Source of the DNA: Bacillota bacterium
GTDB lineage: Bacteria; Bacillota; Clostridia; Christensenellales; Aristaeellaceae
Reading direction: 5' to 3'
NCBI GenBank assembly: GCA_023404345.1
Contig: JAEYCB010000025.1
Coordinates: 16,221 to 80,220, forward strand
Length of the DNA stretch: 64,000 nucleotides
In this document: positions 1-64,000 of the stretch, piece by piece
Layout of the letters: every line of letters starts with the position of its first letter
Position numbering within the stretch: position 1 is the first letter of the stretch
The notes under the pieces: generated by a model
The model's database searches: none
Told to the model about the DNA's origin: nothing
What the model saw: the letters and a program-made list of their open reading frames with translations, nothing else
Position numbers and translations under genes: made by a program

Positions 1-432
1 GAGCTGGATGCAGCTTGCAATGCTGCCAATCAGGAACGAAGCGATGCGCTTGCAGCCTTGAAGGATGTGGAGAGTGCTATCCGTGATAAGAAAGAATTAC
101 AGAGACACGTTCTCCGTTATTTCAAAACCAAGCCGCTGCGGGAGGGATTGAATGCCTGCAAGACGGACAAAGCCTGTCTTGCATATCGCCGAGTACACGA
201 AAGCGAGTTTGTGCTGCTGGATGCAGCCAAGCGTTTCTTTGATGCCAAGGGACTGAAGAAACTGCCCAGCCACAAGGCCTTGCAGCAGGAGATTGAGCAG
301 CTCATTCAGGAGAAGAATCAGCTGTACAACGAGTATCAGGCGGCGAAGCAGCGTGTCAATGAACTGAACACCATCCGCTACAATCTGGAGCAGACGCTGA
401 ATAGTAAGCGCAGCCAGCAGCCGGAGCGCTGA
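1..432 (+). CDS. Relaxase/mobilisation protein, C-terminal part (5' end outside window)
   Basis: Frame 1 is open from base 1 (ELDAACNAANQERSDALAAL precedes the tracked ORF). The helical Lys/Glu/Gln-rich tail (KKLPSHKALQQEIEQLIQEKNQLYNEYQAAKQRV) resembles C-termini of MOB relaxases of Firmicutes mobilisable elements, and the gene context fits. Assigned from memory of the family, not by search. Confidence 0.55.
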   Translation, partial: ELDAACNAANQERSDALAALKDVESAIRDKKELQRHVLRYFKTKPLREGLNACKTDKACLAYRRVHESEFVLLDAAKRFFDAKGLKKLPSHKALQQEIEQLIQEKNQLYNEYQAAKQRVNELNTIRYNLEQTLNSKRSQQPER

Positions 433-446
433 GGGGGTGTCAGAGC

Positions 447-1001
447 ATGACGCTGTTTCAAGCCGTAAAGCAATCCGTCACCACGCGACAGGCTGTAGAG
501 TATTACCAATTGCCAGTCAACCGATCAGGGCTGATCGCCTGCCCCTTTCACAACGACCGCACGCCCAGCATGAAGGTAGACACACGCTTCCATTGCTTCA
601 GATGCAGAGCCGACGGGGATGTGATCGATTTCGTCGCCCGACTCTATCAGTTGGATGCAAAGTCCGCAGCTGAAAAGCTGGCTGCGGATTTTCATATTCC
701 CCACCAAAAAGCAAAACACACGGTAAAAGCCTCACCGGAACAAAACGAGGAACAGCGCTATCACAAGCTGGAAGGACGATGCTTCAGCGTGCTATCGAAT
801 TACTTACATTTGCTCCGCCAATGGGAAGAAAAGTATGCGCCTAAGCCGGAAGACGAAACCTGGCATCCGCTGTTCGTGGAGGCCTTGCAGAAGAAAGACT
901 ATATTGAATATTTGCTGGACGTGCTGCTGAGCGAGGCCATCGCTGAGCGGGCAGTGCTGATCCGGGAATACGGAAGGGAAGTGATGAAACTTGAGCCATG
1001 A
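447..1001 (+). CDS. CHC2 zinc-finger (DnaG-type primase-like) protein
   Basis: CPFHNDRTPSMKV...HCFRCRADGDVIDF is a CHC2 zinc-finger signature. GAGGGGG SD about 9 nt upstream of the ATG. Confidence 0.7.
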   Translation: MTLFQAVKQSVTTRQAVEYYQLPVNRSGLIACPFHNDRTPSMKVDTRFHCFRCRADGDVIDFVARLYQLDAKSAAEKLAADFHIPHQKAKHTVKASPEQNEEQRYHKLEGRCFSVLSNYLHLLRQWEEKYAPKPEDETWHPLFVEALQKKDYIEYLLDVLLSEAIAERAVLIREYGREVMKLEP

Positions 1002-2370
1002 CTATCAGACCTTGCAGCCAGAGCTGCGGGAAAACCTGCAGATGATGGCGGCGGTGCAGCCCTGCCAGACGATGGATGAGGTGCGGGCGCTCCTCGAACT
1101 CAACGACAAGGGTCAGGTGAAGAACACCATGCAGAACGTGTATCTGGTCTTGATGTGTGACCCGGCGCTGCAGGGAGCCATCGCCCACAACCTCCTCACC
1201 GGGCGTATCGACATCTGCAAGCCTCTCTGGTGGTCGCGCACCGTCCCAGCCATGAACGACACGGATTTCAACTACCTCATGCTGTATCTGGAAAAATACT
1301 ACGGGCTGAACAACGAGACCCGCATCCGCAAGGCACTGACGGTGGCGGCGCATGAGAATCAGTATCATCCCATCCGGGATTATCTGAACAGCCAGCAATG
1401 GGATGGCACCGAGCGCATCCCCTATGTGCTGCACCATTTTCTTGGCGCGGGGGTCAGCGACTACACCCGCGAGGTGATGCAGTTGTTCCTCATGGGAGCC
1501 ATCAGCCGCGTGTTCAAACCGGGCTGCAAGTATGAAACCATGCTGTGCCTGGTAGGTGGGCAGGGTGCGGGAAAATCTACCTTCTTCCGCTTTCTGGCCT
1601 GCAGGGATGAATGGTTTTCCGACGATCTGAAGCGCATCGATGATGAGAACGTATTCCGCAAGATGCAGGGGCACTGGATCATCGAAATGTCGGAGATGAT
1701 CGCCACGGCCAACGCCAAGAGCATCGAGGACATCAAGTCCTTCCTCAGCCGCCAGAAGGAAACCTACAAGGTGCCCTACGCCACAGAACCAGAGGACAGG
1801 CTGCGGCAATGCGTGTTCGGCGGCACGTCCAACACGCTGGATTTCTTGCCCCTTGACCGCAGCGGCAACCGAAGGTTCCTGCCGGTGATGGTGCATCCGG
1901 AGCAGGCAGAGGTACATATTTTAGAGGACGAATCCGCTTCCCGACAGTACATCGACCAACTATGGGCCGAGGCCATGATCCTCTACCGGTGCGGCAAAGT
2001 GTCTCTGCGGCTGCCTGCGGAGATGACCGCTCAGCTTGTACAGAAGCAAAAGGAGTTCATGCCGGAGGATACCAAGGTGGGCCAGATCCAGGCGTTCCTG
2101 GATAGCTACGATGGCGATATGGTCTGCTCCAAGCTGCTGCACCATGAAGCGCTGGAGCGTTTTGAGGAGCCAAAAGCATGGGAAATCCGCGAGATCAATG
2201 AGATTATGAACCAGTCCGTCACCGGCTGGATAGCCTATCCCCATCCTCGGAGCTACCGCAAGTATGGCAAGCAGCGGGGTTGGATGCGTGGCAACAAAGA
2301 ACCTGATACGCGGGAAGGATTCCATGTGCTGACGCCGGAAGAATACCAACAGATCGGTATGCCGTTCTGA
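991..2370 (+). CDS. VirE/VapE-family P-loop protein (primase-associated)
   Basis: 459 aa with Walker A GGQGAGKST. Overall layout resembles virulence-associated protein E of phage/ICE replication modules. The start overlaps the end of the CHC2 gene. Confidence 0.8.
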   Translation: MSHDYQTLQPELRENLQMMAAVQPCQTMDEVRALLELNDKGQVKNTMQNVYLVLMCDPALQGAIAHNLLTGRIDICKPLWWSRTVPAMNDTDFNYLMLYLEKYYGLNNETRIRKALTVAAHENQYHPIRDYLNSQQWDGTERIPYVLHHFLGAGVSDYTREVMQLFLMGAISRVFKPGCKYETMLCLVGGQGAGKSTFFRFLACRDEWFSDDLKRIDDENVFRKMQGHWIIEMSEMIATANAKSIEDIKSFLSRQKETYKVPYATEPEDRLRQCVFGGTSNTLDFLPLDRSGNRRFLPVMVHPEQAEVHILEDESASRQYIDQLWAEAMILYRCGKVSLRLPAEMTAQLVQKQKEFMPEDTKVGQIQAFLDSYDGDMVCSKLLHHEALERFEEPKAWEIREINEIMNQSVTGWIAYPHPRSYRKYGKQRGWMRGNKEPDTREGFHVLTPEEYQQIGMPF

Positions 2371-2607
2371 GCTGGGGCATCCGTTGCCCGGTTGGATTCC
2401 GGCCTGTTGCTGTCTTGGTTGCCCGGGAAAGCCTTGATTTACAAGGCGATTTTCTCCCTGGAAACCAAAGCAACAGAAAAAACGAAAAAGTATCAAATAG
2501 CAAATCACAACCGCGAAGGACGACGCAGCGGTTTGTTGGCATCGGTTGCCGGTTTCCGTTGCCGCGCCTTCATGGCAGAAAAAAACATCAAAACAGGAGG
2601 ATACGCT

Positions 2608-2805
2608 ATGGCAAAAGAAGTCCCCATTTGGCAGAAAAGCAATCTGACATTAGAGGAGGCTGCCGCCTATTCCGGCATTGGCATGGGCAAGCTGCGGGAG
2701 CTGACCAACGAGAAGAACTGCCATTTCGTTCTGTGGGTCGGCAACAAGCGGCTGATCAAGAAGCGGCTCTTCGACCAGTATATTGAGCAGACGTATTCGA
2801 TTTGA
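2608..2805 (+). CDS. Excisionase-type helix-turn-helix DNA-binding protein (Xis-like)
   Basis: 65 aa (MAKEVPIWQKSNLTLEEAAAYSGIGMGKLRELT...) with an HTH. AGGAGG SD 7 nt upstream of ATG 2608. Lies upstream of the integrase. The longer tracked ORF (from 2392) has no SD. Confidence 0.6.
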   Translation: MAKEVPIWQKSNLTLEEAAAYSGIGMGKLRELTNEKNCHFVLWVGNKRLIKKRLFDQYIEQTYSI

Positions 2806-3596
2806 TCAAGCAGCATTCACCAGGCCCGATGTTGTTAAAATGCTGTATTGGTGCTATACTGAAATCAACTATATGGCAAAAGGCTTGGCAGATCATTTCC
2901 TCTTCCGGAGATTGGAGCGGCAATGTGTATGACTTCTATTTCCGCGTTTATAACAAACTGACACAGGATATCAAGGTGCCTTTCAAAATGGAGGGCGGTA
3001 CGCGGATGGATGATACCTCTGTGCATCAGGCTCTGCGCGAGGCGCTGGCGAACTGTCTGGTCAATGCTGACTATTATGGGCGGCAGGGGCTGGTCATTAT
3101 CAAAAGGCGTGATGCGATCACGATGGCCAATCCCGGCAGCTTCCGCATCGAGATCGATGCAGCAAAAAGCGGCGGCGTATCCGATCCCCGCAATGGCGCT
3201 ATGCTGAAGATGTTCAACCTGATCGATATTGGCGAGCGTGCGGGCAGCGGCATCCCCAACATCTTCCGGGTGTGGCGTGAACAGGGATGGAGTGCACCGG
3301 TGATCTCCGAAAGCTTCGATCCAGATCGGATTATGTTATCGCTTGTATTTGGGAAAATCGGCGACAAAAAATCGGCGACAAAAATCGGTAATAAAAAATC
3401 GGCGATAAACGCAAAAACAAAAGAGAGCATCATTGCTTGTCTGACGGATTATGCCGAAGCAAAGGCATCTGTTATTGCGGAGTGTATTGGCTTAAAGCCT
3501 TCCCGCACAAGGGATTATCTGAATGAATTGATCGCTGAGGGAATCGTAGTCGCCGAGGGCGGCAACAAAAATCGCGTATACAGGCTGAAAGCATGA
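2802..3596 (+). pseudogene. C-terminal fragment of an AlbA_2/HATPase_c_4-type ATP-binding putative regulator with C-terminal winged HTH
   Basis: GNVYDFYFRVYNKLTQDIKVPFKMEGGTRMDDTSVHQALREALANCLVNADY...SGIPNIFRVWREQGW matches the middle and C-terminal parts of this family. The N-terminal AlbA_2 domain (roughly 200 aa) is absent. The frame opens only at a TTG overlapping the xis stop. Confidence 0.5.
3354..3410 (+). repeat. Four tandem 13-14 nt units ATCGG(C/T)(G/A)A(C/T)AAAA inside the fragment above (encodes IGDKKSATKIGNKKSAI)
   Basis: Read directly: atcggcgacaaaa / atcggcgacaaaa / atcggtaataaaaa / atcggcgataaac. Confidence 0.85.
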
Positions 3597-3753
3597 TTTC
3601 AGTGTCGACCTTCCGGGCGGTGGCCGCTATGGAAGGTCGTGTTCAAACCTATTCCATCTGACAAAGTAACAATCTGTATAGAAAAAAGGACGTCGGTGTG
3701 ATATGATAAATGCGTCACACCGACGTTCCTTTCGTCTTGAGAGGAGTTCGGAT

Positions 3754-4962
3754 ATGAGTCAAAAACGCAAAGACCACAAGGGCCGTATCCTGAAGGAGGG
3801 AGAAAGCCAGCGAAAGGATTTGATCTACCAGTACCGCTATACTGATGGCAAAGGGGTGCGCCGCACCATCTACGATGCCGATTTGCAGGAGCTTCGCCAA
3901 AAGGCCCGGCAGATTCAGGCAGAACTGAATGACGGCATCGACTACGAGGCCGGACAGATCACAGTGATGGAGCTGCTGCGGAAGTATGTCGCTCTCAAGC
4001 AGGGCGTGCGCCACAACACCAAGGTAGGCTATAGCTTCGTGCTGAATCTGGTGGCAAAGGAGGACTTCGGCAATCGGAAAATCAGCAGCATCAAGGTAAG
4101 CGATGCCAAGCTCTGGTTCATGAAGCTGCACAGGGATGGTCGAGGCTACAGCACCATCACCACTGTTCGGGGTGTGGTGAAGCCCGCGTTCCAGATGGCC
4201 TGCGACGAGGACGCCATTCGCAAGAATCCGTTCATCTTCAAGCTGACCGACGTGGTGCCCAACGATTCCGAGAAGCGGATCGCCCTGACGGAAGAGCAGC
4301 TGAATACATGGATGACCTTCATCCGCGAGGACAGCACCTATTCCAAGTATTACGACGAGTTCGTTGTTCTGTTGGAAACGGGGATGCGCGTCAGCGAGTT
4401 CTGCGGCCTGACGAAGAAGGATCTGGACTTCAAGAATCGCCGGATTCGGGTGGATCATCAGCTGCTGCGGGAACGCTCCGGCAGATACCATGTGTAGGAA
4501 ACCAAAACTGTCAGCGGTCGCCGGTACATCCCGATGACGGATGCTGTGTACGCGAGTCTGCAAAACATGCTGGCACGCCGCCCCAAAGTGAAAAATGAGC
4601 CGGTGGTGGATGGCCTCAGTGGGTTCATCATGCTGGACAAGAACGGCAATCCCAAGGTGGCGCTCCACATTGAGAATGAGATGCGCTGGGCGATGAAGAA
4701 GTATGAAAAGCTTCACCCGGACAAGCCCCTGCCTCACATCACGCCCCATGTGTTCCGTCACACCTTCTGCACCACTTTCGCCAACGCGGGCATGGATATC
4801 AAGAATCTGCAATACCTGATGGGCCACTCCGATGCCGGTGTTACGCTGAACGTGTACACCCACGCCAGCTATCAGCACGCCGCAGATCAGATGGTACAGA
4901 TCAAAGACTTTCAGGCGGCAAGAACCGCCCGGATTGCAGCAGATATGTCTGCCGTATCTTAA
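3754..4962 (+). pseudogene. int: Tyrosine recombinase/integrase (Tn916-Int-like, with N-terminal arm-binding domain) interrupted by an in-frame TAG at 4495-4497
   Basis: ORFs 3703-4497 and 4534-4962 are in the same frame: ...RSGRYHV*ETKTVSGRRYIPMTDAVY... Catalytic blocks are present: LLETGMRVSEFCGL (Arg), HVFRHTFCT (HxxR), LMGHSDAGVTLNVYTH (His..Tyr). GAGAGGAG SD before ATG 3754. Confidence 0.8.
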
Positions 4963-4967
4963 GCATT

Positions 4968-4989
4968 TTACTACACCATTACTACACCA
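4968..4989 (+). repeat. Perfect tandem 11-mer TTACTACACCA x2 just after the integrase stop (possible integrase arm/att-proximal site)
   Basis: Read directly. The functional role is inferred. Confidence 0.5.
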
Positions 4990-5107
4990 ATTGCTGGTGC
5001 AGCAGCGTGGATTTATGTAGATTTATGGCAAAATGCCAGAAATCCACAAATCCTGCAAACCCTTGATTTGCAAGGGTTTCAGAGACTTTTGGAGGCTTGT
5101 GGAAACC

Positions 5108-5581
5108 ATGATCAAAGTGCTTTTCATCTGTCACGGCAATATCTGCCGCAGTCCCATGGCAGAATTTGTTATGCGCGATCTGCTTGAGAAACAGGGTATC
5201 CATGACATTGAAACCGCCTCCGCCGCAACCAGCAGCGAGGAAATCGGAAATCCAGTCCATCCCGGCACGCGCCGTAAATTGGCCGAGCACGGCATCCGTT
5301 GTGATGGAAAGACCGCCCGTCGCCTCACCCGTGCTGATTATGCCCATTATGACCTAATCATAGGCATGGACGCATATAATCTTCGCAACATGCAAACCCT
5401 TTTCGGGGGCGATCCAGATCATAAACTGCACAAGCTGCTGTCTTTCTGCGGAGAAGGCGGCGATGTGGCCGACCCTTGGTATACGGGTGATTTCGAACAA
5501 ACCTGGCAAGATATTTCGCGCGGCTGTCAAGCCCTAATGGATCACCTCACCACCAAAACGGACAGGAGGCTACATTTGTGA
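5108..5581 (+). CDS. Low-molecular-weight protein-tyrosine phosphatase
   Basis: MIKVLFICHGNICRSPMAEF carries the CX5R(S) P-loop, and DPWY supplies the acid loop. Size about 157 aa. Confidence 0.85.
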   Translation: MIKVLFICHGNICRSPMAEFVMRDLLEKQGIHDIETASAATSSEEIGNPVHPGTRRKLAEHGIRCDGKTARRLTRADYAHYDLIIGMDAYNLRNMQTLFGGDPDHKLHKLLSFCGEGGDVADPWYTGDFEQTWQDISRGCQALMDHLTTKTDRRLHL

Positions 5582-5949
5582 GCAAGACGGATCTGCAGCG
5601 GGATATCCGCGCTCTGTACCAGGACGCCGACACCGGTCTTGGCCTGCCCGCCCTGATGGACGGCGTATGCGCCGCACTGGCCCGCCATCCAGATGCGCTC
5701 AAAAGCATAAACGGCCGCTATTCCATCTGTGCTGCGGACACTGGATTTACATGCGCCTTTGCGCTGAATGGCGGCGTTTTCAGTGTCCTTGCACCCAAGG
5801 AGCCTGTAGACGTGTCGGTCAGCGGACGGGAACGGGATTTGCTTGCCGTTTTTCGCCGCGAGCTCTCGCCTCTGACCGCACTGTTGTGCGGTAAGGTACG
5901 GGTGCATGGGGATAAAGCAGCGCTGATGCGTTTTGCTGAATTTCTGTAA
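5578..5949 (+). CDS. SCP2 (sterol-carrier-like) domain protein
   Basis: C-terminal LLCGKVRVHGDKAALMRFAEFL is typical of SCP2 domains. The GTG start overlaps the PTP stop (GTGA). Confidence 0.55.
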   Translation: MSKTDLQRDIRALYQDADTGLGLPALMDGVCAALARHPDALKSINGRYSICAADTGFTCAFALNGGVFSVLAPKEPVDVSVSGRERDLLAVFRRELSPLTALLCGKVRVHGDKAALMRFAEFL

Positions 5950-5986
5950 GCCTCTCCACCGATATCCTGATTTCCGTCCCTATCCA

Positions 5987-6016
5987 TTGACACCCCGGGC
6001 CAAGGATTGTTATAAT
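5987..6016 (+). promoter_or_regulatory. Sigma-70/SigA-type promoter TTGACA-18-TATAAT
   Basis: TTGACA at 5987-5992 and TATAAT at 6011-6016, about 50 nt upstream of the 6064 start. Confidence 0.6.
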
Positions 6017-6063
6017 AGGCTGCTTTCCAAGCAGTATTTTCAATAGATTGGGAGGGACAACAA

Positions 6064-7773
6064 ATGCATCTGTGGAAGAAAGCCTTTGGTATCCTGTGCG
6101 CATGCGTCCTGATGACGTCCTGCGCTAGCGCGTTTGCAGACGACTATACTGCCTCTGCCCCCGGCATGGGCGGCGACATTCCCGTGACCGTCAGCTATGA
6201 GGACGGCCGCATCACAGCTGTTACTGTGGGCGAAAACAAGGAAACCCCCGGCATCGGCGACAAGGCGGTGGAGACCATTCCCGCCCGCATCGTGGAGGAG
6301 CAAAGCCTGATGGTGGACACCGTGGCCGGCGCCACCATCACCAGCGAAGCCATCCTGGCGGCGGTGGAAGCTGCTCTCACCGACGGTGGCGTGGACGTAA
6401 CCCCCTTCAAGCAGGAAAAGGAAACCACTGAGCTTGCGGAGGGCGAGGCCGTAGAAACCGATATCGTCATCGTTGGCGCAGGCATTTCTGGCCTTATGGC
6501 GGCCTATGAGCTCAAGGAGGACTATCCGGACGTCAACTTCATTGTGCTGGAAAAGCTGGATATGGTCAGCGGTTCTCTGCCGGCTTCCGGTGGTGCCATT
6601 GCCGGCATCAGCTCGGAATACCATGTGCGCGACGGTGTGGAGTGCACCACGGAAGACTTTGACACGTTGTTCACCTACACCTCCGGCACCCAGGTCCGCA
6701 CCGAGCTGGTGGAAAATGTCTATGCCAAGAGCGATGTGCTCCTTAACCGCCTGATTGCCTATGGTACTCCCTTTACCGGAGAAACCGAGGCCACCAGCAC
6801 CTATTCGGACAAGGTATATGCCATTCGTACTGAAAATCGCGGCCAGAGTTTCGGCGATTTCCTCAACAGCTACGTAAAGGAAAATACCTTTGACCTGCGT
6901 ATGGGCACCACTGCCACCGAGCTGATCGTGGAAGACGGCAAGGTGACGGGCGTGGTGGCTGAAGATCGTGAGCAGCGCTACGACATCCATGCCAAAGCGG
7001 TCATTCTGGCCACCGGCGGTTTTGGCAGCAACCCTGAACTGATGGAAGAATATCTGCCCCTGTTCGCTGACGGCGTGCTTTCCACAAATGCGGGCGCCAC
7101 GGGCGATGGTATCCTGATGACCCGTCAGTTCGGCACCAAGATTGTGGGCGACGGCAGCATGGGTTCCATCGTCGCGCCGGACGGCTCCAACCTGATCACC
7201 GCTAACTTCCTGGTCAACCTCAACGGCGAACGCTTCGTGGGCGAAGGCGAACCCAAGTATGTGGTGCAGCGCGCTGTGTCTCAGCAGCCCGAGAAAGCCG
7301 CTTTCCTGATTGCAGACGCCAACTACGCCGACATGGACACCATTGCCCAGAAGATCGAAAAGGGCTATGTGAAGCAATACGATACCATCGAAGCGCTTGC
7401 TGAGGACAACGGCATTGACGCCGAGCAGCTTCAGAAGACCATTGATGCGTATAATCAGGCTGCCGACGCGGGCGAGGCAATTCCTGCCCTTGAGTACGAG
7501 CTGGCTGCCGATAAGGCCACCAAGGTGGAAACCGCACCTTTCTACATTGAAAAGGTCACCCTGCGTACCTTCGGCACCATTCCCGGTATTGAGGTCAACG
7601 ACAACTGCCAGGTGCTCGATGGTGAGGGCCAGGTGGTTGAAGGCCTGTATGCTTCCGGCGAACTGATCGCAGGCAATGCCTTTACCCGCCAGTACCCTGG
7701 TGTGGGCATTGGCGTGTCCTTTGCCGCCAACAGCGGCCGCTTTGCTGCTGAAACTGCGGCTAATGGCCTGTAA
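6064..7773 (+). CDS. Exported (possibly lipoprotein) FMN_bind-domain / FAD-dependent reductase of the fumarate- or urocanate-reductase flavoprotein type
   Basis: Signal peptide MHLWKKAFGILCACVLMTSCASAF. FMN_bind domain with flavinylation motif DTVAGATITS. FAD Rossmann motif DIVIVGAGISGLMAA, and the C-terminal GLYASGE block of FAD_binding_2 reductases. Confidence 0.8.
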   Translation: MHLWKKAFGILCACVLMTSCASAFADDYTASAPGMGGDIPVTVSYEDGRITAVTVGENKETPGIGDKAVETIPARIVEEQSLMVDTVAGATITSEAILAAVEAALTDGGVDVTPFKQEKETTELAEGEAVETDIVIVGAGISGLMAAYELKEDYPDVNFIVLEKLDMVSGSLPASGGAIAGISSEYHVRDGVECTTEDFDTLFTYTSGTQVRTELVENVYAKSDVLLNRLIAYGTPFTGETEATSTYSDKVYAIRTENRGQSFGDFLNSYVKENTFDLRMGTTATELIVEDGKVTGVVAEDREQRYDIHAKAVILATGGFGSNPELMEEYLPLFADGVLSTNAGATGDGILMTRQFGTKIVGDGSMGSIVAPDGSNLITANFLVNLNGERFVGEGEPKYVVQRAVSQQPEKAAFLIADANYADMDTIAQKIEKGYVKQYDTIEALAEDNGIDAEQLQKTIDAYNQAADAGEAIPALEYELAADKATKVETAPFYIEKVTLRTFGTIPGIEVNDNCQVLDGEGQVVEGLYASGELIAGNAFTRQYPGVGIGVSFAANSGRFAAETAANGL

Positions 7774-7796
7774 TCGAAACACAATTGGAATTTCGG

Positions 7797-7835
7797 GGGC
7801 GGGATATGCAAAGCATATCCCGCCCTTTGCGTTTT
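7797..7835 (+). terminator. Rho-independent terminator
   Basis: GGGCGGGATATGC-AAA-GCATATCCCGCCC followed by TTTGCGTTTT. Confidence 0.8.
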
Positions 7836-8016
7836 CATATATGCTCTTTAAACGAGTAAGAAATGTCAATCGCTCTTGCTCTACGCTTAAACAAGGTGAC
7901 GAGTTTTCCATCTTTGCATTGTTATCAGTGAGCAGAATCTTTGTGTTTCGTGCTTTATACAACAGCCACGATCAATCAAGAAACACATTGCGGCAAGCTC
8001 CATAATGATTTTACAT

Positions 8017-8050
8017 ATTAAAACAACGGAGGGAATGTTCCTCCGCTGTT
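8017..8050 (-). terminator. Rho-independent terminator of the surface-protein gene
   Basis: Minus strand: ACAGCGGAGG-AACATTC-CCTCCGTTGT followed by TTTTAATATG. Confidence 0.7.
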
Positions 8051-8070
8051 ATTTTATCCGTTCGTCTTTA

Positions 8071-9714
8071 TCAGCGATTGTCAGCCCTATTATGTTTCTT
8101 TATCAGCAGGCAGCATCCGCATCCCAGAGACAGCACCAGCAGCACCATCCACAGTGCCAGATGGGAGCCGTCGCCAGTCTTAGGCGGTTGCTGGGGAGCC
8201 GGCGCAGGCGTGGGTTGCGTTGTAGGAGTTGGCGTGGGCTCTGTTTCTTCCAATACCCATTCATCGCCATGCTGAACCAGACCGGCATTCTCGGGGTCCT
8301 CAACCTCCACTCCACTATCTGCTTCGTTATGCAGAGGAATAAACTCATCCGGGCATTCAATTTCTACATTTGGATCAAATACTACACTTACATGGCCGTT
8401 TGGTGCGTTGTTCTCCACCATAATGCCCAATTTGCTCTGGCCCTGGAAGGCAATGGAGCTTCCTGGACCAAATTCCAGCGTGGCACCGCCAGTAGCCTTA
8501 GAGTCTACATTTACAGCATACCAGGATTTTGCGCCCGTATTCATGGTGAGCTTGCCCTTCACAAAAGCATCGGAGCCATTGATCACCAGCGGTGCCCCCG
8601 CGGAGGCATTGGTATGGTCCAGCGTCATGTTTTCCAGAGTCACATTTTTCGCCTCATACAGGTTGAGGGTATGCTTGTTTTTGCCCGTGGTCTTGAGCGT
8701 ACCGTTTTTGATGGTTACGCCATCTCCCGTGACATTGAGCAGATGGCTGTCATTGGCATAGGAGCTCTTAAAGTCAGCGGAAGCGGTAATGGTATGGCCA
8801 TTAAGGTCCAGGGTTATATTGTTCTTGGTGATATCCAGCATCTTGTCAATCTGTACATCACCACTCAGTTTGATGGTGGCACCATCGCGCAGGTTAGCAT
8901 TAAACACCTGTTCGTTGAGATTGGTTTTGCCATCTACAATGATCGTGTGTCCCGATACGGAAACATTGGTGCCCGTAATGTTGGGATTCCAACCATAGCT
9001 CCCCTGATATGTATATCCAGCATATTCACTATTGGAAAAATCCTGCGTAAGGTTGGTAACCACCACATTGCCCTGACTTACCGTACTGGCACTGAGCCAT
9101 GCATCCATGGTAACATTGCTGATTGTAACCGTTCCGATATTCCTGGCGGTTCCGTCCTCATTATTCCCATTGATATAGATACTGCCGCCAAAAGATGTTC
9201 CCTCCTGATTTTTTAGCGGCAAAATCTTGATATTGCTCAGGTGCAGATCAGTCCCTGGTGCGCAAAGTTCAATTGCCTTGTTGCAAGTACCATAATAGTC
9301 ATTTCTGTTGGGCTGCAGGGTCACGCCATCAATGGAAACGTTCCTTCCAAAGATCGTAATGAAATTCTGATAATGCCAATTCCCCCCGGCGGTTTCACTG
9401 GGCCGTGCACTGGACGTAACAACGACCTCGCCTACACCATCCGCTTTTTTGATGGTCAGGTTGTCAGCATAAATCGGGAATACAAATTCGCGGTTTGCGC
9501 CATATGGATAATACCCGTTTCCAGTGTTCAATGCATCATAGGTACCAGCATTCGTAAACACCCATGTCTGACCATTCGCCTGCTCAGCGATGGCTTTGAC
9601 CAGGTCGGCACTGTTAGCAATGAGGACCTCTCCGTCTGCCAAAGCCCCTGCCGGCAACAGGCCAACGCACAGCAGCGCTGCCACGAGAATCACAATCCAC
9701 CCGCGACGCAACAT
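8071..9714 (-). CDS. Cell-wall-anchored surface protein with right-handed beta-helix (pectate-lyase-like) repeats and a (S/P)PXTG sorting signal
   Basis: N-terminal signal peptide (MLRRGWIVILVAALLCVGLLPAGALA). Repetitive N/G/T-rich beta-helix-like segments and a Pro/Thr linker (PTPTPTTQPTPAPAPQQ). PPKTGD is followed by a hydrophobic helix and a KKHNRADNR tail. Confidence 0.7.
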   Translation of the reverse strand: MLRRGWIVILVAALLCVGLLPAGALADGEVLIANSADLVKAIAEQANGQTWVFTNAGTYDALNTGNGYYPYGANREFVFPIYADNLTIKKADGVGEVVVTSSARPSETAGGNWHYQNFITIFGRNVSIDGVTLQPNRNDYYGTCNKAIELCAPGTDLHLSNIKILPLKNQEGTSFGGSIYINGNNEDGTARNIGTVTISNVTMDAWLSASTVSQGNVVVTNLTQDFSNSEYAGYTYQGSYGWNPNITGTNVSVSGHTIIVDGKTNLNEQVFNANLRDGATIKLSGDVQIDKMLDITKNNITLDLNGHTITASADFKSSYANDSHLLNVTGDGVTIKNGTLKTTGKNKHTLNLYEAKNVTLENMTLDHTNASAGAPLVINGSDAFVKGKLTMNTGAKSWYAVNVDSKATGGATLEFGPGSSIAFQGQSKLGIMVENNAPNGHVSVVFDPNVEIECPDEFIPLHNEADSGVEVEDPENAGLVQHGDEWVLEETEPTPTPTTQPTPAPAPQQPPKTGDGSHLALWMVLLVLSLGCGCCLLIKKHNRADNR

Positions 9715-9878
9715 AAAAGATTACCCCCTGATTTATTATTCCCTGGATATTTTTGATTGTTCCTTCGCGTTGGAATAAATTCCAATTATTTCCTAATACC
9801 GTCAAAGAATAACATCCAAATACTGTAAATTCAACATTATTTATAAATTTGTAAATTTTATCTTCTTTCTCAAATGGA

Positions 9879-9924
9879 TGAAAAAGAAAGAAGCACCCAG
9901 CCGTAATGCCGGATGCTTCTTTCT
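9879..9924 (-). terminator. Rho-independent terminator after pheT
   Basis: Minus strand: GAAAGAAGCA-loop-TGCTTCTTTC followed by TTTTTCATCC. Confidence 0.7.
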
Positions 9925-9958
9925 CAGTTTTTCTATAAAATATTGTCGCTTTTGCTGT

Positions 9959-12349
9959 TTAGGCTCTTACCGCAGCACCGTGCTTCTCAGCGCAGACGCT
10001 CGCCACCTTGTCCATAGCGGTCTGTACTTCTTCGTCGGTAAGGGTATGGTCAGGCGCGCGGAAGGTTAGCGAGAAAGCCACACTCTTTTTGCCCACGCCC
10101 ACCTGTGCGCCACGGTATACATCGAACATTTCCATGCTTTCCAGCAGCTTTCCAGCAGCCTTTCGCATATCGTTCATCAGCGGTCCCACCGCTATGCTCT
10201 CGTCCATAACCAGCGCCAGGTCGCGCTGCACAGCGGGGAAACGCGGCAACGGCTTCATTTCACCCATGGGCTTAGCGTAGGTTAACAAAGTTTGCAGATT
10301 GATTTCTGCCATCACAGCACGCTTGGGCATATCGAAGCGTTCGCGCACATCGGGGTGAACTTCACCCACAGTGGCAAAAATCACACCGCCTCGTACCAGA
10401 CGCGCACAGCGGCCTGGATGGTAGTACGCATCGCCGCCGGCTTCCACTTCGCAGGCGATGCCGCACGCGCGCAAAATGGCCTCCACCGCGCCACGCACAG
10501 TAAAGAAGTCCTCGTCGGGACCATAGGCACCCAAGCACAGGGTCTGCGTTTCGGTGGGCAGCCCCTCACCCATACGGGTATGGTGATCGAACACTGCCGC
10601 CATTTCATACAGGCGGGCAGCCTGCGTGGAGTGGTTCATGTTGAAAGCCAGCGTGCGCAGCATGCCACAGGCCAGTGTAGGCCGCATCACAGCCGCATCT
10701 TCGCCCAGAGGATTGAGAATAGGCATGGGTTCATTGCGAAGATCGTCCTCCGGCAGGCCCAGCTTCTGAATCTCCTTGATGCCGGTAAAGCTGAAATTCA
10801 TGATTTCCAGATAACCCATACCGGTAAGCAGGCGCGCCGCACGGTCCTTGAGAGCCTTCATGGGGCTGACGCCACCCTGGGTGGTCTGGCCGCTGAGCGG
10901 CGTGGCAGGAATGTGATGGTAGCCATAGATACGCAGGCATTCCTCGCACACATCGGCTTCACCATCCAGATCTTCGCGGAATGTCGGCACGGTTACAGTG
11001 AGGGTATCGTCATCAAGGTCGCACCCAAAGTGCAGTTTGCGCAGAATGCGCACCATGTCATCGGCAGGAATGTCAACACCGGCGCGTTCCTGAATGTTTT
11101 TCACGCTGGCGGTAATCACCTGCGCGGGCCGCGGGTTGGGATAGAGGTCGATCACGCCCGAAACCACATCGCCTGCGTCCAGAAGATTTACCAGCATGCA
11201 GGCACGGTCCAGCGCCTCCATCACGGTGCCAGGGGCCACGCCACGCTCAAAACGGCCACTGCTCTCCGTGCGCATGCCCAGGGCACGGCTGGTCAGACGA
11301 ATGGCAGTGCGGTCAAACGCCGCGCACTCGAACATTACGTCCGTGGTGCCCTCGGTGATTTCGCTTTCTTCACCGCCCATGATGCCAGCCAGGCCCGTGG
11401 CACGCTCCTCGTCGCAAATTACCAGGTCGTCGGTGCGCAGAGCACGCTCGTTGCCATCCAGCGTGGTCAACATCTCGCCCGGATGGGCACGGCGCACCAC
11501 GATCTGCCGCCCACGCACCTTGCTCAGGTCAAAGGCATGCATGGGGTGGCCATATTCCAGCATGATGTAGTTAGTAATATCCACAATGTTGTTGATGGCA
11601 CGAAGGCCCGCACCATGCAAATATTTGCGCAGCCACAGCGGCGAAGGCGCAATGCGCACGTTTTTGATCACGCGCGCGGCGTAGCGCGGGCACAGGTCCG
11701 GGGCCTCCACGCGCACCTTCACCTCGTCATGGATATCCCCGCCCGCTTCGGTCACGGTGATTTCGGGGGCATGGAACTCGGTATCCAGCGACGCCGCCGT
11801 CTCGCGCGCGATGCCGATGGCGCACAGGCAGTCCGGACGGTTGGCCAGGATTTCAAAGTCCACCGCCGTGTCGTCGATGCCCAAAATGGGCTTCACATCT
11901 GCGCCCAGGGGATAATCCTCCTGGAATACCAGAATGCCTTTCTCCTCGATATTGGGATAGAGCTCGGTGGGCACATGAAGCTCCTCGCCTGAGCAGATCA
12001 TGCCTTCGGAAACCATGCCGCGCAGCTTGCCCTTTTTAATCTTCACGCCGCCGGGCAGGTGCGCGCCATCCAGCGCCACGGGCACCAGCTGGCCTGCCGC
12101 CACGTTGGGCGCGCCGCACACAATGTGCAGAATTTCCGGGCCGCCCACATCCACTGTGCATTCATGCAGATGCGTGCCCTCTACATCCTTGCAGGTGAGC
12201 ACACGTCCCACCACCACTTTGTCTATGCCGCCGCTGATGTCCTCAGTGCCCTCCACGGCAGTACCGGTCATAATCATGCGCTGTGTATATTCCTCCGGAG
12301 TGACGGGAATGTCCACATACTGCCGGAGCATGTTCATCGCCAGTTTCAA
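9959..12349 (-). CDS. pheT: Phenylalanine--tRNA ligase beta subunit
   Basis: 796 aa. N-terminal MKLAMNMLRQYVDIPV..., tRNA-binding, B3/4, B5 and C-terminal FDX-ACB layout. Immediately downstream of pheS. Confidence 0.95.
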   Translation of the reverse strand: MKLAMNMLRQYVDIPVTPEEYTQRMIMTGTAVEGTEDISGGIDKVVVGRVLTCKDVEGTHLHECTVDVGGPEILHIVCGAPNVAAGQLVPVALDGAHLPGGVKIKKGKLRGMVSEGMICSGEELHVPTELYPNIEEKGILVFQEDYPLGADVKPILGIDDTAVDFEILANRPDCLCAIGIARETAASLDTEFHAPEITVTEAGGDIHDEVKVRVEAPDLCPRYAARVIKNVRIAPSPLWLRKYLHGAGLRAINNIVDITNYIMLEYGHPMHAFDLSKVRGRQIVVRRAHPGEMLTTLDGNERALRTDDLVICDEERATGLAGIMGGEESEITEGTTDVMFECAAFDRTAIRLTSRALGMRTESSGRFERGVAPGTVMEALDRACMLVNLLDAGDVVSGVIDLYPNPRPAQVITASVKNIQERAGVDIPADDMVRILRKLHFGCDLDDDTLTVTVPTFREDLDGEADVCEECLRIYGYHHIPATPLSGQTTQGGVSPMKALKDRAARLLTGMGYLEIMNFSFTGIKEIQKLGLPEDDLRNEPMPILNPLGEDAAVMRPTLACGMLRTLAFNMNHSTQAARLYEMAAVFDHHTRMGEGLPTETQTLCLGAYGPDEDFFTVRGAVEAILRACGIACEVEAGGDAYYHPGRCARLVRGGVIFATVGEVHPDVRERFDMPKRAVMAEINLQTLLTYAKPMGEMKPLPRFPAVQRDLALVMDESIAVGPLMNDMRKAAGKLLESMEMFDVYRGAQVGVGKKSVAFSLTFRAPDHTLTDEEVQTAMDKVASVCAEKHGAAVRA

Positions 12350-12398
12350 CGAAAAACGCCTCCTTCACACTTGGGGCGGAACCTGCCGCCCGCCCATC

Positions 12399-13427
12399 TT
12401 ACCTGAGCTGGCTCAAAAGCCGTGCGTCGCCCTCATAGAGCAGGCGCATATCACGGATGCCGTAACGCTGCATAGCGATGCGTTCCAGTCCGATGCCAAA
12501 CGCAAAGCCGCTATATCTGGACGGATCAATGCCGCACATCTCCAGCACCTTGGGATTGACCATGCCGGAGCCCAGCACCTCGATCCAGCCGGTGCCCTTG
12601 CAGATGCGGCAGCCCTTGCCATGACAGTTCACACAGGTGAGATCCACCTCGGCGCTGGGCTCGGTGAAGGGGAAGAAGCTGGGGCGGAACCGGGTGGTAA
12701 TATCCGGTCCGTAGAGTTTTTTTGCAAACGCCTCCAGCGTGCCGCGCAGGTCACTCATGCGCACGTGCTCATCCACCACCAGGCCCTCCATCTGGTGGAA
12801 CACCGGGCTGTGAGTGGCGTCCACCTCGTCGGAGCGGTACACGCGGCCGGGGCAGATGATACGGATAGGCGGCTTACGGGTGAGCATGGCACGCGCCTGC
12901 ATGGGGCTGGTATGCGTGCGCAGCACGATGTTTTCGTCCATGTAAAAGGTATCCTGCGCATCGCGGGCGGGGTGGTTCTTGGGCAAATTCATCAGTTCAA
13001 AGTTGTAATGGTCCAGCTCCACCTCCGGGCCTTCCATCACATCAAACCCCATGCCAGTGAAGCATTCGATCAACTCGTTCATCACAAGGGTGATGGGGTG
13101 CTCGCTACCCACCTGAGGCAGGGGTCGCGGCTCGGTTACATCGATGGTTTCAGCCTTAAGGGCCGCGGCGCGCTCAGCAGTGCGGATGCGTGCCTGGGCC
13201 TGATCCATGCGCTCGGTGAGCCACTGGCGCACCTCATTGATCTGAGCGCCCACCTTGGGCCGATCTTCAGGCGCCAGTTGTCCCATGCCCTTGAGCAGTG
13301 CGGTCAGCTCGCCCTTTTTGCCAAGCACCCTTACGCGCAGGTTTTCCAGCGCGGCGGAGCCGTCAAGGGCCTGAAGCTCCTCCTCAACCCGCCTTTTGAT
13401 GTCGCTCAGCGTATCCACAACAGACAT
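12399..13427 (-). CDS. pheS: Phenylalanine--tRNA ligase alpha subunit
   Basis: MSVVDTLSDIKRRVEEEL..., class II motifs (FRPSFFPFTEPSAEVD, GFAFGIGLERIAM). AAGGAGGAA SD before ATG 13427. The tracked ORF start (13481) lies inside the T-box terminator. Confidence 0.95.
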   Translation of the reverse strand: MSVVDTLSDIKRRVEEELQALDGSAALENLRVRVLGKKGELTALLKGMGQLAPEDRPKVGAQINEVRQWLTERMDQAQARIRTAERAAALKAETIDVTEPRPLPQVGSEHPITLVMNELIECFTGMGFDVMEGPEVELDHYNFELMNLPKNHPARDAQDTFYMDENIVLRTHTSPMQARAMLTRKPPIRIICPGRVYRSDEVDATHSPVFHQMEGLVVDEHVRMSDLRGTLEAFAKKLYGPDITTRFRPSFFPFTEPSAEVDLTCVNCHGKGCRICKGTGWIEVLGSGMVNPKVLEMCGIDPSRYSGFAFGIGLERIAMQRYGIRDMRLLYEGDARLLSQLR

Positions 13428-13458
13428 GACAGGTTCCTCCTTATCAAAACTTCGTTTA

Positions 13459-13735
13459 CAACAGAAAAGCCTCCGCCCCATGCGTACATGGGACGAAGGC
13501 TACTGCCGCGTTGTACCACCCAACTTTCGCACAGGCAACCCCATAAGGGCACACCGATGCGCTCTTGACCAGTAACGCGGCCTAAACGTTTCCCTCTACT
13601 TGATGCAGCGTTCAAAGGAAAAGCTCAGAAGCGAATGTCCCGCAGCCCCGGCAGGCGGCTTGCAGCCCGCGCCTTGGCGCGTGCCGCCCTCTCTGGGTCA
13701 GGGCGATGAGGCGGGCGTTGTTCTTCGTCATCGCA
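13459..13735 (-). promoter_or_regulatory. T-box leader (Phe-specific) of pheST
   Basis: Minus strand shows, in order: stem I base UUGCGAUGACGAAGAAC; an AGAGA motif; a specifier-loop candidate GGGACAUUCGC containing the Phe codon UUC; the T-box sequence AAGUUGGGUGGUACAACGCGG (+ strand 13506-13526); and a terminator GCCUUCGUCCCAUG-UACG-CAUGGGGCGGAGGC + UUUUCUGUU. Confidence 0.85.
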
Positions 13736-13740
13736 AGGGC

Positions 13741-13769
13741 ATTATAGCACGGGTTTTGTCGTTTGGCAA
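13741..13769 (-). promoter_or_regulatory. Promoter TTGCCA-17-TATAAT driving the T-box/pheST transcript
   Basis: On the minus strand, TTGCCA is at 13769-13764 and TATAAT at 13746-13741. Confidence 0.6.
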
Positions 13770-13775
13770 GCGGGC

Positions 13776-14087
13776 TTAGTCCATCCCCTCCATGCCCTCG
13801 ATGCCCCGGTCTGAACGCAGCTGACGCATGTCAGAGCGCGATGCTTCAGCCGCAGGCGAGGCCATAGTGGGCGCTGCCTTTTTGTCTGCCTCATGTAAAA
13901 AGGCATCCTGCGCCATGCAGCGCGCAACGCACTGCCGCGCCATGGCCGTCAGGCTCAAGCCGCGGGCCTGAGCATAGGCCTGCCAGTGCAGGCGATCCTC
14001 AGAAGTTAACTCAATATTGACCTGTGCGCGGCCATTTTTGGCTCGATATCGGCTGGCTGCCTGTTTCTGGGCGGGAGTCTGGGGCAT
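13776..14087 (-). CDS. Small ribbon-helix-helix-like hypothetical protein
   Basis: 103 aa from ATG 14087 (GAGG SD). N-terminal pattern KQAASRYRAKNGRAQVNIELTSEDRLHWQAYAQARGLSLTAMARQCV resembles Arc/CopG-type RHH proteins. Has its own strong promoter. Confidence 0.4.
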   Translation of the reverse strand: MPQTPAQKQAASRYRAKNGRAQVNIELTSEDRLHWQAYAQARGLSLTAMARQCVARCMAQDAFLHEADKKAAPTMASPAAEASRSDMRQLRSDRGIEGMEGMD

Positions 14088-14145
14088 GATGCATCGCCTC
14101 GCTTTCGGAATGAAGCCGGTTGTTTCACTGCTTTCTTTAGCTCCT

Positions 14146-14174
14146 ATTGTAGCGCGGCTTGGACCTTCCGTCAA
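14146..14174 (-). promoter_or_regulatory. Promoter TTGACG-17-TACAAT for the small RHH-like gene
   Basis: On the minus strand, TTGACG is at 14174-14169 and TACAAT at 14151-14146. Confidence 0.55.
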
Positions 14175-14192
14175 ACGGGCCGGCCAAAAACT

Positions 14193-15425
14193 TTATCTCT
14201 CGTCTGCCGTTCCCGCGCCTTCCTTTTCATCCTCTTTTTGAAGCAGTCTGTGGCAGGTCGCATCCATGCCCAAAGCCCCCAGTGGCGCAGTAATGAGAAT
14301 GCCCAGCACGGCCACCGACAGCACCATAGGGCCACATGCCAGCCCCATGGCCAGCGGTACCGACCCGATGGCCGCCTGTACTGTGGCCTTGGGCAGGTAG
14401 GCAATTACGCAAAAGAGCCGCTCCCGCCGGGAAAGAGCCGTGCCCAGCAGGCAGATCCACACGCCCAGCGACCGAAAAGCCAACGCCGCAAAAATCATAC
14501 CCACGGCAGCCAGACCCGCCTCCAGTGTATAACGGATATCCACGGCTGCCCCCACCAGCACAAACAAAAGCACCTCCGCCGCCAGCCATAGCTTTCCGAA
14601 CTTTTCGGACAGCCGTCTGGACACAAAGGCGGTGCTCTTCCGCCTAAGCATGCAGGCCATTGTCACCACTGCCAGCAGTCCGGACAAAGGGACCGTATCC
14701 TCAACCCATGTTTCTATTGCCATCATCAGAAAGGCGAATCCCAACACAATCAGCACTTTCATGCTGTTGCGCACGCAGCGGCGGTGCGCATAGGCCGTTT
14801 CAAAAAACAAACTGAGCATCCAGCCCGTTGCAGCACCCAGCGCTACGCCCATTACGATGGATACTGGTACGCTGGCAAGATCAGCCAGATGCGCCTGTCC
14901 ACCCTGCGCCATGCCTGTAAACGTAGTAAAGAGCACAATCACATAGATATCGTCACACGAGGCACCCGCCATAATCATCTGCGGGATACTCTTGGCGGTT
15001 CCCCGGCGTTCGTCTATCAAGCGCACCATGCGCGGCACCACTACAGCGGGCGACACTGCGCCCATTACCGCACCCATGACGGCTGCTTCCAGCCATGTGA
15101 CATCCAGAAGCACCGGCGCAATGAACACAAAGGCCAGAATCTCAAATGTGGCGGGAATACAGGCCATCATTGCTGCGGGGCGCCCCACCCGTTTGAGATC
15201 TTCCAGGTTCAGTGACAGGCCCGCTTTGAGCAAAATAATCACCAGCGCCATCTGGCGCAGATCCGCAGAAGCAGCCAGGATCAATGGGTCCAGTGCATTG
15301 AGCGCATACGGTCCCAGCAAGATGCCAGTGGCCAGCATGCCGATGATTCGCGGGCAATGCAGCCATTGACAAACGGCTGCCGCAGTCAGTCCGATCAAAA
15401 AGATAAGTGCAAGTGATGTAAGCAT
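14193..15425 (-). CDS. Cation/proton antiporter (Na_H_Exchanger, CPA-type)
   Basis: About 410 aa, polytopic (about 11-12 hydrophobic helices by eye), with the ATGILLGPYALN motif region. GGGGAGGAA SD before ATG 15425. The tracked ORF start (15491) lies inside the leader terminator. Confidence 0.8.
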   Translation of the reverse strand: MLTSLALIFLIGLTAAAVCQWLHCPRIIGMLATGILLGPYALNALDPLILAASADLRQMALVIILLKAGLSLNLEDLKRVGRPAAMMACIPATFEILAFVFIAPVLLDVTWLEAAVMGAVMGAVSPAVVVPRMVRLIDERRGTAKSIPQMIMAGASCDDIYVIVLFTTFTGMAQGGQAHLADLASVPVSIVMGVALGAATGWMLSLFFETAYAHRRCVRNSMKVLIVLGFAFLMMAIETWVEDTVPLSGLLAVVTMACMLRRKSTAFVSRRLSEKFGKLWLAAEVLLFVLVGAAVDIRYTLEAGLAAVGMIFAALAFRSLGVWICLLGTALSRRERLFCVIAYLPKATVQAAIGSVPLAMGLACGPMVLSVAVLGILITAPLGALGMDATCHRLLQKEDEKEGAGTADER

Positions 15426-15446
15426 GGTTTCCTCCCCTGCGGACGC

Positions 15447-15540
15447 AAAAAAGCTGATGGCTTCTGCGATCCGTTCATCGTCAGAAGTCATCAGCTTGAA
15501 AAAGCGGTTTGGGTCACCCCTGGGAGAACTTCATTCCCTG
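15447..15540 (-). promoter_or_regulatory. Fluoride riboswitch (crcB RNA motif) with terminator expression platform
   Basis: Minus strand reads CA-GGGAAUGAAGUUCUCCC-AGGGGUGACCC-AAAC-C-GCUU-UUUC-AAGC-UGAUGACUUCUG. By eye this matches the fluoride consensus (GGnGAUGgnGUUCnCC..AAAC.GC..GCUgAUGAyuCCU). Loop GAAGU can pair with the downstream ACUUC (pseudoknot). That ACUUC is also part of the 5' arm of the terminator AGCUGAUGaCUUCUG-N15-CAGAAGcCAUCAGCU + UUUUUU. The extra 11-nt hairpin after P1 is atypical. Confidence 0.7.
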
Positions 15541-15545
15541 CGGTC

Positions 15546-15575
15546 ATCATAGCAGATGGTTGCGGGAACTGTCAA
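15546..15575 (-). promoter_or_regulatory. Promoter TTGACA-18-TATGAT for the riboswitch-antiporter transcript
   Basis: On the minus strand, TTGACA is at 15575-15570 and TATGAT at 15551-15546. This puts the predicted TSS at the first riboswitch nucleotides. Confidence 0.6.
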
Positions 15576-15598
15576 CCCGTTTTTCAGAAAATCGCTGG

Positions 15599-17035
15599 TT
15601 ACACACTCAACTCCTGCTTCTCGCCAAGTAACGAGCGGTTTTCCTCCAGCACAGGCCGGATGACATCCCGCAAAAATTCCTCCACCTGCTCCGCACTGCG
15701 GCCCGTGAAATTGGCGGGTTCCAAAATGGACTCAATCTCCTCCCGGGTAACCATAAAGGCCGGGTCGGCGGCGATTCGGTCAATCAAATCGTTTTTGCCG
15801 CCCTCTTCCTTGACCACGCGGGCCGCGGCCTGGCTGTGTACGCGCAGCTTCTCATGCAGCTGCTGGCGGTCGCCACCGCGCTTGACAGCGTCCATCATGA
15901 TGTTTTCGGTCGCCATGAAGGGCAGCTCGTTCATCACGCGCGCACGCACAACCTTTTCGTATACCACCAGCCCATCGCACACGTTCATCATAATATTGAG
16001 GATAGCGTCCACGCCCAAGAATGCTTCACTTACAGCGATGCGGCGATTGGCACTGTCATCCAGCGTGCGCTCAAACCACTGGGTAGCAGCAGTGACAGCG
16101 GCGTTAAGCGTATCCACCATCACATAACGGCTTAGCGACGTAATGCGCTCGCAGCGCATGGGGTTCCGCTTATAAGGCATGGCGGAGGAACCAATCTGGC
16201 TGGCCTCGAAGGGCTCCTCCATCTCCTTGAAGTTTTGCAGAAGGCGCATGTCATAGCTGAACTTGCTGGCAGACTGCGCAATGCCGGAAAGCGTACTTAC
16301 CACCATATAGTCCATCTTGCGGCTATAGGTCTGCCCGCTGACGGGGACCACGCGTGAGAAGCCCATTTCAGTGGCGATGTCTTGTTCGATCTGGCGGATC
16401 TTTTGGCTGTCGCCGCCCAAAAGTTCCACAAAACTGGCCTGCGTACCCGTGGTACCCTTGCTGCCCAGCAGGGCCAAAGTGGCGATGCGGTGCTCTATCT
16501 CCTCAAAATCCATATACAGTTCGTTCAGCCATAGGGTGGCGCGCTTGCCCACGGTGGTCAGCTGCGCGGGCTGTAAATGCGTATAGGCCAAGGCGGGCAG
16601 TGCCTTGTACTTTTCTGCAAAATGCGAAAGCAGATCCATCACGTTGAGTACCTTGCGGCGCACAATTTCCAGGCCCTGCTTCATGATAATCACGTCGGTA
16701 TTGTCACCCACGTAGCAGCTGGTGGCGCCCAAGTGGATGATGCCCCTCGCCTTGGGGCACTGCAGGCCATAGGCATAGACATGACTCATTACATCATGGC
16801 GGCATTCACGTTCGCGGCGCTGAGCGTCGTCATAATTGATATCGTCCTTATGGGCTTCCAGCTCAGCGATCTGCTCATCGGTGATGGGCAGGCCCTGCTT
16901 CTGCTCAGCACGCGCCAGGGCAATCCACAGCCGGCGCCAGGTACGGAACTTGTTGTCCTCGGAAAAGACAAACTGCATCTCCGGGCTTGCATACCGGGTG
17001 GAAAAGGGGCTGATATACCGGGAATGATCGGACAT
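15599..17035 (-). CDS. purB: Adenylosuccinate lyase
   Basis: MSDHSRYISPFSTRYASPEMQFVFS..., fumarate-lyase signature GSSAMPYKRNPMRCE. ATG 17035 is chosen over the longer tracked ORF. Confidence 0.9.
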   Translation of the reverse strand: MSDHSRYISPFSTRYASPEMQFVFSEDNKFRTWRRLWIALARAEQKQGLPITDEQIAELEAHKDDINYDDAQRRERECRHDVMSHVYAYGLQCPKARGIIHLGATSCYVGDNTDVIIMKQGLEIVRRKVLNVMDLLSHFAEKYKALPALAYTHLQPAQLTTVGKRATLWLNELYMDFEEIEHRIATLALLGSKGTTGTQASFVELLGGDSQKIRQIEQDIATEMGFSRVVPVSGQTYSRKMDYMVVSTLSGIAQSASKFSYDMRLLQNFKEMEEPFEASQIGSSAMPYKRNPMRCERITSLSRYVMVDTLNAAVTAATQWFERTLDDSANRRIAVSEAFLGVDAILNIMMNVCDGLVVYEKVVRARVMNELPFMATENIMMDAVKRGGDRQQLHEKLRVHSQAAARVVKEEGGKNDLIDRIAADPAFMVTREEIESILEPANFTGRSAEQVEEFLRDVIRPVLEENRSLLGEKQELSV

Positions 17036-17114
17036 GGGGTGCCCTCCTACGTCTGCAAAAATAGGATATCCAAAACAATTATACCACCAACCGCCCTCTT
17101 TCGCAAACATCGTG

Positions 17115-17141
17115 AAAAATTTCCGAACGTTCGTAGCAAAA
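17115..17141. promoter_or_regulatory. PurBox-like PurR operator (palindromic core CGAACGTTCG)
   Basis: AAAAATTTCCGAACGTTCGTAGCAAAA fits the Bacillus PurBox AWWWCCGAACWWT on both strands. Lies between the divergent purB and purR genes. Confidence 0.55.
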
Positions 17142-17213
17142 AGTGCTGGAAATATTCAGTATTGTGTGCTATACTGTGCTGGATATTTCACCCTGGATGC
17201 AAGGAGGAAGCCC

Positions 17214-18029
17214 GTGGAACGCATCAAGCGCAATGAAAGAATGGCGGCGCTGACCAAACTGCTCACCGCATCGCCCAACCGCATTTTCACTCTATCGTAT
17301 TTCTGCGAAATGTTCGGAGCTGCAAAGTCTACCCTGAGCGAGGATATCGACCTGCTGCGCAGCGTGTTTGATACCTTTGGTCTGGGCCGACTGGACACAG
17401 TGACGGGCGCAGCCGGCGGCGTGCGTTACCGCCCTGTGATGAAAAGCCAGGATGCACGAGAATTCCTGGGCGAATTGTGCGGCGAGCTGTGCACGCCTTC
17501 GCGTCTGTTGCCCGGCGGTTTTCTCTACCTGGGCGACATTTTGAGCATGCCGGAAATTGTACGCAAGATGGGCGTCATCATTGCAGGCGAATTTTATGAC
17601 GCCGCGCCCGACTTTGTGCTTACTATGGAAACCAAGGGCATTCCCGCCGCGCTCATGGCTGCGCAGGCTCTGGGAGTACCGCTGGTAATTGCCCGGCGGT
17701 CCAGTAAGGTCTATGAAGGCTCGGCCGTAAACATCAACTACGTGAGCGGCTCCTCAGCCCATATAGAGACCATGAGCCTGAGCCGCCGCGCTGTGCGGGA
17801 GGGGCAGCGCGCCCTTATTGTGGACGATTTTCTCAAAGCTGGCGGCACCGCCCGTGGCATGATCGACCTCATGGGCGAATTCAATGTGGAAGTGGTGGGC
17901 ACGGCATTTGTCATGTCCAAGGCTCATCCCGCCAGCAAACTCATTCAGGGCGAGCGCGCGCTCATGATAATGGAACTGGAAGGCGACGATCCTTCCACGT
18001 TGGCTATCCGTCCGGCAGATTGGGTGTAG
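17214..18029 (+). CDS. purR: Purine operon repressor (PurR, PRTase-fold)
   Basis: VERIKRNERMAALTKLLTASPNRIFTLSYFCEMFGAAKSTLSEDIDLL (PurR N-terminal wHTH) plus the PRPP loop ALIVDDFLKAGGTARG. GTG 17214 lies 4 nt after AAGGAGGAAG. An alternative ATG start (MAAL...) lies 27 nt downstream. Confidence 0.85.
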   Translation: MERIKRNERMAALTKLLTASPNRIFTLSYFCEMFGAAKSTLSEDIDLLRSVFDTFGLGRLDTVTGAAGGVRYRPVMKSQDAREFLGELCGELCTPSRLLPGGFLYLGDILSMPEIVRKMGVIIAGEFYDAAPDFVLTMETKGIPAALMAAQALGVPLVIARRSSKVYEGSAVNINYVSGSSAHIETMSLSRRAVREGQRALIVDDFLKAGGTARGMIDLMGEFNVEVVGTAFVMSKAHPASKLIQGERALMIMELEGDDPSTLAIRPADWV

Positions 18030-18360
18030 AACCAACTAGGGAAGCGCAAAAACCAGCCTGACGGAAAGAATCCGCATCAATGCAAATGCGGCGGATCATA
18101 TAGGCGAAAAAATGCAAGGAAAAAGGGGGGTGAGAAGGCATATCCTCCACCCCTTTTTCCTTATCAGCATCAGAAGCTTTAAGCAACATCATTAGGTGCC
18201 GACAGAATTCCCACGTTTTTTGGGGCCTATCGTTTTACAAAACCCAACGCTGAGGCATGCATTCCCTCATATTTTCCCCTTGCCGAAAAATCAGAAAAGA
18301 GGTAAGATAGCAGGGCATTTTGCGGCCAAAAAGCCGCTTCAACAGGAGGCTCGGTATCCC

Positions 18361-18915
18361 ATGCATCTTGGGCAATTTATCCAGAAACCCACCTTTGGCA
18401 TGCGCAATATCAAAACCGCATTGACCGCCGCATTTTGTGCGATGGTCTATTCTTTTCTTGGCCGCAGTCCCGCTTTTGCCTGCATCGGCGTAGTGTTTGC
18501 CTTGGGTTCCGATATGGGTGAGGCCTACCGCAACGGTGGAAACCGCCTGTATGGTACGCTGATTGGCGGCCTACTGGGCATTGTGCTTTTCCGTATCTAT
18601 CAGATCTTTGTGCCGGATGGACACCACACCCCTCTGCTGGCCTTGTTTACCTTTCTGGGAACAATTCTGCTGATCGGTCTGTGCCAGGCTTTCTGGGTGG
18701 GAGGTGTGCAGCCCGGCGGCGTGGTACTGTGCATACTTCTGTTCAACACGCCGGTGGACAGCTATGTATCCTACGCGCTCAATCGTATCTTTGATACTGC
18801 CGTGGGCGTTGTGCTTGGATTGGCCGTCTGCTGGGTATTTCCCCGTGACTGGCGTTTGATCTGGCGTGAGCGGCTAGCCAGACTCAAGGCAGGGAAAGCC
18901 AATACAGCAGAGTGA
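18361..18915 (+). CDS. Small integral membrane protein, aromatic-acid-exporter (ArAE/FUSC)-like N-terminal fold
   Basis: 184 aa with 4-5 hydrophobic helices. The MRNIKTALTAAFCAMVY... pattern is similar to YgaE/UPF0421-type proteins. AGGAGG upstream. A possible TTGCCG-17-TAAGAT promoter lies at 18280-18308. Confidence 0.5.
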   Translation: MHLGQFIQKPTFGMRNIKTALTAAFCAMVYSFLGRSPAFACIGVVFALGSDMGEAYRNGGNRLYGTLIGGLLGIVLFRIYQIFVPDGHHTPLLALFTFLGTILLIGLCQAFWVGGVQPGGVVLCILLFNTPVDSYVSYALNRIFDTAVGVVLGLAVCWVFPRDWRLIWRERLARLKAGKANTAE

Positions 18916-18964
18916 GAAACGAAACCCCGCGGGTATGTTTCCCCGCCTGCGCCGCAAAAGAGCT

Positions 18965-18990
18965 GAAAGGCCGCCGAATGGCGGCCTTTC
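18965..18990. terminator. Bidirectional hairpin terminator between convergent genes
   Basis: GAAAGGCCGCC-GAAT-GGCGGCCTTTC. Confidence 0.65.
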
Positions 18991-19030
18991 CAACGTTCCG
19001 AGCAGCTTTCCCCAAAAGGAAAACGTTTAC

Positions 19031-22000
19031 TTACTTCGTTATTTCATGAGTCGCACTGCTCTCCTGCTCCCGCATCAGGTCATGTACCCGTGTTATCACG
19101 AGAATTGCCAGTTCCAGTGCAGCAGGTGCATCCAGACCGCGCTGCGCCAGCACAAGTTCGGCCGTGCGTCCAGCGGAAAAGCGCAAGCGGCTGTCCGCGC
19201 GGCTCACGGCGTCAAACAGACGGCCCGGATCGGGCAAAAAGCGGCTGTCAATCCGCATATGCACGCCATCAGGCCGCAAAAACAGATGGCTCACACCCAG
19301 CTTTCTCGTCACACCGCGCAGCTGGGCAATGCGCATCAGGTTCTCCACCGGCTCCGGCACGTCGCCAAAGCGGTCGATCAGTTCCTCCTCGATGTCCAGC
19401 CGTCCATTTTCGTCCTGAATCATGGCAATGCGCTTGTAGATCTCTACGCGCAGCTTTTCCTCCGGCACATAGCTTTCGGGCAGGTAGGCATCCACAGCCA
19501 GTTCCACGCGGGTATCCAGCTCCGGGGTGACCTCCACGCCCTGTGCTTCGTTTACAGCCTGCTCGATGAGCTTTAAATACATGTCGTAACCCACGGTACT
19601 CATGTGTCCGCTTTGTTGGGGCCCCAGCACATCGCCTGCGCCACGGATTTCCAGATCGCGCATAGCGATGCGGTAACCTGCGCCAAACTCCGTAAATTCC
19701 CGGATAGCCGAAAGGCGCTGGTCTGCCGTTTCAGACAGCAGTTTGTTGGCCCGCACAGTCAAGTAAGCATAAGCCTGCCGGTTGCTGCGGCCCACGCGCC
19801 CACGTATCTGGTATAGCTGAGACAGACCGAAGCGGTCTGCATCAAAGACGATCAGCGTATTGGCCTCAGGTACATCCAGCCCACTTTCCACAATGGTGGT
19901 GCACAAAAGCACGTCATAGGCCCCGGCATAGAAGTCCAGCATTATGTCTTCCAGCGCGTTTTCGCGCATTTGCCCGTGAGCGATGCCAATACGTGCCTCG
20001 GGCACCAGTTGATGCAGACGGTCGTACATCTTTTCAATGCTGCGTACGCGGTTGTAAAGAAAATACCCCTGCCCCCCGCGCGAAAGTTCCCGCCGAATGG
20101 CCTCGCTGATTACGTTGTCGTCGTATTCCATCACATAAGTTTTGACGGGCAGACGCTCCTCCGGCGGCGTTTCCAGAATACTCATGTCGCGGATGCCAGC
20201 CATGCTCATGTGCAGTGTGCGCGGGATCGGCGTGGCTGACAGGGTGAGCACATCGACACGGGTTTTCATATGTTGAATGCTTTCTTTATGGCTGACGCCG
20301 AAGCGTTGTTCCTCATCCACGATGAGCAGCCCCAGATCCTTAAACTGCACGTCTTTGTTGAGCAGACGGTGTGTGCCCACCACCAGATCCAGTTCACCCT
20401 CTCGAAGTTTGCGGGCAATTTCACGCTGTTCCTTGGGCGTGCGGAAGCGGCTGAGCATATCAAACTTCACAGGGAAGCCCGCAAAGCGTTTTTTGATGGT
20501 GTTGTAATGCTGCTGCACCAAAATGGTGGTGGGGGCCAAAATCGCCACCTGCTTGCCCTCCACAACGGCCTTAAAGGCTGCACGCAGAGCCACTTCGGTT
20601 TTGCCATAGCCCACGTCGCCGCATAGCAGGCGATCCATGTTGCGGGGGCTTTCCATGTCAGCTTCAATCTGAGCCACGCTCTTTTGCTGGTCCTCGGTCA
20701 GCTCGTAAGGAAACATATCCTCAAATTCCTGCTGCCAGGGGTTGTCGTGGCTGAAAGCATAACCGGTTTCACGCGAGCGCCTGGCATATAGCTCAGCCAG
20801 GTCGAAGGCTAGCTTTTTAAGTCCCGACTTTACCTTGCTCTTTTGGCGCTCCCATTCCTGCCCACCCAGACGGTTGAGCTTGGGAGCAGCGTTTTCAGAG
20901 CCGATGAACTTGGTCACCCGGTCAAACTGATCTGCAGGCACATAGAGCTTATCGTTGCCCGCGTATTGGATGAGCAGGTAATCGCGTTTGGCCCCGTCGT
21001 TTTCCAGCTGCACCACACCTTTAAACAGGCCCACGCCGTGCAGGTCATGCACCACATAGTCACCGGTTTTCAGGTCTGTAAAGGAAGCTATGCGCTCGCC
21101 TGCGGTCTGCTTTTTACGGGCGCGCTGATAGGCAGTGCCATAAATATCGGAATCGCTGAGCACACATAGTCCGGCTGACAGGTGCACAAAGCCCTTGGCG
21201 TAGGAGACCGGCAGCAACAGTACCTCTCGCGCAATAATGTTGCCGTCCAGCGTTGGGCAGTAGGAGGCAGGCATGTTCTGCGCTGCCAATGCAGATTGCA
21301 GCCTGCGGCCGCGCGCCTCGCCACCGGTGAGCAGCACCACGCACGCACCTTCCTGCTTCCATTTAGCAATATCCTGGCACAGCGGCTCCAAGCGGCTCTG
21401 ATATGGCATGGAAGGCTTGGAACCAAAAGCGATGGCCTCGCCCGGCACAAAGCGGCCAAAGGTGCCCACCGAGTCGCTCAGGCACACGCTGGGACGGCCT
21501 TCGAGGTCTGCAAGCAGGTCGTCATAGGTGAAGCGAAGGTCCTTTTGCGCATCAAACGCATCGCCGCGGAGGCGGGCATCCTCATATGCTTCCGAAAAAG
21601 CATCGGCGGCAGCGCGCAGGCGGACCTGATACTGGTCCGGGCGGTCCAGCAGCACAATGGGATTGTCCAGATAGTCGGTCACCAGCACCGTGTCGTCCAG
21701 AAGCACGTTCATCCACATGGGCGCAGTGCGGATCACCTGTCCCGCACGCACACGATCCACGTCGTCCAGATGGCGTTTCCAGGCAGCACGCGCCTCTGCC
21801 CCAGGGTCTCCGGAACGGTCGCTGGCCTTTGCATCACCCTGCGGCCGCGCAAGCAGATCCTCAGTGGCTTCCAGCGCATCCAGGCCGCTTAAAAAGTCAT
21901 CCAGAGAATCCAGCCCATCCGCTCTTGGCGCTGCATGTGCGAAGGCAGATGCCTCCATGGCACGGCCCACGCCCTTTTCCAGTGCCTCCTTCAGACGGGC

Positions 22001-22708
22001 TGCAGCGGTTTGCACATCGGCAACCAGGCATTCAGTGGCAGGCGCGATACGCGCCCCCTTTACCCTAGCGATGCTGCGCTGGCTGATGCAGTCAAAGCGA
22101 CGCAGGCTGTCGATCTCATCGTCAAAAAACTCAATGCGAAGCGCTTCGGCGGCATTGGCGGGAAATACGTCCACAATCGCGCCGCGCATAGCGCACTGTC
22201 CTCGTCCTTCTACCATGGGTACGCGCTCATATCCGCTGCGGATGAGCGCGTCCATCAGGCGTTCAGGGGGATAGCGCCTGCCCTCTGAAAGTTCAATCAT
22301 GGCGCTTTGAAAGCGTGCGCGAGGCACACAGCGGTCCAGCATCGCGTCCACGCTGGCGCATAGCACCCGCACGCGCCCCGCTGCCAGGCCCTCCAGCACG
22401 CTCAGACGCTGCCAGGCGCTTTCGCGGCTCATGGCTGCACGGCTGAACTGTACATCGCGCGCAGGTAACACAGCACATCCCTCGCCGGTCAGGCGCTCTA
22501 CATCCTGAGCCTGTCTCTGGGCGGCAAGTTCCGTGGCTGAAATCAGCAGCACAGGCCGCCCCGTTGCATGTGCCAGCGCGGCGGCTGCAAACGGTCGCTC
22601 CCCCTCGGCAATTTCATACAAAGCCGTACAGCCAGTCTCTCCTACGCGTTCCAGCAGTCGCTTCCAGGCGGGCAGGCTTTGGTAGGCGGTAAAAAGGCCT
22701 TCGTTCAT
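19031..22708 (-). CDS. mfd: Transcription-repair coupling factor
   Basis: 1225 aa with helicase motifs [11 protein letters not shown] and VDEEQRFGV. Downstream of and overlapping pth, as in many Firmicutes. Confidence 0.95.
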
Positions 22709-23313
22709 GCGTCGGCTCCTTCGGCGGGTTCGGGCGGTTTTTTGGTCTTTTTGGTGTTATACTTGCACATGGCGCTTTCCACACCATTTTCGATGTACTC
22801 TATAATGGCATCGGCTGCCAAAGCATAAGCTGCATCAGCAGTTTGTTGTTCCTCGCCTGGCAGATAATGACCCAGCACCCAATCGGCCAACTCATAGCCC
22901 GGCCTGCGCTGCCCCACTCCTACCCGCAGGCGGGGGAAATTTTCGTATCCCAGCAACCCCACAATGCTGCGCATGCCATTATGCGTGCCAGCACTTCCGT
23001 TTTTGCGAATACGGATAGACCCCTGTGGCAAATCCACGTCATCGTAGACCACCATCAGATTTTCTGGGGGCAGGCGATACCAGCTGACAAGGCGGGACAC
23101 AGCCTCGCCGCTCAGATTCATATAGGTTTGCGGCAAAGCAAGGATGGTCTTTTGACCGGCGATGAAGCATTCCCCCACCAGGGCGTTGTCACGTTCCCGC
23201 CCGATGGTCACGCCCAGCTTCCGAGCCAGCGTTTCCACCACATCAAAGCCCACATTATGGCGAGTGTGGGCATATTTGGCGCCGGGGTTTCCCAAACCGA
23301 CGATCAGATACAT
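22705..23313 (-). CDS. pth: Peptidyl-tRNA hydrolase (with short Lys/Pro-rich C-terminal tail)
   Basis: MYLIVGLGNPGAKYAHTRHNVGF... is the canonical N-terminus. The stop overlaps the mfd ATG (ATGA). Confidence 0.9.
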   Translation of the reverse strand: MYLIVGLGNPGAKYAHTRHNVGFDVVETLARKLGVTIGRERDNALVGECFIAGQKTILALPQTYMNLSGEAVSRLVSWYRLPPENLMVVYDDVDLPQGSIRIRKNGSAGTHNGMRSIVGLLGYENFPRLRVGVGQRRPGYELADWVLGHYLPGEEQQTADAAYALAADAIIEYIENGVESAMCKYNTKKTKKPPEPAEGADA

Positions 23314-23376
23314 AGCATTTTCTCCTTTTGAATCAAGCACACGGCGGCACCCATGGTTCCAGCCGCGAACGCCGCT

Positions 23377-23406
23377 ATTGTAGCATATCCGAAAACAAGC
23401 GTGCAA
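23377..23406 (-). promoter_or_regulatory. Promoter TTGCAC-18-(TG)cTACAAT for pth-mfd
   Basis: On the minus strand, TTGCAC is at 23406-23401 and TACAAT at 23382-23377, with an extended -10 TG. Confidence 0.5.
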
Positions 23407-23415
23407 GGCGAATCA

Positions 23416-24954
23416 TCAGGCCTTTTGGCGTTTTTCGCCACTGCGCACAAAAAGCGGGCGGTCCAGCGCCATGGCGGCCAAAAGCACATACAATGGCGCA
23501 AAAATAAACAGGTAGCGTGGCCACACCTCAAACAGCAGCAGATAGGCAGTAGCCCCGATCAATGCAAGGGTCAGCACCTGTACAGCGGGATAGCGGCGGC
23601 ATACAAAGGAAGCAATCGCACATAGTGCAAGCACCGCCAGCCACAAGCCCTGTGCCAGCGTATGGCATAGAGGATTGAGACTCCCCCGATGGTGATAGAG
23701 GCTACGGACAAAGGTACTCAGTGCGTCTGTACGTCGTGGTATTTCCAGGTCCAGAAAACTGGAATTGGCGGCGAAACTGCCGTCGGCATACGCTTTATAC
23801 ATTTTAATTGTGAAGAAGCGCACGTTGCCCCATAGCCCCTTCTCACACAGACGCTCCCATGCCCTGTGCAGGTTGGCCTGCTGGCGGTCGGCCAGGGATT
23901 CGAACGACTGGGAAAAAGTTACGTCATCAGGCGAATGTCCGCCATAGGTTTCGCCATTCATGCCCAGCATCAGGTAGTGTGTCTCGCTCAGCTGCTCCTC
24001 AGGTGTAACGCTGCCCGCCAGATAGGCCGTGGATGCGCGCTGAAACGCCTGCCCCGGCAAAGCTCCCAGCACAAGGGCAGCAATCACCGCCAGCACGCCT
24101 TTCCATGCAGAAGCGGAAAAATCCCGGCGTCCCAAAAAGCGGCACAGTGCCAGCAAGCCCATTGCAATAAGCACGATCAGCACCGTTGGCTTAATGGCTG
24201 CGCCGGCAAAGCACGCCAGCGAAACAAGCCCCCATTTGAGCGCCGGGCGCCGTACCGTCAGCCATGCATACAGTGCCAGCACAGGAAACAGCACCGCCCA
24301 TGTATCGGTATATGGATAAAGCACATACGGGGACAGAGCAATCCACAGAATGGATACCGCCGCAGCGAAGCCCCTTGCCCACCGGCTTTGGGTCATACAT
24401 TGGGCGCAGCGCACCGTAAAATAGGCCGTCAGATTGAGCAGGACCGCATCCAGATACGGCAGGACCACAAATGGCACTGCCAGCCCCAGCTTCACTGCCA
24501 CCCACATGGGCACAGCCTGCAAAACTGTCAGCGGCGCATTGTTGGGGCACAGGCGGAAGTAATCAGCAGCGGTCAACGCCTGCCCTCGCGCTAGCTCCTC
24601 AGCCGTGCCATAGACATTGGCAATATCCCAGCCCATCTTGTACCAGGCACAGCGCACCACCACCAGCTGCACCGCCAGCACAGCAACCATTAGCGCTCGA
24701 ATGCGCCACAAAGCCCCTTTGTTATCGGAGCGTGTATCCGCCGTCTCCAGCCGGGCACGGCCCCACAAGAGCAGTGCTACGACTGCCAGCGCCGCAGGAC
24801 ACAGGGCCAGGTTGCTTGCAAGGCTCAGGTTTTGATAGTACTGGGACAGCGCGGGCTGGCCCAGTATCAGCAACCCCAGCACAAAAATAAACATCACGCC
24901 CGCCACAGCGCTCCACACGGCTGGCAGGGAAAAGCGATTGTGTTCAGACCGCAT
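23416..24954 (-). CDS. Polytopic membrane protein, GT-C (ArnT/PMT_2)-like glycosyltransferase candidate
   Basis: 513 aa from ATG 24954, with many TM helices and a soluble C-terminal part. The tracked ORF start (25176) runs into the RNase P RNA gene and is rejected. Confidence 0.5.
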   Translation of the reverse strand: MRSEHNRFSLPAVWSAVAGVMFIFVLGLLILGQPALSQYYQNLSLASNLALCPAALAVVALLLWGRARLETADTRSDNKGALWRIRALMVAVLAVQLVVVRCAWYKMGWDIANVYGTAEELARGQALTAADYFRLCPNNAPLTVLQAVPMWVAVKLGLAVPFVVLPYLDAVLLNLTAYFTVRCAQCMTQSRWARGFAAAVSILWIALSPYVLYPYTDTWAVLFPVLALYAWLTVRRPALKWGLVSLACFAGAAIKPTVLIVLIAMGLLALCRFLGRRDFSASAWKGVLAVIAALVLGALPGQAFQRASTAYLAGSVTPEEQLSETHYLMLGMNGETYGGHSPDDVTFSQSFESLADRQQANLHRAWERLCEKGLWGNVRFFTIKMYKAYADGSFAANSSFLDLEIPRRTDALSTFVRSLYHHRGSLNPLCHTLAQGLWLAVLALCAIASFVCRRYPAVQVLTLALIGATAYLLLFEVWPRYLFIFAPLYVLLAAMALDRPLFVRSGEKRQKA

Positions 24955-25017
24955 GCAACGGCACGCCCCTTCCTGATTTGGCGATACGACAAAAAGCGGG
25001 CATCCATCCCGCCTGTA

Positions 25018-25371
25018 AAGGTGCTGCCGGCGCGGTCGTAAGCCGAGTTCTGTCGTTGGACGATCATCTATCTCCACCGTGCGTTGCCGCACGGCTGAAG
25101 CGATCTCTTTGAGAGCACGACGGGCCGCCGTATTGCTCCCGGTCGGATCTTGCATCGGGTGGGGTTTACAGCGCAAACCTGTTACCAGGCCGCGGGTGAG
25201 CTCTTACCTCGCCTTTCCATCCTTGCTCCGCACATGATGCGCGGGGCGGTCTATCTCTGTTGCACTTTCCTTGAAGTTGCCTTCACCGGCCGTTAGCCGG
25301 CACCCTGCCCTATGATGCTCGGACTTTCCTCATGGCATGCCACGCGATCGCCTGGCCGCCCGGACAGCTTT
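25018..25371 (-). ncRNA. rnpB: RNase P RNA (bacterial type A-like)
   Basis: The minus strand carries the conserved blocks GAGGAAAGUCCGAGC (+ strand 25317-25331) and ACAGAACUCGGCUUAC (+ strand 25038-25053). 5' AAGCUGUCCGGGCGG and 3' CCGCGCCGGCAGC can form P1. Length is about 350 nt and the ends are approximate. Confidence 0.85.
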
Positions 25372-25413
25372 ATAAAGGTAGCACGTTTGGAAATGGGTGT
25401 CAAGAGGGAGGCC

Positions 25414-25929
25414 CTACTCGTTAATGGCCTCGATGCCTAAGCGTGCAGCCTGACGCATACGCTCTCTGATTTTCTCCAGCACCTGCGGTGCCAGCGGTTC
25501 CCAATCACAGTTCTCACAGACGATACGCAGCGGCTGGCGCGACCTATAGGAGCGGGTTGGGTTGCCCGGAAACTTCTGATCTGTCACGTTGGGGGCGTCC
25601 TCGATGGGTCCCAGCGGCTCGACCACATACACCCGCGCGGGCCCCTCCCCCGCCGCCAGCTCCGCAGCCAGCGCCGCGCCCTCCTTGCGGGCCGTCAGAT
25701 AGACGAAATTCGCCGTTTGCCGGCTGCCATAGTTGGAGGTGTGCCCCGGTGTGAGCAAATCGCCGGGCCGCAGGTCCGCCCGCGTACCATGGTAGAGTGG
25801 CCCCGCCTCCCGCACATCCGTGCGCAGGCCCACGGGCGTGAAGGGCCTGGGCGGCTCCCCGCTCATCTCTCCGCTGGTGGTCAGGCTGTTCCAGGCCCGG
25901 GTAAAGTCCGTATCGTCATGTTTCATCAC
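25414..25929 (-). CDS. arr: Rifampin ADP-ribosyltransferase (Arr family)
   Basis: Blocks LYHGTRADLRPGDLL, TSNYGS, FVYLTA, AELAAGEG, VYVVEPLGPIEDAPNVTD and KFPGNPTRSYRSR match Arr-ms/Arr-2-type enzymes as I remember them. There is an N-terminal extension of about 30 aa. Start is GTG 25929 or ATG 25926. Confidence 0.8.
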   Translation of the reverse strand: MMKHDDTDFTRAWNSLTTSGEMSGEPPRPFTPVGLRTDVREAGPLYHGTRADLRPGDLLTPGHTSNYGSRQTANFVYLTARKEGAALAAELAAGEGPARVYVVEPLGPIEDAPNVTDQKFPGNPTRSYRSRQPLRIVCENCDWEPLAPQVLEKIRERMRQAARLGIEAINE

Positions 25930-26217
25930 AAGACCGCCTCCCGTTTCATGCCGTCATTCGCGGGTTAGTATATCGCCATGCCCGCAAAAATACCAGTCTT
26001 TGTTTTTCCCCCTGGTTTATGCTATACTGATGGTATGGAGATTCTCCGATACGCGCCGAACATCCATATACAGGCCAAATCCGTGGGCGCCGGCAAATGA
26101 TTCTTTCGCCGGATGCCTCCCCCTCCCTTGCGCACCGCGCCGTTTTGTGGCAAAATAGGCCGTGTTGTGCCGGGACCCTGCGCCCGGCATCCTGAAAACG
26201 GGGGAGGGAACGCAACG

Positions 26218-27762
26218 ATGGAAGCTCCTCAATGCGTTTTGATTCTGGATTTTGGCGGACAATATACCCAGCTGATCGCCCGGCGCGTGCGCGAGCACGG
26301 GGTCTATTCCTGCGTGCTCCCCTGCGGCGCGCCGCTGGCGGATATCCGGGCGCTGCAGCCCAGGGGCATCATTTTCAGCGGAGGCCCGGCCAGCGTGTTG
26401 GATGAGAGCGCTCCTACGGTGGATGAGGGCGTGTTTGCGCTGGGCGTGCCGGTTTTGGGCATCTGTTACGGCATGCAGCTGATGGCGCATCTCCTGGGCG
26501 CGCCGGTGGAACGCGGCGCGCGGCGCGAATACGGCCGCACCGATGTGACCATGGACCGGGTGGACGGCGGGCTGCTGGCGGGGCTCCAGCCGCGCAGCGC
26601 CTGCTGGATGAGCCATACCTATCAGGTGGCGCGTCCCCCGGAGGGCTTTGCGGCCATCGCGCACACCGCGGACTGCCCCGTGGCCGCCATGGCCGACGAG
26701 ACGCGCCGGCTCTACGGCGTGCAGTTTCATCCTGAAGTAACGCACACCGAGGAAGGCGCGCGCGTGCTGGAAAACTTTCTGCTGGATATCTGCGGCTGCG
26801 CGGGCGACTGGAGCATGGAGGCCTACGCGGACATGACCATCAGGCAGATCCGCGAGCAGGTGGACGGCGGCACGGTGCTGCTGGGCCTGTCCGGCGGCGT
26901 GGACAGCGCGGTGGCGGCGGCGCTGCTCTATCGCGCCATCGGCAGCCGGCTGACCTGCGTGTATGTGGACCATGGCTTCATGCGCGCGGGAGAAAGCGAC
27001 TATGTGGTGGATGTGTTCACCCGCGTGTTTCCGGTGGAGCTGGTGCATGTGGACGCCTCGGAACGCTTCTTCCGCGATTTGAAGGGCGTGACCGAGCCGG
27101 AGGCGAAGCGCAAGATCATCGGCCGCGACTTTGTGGAGGTCTTCCGCGAAGAGGCGCGCAAGCTGGGCAGGCGCGACCATTTCGCCCAGGGCACCATCTA
27201 CCCCGACGTGATCGAAAGCGGCCACGCACAGGGCAGCGCGGTGATCAAGAGCCACCACAATGTAGGCGGCCTGCCCGCCGAGCTGGGCTTTGACAGCCTG
27301 GTGGAGCCGCTGCGCATGCTCTTTAAGGACGAGGTGCGCCGCCTCGGCCTGACGCTCGGCCTGCCGGAGTCCCTGGTCTACCGCCAGCCTTTCCCTGGCC
27401 CCGGCCTGGCCATCCGCGTGGTGGGTGAGCTCACACCTGACAAGGTGCGCATCGTGCGTGAAAGCGATCTGATTTTGCGCGAGGAAATGGCCGCTGCCGG
27501 ACTGGATAAGCAGGTGTCACAGTATTTTACGGTGCTAACCGGCGCACATTCTGTAGGTGTGATGGGCGATGAGCGCACCTATGCCTACGCCGTGGCCCTG
27601 CGTGCCGTGACTACCGACGATTTCATGACCGCCGATGTAGCCCGCCTGCCTTATGATCTTCTGGGACGTGTGGCCACTCGCATTGTTGGTGAGGTAGCAG
27701 GATGCAACCGTGTTTTGTACGATGTCACGACGAAGCCGCCGGCGAGTATCGAGTGGGAGTAA
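26218..27762 (+). CDS. guaA: GMP synthase (glutamine-hydrolysing)
   Basis: GATase N-terminus VLILDFGGQYTQLIARRVRE, PP-loop SGGVDSAV, C-terminal KPPASIEWE. GGGGGAGGGAA SD before ATG 26218. Confidence 0.95.
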   Translation: MEAPQCVLILDFGGQYTQLIARRVREHGVYSCVLPCGAPLADIRALQPRGIIFSGGPASVLDESAPTVDEGVFALGVPVLGICYGMQLMAHLLGAPVERGARREYGRTDVTMDRVDGGLLAGLQPRSACWMSHTYQVARPPEGFAAIAHTADCPVAAMADETRRLYGVQFHPEVTHTEEGARVLENFLLDICGCAGDWSMEAYADMTIRQIREQVDGGTVLLGLSGGVDSAVAAALLYRAIGSRLTCVYVDHGFMRAGESDYVVDVFTRVFPVELVHVDASERFFRDLKGVTEPEAKRKIIGRDFVEVFREEARKLGRRDHFAQGTIYPDVIESGHAQGSAVIKSHHNVGGLPAELGFDSLVEPLRMLFKDEVRRLGLTLGLPESLVYRQPFPGPGLAIRVVGELTPDKVRIVRESDLILREEMAAAGLDKQVSQYFTVLTGAHSVGVMGDERTYAYAVALRAVTTDDFMTADVARLPYDLLGRVATRIVGEVAGCNRVLYDVTTKPPASIEWE

Positions 27763-27960
27763 GCGAAGAAATTCACAACGAAAAAAGATTGGGCAAGGCT
27801 ATTCTTTCAACCTTGCTCAAATAGAATATAAAGCAAAAATACATGTCCTACTATTCATTCGACTCTACTCCACTCAACGCACCCTACAGCCGGTTATAAT
27901 TTATTGTTTTGCTGTTCAGCGGGAAGAATATCGAAAAATGATAAGTATACCGGAAAAATA

Positions 27961-28011
27961 AAAAACCACCGCCCGATTCCAACAAAACAAAGGAATCGGG
28001 CGGTGGTTTTT
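27961..28011. terminator. Strong bidirectional terminator
   Basis: AAAAACCACCGCCCGATTCC-N11-GGAATCGGGCGGTGGTTTTT, with A/T runs on both sides. Confidence 0.85.
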
Positions 28012-28118
28012 GGAAGTGATTTTATAAATCAATCCGAAAGCAGCATGTTAGAGCCGTCCAGTTTTCGTCCCCATCCATCATACCTATTTTCGTGCTATAT
28101 TCCCACTTCCCTAAAGAG

Positions 28119-28646
28119 TCAATACAGGAACATTCCAAAATAAGTGACCGTATTTTGTCCATTTATATACTTGATGTCTGCACAGTTGGCCAGCTTCGCC
28201 ACATGAATTCCAAAGCCCTCCAAAGACGGAAACAACCGTTTTACCTGCCTGCATGGAGCGGAAGGATAGGTGCAGATTTTACACCGTTTGCATCCCTCAT
28301 TGGATAGAAGTAGGAACTCGTGCAGCCAAGGTTTTACCAGTTCATATAATCGGTCACACACATCTTTGAAAGCGCTGTGTCCCTGCATCATTCCTTCATA
28401 GTCAAAGGAATCCTCCAGAGAGTATACAGCATTGAATACCATGGCTGTTTTATACTGAAGGCATCGTGCGCGGCATTCCTTGACAGTTCCCACAGCTGGA
28501 GGGCAGGCCCATGTCGTCCCATACAAACGGCAAACGTTATTTTCGCAAATCTTGCGGATTTCCGGCTCAAAAGGAATCTCGACCGTTGGAATTATCCCAT
28601 ATTCATGGATACCGATTTCTTTCAAATCGCTTTTTTTCAGTATCAT
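28119..28646 (-). CDS. DUF2284-type Cys-rich metal-binding protein
   Basis: NNVCRLYGTTWACPP and CKRCKICTYPSAPC blocks. 175 aa. Confidence 0.65.
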   Translation of the reverse strand: MILKKSDLKEIGIHEYGIIPTVEIPFEPEIRKICENNVCRLYGTTWACPPAVGTVKECRARCLQYKTAMVFNAVYSLEDSFDYEGMMQGHSAFKDVCDRLYELVKPWLHEFLLLSNEGCKRCKICTYPSAPCRQVKRLFPSLEGFGIHVAKLANCADIKYINGQNTVTYFGMFLY

Positions 28647-28682
28647 TCTATTACCTGTTTTCCCAGCCGGACGTTTGCAGCA

Positions 28683-29444
28683 TCAAAGGAACAGCTCACT
28701 TTCTTTCCGCTCAGAGCAAACCTTCTTCAGCATCAGGCTGGCCGCAGAGAGCATGACAGGATTAAGTTTGCGAGCCCCCTGCGGACATACAGCGATACAA
28801 CGCATACAGGAGATGCACGCCTTCTCGTCCACCTTCTTCGGATCTTCCTTGTTGATGGCCTGTACGGGACACTCTGCTGCACAGACGCCACAGTTGGTGC
28901 ACTCTTTTGTTGCTTTGGGCACCATGCCGGCTCCTCCGGCTTTCTTGTAAGGGCGATTACCGGGAATCGCAGGATCTGAAGCGTCTGCCGCAGAGAGTTT
29001 ATGCTGAATCTGTTTGGCAAAATCGGAAAGCTGTGCCGCATCCTGTGCATCAGGCCGACCGGCGGCAAACTGCCGGGCGATGGAATGTTCCGCAATGGCG
29101 GCAACTGCCGCAATCACCTGAAACCCAGCCTGCTTTGCAGCGTCCTCCAGTTCTACCACCGTATCCTCATAGGCACGGTTGCCATAGACACAAACCAGAA
29201 CGGCTCGGGCGCCGTTGCCATGCGCCATGCCCAGCCGCTCTACCGCTACAGCAGGAACACGGCCACCGTAGGACGGCACGGAAATGACTGCTACATCCTC
29301 TTTTGCCAGTGAAATGGCATCAAAGTCCTGCTTGCTGTCGGTTAAGTCAACGGTGATTACGTCTCCCTCCAGTACGCCTGTCAAACAGTCAGCTACCTTT
29401 TTCGTTCCACCTGTTGGGCTGAACACGATGTCATAAAGTTTCAT
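28683..29444 (-). CDS. Flavodoxin-like domain fused to a 2x[4Fe-4S] ferredoxin domain
   Basis: N-terminal MKLYDIVFSPTGGTKKVA (flavodoxin-like). C-terminal CTNCGVCAAECP and CISCMRCIAVCP motifs. Confidence 0.75.
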   Translation of the reverse strand: MKLYDIVFSPTGGTKKVADCLTGVLEGDVITVDLTDSKQDFDAISLAKEDVAVISVPSYGGRVPAVAVERLGMAHGNGARAVLVCVYGNRAYEDTVVELEDAAKQAGFQVIAAVAAIAEHSIARQFAAGRPDAQDAAQLSDFAKQIQHKLSAADASDPAIPGNRPYKKAGGAGMVPKATKECTNCGVCAAECPVQAINKEDPKKVDEKACISCMRCIAVCPQGARKLNPVMLSAASLMLKKVCSERKESELFL

Positions 29445-29499
29445 CAGTATATCCTCCTTTTACTCGCCAATACGCCAGGAATTCATGTAATGTATGTTC

Positions 29500-30215
29500 T
29501 CAGAAAGTTTTGCATCTTCCTGGGACATCTTTTTCAAAAGTTTCGGCCAGCTCCAAAGCTGTCTGATGGAAATGAGACAGGGCAATACCGAAATCCACCT
29601 GTTTAATGATTTTCTCCGCTTTAGAAAGTCCGGGTTTATAATCCACATAAAAGTAATAAGCTGTTTCCGTTTTACGCACCCGCCAAAGCTGTGCATTTGG
29701 GGCCGAGGGCGCCAGCCGCACCATTTCCAGCGGCTGGGCATAGGCTCCGGCCATGTCTTTTGGACAACGGGGTACGAGAATCCGCCTGATAAAACAGTTT
29801 CTTCCATTCCTTTCGAGAGGAAGATTTCATGGTGGAGCGCATCATTGTTTCGGTCAGACTGCGTTTGGCGGCGGGATATCCCACCGGAGAAATCGCCAGA
29901 AACAGTGAATCTTCATGACAGAAGCAAAGCTGTCCCGATTGAATGTCGCCGCCAACCATACCGTACCCAGTCCCATATGAGTGGCCGCCAGGATCAGATT
30001 TTCGAATTCATATCTGGCCGCCAATGGCGCCTGCTCCGTATCCGGGATAGGAACCCCGAGGAAGGTACTCGCCCCCCTTGATGACGCCGCAGGTTCCCAG
30101 CTTTTCATCATCTGCATTCAGCATCGACTGGAAAGATAAAATTGCTTCGTCCAATGAAATTCGTTGTTTTGGATGCACGTCTCATAAGCAATGCACCTAC
30201 CGTGTGGTCTAGTGT
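29500..30215 (-). pseudogene. TM1586-type putative nitroreductase, disrupted by at least four frameshifts
   Basis: Family blocks are spread over three frames of the minus strand: MRRASKTTNF.. / DDEKLGTCGVIKGGEYL / YEFENLILAATHMGLGTVWLAATFNRDSFASVM / ISPVGYPAAKRSLTETMMRS / AQPLEMVRLAPSAPNAQLWRV..VDFGIALSHFHQTALELAE. The 5' limit is approximate. Confidence 0.6.
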
Positions 30216-30542
30216 GTAAATCAAAACCACGTTGAAAAATGCAAGCAATGTTCCAGTTTCCCATGTGGCAAAATAAAGGATATGCTCTTGTATTCCGCTG
30301 AACACGAGAAATAGAATTTTATCAACATGTCCTGTTTTATCACAGAACCTTTACCAGCAAAGCATATGTAGGCCCCTGATTTGAAATCAGAGCATATTGG
30401 GGAGCACCTTTTGGCATTGCTACATAAACTGACGTACAGGCTTTTTTGATCACCAATTTCCCTGATTATACCGGGGCCTTCTTTAACTATGGCACAACGC
30501 CATTTCTTTCAGCAATTTGTATTATCAGCCGCATACTTTCTG

Positions 30543-31130
30543 CTATTCCTTCACAGCCTGATTCTGCGCCGTTGGGCAAAACAGCACCATCAGATTTTCT
30601 CTTGCCTGGGTCAGCAGATCAAATTGCCCTCTTGCTACGCACCAATTGATAATCACGCTATTGGTTAACAAAATAGCAGCCATTGCCAGTCGTTCAGGTT
30701 CTGCCCGGTTGGAGATCAACCCCTCCGCTTGGGCGTAACCAATTAACTCTTGCGCTGTACGGCGCTCCTGAGCGTAAAGCACCTTCAAATCTTCAGATTC
30801 GCTTTCCATGCTTAACCGGCGCTTATAGTATTGCGCTGTAAGCATCCAACCACTTCGTTCAGCCCGCTGAGCGCACATGGTACATGTCACCAGAACGCGC
30901 TCCATCAAATCGTGTGTGGCAGCAAGGGCAAAGAGCTCCTTATTTCTCGGGCGCATATCATGCATCCGAAGACAGTCCATCAGCTCCTCCTTGGTTTTAA
31001 AGTGATAATAGAAGGTGCTGTTCGCCACTTCGGCATTCTGGCAAATGTCTTTAATCGTCACGTTTTCAAAACTTTTTTCTGAAAATAGAGACAAAGCGCT
31101 TTGAATAATGCGGTCACGATTTTTACTCAT
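30543..31130 (-). CDS. TetR/AcrR-family transcriptional regulator
   Basis: N-terminal HTH IIQSALSLFSEKSFENVTIKDICQNAEVANSTFYYHFKTKEEL. The ATG overlaps the apbE stop (ATGA). Confidence 0.85.
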   Translation of the reverse strand: MSKNRDRIIQSALSLFSEKSFENVTIKDICQNAEVANSTFYYHFKTKEELMDCLRMHDMRPRNKELFALAATHDLMERVLVTCTMCAQRAERSGWMLTAQYYKRRLSMESESEDLKVLYAQERRTAQELIGYAQAEGLISNRAEPERLAMAAILLTNSVIINWCVARGQFDLLTQARENLMVLFCPTAQNQAVKE

Positions 31131-32368
31131 GGTACGCCTCCATCCTCTTTGTCTTTAAAAAGGGAACCGGTATAGATTGCTTCTCCCTGCTCCCCCATAG
31201 CAGATGCCTGTAGGTAAGCGTTGTCCTCCAAGCGAAGTGCGGAATCCGGAAGGTTGGAAAACACCTCTAAATTGGGATATCCCGTCTCAAAAAAAACCAT
31301 TACTGCAGATTGATCGTTAAAGGATTCATTTACATATTTCATTGCCGCTGTGGGTCCCATCACGCAAAGTGCGGTGCTCAGAGCATCATTGTAAGCTGCA
31401 CTCGGCCCCAAAAGCGTTACGCTGGCGATCCCCCTCTGTGGCTCGCTTTCATTGGGCATGTTGATGGGATATCCCGTACGCGGATCAATAATGTGGCAAT
31501 AGATAATGCCATCCAGCGTATAGGTATGGTTGGCGTCGGAGCTGGTGGACACTGTGGTATCTTGTGCAAACACAGTCGCAAAATGGCTTTCGCCGCTATG
31601 ACCGGTACGCGGCTTAGCCAGTGTAAGGCCATAGTCACCTTCCGGCCTTGCCAAGAGAGAAATAGAACTGCCGCCACATACGAAGTGACCTTGTGTAAAA
31701 CCCATCTGTGCCAGCTGGCTGATCACCATGTCACAAGCGAATCCTTTGGCAATACCGCCCAAATCCAATTGAGCCTGAAATGTGTTGCCATCGACTGTAA
31801 CAGGCGGTGTGTTTTTTTGCAGTCTCCAGCCAGTCATCTCATCCCCCAAAAGTGTTATGCTTTCCATCCCGACCAGTTTTTGTAACCCCTGAATATAACG
31901 CACGTCAGGCAGCGGAAGCTTTCCATTCACATAGGCACGGTCGTAAGGCTGCGAGGGTTTGTATGCGTTTTGGTTGAAACGTGGAGAAAAGCCCCAAAGG
32001 TCCACCAATGGATAAACCGTCGGATCATATAACCCGCCAGTCTTTTCAAATGCCGTACGCGCAATCTGAAATAGCTGTGCGGTAATATTGCTCACAGAAC
32101 AGCTCTCGCCATATGCTAACCGGTTGAAACGGGACACATCCGATTCGGCTTCCGACAGCGATACAGCCTTCTGTACCTGCTCCAGCGTTTGCTTTACCAT
32201 CTGCCATGCCCGATCAAAGGCTGATGCATCCTCCGTATAGAGAAACAGCGCACTGACAGTGGAAAAATACTCATCCGTATGCTTGCTCTTCACCGTCTCT
32301 CCCAGTGCAGGCCGAAGCGCGAGCAGCATGAGAACCGTCCACACGATACACCACGCACGCTTTTTCAT
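31127..32368 (-). CDS. apbE: Exported FAD:protein FMN transferase (ApbE family)
   Basis: Signal peptide MKKRAWCIVWTVLMLLALRPALG/ET. ApbE block DLGGIAKGFACD. 413 aa. Confidence 0.85.
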   Translation of the reverse strand: MKKRAWCIVWTVLMLLALRPALGETVKSKHTDEYFSTVSALFLYTEDASAFDRAWQMVKQTLEQVQKAVSLSEAESDVSRFNRLAYGESCSVSNITAQLFQIARTAFEKTGGLYDPTVYPLVDLWGFSPRFNQNAYKPSQPYDRAYVNGKLPLPDVRYIQGLQKLVGMESITLLGDEMTGWRLQKNTPPVTVDGNTFQAQLDLGGIAKGFACDMVISQLAQMGFTQGHFVCGGSSISLLARPEGDYGLTLAKPRTGHSGESHFATVFAQDTTVSTSSDANHTYTLDGIIYCHIIDPRTGYPINMPNESEPQRGIASVTLLGPSAAYNDALSTALCVMGPTAAMKYVNESFNDQSAVMVFFETGYPNLEVFSNLPDSALRLEDNAYLQASAMGEQGEAIYTGSLFKDKEDGGVP

Positions 32369-32409
32369 ACCTTTCCTCCCCTGCGCAGCAAAACGGCTTT
32401 ATGGTTTTT

Positions 32410-32439
32410 ATTATACATGAAAGCATAATACAAAAGCAA
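32410..32439 (-). promoter_or_regulatory. Promoter TTGCTT-18-TATAAT for apbE-tetR
   Basis: On the minus strand, TTGCTT is at 32439-32434 and TATAAT at 32415-32410. Confidence 0.5.
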
Positions 32440-32491
32440 GTTATATATAGCGAACTACAAATATTATTCATATAAATATTAAAAAAATGAA

Positions 32492-32520
32492 TTGACAACA
32501 GATTGGCAATACAGTATACT
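32492..32520 (+). promoter_or_regulatory. Promoter TTGACA-17-TATACT for the exported nitroreductase / tandem FMN_bind operon
   Basis: TTGACA at 32492-32497 and TATACT at 32515-32520. Confidence 0.65.
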
Positions 32521-32525
32521 GTATT
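32508..32525. promoter_or_regulatory. Perfect 18-bp palindrome AATACAGTATACTGTATT overlapping the -10 box (candidate TetR operator)
   Basis: The palindrome is read directly. Assigning it to the adjacent TetR regulator is an inference. Confidence 0.5.
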
Positions 32526-32571
32526 CCACAATCGTTAAAGATTGCACAAAGGGAAAGGAGAATTGGAAACC

Positions 32572-33360
32572 ATGAAAAAACGCCTTGTAACTATGATGTT
32601 GGTTGTCATGATAGCGCTGTTGCCGGTTCTGGCAGTCGCCGAGGAAGCCTCCTTTGACGCATCTGGCCTGATTGACTGGTTCAACGAGAGCAACACCTGG
32701 ATGACGGTAGCCAACGGTCACTGGTCTTCTGATCCGGCCGATCAGATCAGCGACGAAGAGCTGGCCAAAGTGTTCAGCATGGCCGTGAAGCAGCAGAACG
32801 CCGTGCACTGGACGCCGTGGTATTTCATTGTGGTCAAGGATGTGGAAGAGCAGCGCAAAATCATTGGCGATGCCTGGGGCGACCCCAACGACATGGCCAC
32901 CGAGGGCACTGTTACCATCCTTGTGCTGGCGGACCAGATTATGACCGCAGAAGAAGGCCATGCCAGCGAATATGATGGCTACTATATGCCCACGACTTTT
33001 GCCTACTATGACACCGGCCTCACCTGCGGCCTGATGGAAGTTGCTCTGGCCTCTCTGGGCTACCAGACGCATTACTTTGGCACCATCAACGGCGAATATG
33101 CGCCCAAGGACCTGGCTGATGGCAAATATCAGTCCATGAGCCGCTACCTCAAGGATGATTATCAGCGCGTATGGGGCTTCCCCAACGCTTATGAAGGCGA
33201 AATCAGCGAGACCAGCGTATACCCCGTCGAGGGCAACTGCGTGTTCGTGGCGGCCATCGTAGTGGGCAAACCCGCTGCCGACGAAACCATTGAAACCTGG
33301 GGCACCAATCATGCCCGTCCGGACAACTGGGTCATCTGGGACGGAGTGCCCAACGAATAA
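32572..33360 (+). CDS. Sec-exported nitroreductase-fold protein
   Basis: Signal peptide MKKRLVTMMLVVMIALLPVLAVA/EE. Nitroreductase-like core (AVKQQNAVHWTPWYFIVVKDVEEQRKI ... VFVAAIVVGKP). GGAAAGGAG SD. Confidence 0.6.
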   Translation: MKKRLVTMMLVVMIALLPVLAVAEEASFDASGLIDWFNESNTWMTVANGHWSSDPADQISDEELAKVFSMAVKQQNAVHWTPWYFIVVKDVEEQRKIIGDAWGDPNDMATEGTVTILVLADQIMTAEEGHASEYDGYYMPTTFAYYDTGLTCGLMEVALASLGYQTHYFGTINGEYAPKDLADGKYQSMSRYLKDDYQRVWGFPNAYEGEISETSVYPVEGNCVFVAAIVVGKPAADETIETWGTNHARPDNWVIWDGVPNE

Positions 33361-33428
33361 GCCATCATGGCTTTGGGGGCTTCCTTTTCCGGAAGCTCCT
33401 ATTTCATTGTAAATTAAGGAGAAAAAAG

Positions 33429-34094
33429 ATGAAAAAGATCTTATCCCTGATTCTGTGCGGATTGCTGCTGACCATGGGAACCGCTCTGGCGGAGCTCGCC
33501 TTTGAACCAAATGTATATACCGGTGTTGGCGAGGGCATGGGAGGCGATGTGACCGTTGAAGTCACCTTCAGCGAAAACGCCATTGAGGAAGTCAAGGTTG
33601 TTTCCCATACGGAAACCCCCGGTATCAGCGACCCGGCCATCGAGCAGATTCCCTCCGCCATCGTAGAGGCGCAATCGCTGGATGTTGACGCCGTAGCAGG
33701 CGCAACGATAACCAGTAAGGCCATTGTCCAGGCCGTCGAGGATTGCGCCGTCCAGGCCGGCGCAGATCTTTCCCTGTTGAAAAGCGAAGTTGAGCTTCCG
33801 GAAAACACCTATGAAGGCGTGGGCAAGGGAATTGGCGGCGAAGTAAAGGTTTGGCTTGAGGTTGTAGACGGAAAAATGGTTTCTCTCACTGTTACAGAAC
33901 AGTCCGAAACCGAATTTGTCGCCGGCCCCGCGCTGGAGAAGATTCCCGCCGCCATTCTGGAGGCCCAGTCCTTTGACGTTGACGCAGTCACGGGCGCGAC
34001 GGTAACCAGCCGCGCGATCATTGACGCCGCAAAGGACGCAGCCGCAAAGGCCGGTTTGGATGTCGAGGCCATGAGTCCCGAGGAAGAAGAATAA
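33429..34094 (+). CDS. Exported protein with two FMN_bind domains (PplA-like flavinylation substrate)
   Basis: Signal peptide MKKILSLILCGLLLTMGTALA/E. Two repeats each end in a flavinylation-type motif: DVDAVAGATITSKAI and DVDAVTGATVTSRAI. Confidence 0.8.
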   Translation: MKKILSLILCGLLLTMGTALAELAFEPNVYTGVGEGMGGDVTVEVTFSENAIEEVKVVSHTETPGISDPAIEQIPSAIVEAQSLDVDAVAGATITSKAIVQAVEDCAVQAGADLSLLKSEVELPENTYEGVGKGIGGEVKVWLEVVDGKMVSLTVTEQSETEFVAGPALEKIPAAILEAQSFDVDAVTGATVTSRAIIDAAKDAAAKAGLDVEAMSPEEEE

Positions 34095-34112
34095 CCGTTC
34101 CCTAACGTTAAG

Positions 34113-34146
34113 GGCGCATCTGCCGCACGGGCAGATGCGCCTTTAC
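34113..34146 (+). terminator. Rho-independent terminator
   Basis: GCGCATCTGCC-GCAC-GGGCAGATGCGC followed by CTTTAC. Confidence 0.7.
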
Positions 34147-34489
34147 TATATCAAAAAAGCTCCCCCTCAACGGCTTTTGCTAACCGGGTACTTTTCTCCG
34201 CCGCCTTACTTTTCCCTCCATTCACACCATTGGGAACCAACAGGCTGTTTCAGGATTGCTTCTTTTTCCTAGGTGGTCATTTTGATGAACCAGGAGGCTG
34301 TTTCTCTGGCGAATGCGTACCCTCTCCCATTCATATAGCTCTGCTCCTACGCTTTTTATTCATTATTGGACAGACAGCTTTTCCCGTGCTTTTATGCCTG
34401 TGTTTTCCAAGCAGGCGGAGAGCATCGAAGTTTTCCTGTCTTCGACCGCTGATCAGTGTCATTTCTTCTTTCTGCTTTTTTCCCGGAAC

Positions 34490-34501
34490 GAAAGCGCTTT
34501 C
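34490..34501. promoter_or_regulatory. LacI/CcpA-type operator-like palindrome GAAAGCGCTTTC
   Basis: A perfect 12-bp palindrome 12 nt upstream of the -35 box. It matches the core of the TGAAAGCGCTTTCA-type operators of LacI-family regulators. Confidence 0.45.
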
Positions 34502-34512
34502 CTATTCTTTCG

Positions 34513-34541
34513 TTGACACAATCGGCACGATTTGCCATAAT
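34513..34541 (+). promoter_or_regulatory. Promoter TTGACA-17-CATAAT for the maltodextrin-type operon
   Basis: TTGACA at 34513-34518 and CATAAT at 34536-34541. Confidence 0.6.
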
Positions 34542-34594
34542 ACAGACAAAAGCGGCCGCCAGTTTTGAAAAGTTGATGGGTCAGGAGGTATCGT

Positions 34595-35773
34595 ATGATG
34601 AAAAAGTGCCTTTGTTTGTTGCTTTCCTTGACGATGCTGTGCCTCTCTGCGGGCGCGGCCTTTGCGGAAACTGTCGCACTAAAGGTATGGGGCAGCCAGG
34701 AGGACCAGGAGCTGCTGGCCGAGCTGTGCCAGGCTTTCGCGGCAGAGCATCCCGAAACCACTTATGAATTTACTTACGGCGTCGTGGGCGAGGCGGATGC
34801 CAAGGCCCGCTACCTGGAGGACCCAGCGGCGGCTGCCGACGTGTTCTCCTACCCTGACGACCAGATCATCGACCTGGTGAACGCCGACGCGCTCTACGAG
34901 GTCACCCGCAACCATGACGCCATCGTGGCCGCCAACTCCGTGGGCTCGGTCAACGCGGCTTCTGTCAATGGTGTGCTGTACGGCTACCCCATGACTGCCG
35001 ATAATGGCTACTTCCTTTACTATGATAAGTCCGTCGTCTCCGACGAGGATGCCAAGTCCTTTGACACGCTGCTGGCTGCCGCCGAAAAGGCCGGCAAGAA
35101 GGTCCAGATCGATATTTCCAATGGCTGGTACCTGGCGGGATTCTTCCTGGGCAATGGCTGCACGCTCACGCTGGATGGAAACGGCAACCAGATCTGCGAC
35201 TTCAACAGCGAAAAGGGTTTGAAAGCTGCCGAGGCCATACGCGCCATCTGCAACCATCCCGCCTATACCAGCGGCGACGACACCGTGCTGCAGGGAGGAA
35301 TGGGCGACGCCATTTGTGCCGGCATCAGCGGCACATGGGTAGCGGCGGCCATTAAGGAAAAGCTGGGCGAAAACTACGCCGCCGCCAAGCTGCCTACCTT
35401 CACTGTAGACGGCCAGCAGGTACAGATGGGCTCCTTCCTGGGCTGCAAGATCATCGGTGTGAATACCCAGACCCAATATCCCGTGGAGGCTATGGAGCTG
35501 GCAGAATACCTGACCAGCGAACAGGCGCAGATCCGCCGCTACGAGGTGCGGGGCTATGGTCCCTCCAACCTGAATGCCGCCGCGTCCGAAGCGGTTTCTG
35601 CCGATGTGGCTCTCTCCGCGCTGGCAGCACAGAGCGAATTTGGTGTAAGCCAGCATGTGCTGGGTGCATTCTGGACACCTGCCGAGGCCTTCGGCGCAGA
35701 ACTGGAAGCTCACTCCGAAGCCGACCTGCAAACGCTTTTGGACCAGTTTGTCAGCCAGGTCACGGCGCAGTAA
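34595..35773 (+). CDS. Extracellular solute-binding protein (maltodextrin/cyclodextrin-binding type)
   Basis: Signal peptide MMKKCLCLLLSLTMLCLSAGAAFA. SBP family 1 layout similar to MalE/MdxE. AGGAGG SD. Confidence 0.8.
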   Translation: MMKKCLCLLLSLTMLCLSAGAAFAETVALKVWGSQEDQELLAELCQAFAAEHPETTYEFTYGVVGEADAKARYLEDPAAAADVFSYPDDQIIDLVNADALYEVTRNHDAIVAANSVGSVNAASVNGVLYGYPMTADNGYFLYYDKSVVSDEDAKSFDTLLAAAEKAGKKVQIDISNGWYLAGFFLGNGCTLTLDGNGNQICDFNSEKGLKAAEAIRAICNHPAYTSGDDTVLQGGMGDAICAGISGTWVAAAIKEKLGENYAAAKLPTFTVDGQQVQMGSFLGCKIIGVNTQTQYPVEAMELAEYLTSEQAQIRRYEVRGYGPSNLNAAASEAVSADVALSALAAQSEFGVSQHVLGAFWTPAEAFGAELEAHSEADLQTLLDQFVSQVTAQ

Positions 35774-35838
35774 CGGACCGAAAGGGCTGCTTCGAAGGCG
35801 GGGCAGCCCTTTGCCTTTGACCAGAGGGAGGGAAAGTC

Positions 35839-37191
35839 ATGAAGCGCGTAGGTGATCGCACCGCAGAAATCCTCATGCATGGAAATTGCTGGACGCGCCT
35901 GTCCGCACTGGCGATGGGCACAGGTTGCCTGCGCCATGGGCAAATTGCCAAAGGTCTGTTATATCTGATCTTTGAGGTGCTGTACTTTCTGTTTTTTTTC
36001 AGCTTCGGCTGGCCGTATCTGAGCCGCTTCCCCACGCTTGGCACTTCGGCGCAGCGCCGGGTATGGGATGAAGCGGCGCAGATCTACCGCCGTGTGCCCG
36101 GTGATAACTCCATGCTGATTCTGCTTTTCAGCGTGCTCACCCTTGCGTCCATCATTCTGTTTGCTGCCGTGTGGCGACTGAATCTGAAAAGCGCCTGGGC
36201 GCTTGAGCAGAAGGCAGAGCGGCACGAGCACATCAACTGCTTCCGCGAGGACATGAAAACATTACTGGACGAACGCTTCCATGTAACACTTCTGTCCATG
36301 CCCATGCTCACGCTGGTGCTCTTTACCGCGCTGCCCATCGCCTTTATGATCCTCATCGCCTTTACCAACTTCGACTCCACGCACCAGCCGCCGGGCCAGC
36401 TCTTCACCTGGACAGGACTGACGAATGTAACGGATGTGTTCCTTGGCAACGAGGTCAAAACCCGCACCTTCTTTGGGATTCTCGGCTGGACGCTGGTGTG
36501 GGCCGTGCTGGCTACCTTTACCAACTACATTCTTGGGATGCTTTTGGCAGTGGTCATCAACCACCGGGTGGTACGGCTCAAAAAGCTGTGGCGCACCTGC
36601 TTTGTCATCGCCATCGCGGTGCCGCAGTTCGTAAGCCTCCTGCTGATCTCACGGGCGCTGGAGCCGCAGGGATCCGTCAACGTCGCGCTGATGGCGCTGG
36701 GCTGGATTGACGCGCCTCTTCCCTTCCTGACCGACCCCACGCTGGCGCGCGTGGTCGTGGTGGTAGTAAATATGTGGATCGGCATTCCCTATACCATGCT
36801 CACCTTCAGCGGCGTGCTGCTCAACATTCCCTCCGACCTGTACGAAAGCGCACAGATGGATGGTGCCGGACCCGTGCGGCAATTCGTATCCATTACGCTG
36901 CCCTATATGGTGTTTATCACTGCACCCGCGACTATCACCACCTTCGTTACCAACATCAACAACTTCAACGTCATCTATCTTCTCACCGCCGGTGGCCCCT
37001 TCTCCCTGGACTATTATCAGGCCGGCAAGACCGATCTGCTGGTCACCTGGCTCTACAAGCTGACCGTGGACCAGCATGATTACGCGCTGGCCTCCACCAT
37101 CGGCATCTTCATCTTCATGCTCGTCTCCTCCTGCTCCCTCGCTGTTTATAACCGCACCGGAGCCATTCGAAGGGAGGATCAGTTCCAATGA
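35839..37191 (+). CDS. Sugar ABC transporter permease (MalF-like)
   Basis: 450 aa polytopic protein with an EAA-loop region (ESAQMDGAGPVRQFVSITLP). Confidence 0.85.
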   Translation: MKRVGDRTAEILMHGNCWTRLSALAMGTGCLRHGQIAKGLLYLIFEVLYFLFFFSFGWPYLSRFPTLGTSAQRRVWDEAAQIYRRVPGDNSMLILLFSVLTLASIILFAAVWRLNLKSAWALEQKAERHEHINCFREDMKTLLDERFHVTLLSMPMLTLVLFTALPIAFMILIAFTNFDSTHQPPGQLFTWTGLTNVTDVFLGNEVKTRTFFGILGWTLVWAVLATFTNYILGMLLAVVINHRVVRLKKLWRTCFVIAIAVPQFVSLLLISRALEPQGSVNVALMALGWIDAPLPFLTDPTLARVVVVVVNMWIGIPYTMLTFSGVLLNIPSDLYESAQMDGAGPVRQFVSITLPYMVFITAPATITTFVTNINNFNVIYLLTAGGPFSLDYYQAGKTDLLVTWLYKLTVDQHDYALASTIGIFIFMLVSSCSLAVYNRTGAIRREDQFQ

Positions 37192-38048
37192 GCAAACCTC
37201 GCAGCATGAAAAGGCATAATCTACGCTTATCCATTTTTCTACATACACTGCTGGCTGTACTGTCTTTGTTGTGGCTTGTTCCGGTGGCATGGCTGCTGCT
37301 CTCTTCCTTCCGGGCGGAACCGGGAGCCTATACTTCTTACCTGCTGCCCAAGAGCTACACGCTCAACAACTACGTACGCCTCTTTACCGATACCGCACTT
37401 TTCAACTTCCCTCGCTGGTTTCTAAACACCCTCTTCGTCGCCTGCTGCTCCTGCCTGATCACCACGGTGCTCAGCCTCATGGTGGCCTATGTGTACTCAC
37501 GCCTACGTTTTCCCACGCGCAAAAAGCTGATGAACGTATCGCTGGTGCTGGGCATGTTCCCGGGTTTCATGAGCATGATCGCCATCTATCACTTTCTCAA
37601 GGCCATCGGGCTCGACCAGACCCTACTTGCACTGATTCTAGTCTATTCTGGCGGTGCGGCCATGAATTACTATATTGCCAAGGGCTTTTTCGACACCATT
37701 CCCAAGTCGCTGGATGAGGCTGCCATCCTGGATGGCGCCACCCGCAGCGTGGTGTTCTGGAAGATCATCCTGCCCAACAGTAAGCCCATCGTGGCCAATA
37801 TTGCGATAAATGCCTTCATCGCCCCGTGGGTGGATTTCATCTTTGTATCGGTTATCATGAAGGATAACTATAACAACTACACCGTGGCCAAGGGCCTCTA
37901 CACCATGGTAGACAAGGCCAATATCTACCGCTACTACACTGTTTTCTGTGCGGGCGCGGTGGTGGTGGCCATCCCCATCGTGCTTTTGTTCATCAGGCTG
38001 CAAAAATACTATGTTGCCGGTGTAGCCGCCGGATCAGTGAAGGGATGA
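37188..38048 (+). CDS. Sugar ABC transporter permease (MalG-like)
   Basis: 286 aa with EAA loop DEAAILDGATRSVVFWKIILP. The start overlaps the previous stop. Confidence 0.85.
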   Translation: MSKPRSMKRHNLRLSIFLHTLLAVLSLLWLVPVAWLLLSSFRAEPGAYTSYLLPKSYTLNNYVRLFTDTALFNFPRWFLNTLFVACCSCLITTVLSLMVAYVYSRLRFPTRKKLMNVSLVLGMFPGFMSMIAIYHFLKAIGLDQTLLALILVYSGGAAMNYYIAKGFFDTIPKSLDEAAILDGATRSVVFWKIILPNSKPIVANIAINAFIAPWVDFIFVSVIMKDNYNNYTVAKGLYTMVDKANIYRYYTVFCAGAVVVAIPIVLLFIRLQKYYVAGVAAGSVKG

Positions 38049-38052
38049 GCGC

Positions 38053-39789
38053 ATGAATAACGCAGCAATTTTTCACAGGCCATCCAGCGAATACGCCTTT
38101 GCTCTGGATGATACGCACTATGTGTTCCGCCTGCGCGCGCAGGCGGGCGACCTGACTTCCTGTGCCATGTGGTATGCCGACCGGGCCACGATGGGGCCGC
38201 TGTGCTACCAGCGCGTCCCCATGGAAAAGCGATATACGGACACGCTGGTGGACTGGTTCGAACTTCGCCTGACCACGGAGTTCAACCGCATTGCCTACTA
38301 CTTTGAACTCTGCGAAGGGACCAAAACCGTCTACTATATTGGCGGCATGTTTCAGGACACGCCACAGGCAGAACGCTCGGATGGATTTCAATTCGCCTAC
38401 AACCACCGTGCCGACCGTCTGACGGTGCCGGATTGGGCCGCGGACGCGGTGGTTTACAACATCTTCCCCGACAGCTTCGCTACCAGCGCATCCTTTCTGA
38501 TGAAGCGGCCCCAAAGCGTTGCCTTCAGCGGCGAAACCTGCCATTCGCTGCTGGGGGGAACGTTGCGCGGCATCTGTGAAAACCTGGACGCCATCGAAAC
38601 TCTGGGTTGCAACTGCCTCTATCTCAATCCCATCTTTGCCGCCGGCTGCTACCATAAGTACGACACCCTGGACTACTTCCGCGTGGACCCCTGCTTTGGC
38701 ACCGGTGATGACCTGAAACAGCTGGTACAGGAGGCGCACAGACGTGGCATGCGCGTGATTCTCGACGGCGTGTTCAACCACGTAAGCAGCCGCCATCCCT
38801 TCTTTCAGGACGTGCTGGCCAAAGGCCGGCAGTCGGAATACTACCACTGGTTCTATGACCTTCCGAAGCACCCCTGCCTTCCGGCGGAGGGGGAAATGCC
38901 CGGATATGCCTGCTTCTCCTATGTGGCGCACATGCCCAAGACGGACCTGTCCTACCCAGAGGCACGCAACTACTTCTGCAATGTCGGCCGCTACTGGATC
39001 GAGGTCTTTGACATAGACGGCTGGCGGCTGGACGTGGCCAATGAAATTAATGACGGCTTCCTGCGCGCCTTCCGTAGTGCAGTCAAGGCTGCAAAACCCG
39101 ATGCGCTGATCATCGGCGAGGTGTGGGAGGATGGATCGCACTTTTTGCAGGGCGACATGCTGGACGCCTGCATGAATTATGATTTCCGACGCTTTGCTCT
39201 ACAATTTTTTGCCCGGCGTGCCATCGATGCGGGCGGACTGGCCGTGGGGCTGCACTGGCTGCTCACCCGTTATAAAGAGCCTGCTATGTTCGCACAGCTC
39301 AACCTGCTGGATAGCCACGACGTGAGCCGCTTTTTGACCGAGTGCGGCGGGAACGAGGCGCGCATGCGGCAGGCCGTGGTGTTCCAGATGACTTTTCCGG
39401 GCATGCCCAGCGTGTTTTATGGGGACGAGCTGGGTCTGACCGGTGCCTCCGAACCGGAGTACCGCCAGGCCATGCCGTGGGGAGCGGACCATCCGCTGCG
39501 CGCGCTGTACCAGGAGCTTATCGCCCTTCGCCGCGCTCATCGGGCGCTTCGGCGGGGCCGCTTCCTGCTGGAGAGAGCGCAGGGTGAGGTGCTGCGCTAT
39601 GCCCTGGAGGATGAATCGGAGCGCATCTGCGTCCTATTCAACCGTGCGGGCGCGCCAGTGGACGTGCCGGCGGATATGGAGATTCTCTTCCAACACGGCG
39701 TCCTCTCCGGACAGCTTACGGCGGGCGGCTGTCTCATCAGCCTCGCCCCTGCAAAGGGAGGCTTTTTGTATGGCAGTCACCATTTATGA
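38053..39789 (+). CDS. GH13 alpha-amylase family enzyme (neopullulanase/cyclomaltodextrinase-like, cytoplasmic)
   Basis: The four conserved GH13 regions are present: VILDGVFNHVS, DGWRLDVANEI, IGEVWED, NLLDSHD. No signal peptide. Confidence 0.85.
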   Translation: MNNAAIFHRPSSEYAFALDDTHYVFRLRAQAGDLTSCAMWYADRATMGPLCYQRVPMEKRYTDTLVDWFELRLTTEFNRIAYYFELCEGTKTVYYIGGMFQDTPQAERSDGFQFAYNHRADRLTVPDWAADAVVYNIFPDSFATSASFLMKRPQSVAFSGETCHSLLGGTLRGICENLDAIETLGCNCLYLNPIFAAGCYHKYDTLDYFRVDPCFGTGDDLKQLVQEAHRRGMRVILDGVFNHVSSRHPFFQDVLAKGRQSEYYHWFYDLPKHPCLPAEGEMPGYACFSYVAHMPKTDLSYPEARNYFCNVGRYWIEVFDIDGWRLDVANEINDGFLRAFRSAVKAAKPDALIIGEVWEDGSHFLQGDMLDACMNYDFRRFALQFFARRAIDAGGLAVGLHWLLTRYKEPAMFAQLNLLDSHDVSRFLTECGGNEARMRQAVVFQMTFPGMPSVFYGDELGLTGASEPEYRQAMPWGADHPLRALYQELIALRRAHRALRRGRFLLERAQGEVLRYALEDESERICVLFNRAGAPVDVPADMEILFQHGVLSGQLTAGGCLISLAPAKGGFLYGSHHL

Positions 39790-40765
39790 TCTGGCGCGCG
39801 AGGCGGGCGTTTCCATCTCCACCGTCTCCAAGGCACTGAGCGACAGCTATACGATTTCAGAAAAAACCAAACAGCATATATTAGAAACCGCCCATCGGCT
39901 CCAGTACAAGCCCAACGCCCGTGCCCGCAGCTTCGCCCGGCAAAAAAGTGGCACCGTTATTTTTGCCACAGATCTGTATCAGGACATTGCCTTTGAAAAT
40001 CCGCACATGTTCGCCATTCTCACCGGCGTCACCCGCTCTTTGGAAGACAAGGGCTACTCGGTGCTGCTGAGGCATATGGAAAAGGGCGGCGCGACCACCT
40101 ATGTACGCGAGCTGATGCAGGAGCGCCTGGCCGATGGCGTCATCCTGCATGCAGCACTGCTCACCCGCGATCTGGCTGCCTTTTTAAGTCATGCTGAGGC
40201 CCCCTATCTGGTTATCGGCCGGCCCAACTTTCCGTGCAACATCTGCTGGATGGACGTCAACCATGAGCTGGCTGGCGGTGTAGCCGCAAACTATCTGTTG
40301 GATCGGGGATACCGCCGCATCCTGTACCTGGGCGGCGGGCCGGAGGATGCCATTTCTCAAAGCCGCCTGAAGGGCATGGAAGCTGTCCTGCGAGAGGAGG
40401 AGCTTACCGTGGATACGCTCTTTGGCAGCACGCCATACACCGAGGATGTTGAGGAACTCAGGCGCAGGTTATCCGGCGAAAGCCGTCCGGAGGTGGCGCT
40501 ATGCGCCAACAACCGCATCGCCCTGGAATGCCTGCAATCTGCCATGCAGCTGGGGCTGCGTATTCCTCAGGACCTGGCGCTGATGACCTTTGACCGCTAT
40601 CCCTTTTCTCAGCTGCTCATTCCCCGCCTCACCGCCGTGGAGGTAGATATGTTCGATATGGGATCGGAGGCGGCGCGCTTTCTTCTTCAAAAGATAAAAA
40701 AGCCAAGGCTGCAGGCGCAAACCTTCTGCACTACTCCCCGGCTGATTGAAGGGGAATCCACCTGA
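39770..40765 (+). CDS. LacI-family transcriptional regulator
   Basis: MAVTIYDLAREAGVSISTVSKALSDS HTH followed by a PBP type-1 effector domain. The start overlaps the GH13 3' end. Confidence 0.85.
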   Translation: MAVTIYDLAREAGVSISTVSKALSDSYTISEKTKQHILETAHRLQYKPNARARSFARQKSGTVIFATDLYQDIAFENPHMFAILTGVTRSLEDKGYSVLLRHMEKGGATTYVRELMQERLADGVILHAALLTRDLAAFLSHAEAPYLVIGRPNFPCNICWMDVNHELAGGVAANYLLDRGYRRILYLGGGPEDAISQSRLKGMEAVLREEELTVDTLFGSTPYTEDVEELRRRLSGESRPEVALCANNRIALECLQSAMQLGLRIPQDLALMTFDRYPFSQLLIPRLTAVEVDMFDMGSEAARFLLQKIKKPRLQAQTFCTTPRLIEGEST

Positions 40766-41026
40766 ACGGCTCGTGTTTTATGCAACGGCAGATTTCGCCG
40801 TTTATCTTTCGTTAAGTTGTTCTTTGATACAGGTATGGTTCGCAGGCAACGCAGGGGCCCCGTCATTTTGTACATGTTAAACGTTCATAGTCATTTTTCA
40901 TCATGACACTCCTCCTATTCGTTACTTTGTGAAACCGCAAAGTTGTTTCATTGTAACAGCAGGAGGTTTCTTTTTATAAGCTTAAACCTTTCCCCCCATC
41001 AGCAAGCTGGTGTGTTTTTGGGACAA

Positions 41027-41064
41027 GAAAACCGTTTCCGCGTTTTTCGCGAAAACGGTTTTCC
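41027..41064. terminator. Bidirectional hairpin terminator
   Basis: AAAACCGTTTCCGCG-TTTTT-CGCGAAAACGGTTTT (15-bp arms, one mismatch). Confidence 0.75.
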
Positions 41065-41113
41065 AATATAACCTCTGATTCTCAATCAAAGTCCAGAGAA
41101 GGACAACGTCCCA

Positions 41114-41875
41114 TCATGCAAAAGCAGCCAGCAATGCATCATGTACCAGTCCGTTGGAGGCTGCCAGCGGCGCACTGCGCCCTTTCATTTTCGGGGATTG
41201 GCCATTTTCCAGCAACGTCAGTCTCCCACCCGCCTCGGTGAGAATCAGCCAGCCCGCGGCGTAATCCCAGGGGTAGAGGTAATGAAACACCGAGGCCGTG
41301 AAGCGCCCGCAGGCCGTATAGCACAAATCCAGCGCCGCTGAGCCGGTAAAGCGTATGCCTCTGCCACAGGTATGCAGTGCAAACACGCGCTCGAAGTAGG
41401 CATGCTGCCCCTCGCCCGCCGTCGCAGGTCCGGCCTCCACGCCCACCACCGCTTCCTCCAACGTTTCGTCGGCATTTACATGGATGGGCTGACCGTTGAG
41501 CGTAGCGCCTTTCCCCAGCTCAGCCAGAAACATCTCACGCGTAAAGGGATTGCACACGCCTGCTGCCATAAGCTGTCCATCCTCGGCATAGCCGCAGGAG
41601 ATACCGCTGAGCTGCATATGGTACATCAGGTTGGTTGTTCCGTCGATAGGGTCCACAATAAACACCCTGCCGCTCAGGTCTCCGGCGTCCGCCTCTTCTT
41701 CACTGAACACCCGGCTTCCGGCGACCAGACGGGGAAGGGCACCGCGCAGGTAACGGTCAACGGCCAGATCAACGCTAGTCACAAAGTCGGACTTTCCCTT
41801 GCTCTGCACACTCAGGCTCTCCGTCAGAGTCAGCTCGCCGGCCTGGCGCAGCGTACGTTCCAGTTCCTCAAGCAT
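41114..41875 (-). CDS. Inositol-monophosphatase-family phosphatase
   Basis: Motifs FIVDPIDGTTN and YPWDYAAG. Confidence 0.8.
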   Translation of the reverse strand: MLEELERTLRQAGELTLTESLSVQSKGKSDFVTSVDLAVDRYLRGALPRLVAGSRVFSEEEADAGDLSGRVFIVDPIDGTTNLMYHMQLSGISCGYAEDGQLMAAGVCNPFTREMFLAELGKGATLNGQPIHVNADETLEEAVVGVEAGPATAGEGQHAYFERVFALHTCGRGIRFTGSAALDLCYTACGRFTASVFHYLYPWDYAAGWLILTEAGGRLTLLENGQSPKMKGRSAPLAASNGLVHDALLAAFA

Positions 41876-41905
41876 GGCTTTCCCTCCCCCGCCGTAAGGC
41901 GTGGT

Positions 41906-42589
41906 TCATTTCTCCGCTTCCACCACGGAAAATCCCATCTCCCGCAGCATCCCGGCGTAATCGCCGTCCAGATGCATACAGTACACGCCCGCACGTTTTT
42001 CCGGAGGAATACGCTCCGCCAACCGCTTGTAGCAGCAATGTGCCGAAGATTCATGGCTGGCAGTATCATGGTAGAGGCGCGCGATATTCCCGTTCAGATA
42101 CCCATTGGCCACCGCGTCGGGCAAAATGGCCGAATCGCCGCTGAAGTAGATGGTTTCGCCACTGCCGCTGATCAAATAACCAAAGGCGCTCATATCCTCA
42201 GCATGAGGTACCTCCACAGGTCTGGCACTCACAGGGCAATCCGCTTCCAACGCGGACAGGTAGCGGTAGAAACTGGGGGCAATACCTTGTAGCGCCAGCA
42301 TGCGAACCACTGTATCCAACGGATGAACCACGCTCACCTGCATCTTCAGCACGCAATGGGTATAGGAAATCAGCGAAGCAAGCGATCCGGCGTGGTCGGC
42401 GTGCAGGTGGGTCAGCAGCACGTACACATGCTTATAGCGCGTAAGGTCAAAGCGGCGGTACACCTTTTCAAAGGCGCTTTCGCCAAAATCCAGGAAGAAC
42501 AGGTCTCCATCGGCCTCAAAGTAAGCGTTGGTATTGCCCTCAACGGGGTAGAAGGCAGCTCCCCGGCCCAGAAATTTCAGGTCAAGCAT
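41906..42589 (-). CDS. MBL-fold metallo-hydrolase
   Basis: THLHADHAGS metal-binding motif. 227 aa. Confidence 0.75.
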   Translation of the reverse strand: MLDLKFLGRGAAFYPVEGNTNAYFEADGDLFFLDFGESAFEKVYRRFDLTRYKHVYVLLTHLHADHAGSLASLISYTHCVLKMQVSVVHPLDTVVRMLALQGIAPSFYRYLSALEADCPVSARPVEVPHAEDMSAFGYLISGSGETIYFSGDSAILPDAVANGYLNGNIARLYHDTASHESSAHCCYKRLAERIPPEKRAGVYCMHLDGDYAGMLREMGFSVVEAEK

Positions 42590-42595
42590 CGGCTG

Positions 42596-43417
42596 TCACT
42601 CCTTGACGCCCGCGCTGACAAAGCTGTTCATGAACTGCTTTTGCATGATGAAGAACGCCAGCAGCAACGGGGCAATAATGATGAGGGTCGCGGCGCAGAC
42701 GTTGGCCCACTGCATGTCGGCCTCCTTGGATTTGGCAAAGATGGCCAGGCCCACCGTCAGCGTACGGTTGGTGGGGGACTTGGTCACGATCAGCGGCCAG
42801 AGATAGTTGTTCCAGTGGTAGCTGACCGAGATGACCGCAAAGGACATGTATGCTGCCTTGGCGCAGGGCATATACACCTGCCAGATGGTCTGCTGCAGAT
42901 TGGCACCGTCGATGCGCGCAGCCTCGCCAAAGGCACGCGGCACGGTCTTGAAATGCTGTCTGAGCAGGAAGATGGCCAGTGCACTGCCCAGGAAGGGCGC
43001 CATGATACCCAGTTTGGTGTCGATCAGGCCCATTTCGGAAAGCGTCATGAAGTTGGGGATAATCAGCACGTCGTTGGGGATGATGATCTGCATGAAGATC
43101 ACCACAAACATCAGCGCCTGTCCCTTAAAGTTGTAAAATGCAAGGGCATAACCCGCCAGCGTGGAGGTGACGAACTGGATAGCAAAGGTGACCACCACCA
43201 GGATGATGGTGTTGAGGTAGTACTGACCGAAGGGGATGGCGTTCCACACATAGGTCAGATTATCGGTCGTAAAGGGGGTGTTGGGGATGAAGGACATGTT
43301 GAACGACGGTTCGGTCAAGGCCGTACCGATCAGCCACACCAGCGGCGCAAGCCAGATCAGGCCCAACAGCACAGACAGCGCGGTCAGCGCGCCGGAATTG
43401 AACTTTTTCAGCGTCAT
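42596..43417 (-). CDS. Carbohydrate ABC transporter permease
   Basis: Polytopic, with EAA loop GEAARIDGANLQQTIWQVYMP. GGGAGGAAGAG SD before ATG 43417 (second ATG of the tracked ORF). Confidence 0.85.
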   Translation of the reverse strand: MTLKKFNSGALTALSVLLGLIWLAPLVWLIGTALTEPSFNMSFIPNTPFTTDNLTYVWNAIPFGQYYLNTIILVVVTFAIQFVTSTLAGYALAFYNFKGQALMFVVIFMQIIIPNDVLIIPNFMTLSEMGLIDTKLGIMAPFLGSALAIFLLRQHFKTVPRAFGEAARIDGANLQQTIWQVYMPCAKAAYMSFAVISVSYHWNNYLWPLIVTKSPTNRTLTVGLAIFAKSKEADMQWANVCAATLIIIAPLLLAFFIMQKQFMNSFVSAGVKE

Positions 43418-43437
43418 GGTTCTCTTCCTCCCTTGCA

Positions 43438-44337
43438 TCAGGCGTAGTGGATCTTGCGGTCCTGGCTGAAAAAGCGCGGCATGGACACCACCAGCAGCAG
43501 CACCAGCATAATCACCGTCAGCGCGGAGGAAACGCCATAGTTCATATTGGTGAAGCCCTGTTGATAGATGTAGTACAGAAGAAGCGTACTGGCATTATTG
43601 GGCGCGCCCTCAGTCATGATGATGACATGATCGGCCAGCTTGAAGCAGTTGGTGAAGGCGATCGTGGACACAAACAGCGTGGTGGGGGCCAGCAGGGGCA
43701 GCGTAATGTGGCGGAAGGTGCGCCAGCCAGTCGCGCCGTCAATGGAGGCAGCCTCCAGCACGTCGGCGTTGATGCTCTGCAGGCCGGAGAGGAAGAACAC
43801 CATCAGATATCCCGCTTCGCGCCATACATACATCACGGCCATGGCAGGCAGCACCGTGTCCTTGTTGGACAGCACGTTGAGCGGCCCCACGCCGATGGCG
43901 ATCATGATCTGATCGAACAGGCCGTTGCGCGCCATGTAGATGAACATCCACACGCTGGCGATGGCGATCATGGGCATGACGGAGGGGTAAAAATAGCTGG
44001 TACGGATAAAGCCGATATGACGTCCTTTGCGGTTGACCAGCATGGCTAGCGCCAAGCCCAGCACCATGCTGGGAATCACAGTATAGAGTGCAAAAACAGC
44101 GGTGTTGCGCATCACCTTCCAGAAAGTAGCGTTGCGAAACAGACGCGCGAAGTTGTCAAAGGCGATAAATTCGGGAGCCTCCATGCCCATGCGGTACTTG
44201 GTCAGGCTCAGGTACACGCTGCGAAGGACCGGGTACACCGTAAAGATCAGCATAATGATCAGCGCAGGTGCGATCAGGCCCCAGGCGGTCAGCACTTCCT
44301 TGCGGCGGCGCTCTGCGGCGGTGGAGATGCGGTTCAT
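43438..44337 (-). CDS. Carbohydrate ABC transporter permease
   Basis: Polytopic, with EAA loop LEAASIDGATGWRTFRHITLP. The start is assigned to MNRIS (ATG 44337) on the basis of the GAGAGG SD and is uncertain. Confidence 0.8.
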   Translation of the reverse strand: MNRISTAAERRRKEVLTAWGLIAPALIIMLIFTVYPVLRSVYLSLTKYRMGMEAPEFIAFDNFARLFRNATFWKVMRNTAVFALYTVIPSMVLGLALAMLVNRKGRHIGFIRTSYFYPSVMPMIAIASVWMFIYMARNGLFDQIMIAIGVGPLNVLSNKDTVLPAMAVMYVWREAGYLMVFFLSGLQSINADVLEAASIDGATGWRTFRHITLPLLAPTTLFVSTIAFTNCFKLADHVIIMTEGAPNNASTLLLYYIYQQGFTNMNYGVSSALTVIMLVLLLVVSMPRFFSQDRKIHYA

Positions 44338-44426
44338 GGCGTTCATCCTCTCTGGCATAAACGGTCGCAGGATACAAGGCGGGGCCACGGACTGTGCCCA
44401 TGGCCCCGCCGCTTCAAGTGGGTGCG

Positions 44427-45713
44427 TTATTGATAGTCAAAGAGCAGGTCGTCACCCTGTTGCTGAGCAGCTTCCAGAGCCTCGGCGGCGGTCATTTCAC
44501 CGGTCACAGCAGCCTGGATGTTGTCGTTGAGGATACGCCACATTTCGGCAGCGGAGTAGGTGGTCAGCTCGGGCTGCGCATAGGGCAGCTGCTGGTAGGC
44601 CACCAGCGCCTGCGGGAAGTCGGCGTAGTAATCCTTGAGCAGCTGGGTCTCATAGCAGCTCTCACGGGTGGCCACGTAGCCGGTGTCGATGGACCACTGG
44701 GCGGCGCGCTCGGTGGAGCAGCAGAACTTGATGAATTCCCATGCAGCTTTCTGGCGCTCCTCGGAGATGCCGTTGGTGATATAGAAGTTACCACCGCCGG
44801 TGGGCGCGCCCCACTGACGGCCCGCGGGCAGGAAGCACACGCCAAAATCAAAGGTGGCATTGTTCTTGATGTTGGTCAGGTTACCGGTGGTGTGGTAGAT
44901 CATGGCCACTTCGCCGGCCAGGAACTGGGTGGGCAGGTCAGTCCACTGCACAATGCCAGGAGCCATGCACTTGTACTTGTTCTGCAGGTCCAGCCAGAGC
45001 TGCAGGGCCTCGATGTTTTCGGGGGTATTGAAGTAGACTTCCTTGCCGTCGGCGCTCATCAGGCCCACGCCGTTGGTGCAGTTCTGCAGGGAGAAGCCCG
45101 TAAAGGCCCACTGGGCGGAGCCGGAGTTGAGCGCGATGCCCACGCCATAGCGGTTCTCATTGGTCAGCTTCTGAGCATACTCGACCATTTCGTCCCAGGT
45201 AGTAGGAGGTGCTTCGGGGTCCAGGCCCACTTCCTTAAAGGCATCCTTGTTGTAGAACATAACCATCGTGGAGCGCTGGAAAGGAATGGAGTAGATGCTG
45301 CCGTCCACGTAGGAGTCCAGCATGAAGCCATCGATGAAGTCGTCCACAAAGGCCTGGCCTTCGGGATCAGCGGCGATCAGGTCATCCAGCGGCATGGCCA
45401 TTTTGGTATCGGCCATGGTGAAACGCTGCGTGGCCAGGCTCACGAACAAGTCAGGCGCGTTGCCGCCCTGGATAGCGGTCTGAATCGCCGTCACCGTGTC
45501 ATCATAGTTGCCGGTGTAAACTGCCTGTACCTGCACGTCCGGATTTTCAGCGTTGAAGTCCGCAGTCATCTGGTCAATCAACTTGGCCGCATCGCCGCCA
45601 ACGTTGACAGGGAAGTACATCGTAAGCTGCAGCGGTTCCTCCGCCAGAGCGGGAAGGACCAGAGAGCTTATCAGCATCATGAGTACAAGCGCGAAGCCGA
45701 GGAGTTTTTTCAT
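44427..45713 (-). CDS. ABC transporter extracellular solute-binding protein (family 1)
   Basis: Signal peptide MKKLLGFALVLMMLISSLVLPALA. 428 aa SBP_bac_1-like. Confidence 0.85.
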   Translation of the reverse strand: MKKLLGFALVLMMLISSLVLPALAEEPLQLTMYFPVNVGGDAAKLIDQMTADFNAENPDVQVQAVYTGNYDDTVTAIQTAIQGGNAPDLFVSLATQRFTMADTKMAMPLDDLIAADPEGQAFVDDFIDGFMLDSYVDGSIYSIPFQRSTMVMFYNKDAFKEVGLDPEAPPTTWDEMVEYAQKLTNENRYGVGIALNSGSAQWAFTGFSLQNCTNGVGLMSADGKEVYFNTPENIEALQLWLDLQNKYKCMAPGIVQWTDLPTQFLAGEVAMIYHTTGNLTNIKNNATFDFGVCFLPAGRQWGAPTGGGNFYITNGISEERQKAAWEFIKFCCSTERAAQWSIDTGYVATRESCYETQLLKDYYADFPQALVAYQQLPYAQPELTTYSAAEMWRILNDNIQAAVTGEMTAAEALEAAQQQGDDLLFDYQ

Positions 45714-45828
45714 GGGGCAGCCTCCTTATGTTTTTTTCTTGATGAAAGCATGATAACGTAGAAAATGAATCGTGTCAATCGAAATTTTGGAAAATTTGTC
45801 GAAACCTCACCCATTTTTTTAAAATTGT

Positions 45829-45858
45829 TTGCCAAATCATATCAGACAATGATATAAT
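45829..45858 (+). promoter_or_regulatory. Promoter TTGCCA-18-(TG)aTATAAT for the LacI-PBP1-SBP regulator
   Basis: TTGCCA at 45829-45834 and TATAAT at 45853-45858. Confidence 0.5.
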
Positions 45859-45920
45859 ATAGCCCAGATTAATTGGCGAAACGATTCAATTTATCTATAT
45901 TTACGGATGCGAGGTGTCAT

Positions 45921-48131
45921 ATGGTAACCATCAAGGACATTGCCAAGGCTGCCGGCGTAGCGCAAGGCACGGTTTCCAACGTGCTCAACGGCCGCGGAAA
46001 CGTAAGCAGTGAAAAGATCCGCCACGTGCTGGAGGTCAGCGAGGCCCTTGGCTACGTACCTAACGAGCGTGCAAAAATGCTGCGCAAGGGAAACGCCAAA
46101 ACCCTGGGCGTGCTTTTACCCAACCCTCCCGCTCAGCACGAGCTGGACTTCTATTATAGTTTCAAGATTTATGCTGAAAGCCACGGCTACCGGGTACGCC
46201 AGTACCTGCCGCGCTCCATATGTCTGGAGGCAGAGGAAGCCGCTTTGCAGGAAGCCCGCAGCGACATGGTGGCGGGCATGGCTGTTTTTTCAAACTGCCT
46301 GCACCACAGCAGCTACCGGCCTGTCGAAAGCGCAGGGCAGGAGATGCGCCTTTTGTTTGTGGAACGCAAACCTAACTTTGAGGCGGCATACATCGGCTTT
46401 GATTATGAAAAAGCCGGCCGCGACATGGCGCAGAAGGCTCTGCAAAACGGCTACCGCCACGTAGGTCTGATCACTGATACACCCCGTTTTTCACACGCTG
46501 CGGCGTTCTATCGCGGATTTACGCAGCGCCTCGAAGGTACTCCGGTGAAGATTACCGCCGTGCAAACCAACGAGCGGCGCAGGTTCCAAAATATATTGGA
46601 AGCGGATGGCCTGGCTCTGACCGACGCCGTCTTTGCCTCCAGCCTGACCTTTGCACAGACTGCCCGTGACGTGCTGACCTCCTTCTACGCAAAGGAAAGT
46701 CCCATCATCTACACGGTTTCTTCCATTCACACCTTACCGGAGATGGATTTTCAAAAATACGAGCTCAACTACCGTCTCTTGGGTAATACGGCAGCCCGGA
46801 TGCTAGTCAGGCAAATCGAAAAAAACAGCCCATCCGAAACCCGGGTAATGGAGAACGCCGGTTTCCGCAGCTGGCTTTCTCCCTGCGCTGTGCGGTCTTC
46901 TCCGGCGCCCATTAATGTGCTTACGCTGGACAGTCCGACCGCCTATATCATGCGGCATATGGCCAGGCTCTACACCCGTCAGACGCAAATTCCCATTAAT
47001 ATCACCATCTATACTTATAATGAAATCTACGAAGCCTTCAACAGTCTGGATGATGACGCTATTTTCGATGTATTGCGTCTGGACGTGACATGGCTGAGTT
47101 GTTTTGCCGAGCGCATCCTGCGTCCGCTGGAGGAGATCGACCCTTCTGTCACCAGTCTGCTGAGTAACTTTCTGTCAGGAACAGCGGAGCAGTATGCATA
47201 CGTAAACGGCGTAATGTACGCTGTGCCCAATACACCCAGCACGCAGATGCTCTTTTATCGGCGGGATCTGTTTTCCAGCGCCATTTACCGCCGCATGTAC
47301 CAGGAGCTTCACCATCAGGAGCTCAGCGTACCGCAGACCTTCGAGGACTTTAACCGTGTGGCGGCCTTCTTTACCAAGGCAATCAATCCTGAATCGCCTG
47401 TGGATTATGGCGCTACGCTCACTTTCGGCTCCACAGGCGTGGCGGGAAGCGAATACCTGTCCCGTCTGTTTGGCTTGCAGGAAAACCTGTATCAAAGCGA
47501 CGGAGAAATCCGGCTGAACAGTCCCGTCGGCGTGCGTGCCTTGGAACAGCTAATGGAAGTGAAACGTTTCACTGACCCCCAGTACTGCTCCTGGTGGACC
47601 AATACGGCAGCCACCTTCGCCGAAGGAAACGTGGCCATGGCTATTCTATACAATAACTTTACCGCTCCGCTGCTGAGCCATCGTTCACGGGTACAGGATA
47701 GTATCGGTTACGCCATGGTGCCGGGTGGACGGCCCGTCATTGGCGGCGGCGCACTGGGCGTTTCACGTTTTTCCCGCCAGCCGGAGCAGGCGCTGGATTT
47801 CATCCGCTGGCTCTCCAGCGAGCCCGTAGCTTCCGCCTGTACGCTGTTGGGAGGCGTATCTCCCTGTAAGCAATCCTATGATAACTATGAAATCATCAAC
47901 AACTATCCCTGGCTGAAACTGGTCAAAAGCTGCTTCGGCGCCGCCAGAGGCCGCCGCATGCCCCCGCAATGCACCGTGCCCTTTGACGAGCGGCGTTTCA
48001 TGAGCATCATCGGTATGGCGGTCAAAAACGCCTACAGCGGTGCTCTAACTCCGCAAGCCGCCATGGACTATGCGCAAAAGCGCTTCGAGGAACAATTTGC
48101 TCAAAACCTGGCGCAGCTCAAGTCGCGTTAA
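45921..48131 (+). CDS. Three-module regulator: LacI HTH + PBP type-1 sugar-binding domain + complete family-1 solute-binding (SBP) domain, cytoplasmic
   Basis: MVTIKDIAKAAGVAQGTVSNVLNGRGNVS forms the LacI HTH. Residues about 60-330 form a LacI effector fold. Residues about 340-735 look like a full SBP_bac_1 domain (..MLFYRRDLF.., ..GYAMVPGG..GGGALGVS..). There is no signal peptide or TM helix. Confidence 0.75.
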   Translation: MVTIKDIAKAAGVAQGTVSNVLNGRGNVSSEKIRHVLEVSEALGYVPNERAKMLRKGNAKTLGVLLPNPPAQHELDFYYSFKIYAESHGYRVRQYLPRSICLEAEEAALQEARSDMVAGMAVFSNCLHHSSYRPVESAGQEMRLLFVERKPNFEAAYIGFDYEKAGRDMAQKALQNGYRHVGLITDTPRFSHAAAFYRGFTQRLEGTPVKITAVQTNERRRFQNILEADGLALTDAVFASSLTFAQTARDVLTSFYAKESPIIYTVSSIHTLPEMDFQKYELNYRLLGNTAARMLVRQIEKNSPSETRVMENAGFRSWLSPCAVRSSPAPINVLTLDSPTAYIMRHMARLYTRQTQIPINITIYTYNEIYEAFNSLDDDAIFDVLRLDVTWLSCFAERILRPLEEIDPSVTSLLSNFLSGTAEQYAYVNGVMYAVPNTPSTQMLFYRRDLFSSAIYRRMYQELHHQELSVPQTFEDFNRVAAFFTKAINPESPVDYGATLTFGSTGVAGSEYLSRLFGLQENLYQSDGEIRLNSPVGVRALEQLMEVKRFTDPQYCSWWTNTAATFAEGNVAMAILYNNFTAPLLSHRSRVQDSIGYAMVPGGRPVIGGGALGVSRFSRQPEQALDFIRWLSSEPVASACTLLGGVSPCKQSYDNYEIINNYPWLKLVKSCFGAARGRRMPPQCTVPFDERRFMSIIGMAVKNAYSGALTPQAAMDYAQKRFEEQFAQNLAQLKSR

Positions 48132-48704
48132 CATACGGGTGGAAAAAGCTTGCGGCCCGGCGGATTTGTGCTACAAACAATTTCATTTCCACCCCAGCCG
48201 CCTGCACGCACCGTACGCGAAACGCATCAATGCCTTTATGGCGTCTGGCATCAAAAAGCAAATCCGACCGCTAACAGCTTCCGAAATTAAGAACATTATT
48301 TGCAAGCGTGGTCATCCCATCATTCCGTGTAGCACACCATATCAGGATGAAATTGCCCCTGCGCAAGACGATGGAGCCTATCTGCACCCTCTGTTCAATT
48401 CCGGCCCCCGGTCACGCAGATGATTCGCAGGCCGGAAATGGGCATGGATGCGCCCCAACTGCTTCTGTCACAAAGGCTTAAGAGGCATTCCCCGCTCCGG
48501 GATGTGACTTTTAAACTGAGAAAAAGAGCAACATAAGCCTGATGTCATCCAAAAATACAGAAATCTTTTTTGCTTCCCGCAAAATTGTGGCAATTCTGTC
48601 TACAAAACAAAAAAGGGGGTTGTCTCATTAAGAGGCAACTCTTTTTTCATACGAAAAAAGCATTCAGGCTATGAAAACCTGAATGCCAGCGGTAAAATGA
48701 AGTT

Positions 48705-49598
48705 GTGCAAAAATCAAATAAACCGCAGACAGATTATACCGCAATGACGAACGGATTTCAACTGGTCATACCACTGGACTGCGAAGTAAATATTGCAAAG
48801 AATTCACCGGTGAGATTGCTCAATGCCGTCATGGAAAGGATGGATTACAGAAAACTGTATGCGGCATACTCCCGACTTGGGAGAATCGAGTACTCGCCGA
48901 AGATTCTACTGAAAATCATGGTGTACGGATATATGCGCAAGCAGATATCCAGCCGTGCGCTTGAAGCATGCTGTCGGGAGAATATACACTTTATGTATCT
49001 GCTTGAGGGACAGCCGGCGCCGGATCACAATACAATCAACCGTTTCTGCAAGAACCTCCTGACCCAGGAGGCAGGGCAAGATATTCTGCGGCAGCTTGTA
49101 TTGCTGCTGCACGAAAGTAATCTGCTCAGTTTTGAAGCCGCCTTCATAGATGGAACAAAGATCGAAGCAAACGCAAACAAGTACAGCTTCGTCTGGAAGA
49201 AAGCAACTGTGAAAAAGACAGACAAGCTGCTGAAGAAAATCCACGAAGAACTTCCGGCAAAGCTTAAGAATGTAAGCATTCGCTTTCATGTTCCGGAGAA
49301 GATTGCTGTCCGGCAATTAAAGAAACTCCGTAAACGGAGTCATGAGCGAATCAAAACAGAAGAAATTGAGTTTGTTTCAGGAAAGGGAAAGAGAAAAACA
49401 CCTCTGCAAAGACTGAGTGAGCAAGTGGATCGGTGGATTGCCCAACTCAAGCAATATACAAATGATATCCATATCTGTGGAAACCGAAACAGTTACAGTA
49501 AAACAGACCATGATGCAACCTTCATGCACATGAAAGAATGCTCTTATTGCCGCTGTTACAACAGGAGTCGGTTACGAAAAGTTAAAGGCGAGATATAG
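48705..49598 (+). mobile_element. IS1182-family transposase, 3'-truncated fragment
   Basis: Blocks NSPVRLLNAVMERMDY, YSPKILLKIMVYGYM, DGTKIEANANKYSFVWKK and SKTDHDATFMHMKE match IS1182-type transposases as I remember them. Similarity ends near 49545, and the DDE catalytic part is missing. Confidence 0.7.
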
Positions 49599-50228
49599 TA
49601 TTTACAATCATCAAGAATCAGAATAACGGGGGCGTCAAGCGAATTCAGAAAAGAATACACATTGGAGCAGATGCGTGAAATTATTAAAAACGTGCGAATG
49701 GTTAAAAATATGACAGACAGAAGGTTTTTGCTCTTATTATCATTGCATCCGCTGAGGTTGGAAGAAGTTTTGGGGCTTAAATGGAGCGATATTGACCGGG
49801 AAAACATGATTTTGCATGTAAGGCGAGCAGTAACTCATCCAACCAGAAATTTGCCGGAAATCAAAACACCAAAAACCGTATCAAGCATCAGAAGTATGAG
49901 CCTGTCAAGAAAAGCGGAAAAAGAACTTGGCGATGGAAATCCAGATGATTTTATAATAGGTGGCCCATCACCATACTCTTATACAAAAGTGAAAAGAATG
50001 TGCGAGAGAATACAAAAAGATATCGGTTTCGAAGAAAAAATAACCCCGAGTCGTTTTAGAACAACAGTATTGACCGATATTTATGATGTAACAAAAGATA
50101 TTAAACAGACACAACTTGCGGCAGGTCACACTACCGCAGCCATGACGCTAAAACACTATATAAAGGGGCGTAAAGAAAATACGAAAACATCGGATATTAT
50201 AGACAGTGTATACGGACAATGCAGCTGA
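49599..50228 (+). pseudogene. Tyrosine integrase, catalytic-domain fragment (N-terminal domains missing)
   Basis: LSLHPLRLEEVLGLKWSDID (box I Arg), TPSRFRTTVLTD, AGHTTAAMTLKHYIK (His..Tyr). The frame opens only at 49599, directly after the truncated transposase. Confidence 0.7.
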
Positions 50229-50391
50229 CATATCCTAAATGCTGAAACCATTGTTCTGTATGCGTTTCAGGACTATATTCTTAAAATAAACTGACACAAT
50301 TGCTGACAAAAAGCAGAATTATTCTAACGAGGTCATGCGTCTTGCAAGTTACAAATTATAATCCTGCAAAATCATGTATAAAATGTCCACA

Positions 50392-50434
50392 AAACCAATA
50401 AAAACTCCCCTGTAGAAGATTCCACAGAGGAGTT
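50392..50434 (-). terminator. Rho-independent terminator of tRNA-Thr
   Basis: Minus strand: AACTCCTCTGT-N10-ACAGGGGAGTT followed by TTTATTGGTTTTG. Confidence 0.7.
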
Positions 50435-50438
50435 AATC

Positions 50439-50514
<76 letters not shown>

Positions 50515-50538
50515 GTGCCCCGAACGGGCAACGATGAT

Positions 50539-50567
50539 ATTATACACAACCTCTCCCGGTTTGGCAA
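50539..50567 (-). promoter_or_regulatory. Promoter TTGCCA-17-TATAAT for tRNA-Thr
   Basis: On the minus strand, TTGCCA is at 50567-50562 and TATAAT at 50544-50539. Confidence 0.6.
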
Positions 50568-50637
50568 GGGGGAATTTACGTTTTTTTTGAAAAGTGCGTC
50601 ACTTTTGCCTCAAAAATGTCTCTGACCCATGCCGCCC

Positions 50638-50667
50638 TTGACTTTCCGGACTAATTCGTCGTATCAT
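50638..50667 (+). promoter_or_regulatory. Promoter TTGACT-18-TATCAT
   Basis: TTGACT at 50638-50643 and TATCAT at 50662-50667, upstream of the GAGGAGG SD and ATG 50689. Confidence 0.5.
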
Positions 50668-50688
50668 AAAGTGAGGAGGTATGGGTCT

Positions 50689-51423
50689 ATGACGCAAAAC
50701 GAAACGCTTATTGCTTGTCCGCGATGCAGCAAACCGGTTGAGGTCGCTGGCGCGGCTTTCTGCCCGCACTGCGGATCGCCTGTTGCGGCGGCCCAGCCCG
50801 CTCCCGTACCGGAGGGTGCGCTGGCTCTTTTGGAAAAGGCCGAACGTCAGACCGATCCCGTCAAAAAGCACAAACTGCTGCTGGAAGCGCAGGAACAGTA
50901 TCCAGATTGCCTGGAAGTCGCACAGGAGCTGCTTTTCCTGGGCCGCCTGTACGAGCGCAGCCCCAAAAAGCTCGATTTTTCAGTTATCAAGTGCCACCTG
51001 CTGCACTTTTATCTTACCCCGGACGATTTTTCCTCTGCCCAGCAGCAGCAGATGCGCACAGAGCTGTTTGATCATCCGGATCTGCGGCGTTGCCAGGAAC
51101 TTGCGCCGGATGCTGACGTTTTTACGCGCAAATATCTAGAACGGCTATGCCGCGATTTTATCAATGTGTTTTTGCGCGGCAGCAACCGCTACATGCATAG
51201 TTTTTTTGGCCTGCGGCTGGACAACCGTATCGCCAAGGTGCTGGCCTCTCCCATAGCTCAGATGCTAAGCAGCGTTCACTGCGATACAGACCTGGATTTT
51301 GAACAGCGCAGCATGTTGTATGACGCGCTCTACCGCGCCTTTTTGGTGGAGGCAGGCAATGACGCCAAATGGCTGGACGCTCTGTTAAGCCAAGAGGGCC
51401 TGCCTATCCCTGCCAAGCCGTAA
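50689..51423 (+). CDS. Zinc-ribbon-containing hypothetical protein
   Basis: N-terminal CPRC-N14-CPHC zinc ribbon followed by an all-helical region of about 200 aa. Strong SD (GTGAGGAGG). Confidence 0.5.
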   Translation: MTQNETLIACPRCSKPVEVAGAAFCPHCGSPVAAAQPAPVPEGALALLEKAERQTDPVKKHKLLLEAQEQYPDCLEVAQELLFLGRLYERSPKKLDFSVIKCHLLHFYLTPDDFSSAQQQQMRTELFDHPDLRRCQELAPDADVFTRKYLERLCRDFINVFLRGSNRYMHSFFGLRLDNRIAKVLASPIAQMLSSVHCDTDLDFEQRSMLYDALYRAFLVEAGNDAKWLDALLSQEGLPIPAKP

Positions 51424-51444
51424 CGATTCAGGAGGGAAAACCGC

Positions 51445-52176
51445 TTGGAGCATCGCAAACGTTCTTCTCCGCCCCAGGGCATGCCCGTCGAGGCTCCTCG
51501 TCCGCGCAAAGGCGCTTTGCACGGACGTCAGAAACCAGGCGATCCTCTGCCCCAGCAACAGCCGGTTACGGATGAAGCCCCTGCCGAAAAAAAGCCTTCC
51601 CGCCTTCGGCTGATCCTGTTGCGCGCAGCGGTAGCCGTGCTGCTGGTGCTTGCGCTGGTGTTTGCCTATCTGTTTTTGCTTCTGGGCGAACCCGATGAGG
51701 ATGCCAAATATGTGGATCTTCCCGACGAAGAGTTGATTACCATGCCCATGGCTGCGCTGGAGGTTCCCGGCGAAGCCAACCTGCAAAATTTAGCCAACAC
51801 CTTTGGTCAGCCTGTGATGGCACTCTATGGCGGCCCCGCTCTTCAACGTGCGCGGGTATACGATACCGCCTTTGGCGGAGGCTATGCACGGCGGGTAACG
51901 CTGACCTATGCTTTTGAGGATGGAGCTCAGCTTACCGTGGAAAGCATCCGTCCCACCGGCGCCATCACCCTGTTGGGCAGCGGTTACAGTCTCAGTGCCC
52001 GCTCGCTGTACGCGCTCGGCGGGCTGGATGCTGCACGCATGGACGGCGGCGGTCAAATCTGCATTTTTGGCCAGAGTGATACCGCAGCCTATGCGGTGTT
52101 GTGTCCCGCTGGTCACGAAAGCGACCTAAGCGGCCTGCTCAGACAAACTACGCTTATCGCCCCCGAGGATGAATGA
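51445..52176 (+). CDS. Hypothetical single-pass membrane protein (Pro/basic-rich cytoplasmic N-terminus, extracytoplasmic C-terminal domain)
   Basis: TTG start 8 nt after AGGAGGG. TM helix LRLILLRAAVAVLLVLALVFAYLFLLL. No family recognised. Confidence 0.4.
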   Translation: MEHRKRSSPPQGMPVEAPRPRKGALHGRQKPGDPLPQQQPVTDEAPAEKKPSRLRLILLRAAVAVLLVLALVFAYLFLLLGEPDEDAKYVDLPDEELITMPMAALEVPGEANLQNLANTFGQPVMALYGGPALQRARVYDTAFGGGYARRVTLTYAFEDGAQLTVESIRPTGAITLLGSGYSLSARSLYALGGLDAARMDGGGQICIFGQSDTAAYAVLCPAGHESDLSGLLRQTTLIAPEDE

Positions 52177-53969
52177 ATACAAAGGAGCGGCCCATACCCA
52201 TGCACAACCATCCATCCCGTTCCATGAAAACCTCCACGCTCATCCGCCGGTTTCTTCCCTATTTTAAAAAATACCGGGGCATGCTGCTTCTGGACCTGGC
52301 ATGCGCGGCGCTGACCACCGTGTGCGACCTGGTTTTGCCCCTTATCGTACGCGACGTAACCGACCTTGCCGCTAACAACCTCTCCGCTCTTACGGTGAGC
52401 TTTGTGCTCAGGGTGGGCGGTGTGTATGTGCTTTTGCGCATCGTGGATGCACTGGCCAACTTTTACATGGCCTCGCGCGGACACATCATGGGTACTTTCA
52501 TTGAGCGTGATATGCGAAATGACCTTTTCGCGCATCTGCAAAAGCTGGGCTTCGCCTATTACAGCAACGCCAAAGTGGGTCAGATCATGGCCCGCATCAC
52601 CAGCGACCTGTTTGAAGTAACGGAATTTGCCCATCACTGCCCGGAAGAATTTTTCATCGCCGGCATCAAAATCATTATCCCCTTCATCATTTTGATGGGT
52701 GCCAGTCCTGCCCTGACGCTGATCATTTTTGCCATGCTGCCGCTGATGGTGGCATGCACGCGTTTTTTTAACAAACGCATGCGTGCCGTCTTCCGCGAAA
52801 GCCGCCACCAGGTTGGTGAGATTAATGCCCAGGTGGAGGATAGTCTGCTGGGCATCCGCGTGGTCAAGAGCTTTGCCAATGAGCCGGTCGAAATGGAGAA
52901 GTTTCACCGCGGCAACGACGAGTTCGTACGTATCAATCGCCGTAAATACCTCTATATGGCCGGCTTTAACACCTCCACCCGCGTGTTTGACGGGCTGATG
53001 TACATCGTAGTGGTAGTGGTGGGTGCACTGTTTATCATTCAGGGTTCAATCACCGCATCGGATTACATGGCCTATCTGCTTTACGTCAATACCCTCTTGA
53101 CCTCCATCCGCCGCATCGTGGAATTCATGGAACAATTCCAGCGCGGCATGACCGGCATCGAGCGTTTCTGCGAAATCATGGACGAGAAGCCCGATATCCA
53201 TGATGCGCCCGATGCTGTGGAGCTGACCAACGTGCGCGGGGATGTAACCTTCGATCATGTCAGTTTCCATTACAGCGATAACGATAAAAATGTGCTGGCC
53301 GACATCAACTTTCACGTTAACGCTGGTGAAAGGGTGGCGCTGGTTGGCCCCAGCGGCGGCGGCAAGACTACGCTTTGCAACCTGATTCCCCGCTTTTACG
53401 ACGTATCCGGCGGACGGATTCTCATCGATGGTCAGGACATCACCCATCTGACCCAGCATAGTCTGCGTGAAAACATCGGCATGGTGCAACAGGACGTATA
53501 CATGTTCTCCGGCACCATCTTTGACAACATCGCCTATGGCATGCCCGGTGCTACCCCCGAAAAAGTGATGGAGGCCGCGCAACTGTCCGGGGCGCATGAG
53601 TTCATCGTTCAGCTTCCCGATGGCTATCGCACATTCGTGGGTGAACGCGGCGTCAAGCTTTCCGGCGGGCAGAAACAGCGCATATCCATCGCACGTGTAT
53701 TTTTGAAAAATCCGCCCATCCTGATTCTGGACGAAGCCACCAGTGCCTTGGACAACGAAAGCGAGCGTCTGGTGCAGCAGTCTCTGGAAAAGCTGTCCGA
53801 AGGACGTACCACCTTTACTATTGCGCACCGGCTCACTACCATCCGTAATGCCACCACCATCTGGGTGCTGACGGAAAACGGCATTGTGGAAAAAGGCACG
53901 CACCAGGAGCTGCTTGAGCTGGGTGGTATCTACGCCCATCTTTACCAAATGTATACGGAGGTGGCCTGA
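52173..53969 (+). CDS. ABC exporter, fused permease/ATPase (MsbA/multidrug type)
   Basis: Six-helix TMD followed by an NBD with GPSGGGKTT, LSGGQKQRISIAR and ILILDEATSALD. ATG 52173 overlaps the previous stop (ATGA). An alternative start is ATG 52200. Confidence 0.85.
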   Translation: MNTKERPIPMHNHPSRSMKTSTLIRRFLPYFKKYRGMLLLDLACAALTTVCDLVLPLIVRDVTDLAANNLSALTVSFVLRVGGVYVLLRIVDALANFYMASRGHIMGTFIERDMRNDLFAHLQKLGFAYYSNAKVGQIMARITSDLFEVTEFAHHCPEEFFIAGIKIIIPFIILMGASPALTLIIFAMLPLMVACTRFFNKRMRAVFRESRHQVGEINAQVEDSLLGIRVVKSFANEPVEMEKFHRGNDEFVRINRRKYLYMAGFNTSTRVFDGLMYIVVVVVGALFIIQGSITASDYMAYLLYVNTLLTSIRRIVEFMEQFQRGMTGIERFCEIMDEKPDIHDAPDAVELTNVRGDVTFDHVSFHYSDNDKNVLADINFHVNAGERVALVGPSGGGKTTLCNLIPRFYDVSGGRILIDGQDITHLTQHSLRENIGMVQQDVYMFSGTIFDNIAYGMPGATPEKVMEAAQLSGAHEFIVQLPDGYRTFVGERGVKLSGGQKQRISIARVFLKNPPILILDEATSALDNESERLVQQSLEKLSEGRTTFTIAHRLTTIRNATTIWVLTENGIVEKGTHQELLELGGIYAHLYQMYTEVA

Positions 53970-55435
53970 TGAGCATTCAATTTTCGCTCGCAACGTCAGA
54001 GCGTTTTCAGGAGATCTGTGCGCTGTACCAAGATGTGATCCGTGATATGCAAGCCCGTGGCCTCAAGCAATGGGAATGGGACATATATCCCACCCGTGCC
54101 CAGTTGGAGGACGATGTCGCCCATGGACGGCTCTACCTCGTAGAGGAAAGCGGCCGGCTGATCGCCGCCTTCGCTCTGGGTGATGCCATAGAACCCGAAT
54201 ATGCCCGCATCGCCTGGGAATACGGGGTGCGGCCTGCTACGCTGCACCGTTTTGCCATGATCTCCGAGAACTTGGATCTGGCTTCACGAGTATTGACTTT
54301 TGTAAAGGAAGAGGCGCTGCGTCTGGGATATGATAGCCTGCGCCTGGATACCTGTGTGGAAGACCGTCCCATGCTGGAGGTCTTTTCCTCAGCCATGACA
54401 CGTGAGGCGGGCCGCACCTTTTTCGAAAATCCCGGCGTAACCAGCGTATGCTTTGAAGCGCCCCTGAGCGAAGCGTGCCCAATGCTGCCGCTGCGCATGT
54501 ATCCTGCCTATCGCCACGGCGACATGACCCCCTGGGGCGGCGACGCACTGCGCGCGGTCTACAGCCGGGACATTCCCGACGAGCGCACGGGCGAAGCGCT
54601 GGAAATCAGCGCCATCCCGCAGCTGGAAAGCCGTACCGCCGCGGGTGAAACGTTGCCTCAGCTGCTTGAACGGGACGGTGCGCGCCTGTCGGGCGATTAT
54701 GCGGGCAAGGAGTTTCCTCTGCTGCTTAAGCTTCTGGCGGCTCGTGATTCGCTGAGTGTGCAGGTTCATCCCGACGACGCTTATGCCCGCGAGCATGAAG
54801 GCAAGCTGGGCAAAACCGAGGCATGGGTTATCCTCAAGGCCGGGGAAGGCGCGAGCATTCTTTATGGTCTGAAAGAAGGCGTAACTTTGGATGCCCTGCG
54901 CGCCGCGCTGGAAAACGGCGGCGATGTGGAGTGTCTCATCAGGCGCGTGCCTGTGAAGCCCGGCGACGTGTACTACATGCCTAGCGGCATGGTACATGCC
55001 ATTGGCGGGGGTATTTTGCTTTATGAGATTCAGCAGTCCAGCGATGTAACCTATCGTCTATGGGATTTTGACCGCGTCAACGCAGCGGGCGAGAAACGTC
55101 CCCTGCATATCCGTCAGTCCCTGGACGTGATTGTGCCGGGGTTAACCGGACAGATTGCCCACATGCCCGAAAATGACGGCTGTGGCCTGGTCAACTTGCT
55201 GGACGTGCCCGCCTTCCGTCTGGATTGTGCAAACGTTAATGGTGAATGCGAGCTTTCGTCCCAACCGCACGCCTTCCGCATGCTGACGGCCTTGGCCGGT
55301 CTGCTGCTCAGCTGGCAAGGCGACGCTATGGAGCTTAAGGCAGGCGATAGCGTTCTCCTGCCTGCCTCCTGTCCGCCCGTCACGCTGATGGGCGTAGGCC
55401 AGGCGTTGATTTCCACCCCACCTGCCCGCGTATAA
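53969..55435 (+). CDS. Fusion protein: GNAT N-acetyltransferase domain + class I mannose-6-phosphate isomerase domain
   Basis: Residues 1 to about 170 look GNAT-like (..LHRFAMISENLDLASRVLTFVKEEALRLGYDSLRLD..). Residues about 175-488 carry the PMI blocks QVHPDDAYA, KTEAWVIL and HAIGGGILLYEIQQSSDVTYRLWDF. The start overlaps the ABC gene stop. Confidence 0.75.
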   Translation: MSIQFSLATSERFQEICALYQDVIRDMQARGLKQWEWDIYPTRAQLEDDVAHGRLYLVEESGRLIAAFALGDAIEPEYARIAWEYGVRPATLHRFAMISENLDLASRVLTFVKEEALRLGYDSLRLDTCVEDRPMLEVFSSAMTREAGRTFFENPGVTSVCFEAPLSEACPMLPLRMYPAYRHGDMTPWGGDALRAVYSRDIPDERTGEALEISAIPQLESRTAAGETLPQLLERDGARLSGDYAGKEFPLLLKLLAARDSLSVQVHPDDAYAREHEGKLGKTEAWVILKAGEGASILYGLKEGVTLDALRAALENGGDVECLIRRVPVKPGDVYYMPSGMVHAIGGGILLYEIQQSSDVTYRLWDFDRVNAAGEKRPLHIRQSLDVIVPGLTGQIAHMPENDGCGLVNLLDVPAFRLDCANVNGECELSSQPHAFRMLTALAGLLLSWQGDAMELKAGDSVLLPASCPPVTLMGVGQALISTPPARV

Positions 55436-55484
55436 ACGTACGGATATGCCGCTGCCAGAAACGATGCAAAGGAGGAAACCGGGC

Positions 55485-57293
55485 ATGAAGGCTTGGTCGA
55501 AAAGTGCCGTAGTTGCGGCGGGCCTTGGCTACATGCTGCTCACAGCGGCACTGTTTTTGTCCTCGCCGTGGATTCGGCCCGTTCCATCTACGGGGGTCTT
55601 TCTGGCGGTGTTCTCCGCTGCTGTGCTATGGGCATGTACACGCCTCAAGGTATATGGATGGCTGCGTGGGCGTTCGCTGGTTGCTCTGCTGGCAGTGGCG
55701 CTATATGCGTCATTCGCTTCCTTCGGTTACCGGTTGTTTCTCTCTGGTGAGCGTATGCAGTTCAGTGCCGGCCGCATCGGTGTATTTCTGTTAGGCACCG
55801 CCTGGTTTGTGCCGGTGCTGCTGGCCTTGCTTGGGATGCTGGAGCGTACCTGCACGCACATGGCAGCGCGTCAGGAACTGTCTGGCCGTGCCTTACGGCG
55901 TGCCTTTGGATGGCTCTGGGCCGTGGCGATGACCTGTCAGGCCGTAGTGGTAGCCAGTTTCTGGCCAGGCGGTTTTCCACTTGACGCTATTCTCCAGCTC
56001 TATCAGGCGTTTGGGTTGGAACCACTTAACGATTGGCATCCCGTGATGCATACGCTGCTGCATCGCTTCTTTTTGTTGTTCTTCGACCATCCGGGGTATC
56101 TGGTTGCAGTGCAGGGCTTTTTCTTCTCGCTGATCGTAGCGCGGGCCGCGCTCACTGCCTGCCGTTTCGGCGCCCGGCTGCGCACAGTGGCCCTGGGCGT
56201 GGCAGCGTTCTGTCTTCTGCCCAATCAGGTGCTTAGCAACATCGCTCTGCTCAAGGACTTTCCCTTCACCTATGCGCTGGTGTGGGGCACGCTTCTGCTG
56301 ACCGAGCTTGCGCAGAGCCCGGACAGATTACGGCGGCCGGGCTTTATCATTCAGATAGTACTATGCATGTTCCTGGTGGGCGGCCTCAGGCACAACGGCA
56401 TTCTGCCGATGCTCTTCATGGCGGTGGCGCTGGTCGCGGTGGGTGTGCGCCACCGGCGGCTCATCTGCCGGGCGGCAGCGTGCGCGCTGGTGCCCATGCT
56501 GCTGTTGGCGGGACTCAAAGGGCCCATTTACCGGCTGCTTAAGGTAGAACCCAATACGGTGCCCAGCTATGTAACCATGCTTTGTGCCGCAGGGGCCTGC
56601 CTGCACCAAGGTGAAACGCTGTCTGAAGCAAGCGAAGAAAAGTTGGAAACCATACTTTCCCTTGAAGATTGGGCAAGCGGATATAGCCGTTTTGCCGGGC
56701 ATGATCTTTACCGTGATCTTGAACCGTCTTTTATGGAGCGCACGCGTCTTTCACTAACCGAGGTCTTTTCCGTCTACTTGGAGGCTTTGGCCAAGTATCC
56801 TGACATTGTTATCAAAGACCGGCTGGACGGCATGAACCTGCTGTGGGATGTAACGCAGCCAGATGAAAGCTTTAACACTGATTATTCAGATCACGCCTTC
56901 ATCGAATCCGATGTCGGGCTGGTAGTACCGGGTGCGCAGGAGGGAGAGGCTTACCGCAATCCGTCTCTGATCGCGCGGACGTACCGCTGGATCAGTTCCT
57001 TTCCTTTCCCTGGCGAGCCGTTAACTGGCCAACTGCACAACATGCTTTTGTGGCGCTCCGGCGCATGGCTAATTTTACTGTGCGTGCTAATGCTCTACTG
57101 GCTGAGGCGGCGCTTGAGCGGCCTTTGGCTGTGCGCAGCCCCCCTGCTGGGCAACTTGCTGGCCATGGTGCTTGCGTTGTGTCACCAGAGCTTCCGCTAT
57201 GTATATTTTGTGCAACCGCTGACGCTGTGTCTTGTGCTGATAACTGTGCTGTTTGACGCACGGCGGCGTAAAATTGCCTGTACCCACACTTAA
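55485..57293 (+). CDS. Large polytopic membrane protein of unknown function (GT-C-like topology possible)
   Basis: 602 aa with at least 12 hydrophobic helices plus a soluble loop of about 130 aa. AAGGAGGAA SD before ATG 55485. Confidence 0.45.
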   Translation: MKAWSKSAVVAAGLGYMLLTAALFLSSPWIRPVPSTGVFLAVFSAAVLWACTRLKVYGWLRGRSLVALLAVALYASFASFGYRLFLSGERMQFSAGRIGVFLLGTAWFVPVLLALLGMLERTCTHMAARQELSGRALRRAFGWLWAVAMTCQAVVVASFWPGGFPLDAILQLYQAFGLEPLNDWHPVMHTLLHRFFLLFFDHPGYLVAVQGFFFSLIVARAALTACRFGARLRTVALGVAAFCLLPNQVLSNIALLKDFPFTYALVWGTLLLTELAQSPDRLRRPGFIIQIVLCMFLVGGLRHNGILPMLFMAVALVAVGVRHRRLICRAAACALVPMLLLAGLKGPIYRLLKVEPNTVPSYVTMLCAAGACLHQGETLSEASEEKLETILSLEDWASGYSRFAGHDLYRDLEPSFMERTRLSLTEVFSVYLEALAKYPDIVIKDRLDGMNLLWDVTQPDESFNTDYSDHAFIESDVGLVVPGAQEGEAYRNPSLIARTYRWISSFPFPGEPLTGQLHNMLLWRSGAWLILLCVLMLYWLRRRLSGLWLCAAPLLGNLLAMVLALCHQSFRYVYFVQPLTLCLVLITVLFDARRRKIACTHT

Positions 57294-57299
57294 TGTTTT

Positions 57300-57345
57300 A
57301 AAGAGCCCTCGCCCGGCATTGCGCCGTGCGAGGGCTCTTTGCGTA
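57300..57345. terminator. Bidirectional hairpin terminator
   Basis: AAGAGCCCTCGC-N15-GCGAGGGCTCTT, flanked by TTTTAA on the left and TGCG on the right. Confidence 0.7.
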
Positions 57346-57354
57346 AAATGTTCT

Positions 57355-58629
57355 TTAGCGGGTCATGATCTGCAGAATTTTTCGGTCAGTTTCCCGCATG
57401 CCGTCACGGCCCAGCTCACCCACATTGCGAATCGTGTTCTCAATACCCTTGGACAGGATACCGTCACCGCCATAAAATTGATGGCCTTTGCGATACATTT
57501 CAAAGCCCAATATGCCCGCATCCACCGCGGAGGCAATCTTGGCAGCACAGGAAGGCTTGGCACCGTCGCACACAATGCCACTAACGATGGCCAGGGCGTT
57601 GACAATGGTGTGGGCCACCGTTTTGTAATCCCCCGTAAGCAGATAGGCGATTCCCGCGCCCGCGCCGCTCCCCGCTGTCACTGCACCGCAGTAGGCCGAG
57701 AGTTTTCCAATGGCCGTTTTCTGATGGATGGCGCACAGGTTGGCCACGGCTAGCGCGCGATAGAGTTCTTCCCGGCTCTTGCCGTATTCGCGGGCGTACT
57801 CTACCACAGGCAAAGACACCGTAAGCCCCTGATTGCCGCTGCCGGAGTTGATAACCACGGGCATCTCGCAGCCGCTCATGCGCGCATCGCTTCCAGCGGC
57901 GGCCCAGGCGCGGGCGCGCACGCGCACGTCGCTGCCGTAGGTGTCCAGGAGCACATTGCCAATGTCCGCCCCCCAGCCGCTTTTAAGCCCCTCAGCTGCA
58001 ATGGCAGTGTTGCACTCGATCTGCCGGTCCAGCACATCGCGCACATCGTCCGGGACGAGGCAATCTGCAAAGGCACAAATATCTTCCACTGTTAAAAGCG
58101 CATAGTCCACTGTCGGCTCAGCGCTTTCCACGCTACCATCTTCGCTGAAAAGAGTATCCCCATCCACACGGATGCTGACGATATGCGTGTGGCTTTGGCT
58201 GATGCGCACGCTGGCCTCATGCTCTCCATTCCACACGGTCACGATCATGTCCAGCAGAACCCCTCTTTCCAGCGGCACCACATCAATGGGTGTTTCTGCA
58301 GCAAAGTGTTCAATGGCCATGATCTGATCCGGAGTGACATTTCCCAGCACTTCCAGGCCAGCTCCCTCGTCACCCGCGACAATGCCGGCGGCCACCGCCG
58401 CACGGATGCCCTTCTGGCCTCCGGTGTTAGGCACGGTGACGCTTTTGACATTTTTGATAATGTTTCCGCTGACCTCCGCGCGCACACGGTCCGGCATATG
58501 GCCCAAAGCGTGCCGCGCCTTGGCCGCGCAGTAAGCCAGGGCAATGGGTTCGGTGCAGCCGGTGGCCGGTACCAGTTCCTCCCGCAGGATGGCGCAATAG
58601 GCCTGATAAAGGGCGTCGTTTCGCTCCAT
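57355..58629 (-). CDS. UPF0597 / serine-dehydratase-alpha-like protein (L-cysteine desulfidase family candidate)
   Basis: MERNDALYQAYCAILREELVPATGCTEPIALAYCAAKA is the characteristic N-terminus. 424 aa. GGAGGCAAAAACC SD region. Confidence 0.7.
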   Translation of the reverse strand: MERNDALYQAYCAILREELVPATGCTEPIALAYCAAKARHALGHMPDRVRAEVSGNIIKNVKSVTVPNTGGQKGIRAAVAAGIVAGDEGAGLEVLGNVTPDQIMAIEHFAAETPIDVVPLERGVLLDMIVTVWNGEHEASVRISQSHTHIVSIRVDGDTLFSEDGSVESAEPTVDYALLTVEDICAFADCLVPDDVRDVLDRQIECNTAIAAEGLKSGWGADIGNVLLDTYGSDVRVRARAWAAAGSDARMSGCEMPVVINSGSGNQGLTVSLPVVEYAREYGKSREELYRALAVANLCAIHQKTAIGKLSAYCGAVTAGSGAGAGIAYLLTGDYKTVAHTIVNALAIVSGIVCDGAKPSCAAKIASAVDAGILGFEMYRKGHQFYGGDGILSKGIENTIRNVGELGRDGMRETDRKILQIMTR

Positions 58630-58794
58630 GGTTTTTGCCTCCTGTTGTAGGATGTTGTAAAAACAGCATATCATAAATCGTCGTGTTTGTACAACCAAAA
58701 TTCATGATTTTGAAATATTTATGTATGTTCGTTTAGATACTGCGGCGTTTTTTCTATCACATATTATAAAAACGATAAATTTTTTTATAATGTA

Positions 58795-58822
58795 TTGACA
58801 AATCAACCGGATGATCTATAAT
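58795..58822 (+). promoter_or_regulatory. Promoter TTGACA-16-TATAAT for the GntR-headed operon
   Basis: TTGACA at 58795-58800 and TATAAT at 58817-58822. Confidence 0.55.
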
Positions 58823-58858
58823 CATATTACTGATAATATCAAACAAGGATAAGGGCAT

Positions 58859-59506
58859 ATGAATAATAGCAAGCCTCTGACCAATCTGATCCATGAGCAA
58901 ATTTACCGGGATGTCATAGACGGCACCTTTTCGTCAAACGACACGCTGACGGAAAGCGCCCTGATTCAACGCTACGGCGTAAGCAAATCACCTGTGCGGG
59001 AAGCGCTCATTTCGCTGTGCGACGAGCGCGTGCTGCAAAGCATCCCCCGCAAGGGGTACCGCATCGTGCAATTTACGCTTGAGGAAGTGCGCCAGATAAC
59101 CGAAACCCGTCAGGCGCTGGAGCTGTTTATGTTTGACAAGGCCTATCCCAGCATGGGCGAGCGGGAGCTGAACCTGCTTCTGGAATGCAATGAACGCATC
59201 CGCGCGGAGGATAGCCCCGAGGTGCCGGCAACCCGGCGCTGGGAAATCAACACGGGTTTCCATCTGCTGCTGGCTTCCTTCGCCGAAAACGACTATATGC
59301 TGAGCCTGCTCAAAAGCACGCTGCGCATCAACGCCCGCGCCGCCACGCGCTACTACGAAAGCATCTATTCCCCGGAGCTGGAGGAGAAAAAGCGCACGCA
59401 TGAACGTTTTATTCAGGCATGTAAGGAGCGCGATTACCTATCCGCCCGCAGCATCCTGATGGACGATACCAATCAATTCTTCTGGTGGGAGGTACGACAC
59501 AGATGA
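58859..59506 (+). CDS. GntR-family regulator (FadR/FCD subfamily)
   Basis: ESALIQRYGVSKSPVREALISL wHTH plus a helical FCD-like C-terminal domain. Confidence 0.85.
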   Translation: MNNSKPLTNLIHEQIYRDVIDGTFSSNDTLTESALIQRYGVSKSPVREALISLCDERVLQSIPRKGYRIVQFTLEEVRQITETRQALELFMFDKAYPSMGERELNLLLECNERIRAEDSPEVPATRRWEINTGFHLLLASFAENDYMLSLLKSTLRINARAATRYYESIYSPELEEKKRTHERFIQACKERDYLSARSILMDDTNQFFWWEVRHR

Positions 59507-60459
59507 ACCAGCGCGAAAGAGTGTTGGCTGCTATCAAGGGACAGCCGGTAGACCACGTTCCCTCGCTCTTCTCTCTTCACTTTCCCAAGGAAGTTTCCGC
59601 GGGCGAAGCCGCCGTGGAGGCCCACATCTCCTTCTACAAGCAAACCGGTGTGGACGTGATCAAAATCATGAACGAAAACCTTGAGCCCGCCATCGGAACG
59701 CTCGGTTCCGTTCAGGACTGGGACAAGGTGCTCGCCTACGGCCTGGACGCCCCCTTCCTGACCCGGCAGATCGACCTGATCCGCCGCATTCTGGATCGCG
59801 CGGGCGAGGGCGTCTACTCCCTGGCGACCATTCATGGCGTGTGCGCCTCCACCATTCATCCCATCGAGGCCGCGCACGGCTATGTGGAATCGCGCCGGTT
59901 GATGTGCGAAAGCCTGCGCAGCGACCGTCAGCGCATGCTGGATGTACACCGCCGCGTAACCGATACCATGTGCCAGCTGGCGCAGGCCTGCATCCGGGCC
60001 GGAGCCGACGGCATCTATTACGCCGCGCTGGGCGGAGAAAAGCATTTTTATACCGACGAGGAATTTGAAACCTGCATCCGTCCCTTTGACCTGCAAATCA
60101 TGCAGGCGGCGCGCGAGGCGGGCGGTCATGTGTTCCTGCACATTTGCAAGGAAAACCTGAACATGGAGCGGTATCGCGGCTATGACCAGTGGGCCGACGT
60201 GGTCAACTGGGGCGTGTATGAAACCGACTACAGCCTGGAAGATGGCCGCAAGTTGTTCCCCGAAAGCGCCATTCTGGGCGGACTGGCCAACCGCAGCGGC
60301 GTGCTGGCCGAGGGCCCGGAAGACGCCATCGCCAGGGAAGTGCGCGCCCTCGTGCAGCAATTTGGCACTCGCCGTTTCATTCTGGGCGCGGATTGTACGC
60401 TGCCTACGGACATACCTTATTCCAGAATAGCTGCCGCGGTGCAAGCGGCTGTTATATAA
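59503..60459 (+). CDS. URO-D-family protein (MtaA/CmuA-like methyltransferase candidate), copy 1
   Basis: 318 aa. N-terminal MNQRERVLAAIKGQPVDHVPSLF is typical of the URO-D fold. LHIC and GADC motifs are present. The ATG overlaps the GntR stop (ATGA). Confidence 0.7.
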   Translation: MNQRERVLAAIKGQPVDHVPSLFSLHFPKEVSAGEAAVEAHISFYKQTGVDVIKIMNENLEPAIGTLGSVQDWDKVLAYGLDAPFLTRQIDLIRRILDRAGEGVYSLATIHGVCASTIHPIEAAHGYVESRRLMCESLRSDRQRMLDVHRRVTDTMCQLAQACIRAGADGIYYAALGGEKHFYTDEEFETCIRPFDLQIMQAAREAGGHVFLHICKENLNMERYRGYDQWADVVNWGVYETDYSLEDGRKLFPESAILGGLANRSGVLAEGPEDAIAREVRALVQQFGTRRFILGADCTLPTDIPYSRIAAAVQAAVI

Positions 60460-60479
60460 ACCAAAAAGGAGGATTTCCC

Positions 60480-61817
60480 ATGAAACGTATCCTGTCTGTT
60501 GCGATGGTGCTGGCCATGCTGCTGTGTACGCTTGTGCTGCCTGCTCTGGCCGAGACCAAAACCTATCCCGACGGTGTGCTCCAGTGGTGGTCCACGGGCC
60601 AGCCGGAGTTTCGCAAGCAGTATTTTGACACCTGGCTGGAAGCGCACCGCGATATCGCGCCTGGCGTCAGCATCGAGGCGACCGCCATTTCCACCACCAA
60701 CGACGGCCAGCAGAAAATCGCCATGTACAACCTCGCGGGCGACTATGAGGCCATGCCCGAAATCCTGTTCCTGGACACCGTCGGCGTTGTCAACATGGCC
60801 ATGAACGACCTGCTGCTCGACGTTACGGATTACTATACCCCCATTGCCGACCAGTTCGTGGACGGCGCGGCGGCTGACGCCACCATCAACGGCGTGATCT
60901 ACGCCCTGCCCGACGCCGTGCGCCCCCAGATGCTGTTCTACAATGCGGCAATTTTCGAGGAGTACGACGTTGACCCCGCCATGATGTCCACCTTCGACGG
61001 CTACCTGGAGGCCGGCCGTCTGCTCAAGGAGCGCAGCAACGGCGAGGTCTACCTCTCCTATGTTGACCCCTCCACCTACACCTGGCGCTACTGGGGCCGC
61101 CGCGGCCTGATGCCGCAGGCCGGCGCCCGTATCTGGGACGACGAGGGCAATGTGGTCATCGGCGAGGACCCCGGTACCAAGCTGGCCCTGGGCTTCTTCG
61201 ACCAGCTGTGCTCCGAGGGCCTGCTCTACAAGACCAACATGATGCAGCAGCCCCTCTACGAAGCCACCGACGAAGGCAAGATCGCCACGTTCTACATCGG
61301 CGCGTTCTGGGATGAATTCATGCGCGGCAACCTGACCAAGACCGTGGGCGACTGGCGCGTCATGCCGCCTCCCGTCTTTGAGGAAGTCGGCACTTCGGGC
61401 GCTCCCGTGAGCACCTATTTCTGCCTGGTGGATACCCATGACGACACCTACACCGACCTGATTCTGCAAATGTGGTACGATTTCGCCACCGACGGCGAAG
61501 CCTACAAGACCTGGGTCAACAAGATGACCGAGATCAACGGCCCCTACAACAACCCCATCTCCAAGGAGATGCTCACCGACCCGTTCTGGCAGGAGCCTTC
61601 CGACTTCTACGGCGGCCAGTCTTTCCGCAAGGCGGAGAGCGACGCTCTGGCCAACCCCTCTGCCAACATGGTCGTAACCCCCAGCGATGCTGAGGCGGAC
61701 GAGATCATCAGCGCGGAGATTGAAAAGTATGTCGCCGGCGAGCAGACCATGGACGAGGCCATCGCCAACATGGACCGCGAGCTTAAGACCCGCATCGGTC
61801 AGGCGCAAATGCCCTGA
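60480..61817 (+). CDS. ABC transporter extracellular solute-binding protein (family 1)
   Basis: Signal peptide MKRILSVAMVLAMLLCTLVLPALA. 445 aa. AAGGAGGA SD. Confidence 0.8.
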   Translation: MKRILSVAMVLAMLLCTLVLPALAETKTYPDGVLQWWSTGQPEFRKQYFDTWLEAHRDIAPGVSIEATAISTTNDGQQKIAMYNLAGDYEAMPEILFLDTVGVVNMAMNDLLLDVTDYYTPIADQFVDGAAADATINGVIYALPDAVRPQMLFYNAAIFEEYDVDPAMMSTFDGYLEAGRLLKERSNGEVYLSYVDPSTYTWRYWGRRGLMPQAGARIWDDEGNVVIGEDPGTKLALGFFDQLCSEGLLYKTNMMQQPLYEATDEGKIATFYIGAFWDEFMRGNLTKTVGDWRVMPPPVFEEVGTSGAPVSTYFCLVDTHDDTYTDLILQMWYDFATDGEAYKTWVNKMTEINGPYNNPISKEMLTDPFWQEPSDFYGGQSFRKAESDALANPSANMVVTPSDAEADEIISAEIEKYVAGEQTMDEAIANMDRELKTRIGQAQMP

Positions 61818-61828
61818 ACCATGAACAT

Positions 61829-61864
61829 GCGGCATGGAGAGCGGCGCGCCGCTCTCCATGCCGC
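61829..61864. repeat. Perfect 36-bp GC-rich palindrome (18-bp arms) in the SBP/URO-D intergenic spacer
   Basis: GCGGCATGGAGAGCGGCG|CGCCGCTCTCCATGCCGC, read directly. No adjacent U tract. Confidence 0.9.
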
Positions 61865-61899
61865 CGCGCATGCATGATAAAGAAAGGAACGAATGGAGT

Positions 61900-62886
61900 A
61901 TGAACAAAAAAGAACGCCTGATGGCGGTTTTGAACCACCAAAAGCCCGATCGTATCCCGGTGGGATTCTGGTTTCATTTTGAGGGCGAGCAGGCCAGGGG
62001 CGATGCCTGCGTGCAGGCGCATGTGAATTACTACCGTGAATCGGGCATTGACTTCATTAAAATCATGTCCGATGAACTGGGCTATCCCCTGCGCACAACC
62101 ATCAGCTGTGCAGCCGACTGGCGCAACGTGGAACCGCTTCCCAAGGACGATCCCTTCTTTGAAAAGACGGTGGAACGCTGCGCCGCCATCAACGCCATCG
62201 TGGGCGATGAGTGCTATACGTTCTATAATTTCTTTTCGCCTTTCAACATTGTGCGTGCGTGCGACGTGTTCACCCCCGAAGCGCTTCAGGGCCGCAGTTG
62301 GGACGAAACCGTCATGGCGCACCTGCGCGAAGATCCCGACGCCCTGCGCCACGCTCTCAACGTCATCGCGGGCGACCTAGCCATTCTGGCGGAGCGGGTC
62401 ATCCGCGAAGGCGGCTGCCTGGGCATCTATCAGAGCCTTCAGGGCGCCGAAAAGGGCCGCATGAGCCGCGAGGAATATGACAGCGTGGTCAAGCCGTCCG
62501 ACATGATCGTGATCAACGCCTTCAACGCTGTCAGCTCCTACAACATTCTGCACATGTGTTCGTGGGCCGGTTTCCCCAACGATCTTGGGTACTGGAAGGA
62601 TTATCCCTGCCGGGTGAAAAACTGGGGCACGGGCGTGGAAGAGCTGTCCATCTGGGACGGCATCTCCTATTTCGGTTCCGATACGGTGCTCTTGGGCGGC
62701 CTGGACAACCGCCGGGATTATCCTCTCTACTGCGGCAATAAGGAACAGGTTCAGCAGGAGGTGCGCAACGTGCTTGCGCACATGGGGGATACGCCCTTCA
62801 TCCTGGGGGCCGACTGCACGGTTCCCAACACCATTGATCTGGATCATATCCGCTGGGTCATCGAGGCCCTTGAGGCCGGGCTTTGA
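61900..62886 (+). CDS. URO-D-family protein (MtaA/CmuA-like methyltransferase candidate), copy 2
   Basis: 328 aa. MNKKERLMAVLNHQKPDRIPVGFWF N-terminus, with LHMC and GADC motifs. Paralogous to 59503-60459. Confidence 0.7.
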   Translation: MNKKERLMAVLNHQKPDRIPVGFWFHFEGEQARGDACVQAHVNYYRESGIDFIKIMSDELGYPLRTTISCAADWRNVEPLPKDDPFFEKTVERCAAINAIVGDECYTFYNFFSPFNIVRACDVFTPEALQGRSWDETVMAHLREDPDALRHALNVIAGDLAILAERVIREGGCLGIYQSLQGAEKGRMSREEYDSVVKPSDMIVINAFNAVSSYNILHMCSWAGFPNDLGYWKDYPCRVKNWGTGVEELSIWDGISYFGSDTVLLGGLDNRRDYPLYCGNKEQVQQEVRNVLAHMGDTPFILGADCTVPNTIDLDHIRWVIEALEAGL

Positions 62887-62951
62887 CCGCTGACCTTGCC
62901 CGCGCGTGCCGCTGACGGCGGCCGCGCGGGTACCAGAAGGGGGGTTGCCGT

Positions 62952-63824
62952 ATGAAACAAAGGTTCTGGAAGCGCCATGGCTTCGCCTATCTTGCCATCA
63001 GCCCTTTTTTTATTCAGTTTCTGATCTTCCAGCTCGTACCTACCATAGCCACATTCTACTACAGCTTTACCAACTGGAACGGCATGAAGGAACCTCGCTG
63101 GATTGGCTGGAGCAACTATGCGATGATGCTGGAGGATTACCAGTTTATCGACAGCCTGCGCAACACCGCCCTGTACTGGGTGGTAGGCGTCATGGGAGTA
63201 CTGTGCCTATCGCTGATGATCGCTTCGCTGCTCAACAGCCAGGCGCTCCGGTTCAAAAGCTTTTTCAAAACCGTCACCTTTTTGCCCTATGTATGCGCCT
63301 CCATGGCCATGGGTTTGATCTTCGGCATGCTGTTTGATGAAAATGCCGGCCTGATCAATGCCATCATCGAATCCTTCGGCGGCCAGGCGCTTCCGTGGCT
63401 GACCAGCAGCAAGCTGGCGCGCATTCCCGTACATATTCTCTTCATCTGGCGCACCATTCCCTGGTATACGCTGATTTTCCTGTCCGGCCTGCTGAATATT
63501 CCCACGGAATACTATGAGGCCGCCACTGTGGACGGGGCCTCGGGCGCGCAAAAATTCTTCCGCATCACGCTGCCGCAGCTGAGCAATATCTCGTTTTTCT
63601 GCTTTGTAACCATCACCGTGGACGCCTGGAAAATCTTCAACGAGCCTTATACCCTGGCCGGTCCGGGCTCCTCCAATACCTCGCTGTTCCAGCTGATGTA
63701 TACCAACGCCTTTAAGATTTTCAAAATGGGCTACGCCTCGGCGCTGGGCGTGGTGCTGATCCTGGTGCTGCTGATCATCTCCCTGATCCAGTTCAGGGTG
63801 CGGCGGGCCCAGGGCGAAATATAA
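62952..63824 (+). CDS. Sugar ABC transporter permease (MalF-type)
   Basis: 290 aa with EAA loop YEAATVDGASGAQKFFRITLP. Confidence 0.85.
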   Translation: MKQRFWKRHGFAYLAISPFFIQFLIFQLVPTIATFYYSFTNWNGMKEPRWIGWSNYAMMLEDYQFIDSLRNTALYWVVGVMGVLCLSLMIASLLNSQALRFKSFFKTVTFLPYVCASMAMGLIFGMLFDENAGLINAIIESFGGQALPWLTSSKLARIPVHILFIWRTIPWYTLIFLSGLLNIPTEYYEAATVDGASGAQKFFRITLPQLSNISFFCFVTITVDAWKIFNEPYTLAGPGSSNTSLFQLMYTNAFKIFKMGYASALGVVLILVLLIISLIQFRVRRAQGEI

Positions 63825-63842
63825 GGCAAGGAGGGACCGCGC

Positions 63843-64000
63843 ATGAGTTATCGCACCAAGAAAAATCTCTGGAAGCTGCTGGTCTACCTGCTGATGGCCG
63901 TAATCGTCGTGATTTGCCTGTTTCCCGTCGTATGGTCGTGCATCATTTCCATCAAGAGCGTAGGCGAAAAAGTGTCCGGTTTCAGCGCGCTGACCATCAG
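63843..64000 (+). CDS. Sugar ABC transporter permease (MalG-type), 5' part only (runs off the window)
   Basis: ATG 63843 after an AAGGAGGGA SD. It translates MSYRTKKNLWKLLVYLLMAVIVVICLFPVVWSCIISIKS..., the typical N-terminus of the second permease. It is absent from the ORF track because no stop lies in the window. Confidence 0.7.
   Translation, partial: MSYRTKKNLWKLLVYLLMAVIVVICLFPVVWSCIISIKSVGEKVSGFSALTI

Follow-up and report, generated by a model that had tools for sequence, protein, structure and literature searches.

A probable ApbE-dependent extracytosolic flavin redox unit that includes an unusual nitroreductase-fold protein in a Bacillota genome

We analysed a stretch of 64,000 nucleotides (the window) from a Bacillota bacterium, a gut member of the Clostridia, and found that it probably carries a flavin redox unit that acts outside the cytosol, depends on ApbE and includes an unusual, nitroreductase-fold (NTR-like) partner. 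The first-pass annotation had proposed such a unit and suggested that it was novel. The N-termini, the predicted fold, the co-occurrence across genomes and the literature all agree with this proposal, and literature searches found no characterised equivalent of an exported NTR-like protein arranged with ApbE and FMN_bind. The unit can therefore be regarded as previously undescribed, and the exported NTR-like family beside ApbE suggests a type of extracellular flavin reductase not yet described.

Gene content, export signals and fold

The genes, and one codon within them, are as follows.

6064–7773, + strand: lipoprotein with FMN_bind and FAD_binding_2 (fumarate-reductase-like) domains (PF00890 6e-48, PF04205 4e-17)
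30543–31130, − strand: TetR-family regulator, 195 aa (PF00440 TetR_N 3.1e-13), last gene of the apbE-tetR operon
31127–32368, − strand: ApbE-family FAD:protein FMN transferase, 413 aa, signal-like segment at the N-terminus (PF02424 1.5e-49, 169 bits)
32572–33360, + strand: exported nitroreductase-fold protein, 262 aa, predicted signal peptide roughly codons 1–23 (32572–32640)
33304–33306, + strand: Thr245 codon, loop TIETWGTNHARP, family-invariant hydroxyl and candidate FMN phosphoester site
33429–34094, + strand: exported two-FMN_bind protein, 221 aa (PF04205 2e-34, two stretches)

The four clustered genes, the ATGA shared by the apbE stop and the tetR start (31127–31130), the promoter and perfect palindrome described below and both flavinylation motifs were all found in the window as annotated. 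The N-termini of ApbE (MKKRAWCIVWTVLMLLALRPALG/ET), the 262-aa protein and the 221-aa protein each run from a K/R-rich start through a hydrophobic core of at least 12 residues to an AxA-type end. Their earlier reading as export signals is strengthened by conservation of the layout in the NTR-like family: all 87 classifiable homologues had an export-type N-terminus, several with lipoboxes, and more distant relatives carried twin-arginine signals. Tat export usually carries folded, cofactor-loaded proteins. A signal-like segment was also present in nearly all ApbEs linked to the family; the exceptions were two ORFs whose start the ORF caller did not place reliably.

The 221-aa protein carries the flavinylation motifs DAVAGAT (Thr93, codon 33705–33707) and DAVTGAT (Thr191, codon 33999–34001), and its best PDB relative was 8p2b, 'FMN4 domain 1' of a multi-flavinylated protein. 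Neither this protein nor the NTR-like protein of the window has a lipobox. The description 'PplA-like' was thus apt for the two-domain layout but did not extend to a lipobox or an EET locus. As in Listeria monocytogenes EET (PplA/FmnB/Ndh2/EetA/EetB/DmkA), an extracytosolic ApbE homologue accompanies a protein with two FMN_bind domains, which in Listeria are flavinylated and at the cell surface. The two systems differ in that PplA has a lipobox and the 221-aa protein does not, the NTR-fold partner is found only here, and the window is devoid of Ndh2, EetA, EetB, DmkA and FmnA. A Pfam scan of ~45 ORFs across the window gave no Ndh2/EetA/EetB/DmkA-type gene, as had been noted before, nor any other membrane electron donor, and no such donor was conserved in the related neighbourhoods. 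The lipoprotein at 6064–7773 carries the lipobox LMTSC and the motif DTVAGAT; it is a likely second ApbE client, 24 kb away, that the ApbE of the cluster may serve.

The nitroreductase fold assigned to 32572–33360 stood at the level of structure but not at that of the Pfam threshold. PF00881 scored 19.5 bits on the 262-aa protein, below the cut-off of 23.5, and matched 22 of 48 relatives at E≤0.01. The AF2 model (pLDDT 90.7, pTM 0.84) gave 183 Foldseek matches in the PDB at E≤1e-3, among them NfsB, FRase I, IYD and BluB; the best 50 of the 183 were all from the NTR superfamily with a probability of 1.00. The fold label is therefore supported by structure prediction and Foldseek, not by Pfam at its own threshold. 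The family is tiny, with 84 clusters in 1.84 billion representatives, and its profile reached no canonical NTR at library scale. It shares with the canonical nitroreductases NfsA, NfsB and FRase I (PF00881) the alpha+beta fold, a QPW-like 'TPWYF' strand and a C-terminal Arg-Pro. Unlike them, the window protein is predicted to be exported, is tied to ApbE, is 10–17% identical to canonical members, lacks the N-terminal R-x-S-x-K/R motif and would be out of reach of cytosolic NAD(P)H. Among 48 family sequences, 18 positions were invariant and ~38 nearly so, including what we take, from manual mapping, to be the counterparts of NfsB G166 and R207. The R10/S12/K14 FMN-phosphate motif of NfsB presumably has no basic counterpart, the 262-aa protein reading TVANGHWSS, so flavin binding may be altered.

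The NTR-like family is tightly coupled to ApbE and flavinylation sites

The conserved co-occurrence that a functional unit would predict was very strong, flavin-attachment sites accompanying the family in almost all genomes surveyed. ApbE adjoins the NTR-like gene in 23 of 27 informative genome loci, and NTR-like::FMN_bind fusions make up 45 of the 91 classified homologues. A further form of coupling is a C-terminal tail, present in 17 homologues, of which 16 carry one or two ApbE-type motifs (DAATGAT twice in the P0014 tail). Both domains were confident in a fusion model (pTM 0.67), joined by a disordered linker (residues 266–280) that would fit a swinging relay arm. Some distant relatives (L042, L043, L045/P0137) have an internal ApbE motif together with an FMN_bind domain, suggesting that one flavin is catalytic and the other serves as a relay. 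The 'bare' members L019 and L022 have no FMN_bind partner in reach, and ApbE is still adjacent.

Three flavinylated systems provide comparisons. ApbE-flavinylated FAD_binding_2 reductases of the fumarate/urocanate-reductase-like kind (Meheust et al. 2021, PMC8238504) likewise combine an exported catalytic flavoprotein, FMN_bind in the same chain or a neighbour, and an adjacent extracytosolic ApbE; one of this kind lies in the window at 6064–7773. The present cluster differs in its NTR-fold catalytic domain and in having no transmembrane electron-transfer partner. The main text of that survey does not mention nitroreductases, and in part of its supplement they appear only as neighbours without a signal peptide (PMC8238504). 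Flavodoxin_4 and FMN_red, normally cytosolic non-covalent flavoproteins, have been recruited to extracytosolic flavinylation, with the flavin attached where it was formerly bound non-covalently (Huang et al. 2024, PMC11334425); the motif lies in an internal insertion or, in one or two copies, on a C-terminal tail. In the NTR-like family, the sister clades with an internal motif and the ~290-aa variants with a tail resemble these. However, the fold here is NTR, the internal motif of the window protein is degenerate, and the predicted flavin carrier is a separate 2xFMN_bind protein. Finally, an engineered 'flavin-fixed' nitroreductase of Bacillus tequilensis remained active with ApbE-attached FMN held via threonyl phosphate (Tong et al. 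2023, PMC10722498; PDB 8Q5G), showing that ApbE chemistry is compatible with the NTR fold. There the site was built into the phosphate-binding residues near the N-terminus (R15/H16/A17), but the natural candidate considered here lies in a C-terminal loop; all known nitroreductase representatives were stated to carry dissociable FMN (PMC10722498).

Proposed electron relay and its alternatives

We consider it probable, if only just, that the locus encodes a self-contained maturation-plus-reductase module outside the cytoplasmic membrane, consisting of a flavin-matured extracytosolic reductase and an FMN_bind relay. The direction of electron flow, catalytic role, acceptor and upstream donor we infer as follows. 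Exported ApbE would use FAD to attach FMN via a phosphoester to Thr93 and Thr191 of the 2xFMN_bind protein. This protein would then act as a flexible relay, accepting electrons from a membrane donor whose gene would lie at another site in the genome and passing them to the NTR-fold protein, an expected homodimer and the catalytic terminal reductase. Since NAD(P)H is absent outside the cell, the relay flavin would stand in for the nicotinamide donor of the usual ping-pong cycle. The active-site flavin would reduce a small soluble acceptor, for which quinones, nitro and azo compounds, free flavins and other electrophiles from the diet or the host are candidates. The regulators also favour this module: TetR occurs in four related loci, and TetR, MerR or an MFS transporter stands beside distant relatives, a signature of inducible enzymes. 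Company of a respiratory type favours it too, with exported FAD_binding_2 reductases beside the gene in L001, L009 and L032 and one in the window at 6064–7773. Weighing against it were the altered N-terminal FMN-phosphate motif, the lack of a donor in the window and neighbourhoods, the lack of lipoboxes, and the gene order of L001 and L009 described below.

The first-pass annotation noted that nitroreductase-fold enzymes normally bind FMN non-covalently. For the present family this is called into question by the position of Thr245, which was Thr in 122 and Ser in 22 of the 144 aligned family members (TWGT in 55, TWGS in 18). In sister clades its equivalent ends the canonical ApbE motifs DAVSGAT, DAASGAT, DASTGAT, DAATGAT or DTASGAT, and 15 more members have relaxed forms there. 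Naturally covalently flavinylated nitroreductases are therefore plausible, and covalent tethering is a live alternative; none was found described in literature searches. The NTR-like protein might itself be an ApbE substrate, with a phosphoester joining its active-site FMN to Thr245, in the loop that precedes Arg249; ApbE would then serve mainly this protein, and the FMN_bind protein would be an extra relay. We regard this as a tentative possibility that alters cofactor attachment and not the reductase role; it overlaps the module proposed above. The Thr/Ser interchange fits a hydroxyl requirement, the bare members keep ApbE without an FMN_bind partner, and Sec delivers the protein unfolded, so the flavin must be acquired outside the cell. 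Flavodoxin_4, FMN_red (PMC11334425) and the engineered nitroreductase (PMC10722498) are precedents, and ApbE motifs tolerate change: with G->A or A->V, flavinylation stays at ~50%, and D->A makes little difference (PMC12052999). Against tethering, the clade of the window gained FMN_bind partners or tail motifs, which could compensate for a lost internal site. Moreover, its loop T-I-E-T-W-G-T has Trp-Gly in place of Gly-Ala and no Asp, and we know of no ApbE that accepts such a loop. Thr245 would lie near the FMN-phosphate arginine, a placement resting on topology and on what we take to be NfsB K205/R207.

The acceptor might be free flavin or oxygen, the protein being an extracellular reductase that feeds a flavin shuttle or scavenges O2 for a strict anaerobe. 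The structural matches to BluB and the Vibrio flavin reductase FRase I (1vfr) are in line with this, and flavin-mediated extracellular electron transfer is known in gut Ruminococcaceae/Oscillospiraceae, the lineage assigned to the host. We think it unlikely, because regulation by a ligand-sensing TetR-type protein suits a substrate that induces its enzyme more than it suits a constitutive shuttle, and the sequence gives no preference for flavin over other acceptors.

The NTR-like domain could instead be an electron-entry module that oxidises a donor outside the cell or close to the membrane (quinol or a reduced flavin shuttle) and passes electrons via FMN_bind to exported FAD_binding_2 reductases. 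Such reductases are next to the NTR-like gene in L001, L009 and L032. In L001 and L009 the gene directly after NTR-like::FMN_bind encodes a Tat-exported FAD_binding_2 protein that has no FMN_bind of its own; L032 groups the NTR-like gene with ApbE and an FMN_bind-FAD_binding_2 reductase, and none of the clusters encodes another donor. However, FAD_binding_2 neighbours occur in only ~5 of 31 loci, and in most loci the NTR-like gene is accompanied by nothing more than ApbE and a flavinylation site, which looks like a complete acceptor-side unit. In addition, electron transfer from quinol to FMN is thermodynamically uphill by established redox potentials. Electron entry is thus a doubtful role. 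In L001 and L009 themselves, the NTR-like::FMN_bind protein could be the donor to the adjacent reductase and not a parallel reductase.

A non-catalytic relic that binds flavin or ligand, storing or carrying flavin for ApbE or partnering FMN_bind structurally, would agree with the lost N-terminal phosphate-binding motif and the remoteness from canonical NTRs, but strong purifying selection on would-be pocket residues, seen in the invariant positions, argues for chemistry and makes a relic improbable. That the hydrophobic N-terminus is a mis-called start of an ordinary cytoplasmic nitroreductase is hardly credible: every classifiable full-length homologue has the MKK-hydrophobic-AxA N-terminus, with lipobox or twin-arginine variants, a good RBS precedes the ATG at 32572, and both partners, ApbE and FMN_bind, belong by nature outside the cytosol.

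Promoters, palindromes and hairpins

The regulatory features were located as follows.

32410–32415, − strand: candidate −10 box (TATAAT) of the apbE-tetR promoter
32446–32459, no strand: imperfect palindrome TATAGCGAACTACA, candidate TetR operator, a conserved block in the alignment
32492–32520, + strand: promoter of the NTR-like and FMN_bind genes, sigma-70 type (TTGACA-17-TATACT), agreeing with the consensus at 11 of 12 positions
32508–32525, no strand: perfect 18-bp palindrome AATACAGTATACTGTATT, covering the −10 box
33374–33401, + strand: intercistronic hairpin between the NTR-like and FMN_bind genes, terminator-like site, 11 pairs
34109–34145, + strand: operon-end hairpin, 16-bp stem, followed by UUUACUAUAU

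The + strand promoter (TTGACA at 32492–32497, 17-nt spacer, TATACT ending at 32520) was the best-scoring site of the region in a consensus scan, and its block is kept in L004, L005, L011 and L028. The scan did not report the box at 32410–32415; its candidacy comes from conservation, most related intergenic regions having ATTATA about equally far from the apbE start.

The 18-bp palindrome had been read as the switch on which TetR acts. No second copy occurs in the window, and 0 of 100 shuffles gave such a palindrome even with 3 mismatches. However, it is conserved neither in L004, whose NTR-like protein is 95% identical, nor in L028, the two closest relatives, so its operator role is uncertain. 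Instead, the pattern TRTAGYNAACTAYM matches all loci with a TetR homologue at the same position (L005, L011, L025 and L028), plus L004; elsewhere among the 34 loci it has a single site, in L009. The L011 version is a perfect 6+6 palindrome, TGTAGTAAACTACA. The motif at 32446–32459, which tracks with TetR, is thus the better operator candidate. TetR, co-transcribed with apbE, would hold both divergent promoters off until its ligand arrives.

The intercistronic hairpin, within a segment (33355–33432) folding at −24.9 kcal/mol (z −3.1), also occurs in L004 with small sequence differences. It is possibly a partial terminator or mRNA-stability element, and its stability means that the two + strand genes may be expressed unequally. 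The operon-end hairpin (34090–34160 folding at −31.7 kcal/mol, z −6.3) is likely an intrinsic terminator.

Module genes, transcript signals and regulation

The four open reading frames proposed in the first-pass annotation lie where it placed them, and the overlap between apbE and tetR was confirmed as ATGA. The genes of the module are as follows.

30543-31130, minus strand: TetR, with a PF00440 TetR_N helix-turn-helix domain (3.1e-13)
31127-32368, minus strand: ApbE (PF02424, 1.5e-49; 169.3 bits against a threshold of 25.6)
32572-33360, plus strand: the 262-aa nitroreductase (NTR)-like protein, with a sub-threshold PF00881 match
33429-34094, plus strand: the 221-aa 2xFMN_bind protein (PF04205 in two stretches, 2e-34, 118.5 bits)

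Both flavinylation motifs ascribed to the 221-aa protein are present. DAVTGAT (Thr191) is canonical, and DAVAGAT (Thr93) has Ala at position four. The TTGACA-17-TATACT promoter (32492-32520) matches the consensus at 11 of 12 positions, better than any other site in the region. The 18-bp palindrome AATACAGTATACTGTATT (32508-32525) is perfect, occurs as a single copy in the window and was found in 0 of 100 shuffles. A hairpin at 33374-33401 on the plus strand separates the NTR-like and FMN_bind genes (enclosing stretch 33355-33432, -24.9 kcal/mol, z -3.1), and by acting as a partial terminator it may determine how much of each protein is made relative to the other. The operon ends in a 16-bp stem at 34109-34145, where the fold of 34090-34160 reached -31.7 kcal/mol (z -6.3). 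No structured RNA or riboswitch was found within the module by Rfam. A smaller hairpin lies ahead of the intercistronic one, and the closest relative, L004, keeps the two with slight changes in sequence.

The palindrome had been proposed as the TetR switch. Alignment with the loci L004, L005, L011, L025 and L028 ruled it out as a conserved operator. The other four loci with TetR keep the promoter block but not the right half of the palindrome, and the palindrome is absent in L004 and L028, in which the right-half region reads ...CAATGGCGTATACTGTAACA... and ...CGATATGGTACACTACTTC..., respectively. An alternative element, TRTAGYNAACTAYM (window 32446-32459, TATAGCGAACTACA), is present in L005, L011, L025, L028 and L004, and beyond these it matches only once in the 34 loci, in L009. 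Four of the matching loci served to define the pattern, so only L004 provides independent confirmation. In L005 and L011, the element sits at the expected -35 of the apbE-tetR promoter. Given that the palindrome is not kept and that the element co-occurs with TetR, 32446-32459 is the better operator candidate.

Fold of the NTR-like protein and its coupling to ApbE

The nitroreductase fold assigned to the 262-aa protein was borne out by structure prediction and Foldseek, and Pfam did not support it (PF00881, 19.5 bits; cut-off, 23.5). The AlphaFold2 monomer model, built with 48 homologues as input, had a pLDDT of 90.7 and a pTM of 0.84. Foldseek returned 183 PDB matches at E<=1e-3, and the best 50 of the 183 were all NTR-superfamily enzymes, NfsB, FRase I, iodotyrosine deiodinase and BluB among them (probability 1.00, 10-17% identity, target-normalised TM up to 0.72). 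PF00881 was matched at E<=0.01 by 22 of 48 family members (best 1.4e-7), and NCBIfam gave no match for the 262-aa protein. A family profile search of 1.84 billion representatives yielded 84 clusters only, 68 of them at E<=1e-10, and did not reach canonical nitroreductases. The assignment of an alpha+beta NTR fold therefore stands, for a very divergent family.

We also tried to assign an NTR subgroup from sequence, and rejected the attempt: phmmer and profile searches against the PDB gave weak, partial N-terminal alignments only. An hhalign comparison with NfsB covered 46 columns at 23% probability; in this alignment, NfsB D17 fell on D54 and the preceding WMTVANGHWSS held no basic residue. The N-terminal FMN-phosphate motif of NfsB is R-x-S-x-K/R (R10/S12/K14), and in that alignment it had no basic counterpart in the NTR-like protein. 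Compared with canonical nitroreductases, the fold is kept, whereas two defining sequence features failed. NAD(P)H is an implausible donor for the exported protein.

Among 185,579 species genomes scanned, 31 family loci turned up, all in Clostridia MAGs from gut, rumen or digesters. They are spread over Ruminococcaceae/Oscillospiraceae, Christensenellales, Limnochordia and Peptococcaceae, and the nearest homologue (95% identical) belongs to an uncultured Ruminococcaceae MAG. The expected co-occurrence with ApbE was seen: of the 27 loci in which the flanking DNA was long enough, 23 have apbE beside the NTR-like gene, and gene fusions agree. Among 91 classified homologues, the NTR-like domain is fused to a C-terminal FMN_bind domain in 45, carries a short low-complexity tail in 17 and is bare in 29, some of these being fragments. 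One or two ApbE-type motifs occur in 16 of the 17 tails, as in the stretch ...DAATGATPAAADAATGAT... of the homologue P0014. Separate NTR-like and FMN_bind genes, as in the window, were also found in L004, L023 and L034. When neighbours within 7 kb were clustered over 34 loci, the recurrent families were ApbE, TetR and a FAD_binding_2 family of 506 aa only, the latter two at five loci each (for TetR, the window included); no recurrent membrane protein or electron-input family was found among these neighbours. For the distant relatives with canonical motifs, apbE was found neither on six contigs of 1.4-3.5 kb nor at four longer metagenome loci (L041-L043, L045), which have TetR or MFS neighbours instead. 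The adjacency of apbE is therefore shown for the window's own clade only. The neighbours of distant relatives include TetR (L041), MerR (L039, a short contig) and an MFS transporter (L045), all of which are typically found beside inducible reductases of xenobiotics or quinones.

The tails and partner proteins vary. Members of about 290 aa with Ala/Thr-rich tails (P0014, P0017, P0018, P0021-P0026, P0030, P0031, P0034-P0036 and P0076) carry DAATGAT twice or DATAAAT...DATS[SA]AT, and these tails resemble the C-terminal-tail flavinylation of FMN_red proteins. Non-canonical motifs were seen in some of the fused FMN_bind domains: DDVSAAT and DAITGVT (P0007/L005, P0012/L007) and DTVASAT (P0016). A drift from G to A/S and from A to V is common to fused-domain, tail and internal motifs, and there are hints that the family-linked ApbEs tolerate or prefer the drifted variants. 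Exported proteins with scant or no Pfam annotation adjoin the NTR-like gene at L002/L013 8777-9421, L032 10761-11813 and L033 2853-3917. Their 350-aa form bears two DAVSGAT/DAVTGAT motifs and matches FMN_bind once, weakly; the 214-aa form resembles the C-terminal half of the 350-aa form, with VITGTS instead of a motif. Both may represent a further type of flavinylated partner. We also considered whether FMN_bind docks in a fixed position on the NTR-like domain, and rejected the idea: the linker of the fusion model was disordered and the pTM was 0.67, so we claim no defined interface.

Proposed mechanism and its alternatives

We propose that ApbE, outside the membrane, would flavinylate the 2xFMN_bind protein. 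This flexible relay would bring electrons from a membrane donor to the exported NTR-fold dimer, which would reduce a small acceptor with the relay flavin in place of NAD(P)H. Expression would be gated by TetR. Taken as a whole, from ApbE maturation through relay and reductase to TetR gating, this is the account towards which we lean, with modest confidence. ApbE-dependent flavinylation is a general bacterial route for electrons outside the cytoplasm, and its catalytic ends have so far been for the most part enzymes resembling fumarate reductase and systems for metals or iron. An NTR-fold terminal enzyme would give gut anaerobes a new extracellular chemistry, the two-electron reduction of nitro, azo, quinone or flavin compounds, and such extracytosolic reduction bears on gut drug and xenobiotic metabolism. 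The module would work like the known ApbE/FMN_bind-dependent extracytosolic reductases (Meheust et al. 2021), whereas the catalytic fold differs.

In the openly available literature searched, we found no natural exported or ApbE-linked NTR-fold protein, which upholds the novelty first suggested. The only finds in that literature were an engineered nitroreductase and incidental cytosolic nitroreductase neighbours. Given that the domain falls below the Pfam threshold and that databases name the fusions 'FMN-binding protein', the family has been missed by genome surveys. The likeness to Listeria PplA held in part: the 221-aa protein has the two FMN_bind domains, but no lipobox of the form [LVI][ASTVI][GAS]C (its N-terminus is MKKILSLILCGLLLTMGTALA/EL), and the partners of an extracellular electron transfer (EET) locus are lacking. 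As had been noted, no Ndh2, EetA/B or DmkA-type electron input occurs among the approximately 45 window ORFs searched with Pfam, nor do DmkB, FmnA, Rnf, NapH-like or PepSY-like genes. Without a lipobox and without Ndh2/EetAB/DmkA, the module is not a Listeria-type EET locus.

It is conceivable, and compatible with the module mechanism, that the window protein is itself covalently flavinylated at Thr245, a reading that we hold tentatively. In distant members from the profile search, the loop that follows the final core strand of the NTR-like domain holds an ApbE motif: GKVDESVDAVSGATKNDPIRMQNYDFWD in P0139, GKADLEVDAASGATSVERGTNYAIWS in P0146, DASTGAT in P0137, DAATGAT in L042 and DTASGAT in L043. 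The last residue of these motifs falls in the Thr245 column in both a MAFFT alignment and an HMM alignment of 149 members. In the latter, the column holds Thr (122) or Ser (22) and nothing else, and the motif is canonical in 5 members and matches the relaxed form [DE]xx[STA][GSA][AV][ST] in 20. Against this reading, the loop of the window protein itself, TIETWGT, keeps the hydroxyl residue, but the motif is degenerate; the window's clade has TWGT in 55 members and TWGS in 18. Thr245 stands four residues ahead of Arg249-Pro250, and we take Arg249, from topology rather than superposition, to match the C-terminal FMN-phosphate residue R207 of NfsB.

The ApbE motif is D-x-x-[S/T]-G-A-[S/T]; variants with G to A or A to V still show approximately 50% flavinylation, and D to A has minor effects (PMC12052999). 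For Flavodoxin_4 and FMN_red proteins, flavinylation was shown at sites that formerly bound flavin non-covalently; FMN_red has one or two motifs on a C-terminal tail for this (PMC11334425). A B. tequilensis nitroreductase engineered to carry ApbE-installed FMN stays active, and according to the same study FMN is dissociable in every known representative of the proteins examined, nitroreductases included (PMC10722498). The Flavodoxin_4/FMN_red case and the active engineered enzyme make covalent tethering credible. The NTR-like family shares with Flavodoxin_4/FMN_red-type substrates the co-localisation with apbE (23/27 loci). As to a motif near the ancestral flavin site, sister clades are canonical at the aligned position and close relatives have one on their tails, whereas the window loop is degenerate. 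We entertain, as a possibility of about the same tentative standing, a joint reading in which the family comprises the first natural covalently flavinylated NTR-fold enzymes. ApbE would put the catalytic FMN on the invariant C-terminal-loop Thr/Ser (Thr245 here), at a canonical motif in sister clades and at a diverged T-W-G-[T/S] read by a dedicated ApbE in the window's clade. The donor, in place of NAD(P)H, would be a second tethered flavin, carried by the FMN_bind partner, the fused domain or the tail. On that reading, gut Clostridia would reduce small electrophiles outside the cytosol with a terminal reductase of a new type. Flavinylation of the invariant Thr would also overturn the statement in PMC10722498 that FMN is dissociable in all nitroreductases, and the family would be a natural template for engineering cofactor-locked nitroreductases.

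Free flavin or O2 as the acceptor would also agree with the module mechanism, and we consider it unlikely. Slightly less likely still, the NTR-like protein would be an electron-entry module that feeds FAD_binding_2 reductases. At L001 (9223-10743) and L009 (4442-5962), a 506-aa FAD_binding_2 reductase lies directly downstream of an NTR-like::FMN_bind fusion; its signal is of the twin-arginine type (SRRTFLKGAAAG), and the protein itself lacks FMN_bind. A non-catalytic binder is improbable. Finally, a cytoplasmic enzyme with a mis-called start is very unlikely, given the conserved export-type N-termini in the family and the signal-like ones in its linked ApbEs. The hydrophobic N-terminus reported earlier, with a K/R-rich start, a hydrophobic core and an AxA-type end, recurs in 87/87 classifiable homologues (mean Kyte-Doolittle 2.1-3.9 over 12 core residues), of which 5 have lipoboxes. 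Distant relatives have twin-arginine signals, and both the window ApbE and the other family-linked ApbEs have signal-like N-termini by a hydropathy heuristic, except for two ORFs with unreliably placed starts.

Surroundings in the window

A lipoprotein at 6064-7773 (plus strand; lipobox LMTSC) joins an N-terminal FMN_bind domain (DTVAGAT) to a FAD_binding_2 fumarate-reductase-like domain. This extracytosolic flavin reductase is probably a second client of the ApbE at 31127-32368. The GC content is 0.46-0.55 over approximately 27.5-34.5 kb, against 0.58-0.68 in the flanks. This low-GC stretch (~27500-34500) covers ferredoxin/DUF2284 genes, a broken nitroreductase and the whole ApbE module, and may be a horizontally acquired island. 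The broken gene (29460-30180, minus strand) consists of three overlapping ORF fragments in different frames with TM1586-type nitroreductase matches (PF14512, 7.6e-9 and 2.5e-4). It is a frameshifted pseudogene of an apparently cytosolic nitroreductase, or a sequencing error. Beside it lie an EFR1-type flavodoxin/4Fe-4S ferredoxin gene (28683-29444) and a DUF2284 gene (28119-28646).

Immediately upstream of a gene of the Na+/H+ exchanger family (14193-15491) lies a fluoride riboswitch (RF01734, 45 bits; 15475-15547, minus strand). At 25023-25363 on the minus strand is bacterial RNase P RNA class A (246 bits); a 586-aa 'ORF' without a Pfam match (23416-25176) overlaps part of this RNA, and some of the ORF may be spurious. 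A rifampin ADP-ribosyltransferase gene of the antibiotic-resistance type (Arr-ms, 5.7e-45; 25414-25929, minus strand) lies between the RNase P RNA and the ORF at 26113-27762, which resembles GMP synthase guaA by its translation. Mobile-element remnants were seen at 447-3596 (a DnaG-type zinc-ribbon protein, a VapE-like protein and a Tn916-type excisionase) and at 48705-50514, with a DUF772 transposase and a truncated phage-integrase ORF beside a tRNA gene (50442-50514).

Follow-up and report, generated by a model that had tools for sequence, protein, structure and literature searches.

A widespread LacI-family regulator type with a fused solute-binding protein fold, and its predicted operator at a putative phosphate-ester uptake operon

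The window, a stretch of DNA of 64,000 nucleotides, encodes a LacI-family regulator in which a complete family-1 solute-binding protein (SBP) fold follows the DNA-binding domain and the LacI-type core. This architecture is confirmed as a real, widespread and previously uncharacterised type within the LacI family. Most likely, the regulator switches off a neighbouring operon for the uptake and cleavage of phosphate esters, acting at the promoter of that operon. The gene and its domains are laid out as follows.

45921..48131, + strand: regulator gene, 736 aa, from the ATG at 45921 to the stop codon ending at 48131; LacI helix-turn-helix (HTH), periplasmic-binding-protein (PBP) type-1 core and family-1 SBP fold
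45921..46094, + strand: LacI-type HTH and hinge helix, residues 1-58 (Pfam PF00356)
46095..46856, + strand: PBP type-1 (LacI/GalR) core, residues 59-312, with a profile match to Lac repressor
46857..46910, + strand: variable linker between the domains, residues 313-330
46911..48128, + strand: complete family-1 (CUT1-type) SBP fold, residues 331-736 (SBP_bac_8/1, Foldseek), without a signal peptide

An earlier note on this DNA had described a 736-aa reading frame with an N-terminal LacI HTH, a LacI-type effector domain and a full C-terminal SBP fold, and all three elements are borne out. The reading frame is confirmed, and Pfam places the HTH (PF00356) at residues 3-48 (E 7e-13, 48.6 bits against a cut-off of 27). 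In the hinge helix, A51 and L54, the 'leucine lever', are invariant. For the core, the Pfam models Peripla_BP_3/4 match residues 154-252 slightly under the gathering score (24.3 bits for Peripla_BP_3, against 26.5), and the family profile of the regulator matches residues 4-319 of Lac repressor over its residues 2-312 (E 6e-19). CcpA and PurR are matched as well, and E values for these matches range from 1e-15 to 1e-22. The AF2 model of the regulator (pLDDT 84, pTM 0.73) has alternating beta/alpha secondary structure in residues 59-312. The C-terminal part matches SBP_bac_8 at residues 349-660 (E 1e-19, 71.9 bits) and SBP_bac_1 (E 1.4e-13, 52 bits), both over the Pfam cut-off, and the family profile matches transporter SBPs over residues ~327-728. 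The module aligns with E. coli MalE and UgpB from the first strand through the last helix, and Foldseek gives target-normalised TM scores of 0.80-0.85 against SBP structures of ~400 residues. Thus, compared with the single-sensor LacI/GalR layout of ~330-360 aa, the 736-aa regulator has an extra domain of 406 residues.

Where in the cell does this SBP fold reside? No hydrophobic stretch is found in the regulator, the top Kyte-Doolittle 19-mer scoring 1.05, whereas the neighbouring SBP reaches 2.43 in its signal peptide, and neither alignment nor hydrophobicity reveals a signal peptide at the junction of LacI core and SBP module. The absence of a signal peptide or transmembrane segment, as originally noted, therefore holds and supports a cytoplasmic location. 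Because the domain is cytoplasmic, it is implausible that it delivers substrate to the permease; the target operon encodes its own exported SBP, separate from the regulator.

Could the fusion have been created by an assembly or sequencing error that joined a LacI regulator gene to an SBP gene? A few database entries are indeed split or short, such as P0315 and P0278 on one contig. However, full-length homologues of 50-92% identity come from many independent assemblies, both isolate genomes and metagenome-assembled genomes (MAGs), so that an artefact is very unlikely; with same-length homologues numbering in the hundreds across several phyla, a junction without a signal peptide and an SBP clade without close stand-alone relatives, its probability is next to negligible. 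At least 384 full-length homologues were found. At a threshold of E<=1e-30 there are about 589 homologue clusters at 50% identity, and of the best 150, nearly all measure 700-755 aa. The 76 genomic loci with a full-length regulator are spread across phyla, and homologues occur in Clostridia, Spirochaetes, Paenibacillus, Erysipelothrix and Streptococcus, and also in Klebsiella, Serratia, Haemophilus and Anaerolineales. Lacrimispora celerecrescens and species of Paenibacillus are carriers of the system. In a class-level sampling of 399 genomes, with two candidates scored per genome, at least four contain full-length matches. The database label carried by these homologues is "extracellular solute-binding protein". 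The literature searched holds no functional study of the LacI plus SBP architecture and a single annotation table (Tn7090, PMC10383233). The statement that no characterised example is known thus stands within that literature; yet the architecture is common in databases and has been tabulated once, without interpretation.

The regulator's SBP module had been likened to the SBP of the neighbouring transporter. They do belong to a common Pfam family, but their identity is just 23%. The module has no close stand-alone SBP relative and forms its own clade. A recent duplication of the neighbouring gene was rejected on the strength of the low identity and the separate clade.

The regulator gene is divergent from an ABC operon with the gene content originally described (SBP, two permeases, MBL-fold hydrolase and IMPase).

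44427..45713, - strand: exported UgpB-like SBP of an ABC transporter, with a signal peptide (NCBIfam UgpB E 7e-53, under the cut-off)
43438..44388, - strand: UgpA-like ABC permease
42596..43438, - strand: UgpE-like ABC permease
41906..42589, - strand: MBL-fold metallo-hydrolase, a probable phosphodiesterase (Pfam Lactamase_B/B_2)
41114..41875, - strand: inositol-monophosphatase-family (IMPase) phosphatase (Pfam Inositol_P E 6e-47)

What might this operon be used for? The combination of a UgpBAE-like importer, an MBL (phospho)diesterase and an IMPase-family phosphatase points to the uptake of an organophosphate and its stepwise dephosphorylation. The best PDB matches of the transporter SBP are the UgpB structures 6x84 and 4aq4 (about 1e-46). 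The MBL hydrolase, which is weakly similar to a cyclic-nucleotide phosphodiesterase model, Apyc1 and RNase Z, accompanies the transporter in all orthologous loci, and the IMPase is found only in the closest relatives among them (L017, L020 and L001). Across the regulator family, three transporter types occur in the neighbourhoods, the second of which is similar to ABC systems for iron, thiamine or aminoethylphosphonate, and the target operons always combine a transporter with a phosphodiesterase (GDPD-DUF4996 in 24 loci, MBL in 16 and PhnP-like MBL in 11). MgtC is a neighbour in 21 loci, and HAD/Cof/IMPase phosphatases are also frequent. The substrate would most plausibly be a glycerophosphodiester-like compound. 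Glycerophosphoinositol is a speculative candidate, suggested by the IMPase here and by inositol-dehydrogenase-like genes beside the distant family member L015. Plain sn-glycerol-3-phosphate finds no support as the substrate: where UgpB has Glu66, the transporter SBP carries Ala, and its score is under the equivalog cut-off.

The intergenic region had been proposed as the place to search for an operator, and a CG-centred palindrome is indeed found there. It lies among the following promoter and operator-like elements.

45764..45779, palindromic: predicted operator O1, AATGAATCGTGTCAAT; on the operon strand ATTGACACGATTCATT, containing the -35 hexamer
45750..45778, - strand: sigma-70-type promoter of the transporter operon; -35 TTGACA, 17-nt spacer, -10 TATCAT, 11/12 matches
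45829..45858, + strand: promoter-like site of the regulator; TTGCCA, 18-nt spacer, TG-TATAAT, 11/12 matches
45875..45890, no strand assigned: weak second operator-like site, GGCGAAACGATTCAAT, 9.1 bits, directly 3' of the regulator -10 box
47558..47573, no strand assigned: perfect 16-bp palindrome in the regulator coding sequence, AGTGAAACGTTTCACT, 17.7 bits, the second-best match of the position weight matrix (PWM) genome-wide

O1, a 16-bp palindrome (family consensus ATTGAAACGTGTCAAT), is predicted to be the operator of the regulator. It is the top PWM match in the 2.98-Mb genome, with 23.8 bits. The site is kept in 17 orthologous loci, in 13 divergent orthologous loci the operon is preceded by this same 16-mer, and the layout of a site placed over a -35/-10 promoter is the same in the orthologues. 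Among loci outside the PWM set, 51 of 58, across phyla, have the same site before the target operon, 15-120 bp upstream of its first gene. In spirochaete loci whose operon promoter is ~6.1 kb from the start of the regulator, the site remains at that promoter. The weaker site at 45875..45890 may allow autoregulation; its counterpart in the closest relative, L017, is stronger (16.8 bits). The palindrome at 47558..47573 might be an auxiliary operator, and its place is not kept in relatives.

Which of the two ligand-binding folds is the sensor? Mean identity among orthologues is 82% for HTH and hinge, 62% for the SBP module, 44% for the core and 36% for the linker. Family-wide, positions conserved to at least 85% number 31 of 58 in the HTH and hinge, 7 of 254 in the core, 0 of 18 in the linker and 46 of 406 in the SBP module. 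The LacI core is thus the fastest-evolving and least conserved folded part of the protein. Family-wide conserved residues of the SBP module include D383, R386, D388, R458, E462, W559, N579, W630 and W664. Pocket residues were assigned from alignments of ~20% identity to E. coli LacI, MalE and UgpB (NC_000913.3). In the core, R197 of LacI aligns with an invariant F196 and D274 with Ser/Pro; among the LacI contacts R197, D274, N246 and D149, just D149 has an acidic counterpart (E148), in an alignment that is uncertain at residues 245-270. In the SBP module, again at ~20% identity, E66 of UgpB aligns with D388, which is 100% conserved, and other conserved polar or aromatic positions pair as S121-S440, W172-Y512/F and S247-N579. 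Of the UgpB contact positions, six are retained or show conservative replacements (Y366, D388, S440, Y512, N579 and G608), and W169, Y323 and R374 are not kept; the UgpB contact numbers other than E66 and W169 were matched by residue type only. UgpB is absent from the best PDB matches of this module, which by profile and Foldseek is closer overall to binders of trehalose/maltose and sulfoquinovosyl-glycerol than to UgpB.

Since the SBP module is about fourfold richer in conserved residues than the core, which moreover lacks the sugar-contact residues of LacI, we infer that the SBP module is the likelier effector sensor. Similarly, the loss of sugar contacts in the fastest-evolving part makes the core look more like a scaffold for dimerisation and transmission than a second sensor. 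The proposal in the earlier note of an SBP fold recruited as an intracellular sensor survives as the best reading of the conservation, while its suggestion of two-signal logic is disfavoured by a core that lacks the canonical sugar contacts.

It is nevertheless conceivable that the clefts of both folds bind different small molecules, for example a substrate and its product. Both folds are intact, the cleft-aligned core residues F77, E148, F160, F196, E274 and Y284 are strongly kept among orthologues, and P67, Y74, Y78, E105, R149, F160 and Y284 are conserved family-wide. However, the hydrogen-bonding R197 and D274 have given way to Phe and Ser/Pro, leaving a greasy cleft, which might just be filled up, the Pfam PBP1 models stay under threshold, and the core is the folded part with the poorest conservation; a two-input regulator is therefore unlikely. 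Alternatively, the SBP fold might serve oligomerisation (a dimer of dimers with DNA looping) or the docking of a partner, the signal passing by way of the LacI core or of this partner. The three operator-like sites in the window (45764, 45875 and 47558) and likewise three in L017 would fit such a role, and a regulator-specific insertion of ~10 residues in the SBP module, absent from transporter SBPs and with R458 conserved to 98% and E462 to 100% family-wide, could be an interface. Yet most orthologous and family-wide loci carry a single strong site, so that looping does not apply generally; extra sites do not keep their positions, and the conserved residues of the module include positions typical of SBP pockets. 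We regard this role as decidedly unlikely.

A different doubt concerns the regulon, which might serve the acquisition of metal (iron or magnesium) rather than organophosphate, with a metal or metal chelate as effector. The frequent MgtC neighbour and the second transporter type could be read in this way, and SPD_1609 of the pneumococcus, from a syntenic MgtC-permease-ATPase-SBP operon, reportedly affects cellular iron (PMC4738293). However, the iron evidence in that study is indirect, the transporter in this window is UgpB-like, and the only gene type constantly found with the transporter is a phosphodiesterase, often joined by a phosphatase. A metal regulon is thus very improbable.

A cytoplasmic LacI-type repressor that acts at a promoter-overlapping operator, uses its SBP fold as the sensor and controls an organophosphate operon is the reading to which we give somewhat better than an even chance. 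Like other LacI/GalR members, the regulator would probably bind DNA as a dimer through HTH and hinge helix, its target being the 45764-45779 palindrome. As this palindrome extends over the -35 hexamer and into the spacer of the divergent operon promoter, binding would exclude RNA polymerase, which would mean repression rather than activation. In the cytoplasm, the SBP fold would close around the compound after its import, or around its first breakdown product, and closure would be relayed through the LacI core, acting mainly as a dimerisation and allosteric scaffold, to release the operator. The SBP appendage sits at the C-terminus, far from the HTH, an arrangement that counts against a signal relay of this kind.

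A broader proposal, which we hold tentatively and at somewhat less than an even chance, is that a fused cytoplasmic SBP sensor, as a kind of in-cis co-effector on a degenerate core, defines a distinct allosteric class of the LacI family, with one conserved operator and one regulon for organophosphate (phosphodiester) scavenging. This regulon would have reached five phyla or more, in some cases carried by transposons, and the MgtC/'operon 804'/Tn7090 cassette of the pneumococcus, now read as an iron/magnesium system, would belong to it.

Why does this matter? Hundreds of proteins labelled "extracellular solute-binding protein" hide a regulator family, and its recognition provides a corrected annotation, a predicted operator and a predicted regulon in many gut, oral and environmental bacteria. 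The regulon probably takes in a pneumococcal operon that has been flagged as virulence-associated. A natural repressor with two stacked periplasmic-binding-protein-like folds bears on the evolution of LacI-family allostery and on biosensor design. The associated transporter, phosphodiesterase, phosphatase and MgtC genes point to an uncharacterised nutrient pathway, for which the sensor domain could be used as substrate bait.

How does the regulator compare with known systems? Like the LacI/GalR repressors (LacI, PurR, CcpA, GalR and RbsR), it has the HTH, the hinge Leu and a PBP type-1 core, with a CG-centred palindrome over the target promoter and a divergent transport/catabolic operon. In contrast to these repressors, it is twice the usual length, with an SBP fold after the core, and unlike in LacI, R197 and D274 are replaced in a core that is its least conserved part. 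Another member of the family, CcpA, is controlled by a protein co-effector, HPr-Ser46-P, which docks on the N-subdomain. By analogy, CcpA offers a precedent for control of a LacI-family core by a protein surface instead of a small molecule in the cleft; here, the surface would be that of the fused SBP module. However, HPr is a separate small protein, whereas the putative controlling module of the regulator is attached in cis, at the C-terminus. SgrR-type regulators consist of a winged helix and an SBP_bac_5 domain, with the SBP fold as the sole sensor module. Together with other one-component regulators that carry transporter-type sensors, they would be analogous in using a transporter-type solute-binding fold as a sensor inside the cell on a DNA-binding protein, but they differ in DNA-binding head and SBP family, and here the SBP fold comes in addition to another periplasmic-binding-protein-like fold.

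The one tabulated example is orf7 of Tn7090 from Streptococcus pneumoniae (675 aa), with a LacI HTH at 1-66 and an SBP domain at 334-619, in a cassette of GDPD, SBP, ATPase, fused permease, MgtC, HAD and regulator (PMC10383233). There, orf7 was read not as a regulator but as an extracellular solute-binding protein for Mg2+ uptake and adhesion (PMC10383233). Its cassette type is that of 30 loci in this analysis; by contrast, the window has a UgpBAE-like transporter and an MBL hydrolase instead of GDPD. Iron uptake has been proposed for the operon of the pneumococcus that corresponds to the target operon (PMC4738293). In the 'operon 804' region (SPD_1606-1610 / SP_1821-1827), synteny suggests that SP_1821 belongs to the regulator family.

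The operon itself is most reminiscent of UgpBAEC/UgpQ of E. coli and M. tuberculosis: its SBP and permeases resemble UgpB, UgpA and UgpE most closely, and uptake is coupled to a cytoplasmic phosphodiesterase. In contrast to that system, the diesterase in the window has an MBL fold and is not a GDPD, the operon has no ATPase gene, the SBP differs from UgpB itself in the Ala at the Glu66 position, and scores stay under the NCBIfam equivalog cut-offs. Unlike Ugp, the operon would be regulated by a LacI-SBP protein and not by PhoB.

The single open frame of 736 codons at the start of the list below encodes a real, conserved and cytoplasmic protein that has been misannotated: a probable LacI-type repressor carrying a stacked module with the fold of a substrate-binding protein (SBP).

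Features of the locus (window coordinates)
45921-48131, plus strand: regulator gene
44427-45713, minus strand: exported UgpB-like SBP, operon gene
41906-42589, minus strand: MBL-fold hydrolase, operon gene
41114-41875, minus strand: IMPase-family phosphatase, operon gene
45764-45779: predicted operator O1, reading AATGAATCGTGTCAAT (alignment of 13 loci)
45778-45773, minus (operon) strand: -35 TTGACA of the predicted operon promoter, then a 17-nt spacer and -10 TATCAT (consensus scan, 11/12 matches)
45829-45858: regulator promoter-like site (consensus scan)
45875-45890: weak operator-like site after the regulator promoter-like site (matrix)
47558-47573: perfect 16-bp palindrome AGTGAAACGTTTCACT inside the regulator coding sequence, in the codons for EVKRFT

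A Shine-Dalgarno sequence (GAGGTG) lies 4 nt ahead of the ATG; a longer frame from TTG 45873 is not supported, given the invariant N-terminus of the homologues (M1, T3, MVTIKDIA). Pfam places a LacI HTH at residues 3-48 and SBP_bac_8 at 349-660, with SBP_bac_1 also found, so that the C-terminal region has the SBP-family match on which the proposal of the earlier note hinged; Peripla_BP_3/4 matches at 154-252 are slightly below threshold. In a family profile built from 42 homologues, residues 2-312 match solved LacI-family repressors (Lac repressor 4-319, CcpA, PurR) and residues ~327-728 match transporter binding proteins. The AlphaFold2 model from this alignment is confident (pLDDT 84, pTM 0.73). 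Over its C-terminal 400 residues it matches complete SBP structures, among them Thermotoga maritima MalE3, the sulfoquinovosyl-glycerol binder SmoF and the Thermococcus litoralis trehalose/maltose binder, with target-normalised TM scores of 0.80-0.85, and the module can be aligned to Escherichia coli MalE and UgpB from the first beta-strand through the last helix. Nowhere in the whole protein does hydrophobicity reach the level expected of a signal peptide or transmembrane segment; the neighbouring transporter SBP does have a signal-peptide-type segment. The earlier note, which had read a LacI HTH, a LacI-type core and a full SBP without export signals, was therefore correct on these points.

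Could the frame be an assembly artefact? A word-indexed search returned 384 proteins, the best 120 all full-length at 48-92% identity. An exhaustive profile search gave 589 cluster representatives (50% identity) at E<=1e-30; nearly all of the best 150 have 700-755 aa and align from residue 1 to ~728. This comparative evidence argues strongly against an artefact. The phyletic distribution, which the earlier note had wished to see, comprises 76 full-length loci from a scan of species-representative genomes: Clostridia, of which Candidatus Limiplasma is closest (64%), and also Treponemataceae, Sphaerochaeta, Paenibacillus, Erysipelothrix, Streptococcus pluranimalium, Klebsiella, Serratia, Phytobacter, Gilliamella, Haemophilus parainfluenzae, Aggregatibacter and Anaerolineales. 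A single copy is present in the genome of the window.

The earlier note had assigned the SBP module to the same family as the adjoining transporter SBP; the two do share a Pfam family, but they are only 23% identical. Used as sole query, the module retrieves fragments of fusion proteins first, and beyond these no stand-alone relative above ~30% identity. Given this and the many full-length homologues, the fusion is old and forms its own clade.

Two unusual copies were encountered. A Prevotella MAG contig (L021) carries a 51%-identical regulator with the same Firmicutes-type operon and a lipoprotein-type SBP; it is probably mis-binned, the alternative being horizontal transfer. A metagenomic contig of 33 kb has what appears to be a split regulator, with N-terminal 262-aa and C-terminal 309-aa products (P0278, P0315); the cause is a frameshift or pseudogenisation of this copy, or else an error in sequencing for that assembly.

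Where does the regulator bind? The upstream regions of the transporter operon, aligned from 13 orthologous loci, share the 16-mer ATTGAAACGTGTCAAT. When a symmetrised weight matrix from these sites was scanned on the window's 2.98-Mb genome, only six sites reached at least 15 bits and O1 was the top match (23.8 bits). O1 and the weak site both lie within 45714-45920, the interval that the earlier note proposed to search for operator half-sites. In spirochaete loci, which are not in the matrix, operon and regulator are convergent and the 16-mer precedes the UgpB-like gene by ~65 bp and is 6.1 kb away from the regulator start; the site therefore tracks the operon promoter and not the regulator gene. 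The -35 hexamer is contained within O1, which accounts for the conserved asymmetry ACGTGT (not ACGTTT). On the operon strand the operator reads ATTGACACGTTTCAAT in 15 of 17 orthologous loci, with a -10-like hexamer 17 nt on. This overlap has the classical layout of repression by promoter occlusion.

A matrix scan of 58 loci outside the matrix set found ATTG(G/A)AACGTGTCAAT 15-120 bp upstream of the first operon gene in 51, each with TTGACA toward the operon. This agrees with the conservation of the HTH, which exceeds that of every other part of the regulator (31/58 positions at least 85% conserved). LacI-family DNA binding involves an operator with a central CG and a hinge leucine, and the predicted site fits: it is CG-centred, and Leu54 of the hinge is invariant. 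Autoregulation through the weak site, whose counterpart is stronger in the closest relative, is possible, though less certain.

The five-gene operon also encodes UgpA-like and UgpE-like permeases. Orthologues with at least 46% identity all adjoin the same SBP, permease, permease and MBL set, as in Lacrimispora celerecrescens. When all neighbour genes of the 76 members were clustered, nearly every member adjoined one of three transporter types: UgpBAE-like, an aminoethylphosphonate/thiamine-type SBP with ATPase and fused permease, or a nucleoside-permease-family MFS. Each is paired with a phosphodiesterase (GDPD-DUF4996 at 24 loci, window-type MBL at 16, PhnP-like MBL at 11), and HAD, Cof and IMPase phosphatases are frequent. 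These neighbours and the recurrent operator point to a single functionally coherent regulon across phyla, for ester-phosphate uptake and hydrolysis. An MgtC/SapB-family membrane protein lies within the regulated operon at 21 of the 76 loci, across phyla (among them L030, L036, L048, L052, L057, L072 and L074). A distant member (L014, G195:C1; 30% identity) lies inside a different operon, with a PBP1-type sugar ABC transporter, SDR dehydrogenases, two DeoC/LacD aldolases and an FGGY kinase. Control of a phosphodiesterase locus is not universal in the family.

Because the transporter is UgpB-like and GDPD enzymes recur, a glycerophosphodiester is the leading substrate candidate. Mycobacterium tuberculosis UgpB binds several such compounds, glycerophosphoinositol included (bioRxiv 10.1101/529602). 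The operon's transporter SBP has Ala in place of UgpB Glu66.

Which module senses the effector? Among orthologues, the HTH averages 82% identity to the window protein and the SBP module 62%, against 44% for the LacI core and 36% for the linker. Across 62 members of pairwise identity <75%, only 7/254 core positions are conserved (at least 85%) versus 46/406 in the SBP module, including D383, R386, D388, Y446, R447, D449, R458, E462, W559, N579, G608-610, W630 and W664. By overall similarity the module is not especially UgpB-like. In an alignment of ~20% identity, the UgpB ligand contacts S121, W172 and S247, whose numbering was checked by residue type, pair with S440, an aromatic at 512 and N579. 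UgpB Glu66 aligns with D388 (100% conserved); E66 and W169 are documented contacts (bioRxiv 10.1101/529602). In the core, sugar-binding R197 and D274 of LacI align with an invariant Phe and with Ser/Pro, and many cleft-aligned positions are conserved aromatics. On the simplest interpretation, effector sensing falls to the SBP fold, and the core is a scaffold for dimerisation and transmission.

This conservation favours the intracellular sensor suggested in the earlier note, alongside which other roles stand. The core might hold a second ligand site. That the SBP module may instead serve in oligomerisation or bind a partner is hinted at by a regulator-specific insertion with R458 (98%) and E462 (100%) family-wide, and by the palindrome at 47558-47573, which ranks second among operator matches genome-wide; in the closest relative (L017) there is likewise an internal site, though located elsewhere (+383). 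Sensing by the SBP module is nevertheless preferred.

Immediately after the regulator gene come a DUF772 (IS5-type) transposase ORF and a phage-integrase fragment (48705-50228). In Streptococcus pneumoniae the homologous cassette is carried on the composite transposon Tn7090, which has IS5-family repeats on both sides (PMC10383233), so the cassette may be mobile in the window too. In the interval 38053-40765, a conventional LacI-family regulator (HTH and Peripla_BP_1/3), whose listed ORF is probably over-extended at the 5' end, either overlaps an alpha-amylase/neopullulanase-type gene or comes after it, an ordinary sugar regulon beside the unusual one.

A literature search gave no functional study of the LacI-SBP architecture, in line with the earlier note, which knew of no characterised example. 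In strain BM6001, Tn7090 orf7 (675 aa), tabulated with a LacI HTH and an SBP domain and named extracellular solute-binding protein, ends a cassette of GDPD, SBP, ATPase, permease, MgtC and HAD (PMC10383233). The pneumococcal region of SP_1821, a LacI-family regulator by MgtC and an ABC transporter, is listed among virulence-associated genes (PMC6722419), and the equivalent in D39, 'operon 804', has been put forward as an iron importer (PMC4738293). This core-genome region is syntenic to the Tn7090-type cassette, and on this synteny alone we infer that SP_1821 belongs to the family. What is new here is a defined predicted operator, its promoter overlap and a regulon theme for a widespread uncharacterised protein, which belongs with the LacI-family one-component regulators and is not a new kind of system.

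Follow-up and report, generated by a model that had tools for sequence, protein, structure and literature searches.

A GntR/FCD-headed operon with two URO-D-fold proteins of predicted zinc type: a possible module for the uptake and breakdown of cysteine conjugates

The closest described relatives of the two URO-D proteins discussed here are the MtaA/MT2 methylcobamide:coenzyme M methyltransferases (4ay7), with which they share the (beta/alpha)8 fold of the URO-D superfamily. In MtsA-type enzymes a thiol is bound at the zinc site, and in MetE the zinc ligand set is His-Cys-Glu-Cys. MetE and epoxyalkane:CoM transferase, which belong to the same superfamily, perform corrinoid-free chemistry on a zinc-bound thiolate, as is proposed for the URO-Ds, but in the URO-Ds this reaction would be reversed, the thiolate being the group that leaves.

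Three pathways of sulfur metabolism are also relevant. The Bacillus subtilis CmoO/CmoJ salvage pathway converts S-substituted cysteines to cysteine and an aldehyde, the same outcome as that suggested here, and like the present module it uses an amidohydrolase and has an importer of its own; it differs in requiring O2 and two flavin monooxygenases, in acting on N-acetylated substrates, and in having no enzyme homologous to URO-D or CyuA (PMC10863075). Anaerobic cysteine degradation by CyuA/CyuP is known from E. coli and Methanococcus (PMC12647591, PMC9040844). The CyuA residues are kept in the homologue described below, which would yield pyruvate, ammonia and sulfide, but this protein is paired with URO-D and an ABC importer, with a GntR/FCD regulator in control, rather than with the CyuP permease. 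The Agrobacterium smo pathway (PMC8795539) combines, as here, a CUT1 importer with an aldo-keto reductase; that of the present operon is close to SmoB (E 2.8e-39), and SmoB reduces the sugar aldehyde remaining after C-S cleavage. The present locus is without sulfoquinovosidase, monooxygenase and flavin reductase, and its sulfur partner appears to be cysteine, not a sulfonate.

The window, a 64-kb stretch of DNA taken as a whole, ends within the operon. All the elements listed in the initial annotation were found at the positions it gave. A gene for a 215-aa GntR-family regulator with an FCD effector domain (58859..59506, +; PF00392 1.7e-13, PF07729 1.1e-11) overlaps that for URO-D1 (59503..60459, +; 318 aa; PF01208 4.5e-16, the match being confined to the C-terminal half), the TGA of the one and the ATG of the other forming ATGA at 59503-59506. 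There follow an exported CUT1-type solute-binding protein (60480..61817, +; 445 aa; PF01547 4.2e-09), a perfect 36-bp palindrome (61829..61864, +), URO-D2 (61900..62886, +; 328 aa; PF01208 8.5e-13), a MalF/UgpA-type permease (62952..63824, +; 290 aa; PF00528 4.6e-14, NCBIfam UgpA 4.5e-30) and a MalG/UgpE-type permease (63843..64000, +; UgpE 1.1e-35), which is cut by the window end and has a full length of 279 aa in the identical contigs L001-L006. These contigs place the final gene, for an aldo-keto reductase, 0.7 kb past the window end.

The URO-D genes are indeed paralogues (31% identity, E 2e-45), and their products carry the motifs LHIC/LHMC and GADC. The initial annotation had read these by eye as the His-x-Cys...Cys zinc site of MT2/MtaA-type enzymes rather than as HemE, and both parts of that reading were borne out. 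MtaA is the sole PDB sequence relative (profile E 7.8e-4), and the His-x-Cys...Glu...Cys residues align with its zinc positions. The predicted site is His213/Cys215/Glu240/Cys298 in URO-D1 and the invariant His218/Cys220/Glu247/Cys306 in URO-D2. In an alignment spanning both subfamilies H213, C215, E240 and C298 are invariant, being kept in 59/59 members. The N-terminal segments of MtaA and the URO-Ds are also alike (RLLAALKGEPVDKVPV against RVLAAIKGQPVDHVPS), but identity is only 17–18%, and scores of 32–37 bits against the NCBIfam MtaA/CmuA models lie far below the cut-offs of 235–244. With an AF2 model of URO-D1 (pLDDT 95.3), Foldseek placed MtaA (4ay7/4ay8) on top at TM 0.72–0.75; HemE came after it, with a fold similarity as high (TM 0.77–0.79), and the MetE/MetH homocysteine barrels were also among the matches after MtaA. 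The URO-Ds differ from MetE (TM ~0.55) in being single small barrels encoded in a catabolic operon. Identity with HemE was rejected, since the N-terminal RQAGR motif is missing from both proteins and a PDB sequence search matched no HemE structure. From sequence and predicted structure, URO-D1 and URO-D2 are best described as uncharacterised URO-D-fold enzymes with a putative zinc site. Relatives of URO-D1 occur in 565 species genomes.

The comparison set consisted of 165 related loci, each of ~20 kb and together ~2.35 Mb, in which gene calling was crude and metagenome loci include near-duplicates. The URO-D/binding-protein/permease order recurs in dozens of species, which excludes chance adjacency and agrees with the grouping first proposed. 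The recurring partners are a GntR/FCD regulator with its operator, a CUT1 or Dpp-type importer, a CyuA-like protein, an aldehyde reductase and, often, M20/M24 peptidases. No enzyme of the module is more constant than the URO-D, and often the CyuA-like protein is its only enzymatic companion; most loci have one URO-D only. The module occurs mainly in strict anaerobes, and family relatives are also present in Paenibacillus.

In the window the CyuA-like gene (57355..58632, -) lies beyond the segment initially annotated and is transcribed divergently from the operon. It encodes a 425-aa homologue of [4Fe-4S] L-cysteine desulfidases (Pfam SDH_alpha 2e-62), matched by no NCBIfam model. In the PDB its sequence is related only to L-cysteine desulfidase 9he0/9fsl, over the full length and with moderate similarity (1.5e-23). 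The alignment retains all the catalytic and cluster residues defined for MmCyuA (PMC12647591): the GCTE catalytic Cys/Glu, the carboxylate-site Arg and Asn, the three cluster cysteines and the Lys. A CyuA-like neighbour was found in 46% of well-flanked loci of the URO-D1 set and 70% of those of the URO-D2 set, often immediately adjoining the URO-D, and two Paenibacillus species have a PLP Cys/Met lyase in its stead. The divergent gene is a functional member of the conserved module.

URO-D2 homologues usually lie 3' of the CyuA-like gene, alongside an aldo-keto reductase or Fe-ADH and an M20 peptidase. The reductases come from three unrelated lineages, namely YdhF/SmoB-like aldo-keto reductases, as here, YghZ-like aldo-keto reductases and YqhD-like Fe-ADHs, and are found in 65% of URO-D2 loci. 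The 304-aa reductase closing the present operon has YdhF (1og6, 2.7e-44) and SmoB (7bby) as its best PDB matches; 7BBY is named together with SmoB in PMC8795539. The peptidases are M20 (PepV/Sapep-like), PepT-like and M24B Xaa-Pro enzymes, and three loci have an ATP-dependent lactamase/oxoprolinase-type pair beside the URO-D genes. In some family members a Dpp-type peptide importer is under the same operator. The binding protein of the window, whose signal peptide ends ...LPALA/ETK, has the sugar-binding proteins 6h0h/6q5g as its best PDB relatives (1e-13) and matches SmoF weakly.

The operon is preceded by a consensus sigma-70 promoter, TTGACA-16-TATAAT (58795..58822, +; 12/12 hexamer matches). 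A probable operator (58829..58843, unstranded; core palindrome TGATA-A-TATCA at 58831-58841) overlaps the promoter region, in the stretch that separates the -10 box from the start codon of GntR. Its motif, ACTGATAATATCAGT, is conserved across related loci, with a single match in the window and 36 matches in the 2.35 Mb compared, against ~2 expected. Nearly all of these are 16–100 nt 5' of the first module gene, whether GntR, URO-D, CyuA-like or Dpp permease, and they come from several families of Clostridia and from Spirochaetales. Of the well-flanked loci with a URO-D1 homologue, 82% have a GntR/FCD gene no more than 8 kb from it, and we infer that this regulator would be the one to bind the operator. 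The RNA of the 36-bp palindrome folds as a GC-rich 16-bp hairpin without a U tract (-38.5 kcal/mol, z -5.1). The palindrome is kept in one related locus (L096), and another (L011) has a different GC-rich palindrome at the same place. Chicken-gut metatranscriptome assemblies include the operon; the binding-protein gene is their deepest segment, and RNA contigs stop at 61878/61934, shortly 3' of the palindrome, while one continues through. The hairpin probably stabilises the binding-protein segment of the mRNA at its 3' end and would thereby raise the level of this segment above that of the remaining transcript.

The reading that we favour, at a probability of about 0.4, is that the locus is a repressor-controlled module for uptake and breakdown of a cysteine conjugate, not a corrinoid-dependent demethylase system. 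The URO-D chemistry is deduced from the neighbouring genes. The imported solute would be a cysteine adduct, in which L-cysteine is linked through S, or through S and N, to a carbon with the oxidation state of an aldehyde. It might be a 2-substituted thiazolidine-4-carboxylate formed by cysteine with a sugar or an aldehyde, an S-glycosyl-cysteine, or a similar adduct of a reactive aldehyde. In URO-D1 and URO-D2 zinc would stabilise the cysteine thiolate as leaving group, so that the C-S bond is broken without a corrinoid, yielding an aldehyde or aldose together with free L-cysteine. The CyuA-like enzyme would then degrade this cysteine to pyruvate, ammonia and sulfide, and the carbonyl compound would be reduced by the reductase. 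Where relatives have M20 and M24 peptidases, these may trim peptide forms first, and a Dpp-type importer may replace the CUT1 system. PepP is known to cleave thioproline peptides (bioRxiv 10.1101/2020.03.19.981027), and an anaerobic gut protist makes thiazolidine-4-carboxylates, from which an enzyme activity releases cysteine (PMC4222106).

A zinc-thiolate enzyme is suggested because the four ligands are conserved and aligned with those of MtaA, the top match, with the MetE/MetH barrels next. Corrinoid independence would follow from the lack of B12-binding motifs in the window and the neighbour ORFs of the first 80 loci, from the lack of conserved unexplained neighbours across the 165 loci, and from the relatives in Paenibacillus. 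Cysteine is the likely product because the CyuA-like neighbour has intact catalytic residues and the PLP lyase substitutes for it, an aldehyde co-product because three unrelated reductases were recruited, and peptide forms of the substrate because peptidases accompany the genes and Dpp-type importers share the operator. The presence of the operon in the chicken-gut RNA assemblies also speaks for this reading. Against it, about half of URO-D1 loci are without a nearby CyuA-like gene, a reductase is found in only 10% of URO-D1 loci, and some URO-D2-like genes stand alone beside glycosidases (L092). The binding protein is only weakly similar to oligosaccharide binders (1e-13), so a plain sugar may be the solute. 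If an aldose were set free from a sugar adduct, there would be no obvious need to reduce it. A corrinoid protein encoded elsewhere in the genome would also escape notice in loci of ~20 kb.

The initial annotation had suggested that the locus might couple sugar or glycoside uptake to O-demethylation, a corrinoid-dependent process that would act on methylated sugars or methoxylated glycosides. Its MtaA-type zinc site, non-HemE identity and gene order stand, but the demethylation is not supported. Extension downstream revealed neither a corrinoid protein nor an activase nor any conserved glycoside hydrolase, and none was seen in the 165 loci; the DxHxxG...SxL...GG motifs were absent from 1150 neighbour ORFs (first 80 loci) and from the window's six frames, and no unexplained conserved neighbour cluster emerged across all 165 loci. 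A version in which the URO-Ds are MT1/MT2-type methylcobamide methyltransferases, with corrinoid protein and activase encoded elsewhere, accommodates the MtaA kinship, the conserved zinc motif and the sugar-type importer, and the two paralogues could serve as MT1 and MT2. It is very unlikely, as the 165 loci also yielded no methyl-acceptor enzyme, the MtaA/CmuA scores are low, most loci hold a single URO-D, the family extends to Paenibacillus, and the CyuA-like, Cys/Met-lyase, peptidase and reductase partners and the same-regulon Dpp importer are left unexplained. Unlike MtaA, the URO-Ds have no methanogenic or acetogenic context. The recurrent CyuA-like, reductase and peptidase partners, the Dpp importer and the Paenibacillus lyase point to a conjugate of a sulfur amino acid and away from a methoxylated sugar.

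Corrinoid-dependent S-demethylation, in which free cobalamin or a corrinoid protein encoded in trans accepts the methyl group of an S-methyl thioether such as S-methylcysteine or a methylthio-sugar and the thiol or cysteine is then desulfurised, would suit both the binding of thiols by MtaA/MtsA-type enzymes at the same zinc site and the conserved cysteine-cleaving partner. It is nonetheless unlikely: there is no linked corrinoid partner or methyl sink, the recurrent reductases are unaccounted for, S-methylcysteine would not be expected to enter by CUT1 or peptide importers, and the URO-D would be superfluous in Paenibacillus because PLP lyases can cleave S-methylcysteine directly. Distinctly unlikely is a catabolic regulon for glutathione, Cys-Gly or cysteine peptides with the URO-D as an accessory in thiol binding or handling and no aldehyde adduct. 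The Dpp-type importers, PepV/Sapep-type dipeptidases, oxoprolinase-like pair and CyuA-like enzyme fit known thiol-peptide breakdown, but in the window operon, as in most relatives, the importer is of sugar type and peptidases are absent, the URO-D is too constant, often alone beside the CyuA-like protein, and the reductases find no explanation. GntR/FCD regulators commonly sense organic acids, and this, with the fold likeness to HemE, would suit true decarboxylases of a carboxylated sugar acid or amino-acid derivative. That is the most improbable of these alternatives, given the missing RQAGR motif and HemE sequence match and an invariant His/Cys/Glu/Cys cluster of the kind typical of zinc alkyl-transfer enzymes in this superfamily and missing in HemE.

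Since the conserved genes that accompany these URO-Ds encode a homologue of cysteine desulfidase and an aldehyde reductase but no vitamin-B12 protein, recovery of cysteine from an imported conjugate is a likelier role for the locus than demethylation of sugars.

The operon opens with a GntR/FCD regulator (58859-59506, +), made up of an N-terminal GntR winged helix and a C-terminal FCD domain and recovered in the ORF listing, by reading of the sequence and with Pfam, whose TGA overlaps the ATG of URO-D1, a PF01208 protein of 318 aa (59503-60459, +). It is followed by an exported SBP_bac_1 binding protein (60480-61817, +), a perfect palindrome of 36 bp (61829-61864) and URO-D2, the second PF01208 protein, of 328 aa (61900-62886, +); the binding protein and URO-D2 were both found in the ORF listing and with Pfam. 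Two BPD_transp_1 permeases assigned by Pfam lie 3′ of URO-D2, the second running past the end of the window. Upstream of the operon and divergent from it is an SDH_alpha protein of 425 aa (57355-58632, -), which we call CyuA-like. URO-D1 and URO-D2 are 31% identical (E 2e-45), and both carry GADC and either LHIC or LHMC. Every feature listed in the initial annotation was present by ORF calling, sequence reading and Pfam.

Identical contigs in public assemblies (L001-L006) complete the operon with the full permease of 279 aa and an aldo-keto reductase of 304 aa, beyond which lies a convergent LeuA-like gene. As had been noted within the window for the corrinoid protein, activase and glycoside hydrolase, these contigs have none of these genes downstream of the operon, nor an ATPase, with corrinoid proteins and activases sought within 10 kb. 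The aldo-keto reductase is closest to Escherichia coli YdhF (2.7e-44), followed by 7bby (2.8e-39); 7BBY is associated with SmoB, which reduces 6-oxo-glucose in the sulfoquinovose monooxygenase pathway (PMC8795539). The window matches Candidatus Limiplasma pullistercoris, one of the Clostridia of the chicken gut, with 99% identity at the URO-D1 locus.

The PF01208 matches (4.5e-16 for URO-D1 and 8.5e-13 for URO-D2) are above the gathering score and cover the C-terminal half only. The AlphaFold (AF2) model of URO-D1 (pLDDT 95.3) has as its best structural matches MtaA (TM 0.72-0.75), then HemE (TM 0.77-0.79, 13–17% identity), and in third place the homocysteine barrels of MetE and MetH. In single-sequence searches of the PDB, URO-D1 matched MtaA weakly (E 0.12) and URO-D2 had no match, while a profile of the 59-member family had a sole match, Methanosarcina mazei MtaA (4ay7, E 7.8e-4). 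In the HMMER alignments H213, C215 and C298 of URO-D1 fall on the H-x-C and C positions of MtaA, its zinc ligands. The equivalent of the fourth ligand of MtaA and MetE is a glutamate, E240 in URO-D1 and E247 in URO-D2. H213, C215, E240 and C298 are kept in 59 of 59 sequences from both subfamilies. The alignment to MtaA and the conservation of the ligands therefore agree with the His-x-Cys...Cys zinc site first recognized by eye, as a predicted site.

The same early reading held that the proteins are unlike HemE, and this is borne out: RQAGR, of the HemE signature PxWxMRQAGR, is missing from both, and no HemE chain was matched in the PDB by phmmer or by profile search. The neighbors of the URO-D genes are transport and catabolic genes rather than the heme-pathway context of HemE. 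Scores against the NCBIfam MtaA/CmuA models TIGR01463 and NF004889 were 32–37 bits for URO-D1 and 20–23 bits for URO-D2, about one tenth of the cut-offs of 235–244. By sequence comparison URO-D1 and URO-D2 are placed on a separate branch of the superfamily and are not regarded as MtaA orthologues.

Relatives of URO-D1 occur in 565 species genomes. Clustered at 50% identity, the branch has at least 434 clusters with E<=1e-30, and 1558 with E<=1e-10, among 1.84 billion library representatives. Databases call its proteins nothing more specific than ‘uroporphyrinogen decarboxylase family protein’ or ‘hypothetical’. The MtaA-like ‘mlp’ clusters are corrinoid-linked, and the present family is outside the scope of that paper (PMC10418091). 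The module is undescribed in the literature searched. Rare fusions join URO-D to FMO-like (flavin-monooxygenase-like), DhaL/Dak2 and response-regulator-GAF-GGDEF domains (P0272, P0299 and P0355), and these partners give no consistent functional clue. The DhaL/Dak2 domain is the nucleotide-binding subunit of dihydroxyacetone kinase, and its fusion to URO-D hints at a triose-type carbonyl product.

Gene neighborhoods were compared at 165 loci, 80 for URO-D1 and 85 for URO-D2, with crude gene calling and with some redundancy among the metagenome loci. Fifty URO-D1 loci had flanks of 5 kb or more on each side; within 8 kb of the gene, 82% had a GntR/FCD regulator, 76% a CUT1 binding protein, 68% both permeases, 46% the CyuA-like protein and 16% a Dpp-type peptide transporter. 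Since the arrangement is conserved in relatives, chance adjacency of the URO-D and importer genes, a possibility raised at the outset, is excluded. Among 20 URO-D2 loci, which include near-duplicates, the CyuA-like protein was found in 70%, an aldo-keto reductase (AKR) or iron alcohol dehydrogenase (Fe-ADH) in 65%, an M20 peptidase in 60% and an M24 peptidase in 25%. Their most frequent operon encodes the CyuA-like protein, URO-D, binding protein, two permeases, M20, in some cases M24, Fe-ADH and GntR. The Fe-ADH resembles YqhD (2.8e-78) and the alternative AKR resembles YghZ/Kv-beta; the M24 enzyme is an Xaa-Pro peptidase and one type of M20 is a PepV/Sapep dipeptidase. No unexplained conserved neighbor cluster was seen across the 165 loci.

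Three Lachnospiraceae-type loci also encode a Dpp system and a pair of the ATP-dependent hydantoinase/oxoprolinase type. In two Paenibacillus species the genes run in the order URO-D, Cys_Met_Meta_PP lyase, two-component system, binding protein, two permeases and AKR. Genomes with an orthologous binding protein carry URO-D1, URO-D2 or, as in the window operon, both, and the two paralogues probably share one class of solute. A URO-D2-like subgroup of 46% identity (L092/L093 9001-9960 and L114-L119), from Candidatus Spyradocola and relatives, is very common in gut assemblies. Its gene adjoins GH172 and alpha-galactosidase genes and is without CyuA-like partner, importer or reductase, and therefore its role may differ.

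The only solved relatives of the CyuA-like protein are those of L-cysteine desulfidase CyuA (9he0/9fsl, 1.5e-23, full length). In MmCyuA the cluster is held by Cys287, Cys329 and Cys336, the catalytic residues are Cys23 and Glu25, the carboxylate site is formed by Arg223 and Asn239, Lys339 is a further residue, and the unique iron binds the substrate thiol (PMC12647591). All of these residues are kept in the window protein when it is aligned to 9he0, and its substrate is most likely free L-cysteine or a very close compound. The PLP-dependent Cys/Met lyase that replaces it in Paenibacillus points the same way. ComF/MJ1681 is a CyuA homologue that acts on a cysteine-aldehyde thiazolidine.

Taken together, these comparisons describe a family of the URO-D fold with a predicted zinc site that is corrinoid-unlinked at the loci compared, and that is inherited and regulated together with an importer, a CyuA-like enzyme, an aldehyde reductase and often peptidases. 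The reading that we favor, with a probability of roughly 0.4, is corrinoid-independent catabolism of a cysteine conjugate with an aldehyde as co-product. The simplest solute requiring exactly these activities would be a condensation product of L-cysteine and a carbonyl compound. Candidates would include 2-substituted thiazolidine-4-carboxylates, among them sugar-cysteine adducts, S-glycosyl-cysteine and adducts of reactive aldehydes; sugar-cysteine adducts would fit the sugar-type binding protein. That the substrates are thiazolidine or S-glycosyl adducts specifically is doubtful. M24 and M20 enzymes would trim peptide forms of the solute. Zinc sites like those of MetE and MtaA stabilize a thiolate; with the reaction run backwards, such a site would let the cysteine sulfur depart readily, with no cofactor, from a carbon of aldehyde oxidation level. 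As one precedent, the Xaa-Pro aminopeptidase PepP cuts thioproline peptides (bioRxiv 10.1101/2020.03.19.981027). An anaerobic gut protist makes thiazolidine-4-carboxylates, from which cysteine release has also been observed, through an activity that lacks an assigned enzyme (PMC4222106). The aerobic CmoO/CmoJ pathway of Bacillus likewise converts S-alkylcysteine to cysteine and an aldehyde (PMC10863075).

A bolder version, which we hold with little confidence, makes URO-D1 and URO-D2 the founders of a new enzyme class of the URO-D/MetE zinc superfamily, a corrinoid-independent ‘cysteine-adduct lyase/hydrolase’ that would open thiazolidine-4-carboxylates or S-glycosyl/S-(1-hydroxyalkyl) cysteines. 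Together with the CyuA-like enzyme and the reductase, it would constitute the first anaerobic route by which cysteine is regained from its carbonyl-damaged or glycated forms. The two paralogues might each serve one C2 epimer of the adducts.

The initial annotation had proposed corrinoid-dependent O-demethylation of a modified sugar or glycoside. The test for a corrinoid link combined a motif search with a check for a conserved neighbor family, at the loci and in the window. B12-binding motifs were absent from 1150 neighbor ORFs of the first 80 loci and from the six frames of the window, and no corrinoid protein or activase adjoined the loci searched. The observation is confirmed and the interpretation upheld in part: the predicted zinc site is supported, the corrinoid and demethylation context is not. 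O-demethylation is now a very unlikely explanation, with its required partners never linked to the module at these loci and the reductases left unaccounted for. Both objections apply equally to corrinoid-dependent S-demethylation, which we judge simply unlikely. A thiol-peptide regulon in which URO-D is an accessory accounts for fewer observations than cysteine-conjugate breakdown and is quite unlikely; the same shortcoming makes it highly improbable that the URO-D proteins are true decarboxylases. Sulfoquinovose, glucosinolates, methylthioribose, S-ribosylhomocysteine, bacillithiol and Amadori compounds were set aside as substrates for want of an aldehyde co-product, for needing enzymes that are absent or for a mismatch with the importer.

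The importer is of the CUT1 kind, with a PF01547 binding protein and two PF00528 permeases that have UgpA/UgpE and MalF/MalG matches. The operon has no ATPase gene of its own, as is common in Firmicutes, in which a shared MsmX-type ATPase serves CUT1 systems. The best structural relatives of the binding protein are oligosaccharide binders, at the level of a weak match (1e-13). In other genomes Dpp-type peptide importers accompany orthologous enzyme pairs beneath the same operator motif.

A sigma-70 promoter (58795-58822, +, 12/12 match) precedes the operon, and 3′ of it is the palindrome ACTGATAATATCA (58829-58843, core 58831-58841), the single such site in the window. In many taxa (L010-L147) a conserved palindrome, ACTGATAATATCAGT, is placed between the -10 box and the first module gene. 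The 2.35 Mb of related loci contain 36 copies of TGATA-N-TATCA vs. about 2 expected, and the motif is present at the promoter in the window and in 47 of 165 related loci. Nearly all sites immediately precede the first module gene; in some genomes they also lie 5′ of Dpp permease genes (L043, L068 and L083) and of the CyuA-like gene. Given this enrichment and position, the motif is very probably the operator of the GntR/FCD regulator. The shared putative operator very probably places the peptide-type importers in the same regulon, and the conserved palindrome probably defines a small one.

The operon is present in chicken-gut metatranscriptome assemblies, in which the binding-protein segment has 2–5x the depth of its neighbors, contig depth being a weak measure and DNA carry-over possible. 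RNA contigs start at 60435-60439 in four of four chicken-gut runs, with adapter there in one; this start falls within the last part of URO-D1, where a small GC stem lies (60433-60449). The contigs stop soon after the 36-bp palindrome, which one contig of 3.8 kb crosses. These ends suggest a processed or internal 5′ end and a separately stable binding-protein mRNA ending at the hairpin. As RNA the palindrome folds with -38.5 kcal/mol (z -5.1) and has no U tract; an intrinsic terminator is ruled out by that and by the RNA contig that reads through. Hairpins that stabilize mRNA at the 3′ end are common in ABC operons, and we read the palindrome as such a stabilizer of the binding-protein message, outside the enzymology.

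Elsewhere in the window, two genes lie directly upstream of the CyuA-like gene. One encodes a class I mannose-6-phosphate isomerase (53969-55435, +), extended at its N terminus by ~170 aa without a family match, and the next (55446-57293, +) a multi-pass protein of 615 aa that matches DUF6020 weakly. A 171-aa ORF (25414-25929, -) has the Pfam Arr-ms domain of rifampin ADP-ribosyltransferase, as annotated on an identical contig (L176). A metallo-beta-lactamase-fold protein (41906-42589, -) matches the Pfam family Anti-Pycsar Apyc1, of the cyclic-nucleotide phosphodiesterase type, in an ordinary chromosomal setting. The segment at ~48700-50230 has a GC of 0.45 vs. ~0.56 and contains a transposase-like gene (DUF772) together with a short ORF of the phage-integrase family. 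It looks like the remnant of a mobile element, and its neighbors are a LacI-SBP fusion protein and a further CUT1 system.

The known roles of the URO-D fold are heme synthesis and B12-dependent methyl transfer. Within the zinc branch of the URO-D superfamily, the locus represents a widespread and so far uncharacterised variant whose functional context is new: this branch keeps the predicted zinc-thiolate site without linkage to a corrinoid protein at the loci compared, and is tied instead to cysteine breakdown and aldehyde reduction. Cultured carriers exist, namely Hungatella hathewayi (WAL-18680), Enterocloster citroniae (DSM 19261), Anaerocolumna jejuensis (DSM 15929), Faecalicatena orotica and Paenibacillus thalictri, and the hypothesis is therefore directly testable. 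If these enzymes do free cysteine from aldehyde or sugar adducts, they would supply the missing activity that releases cysteine from thiazolidine-4-carboxylates, and the automatic annotation ‘uroporphyrinogen decarboxylase’ would be corrected on thousands of genes. The recovery route would then be widespread among gut Clostridia and Spirochaetes, and would be an additional source of hydrogen sulfide in the gut.
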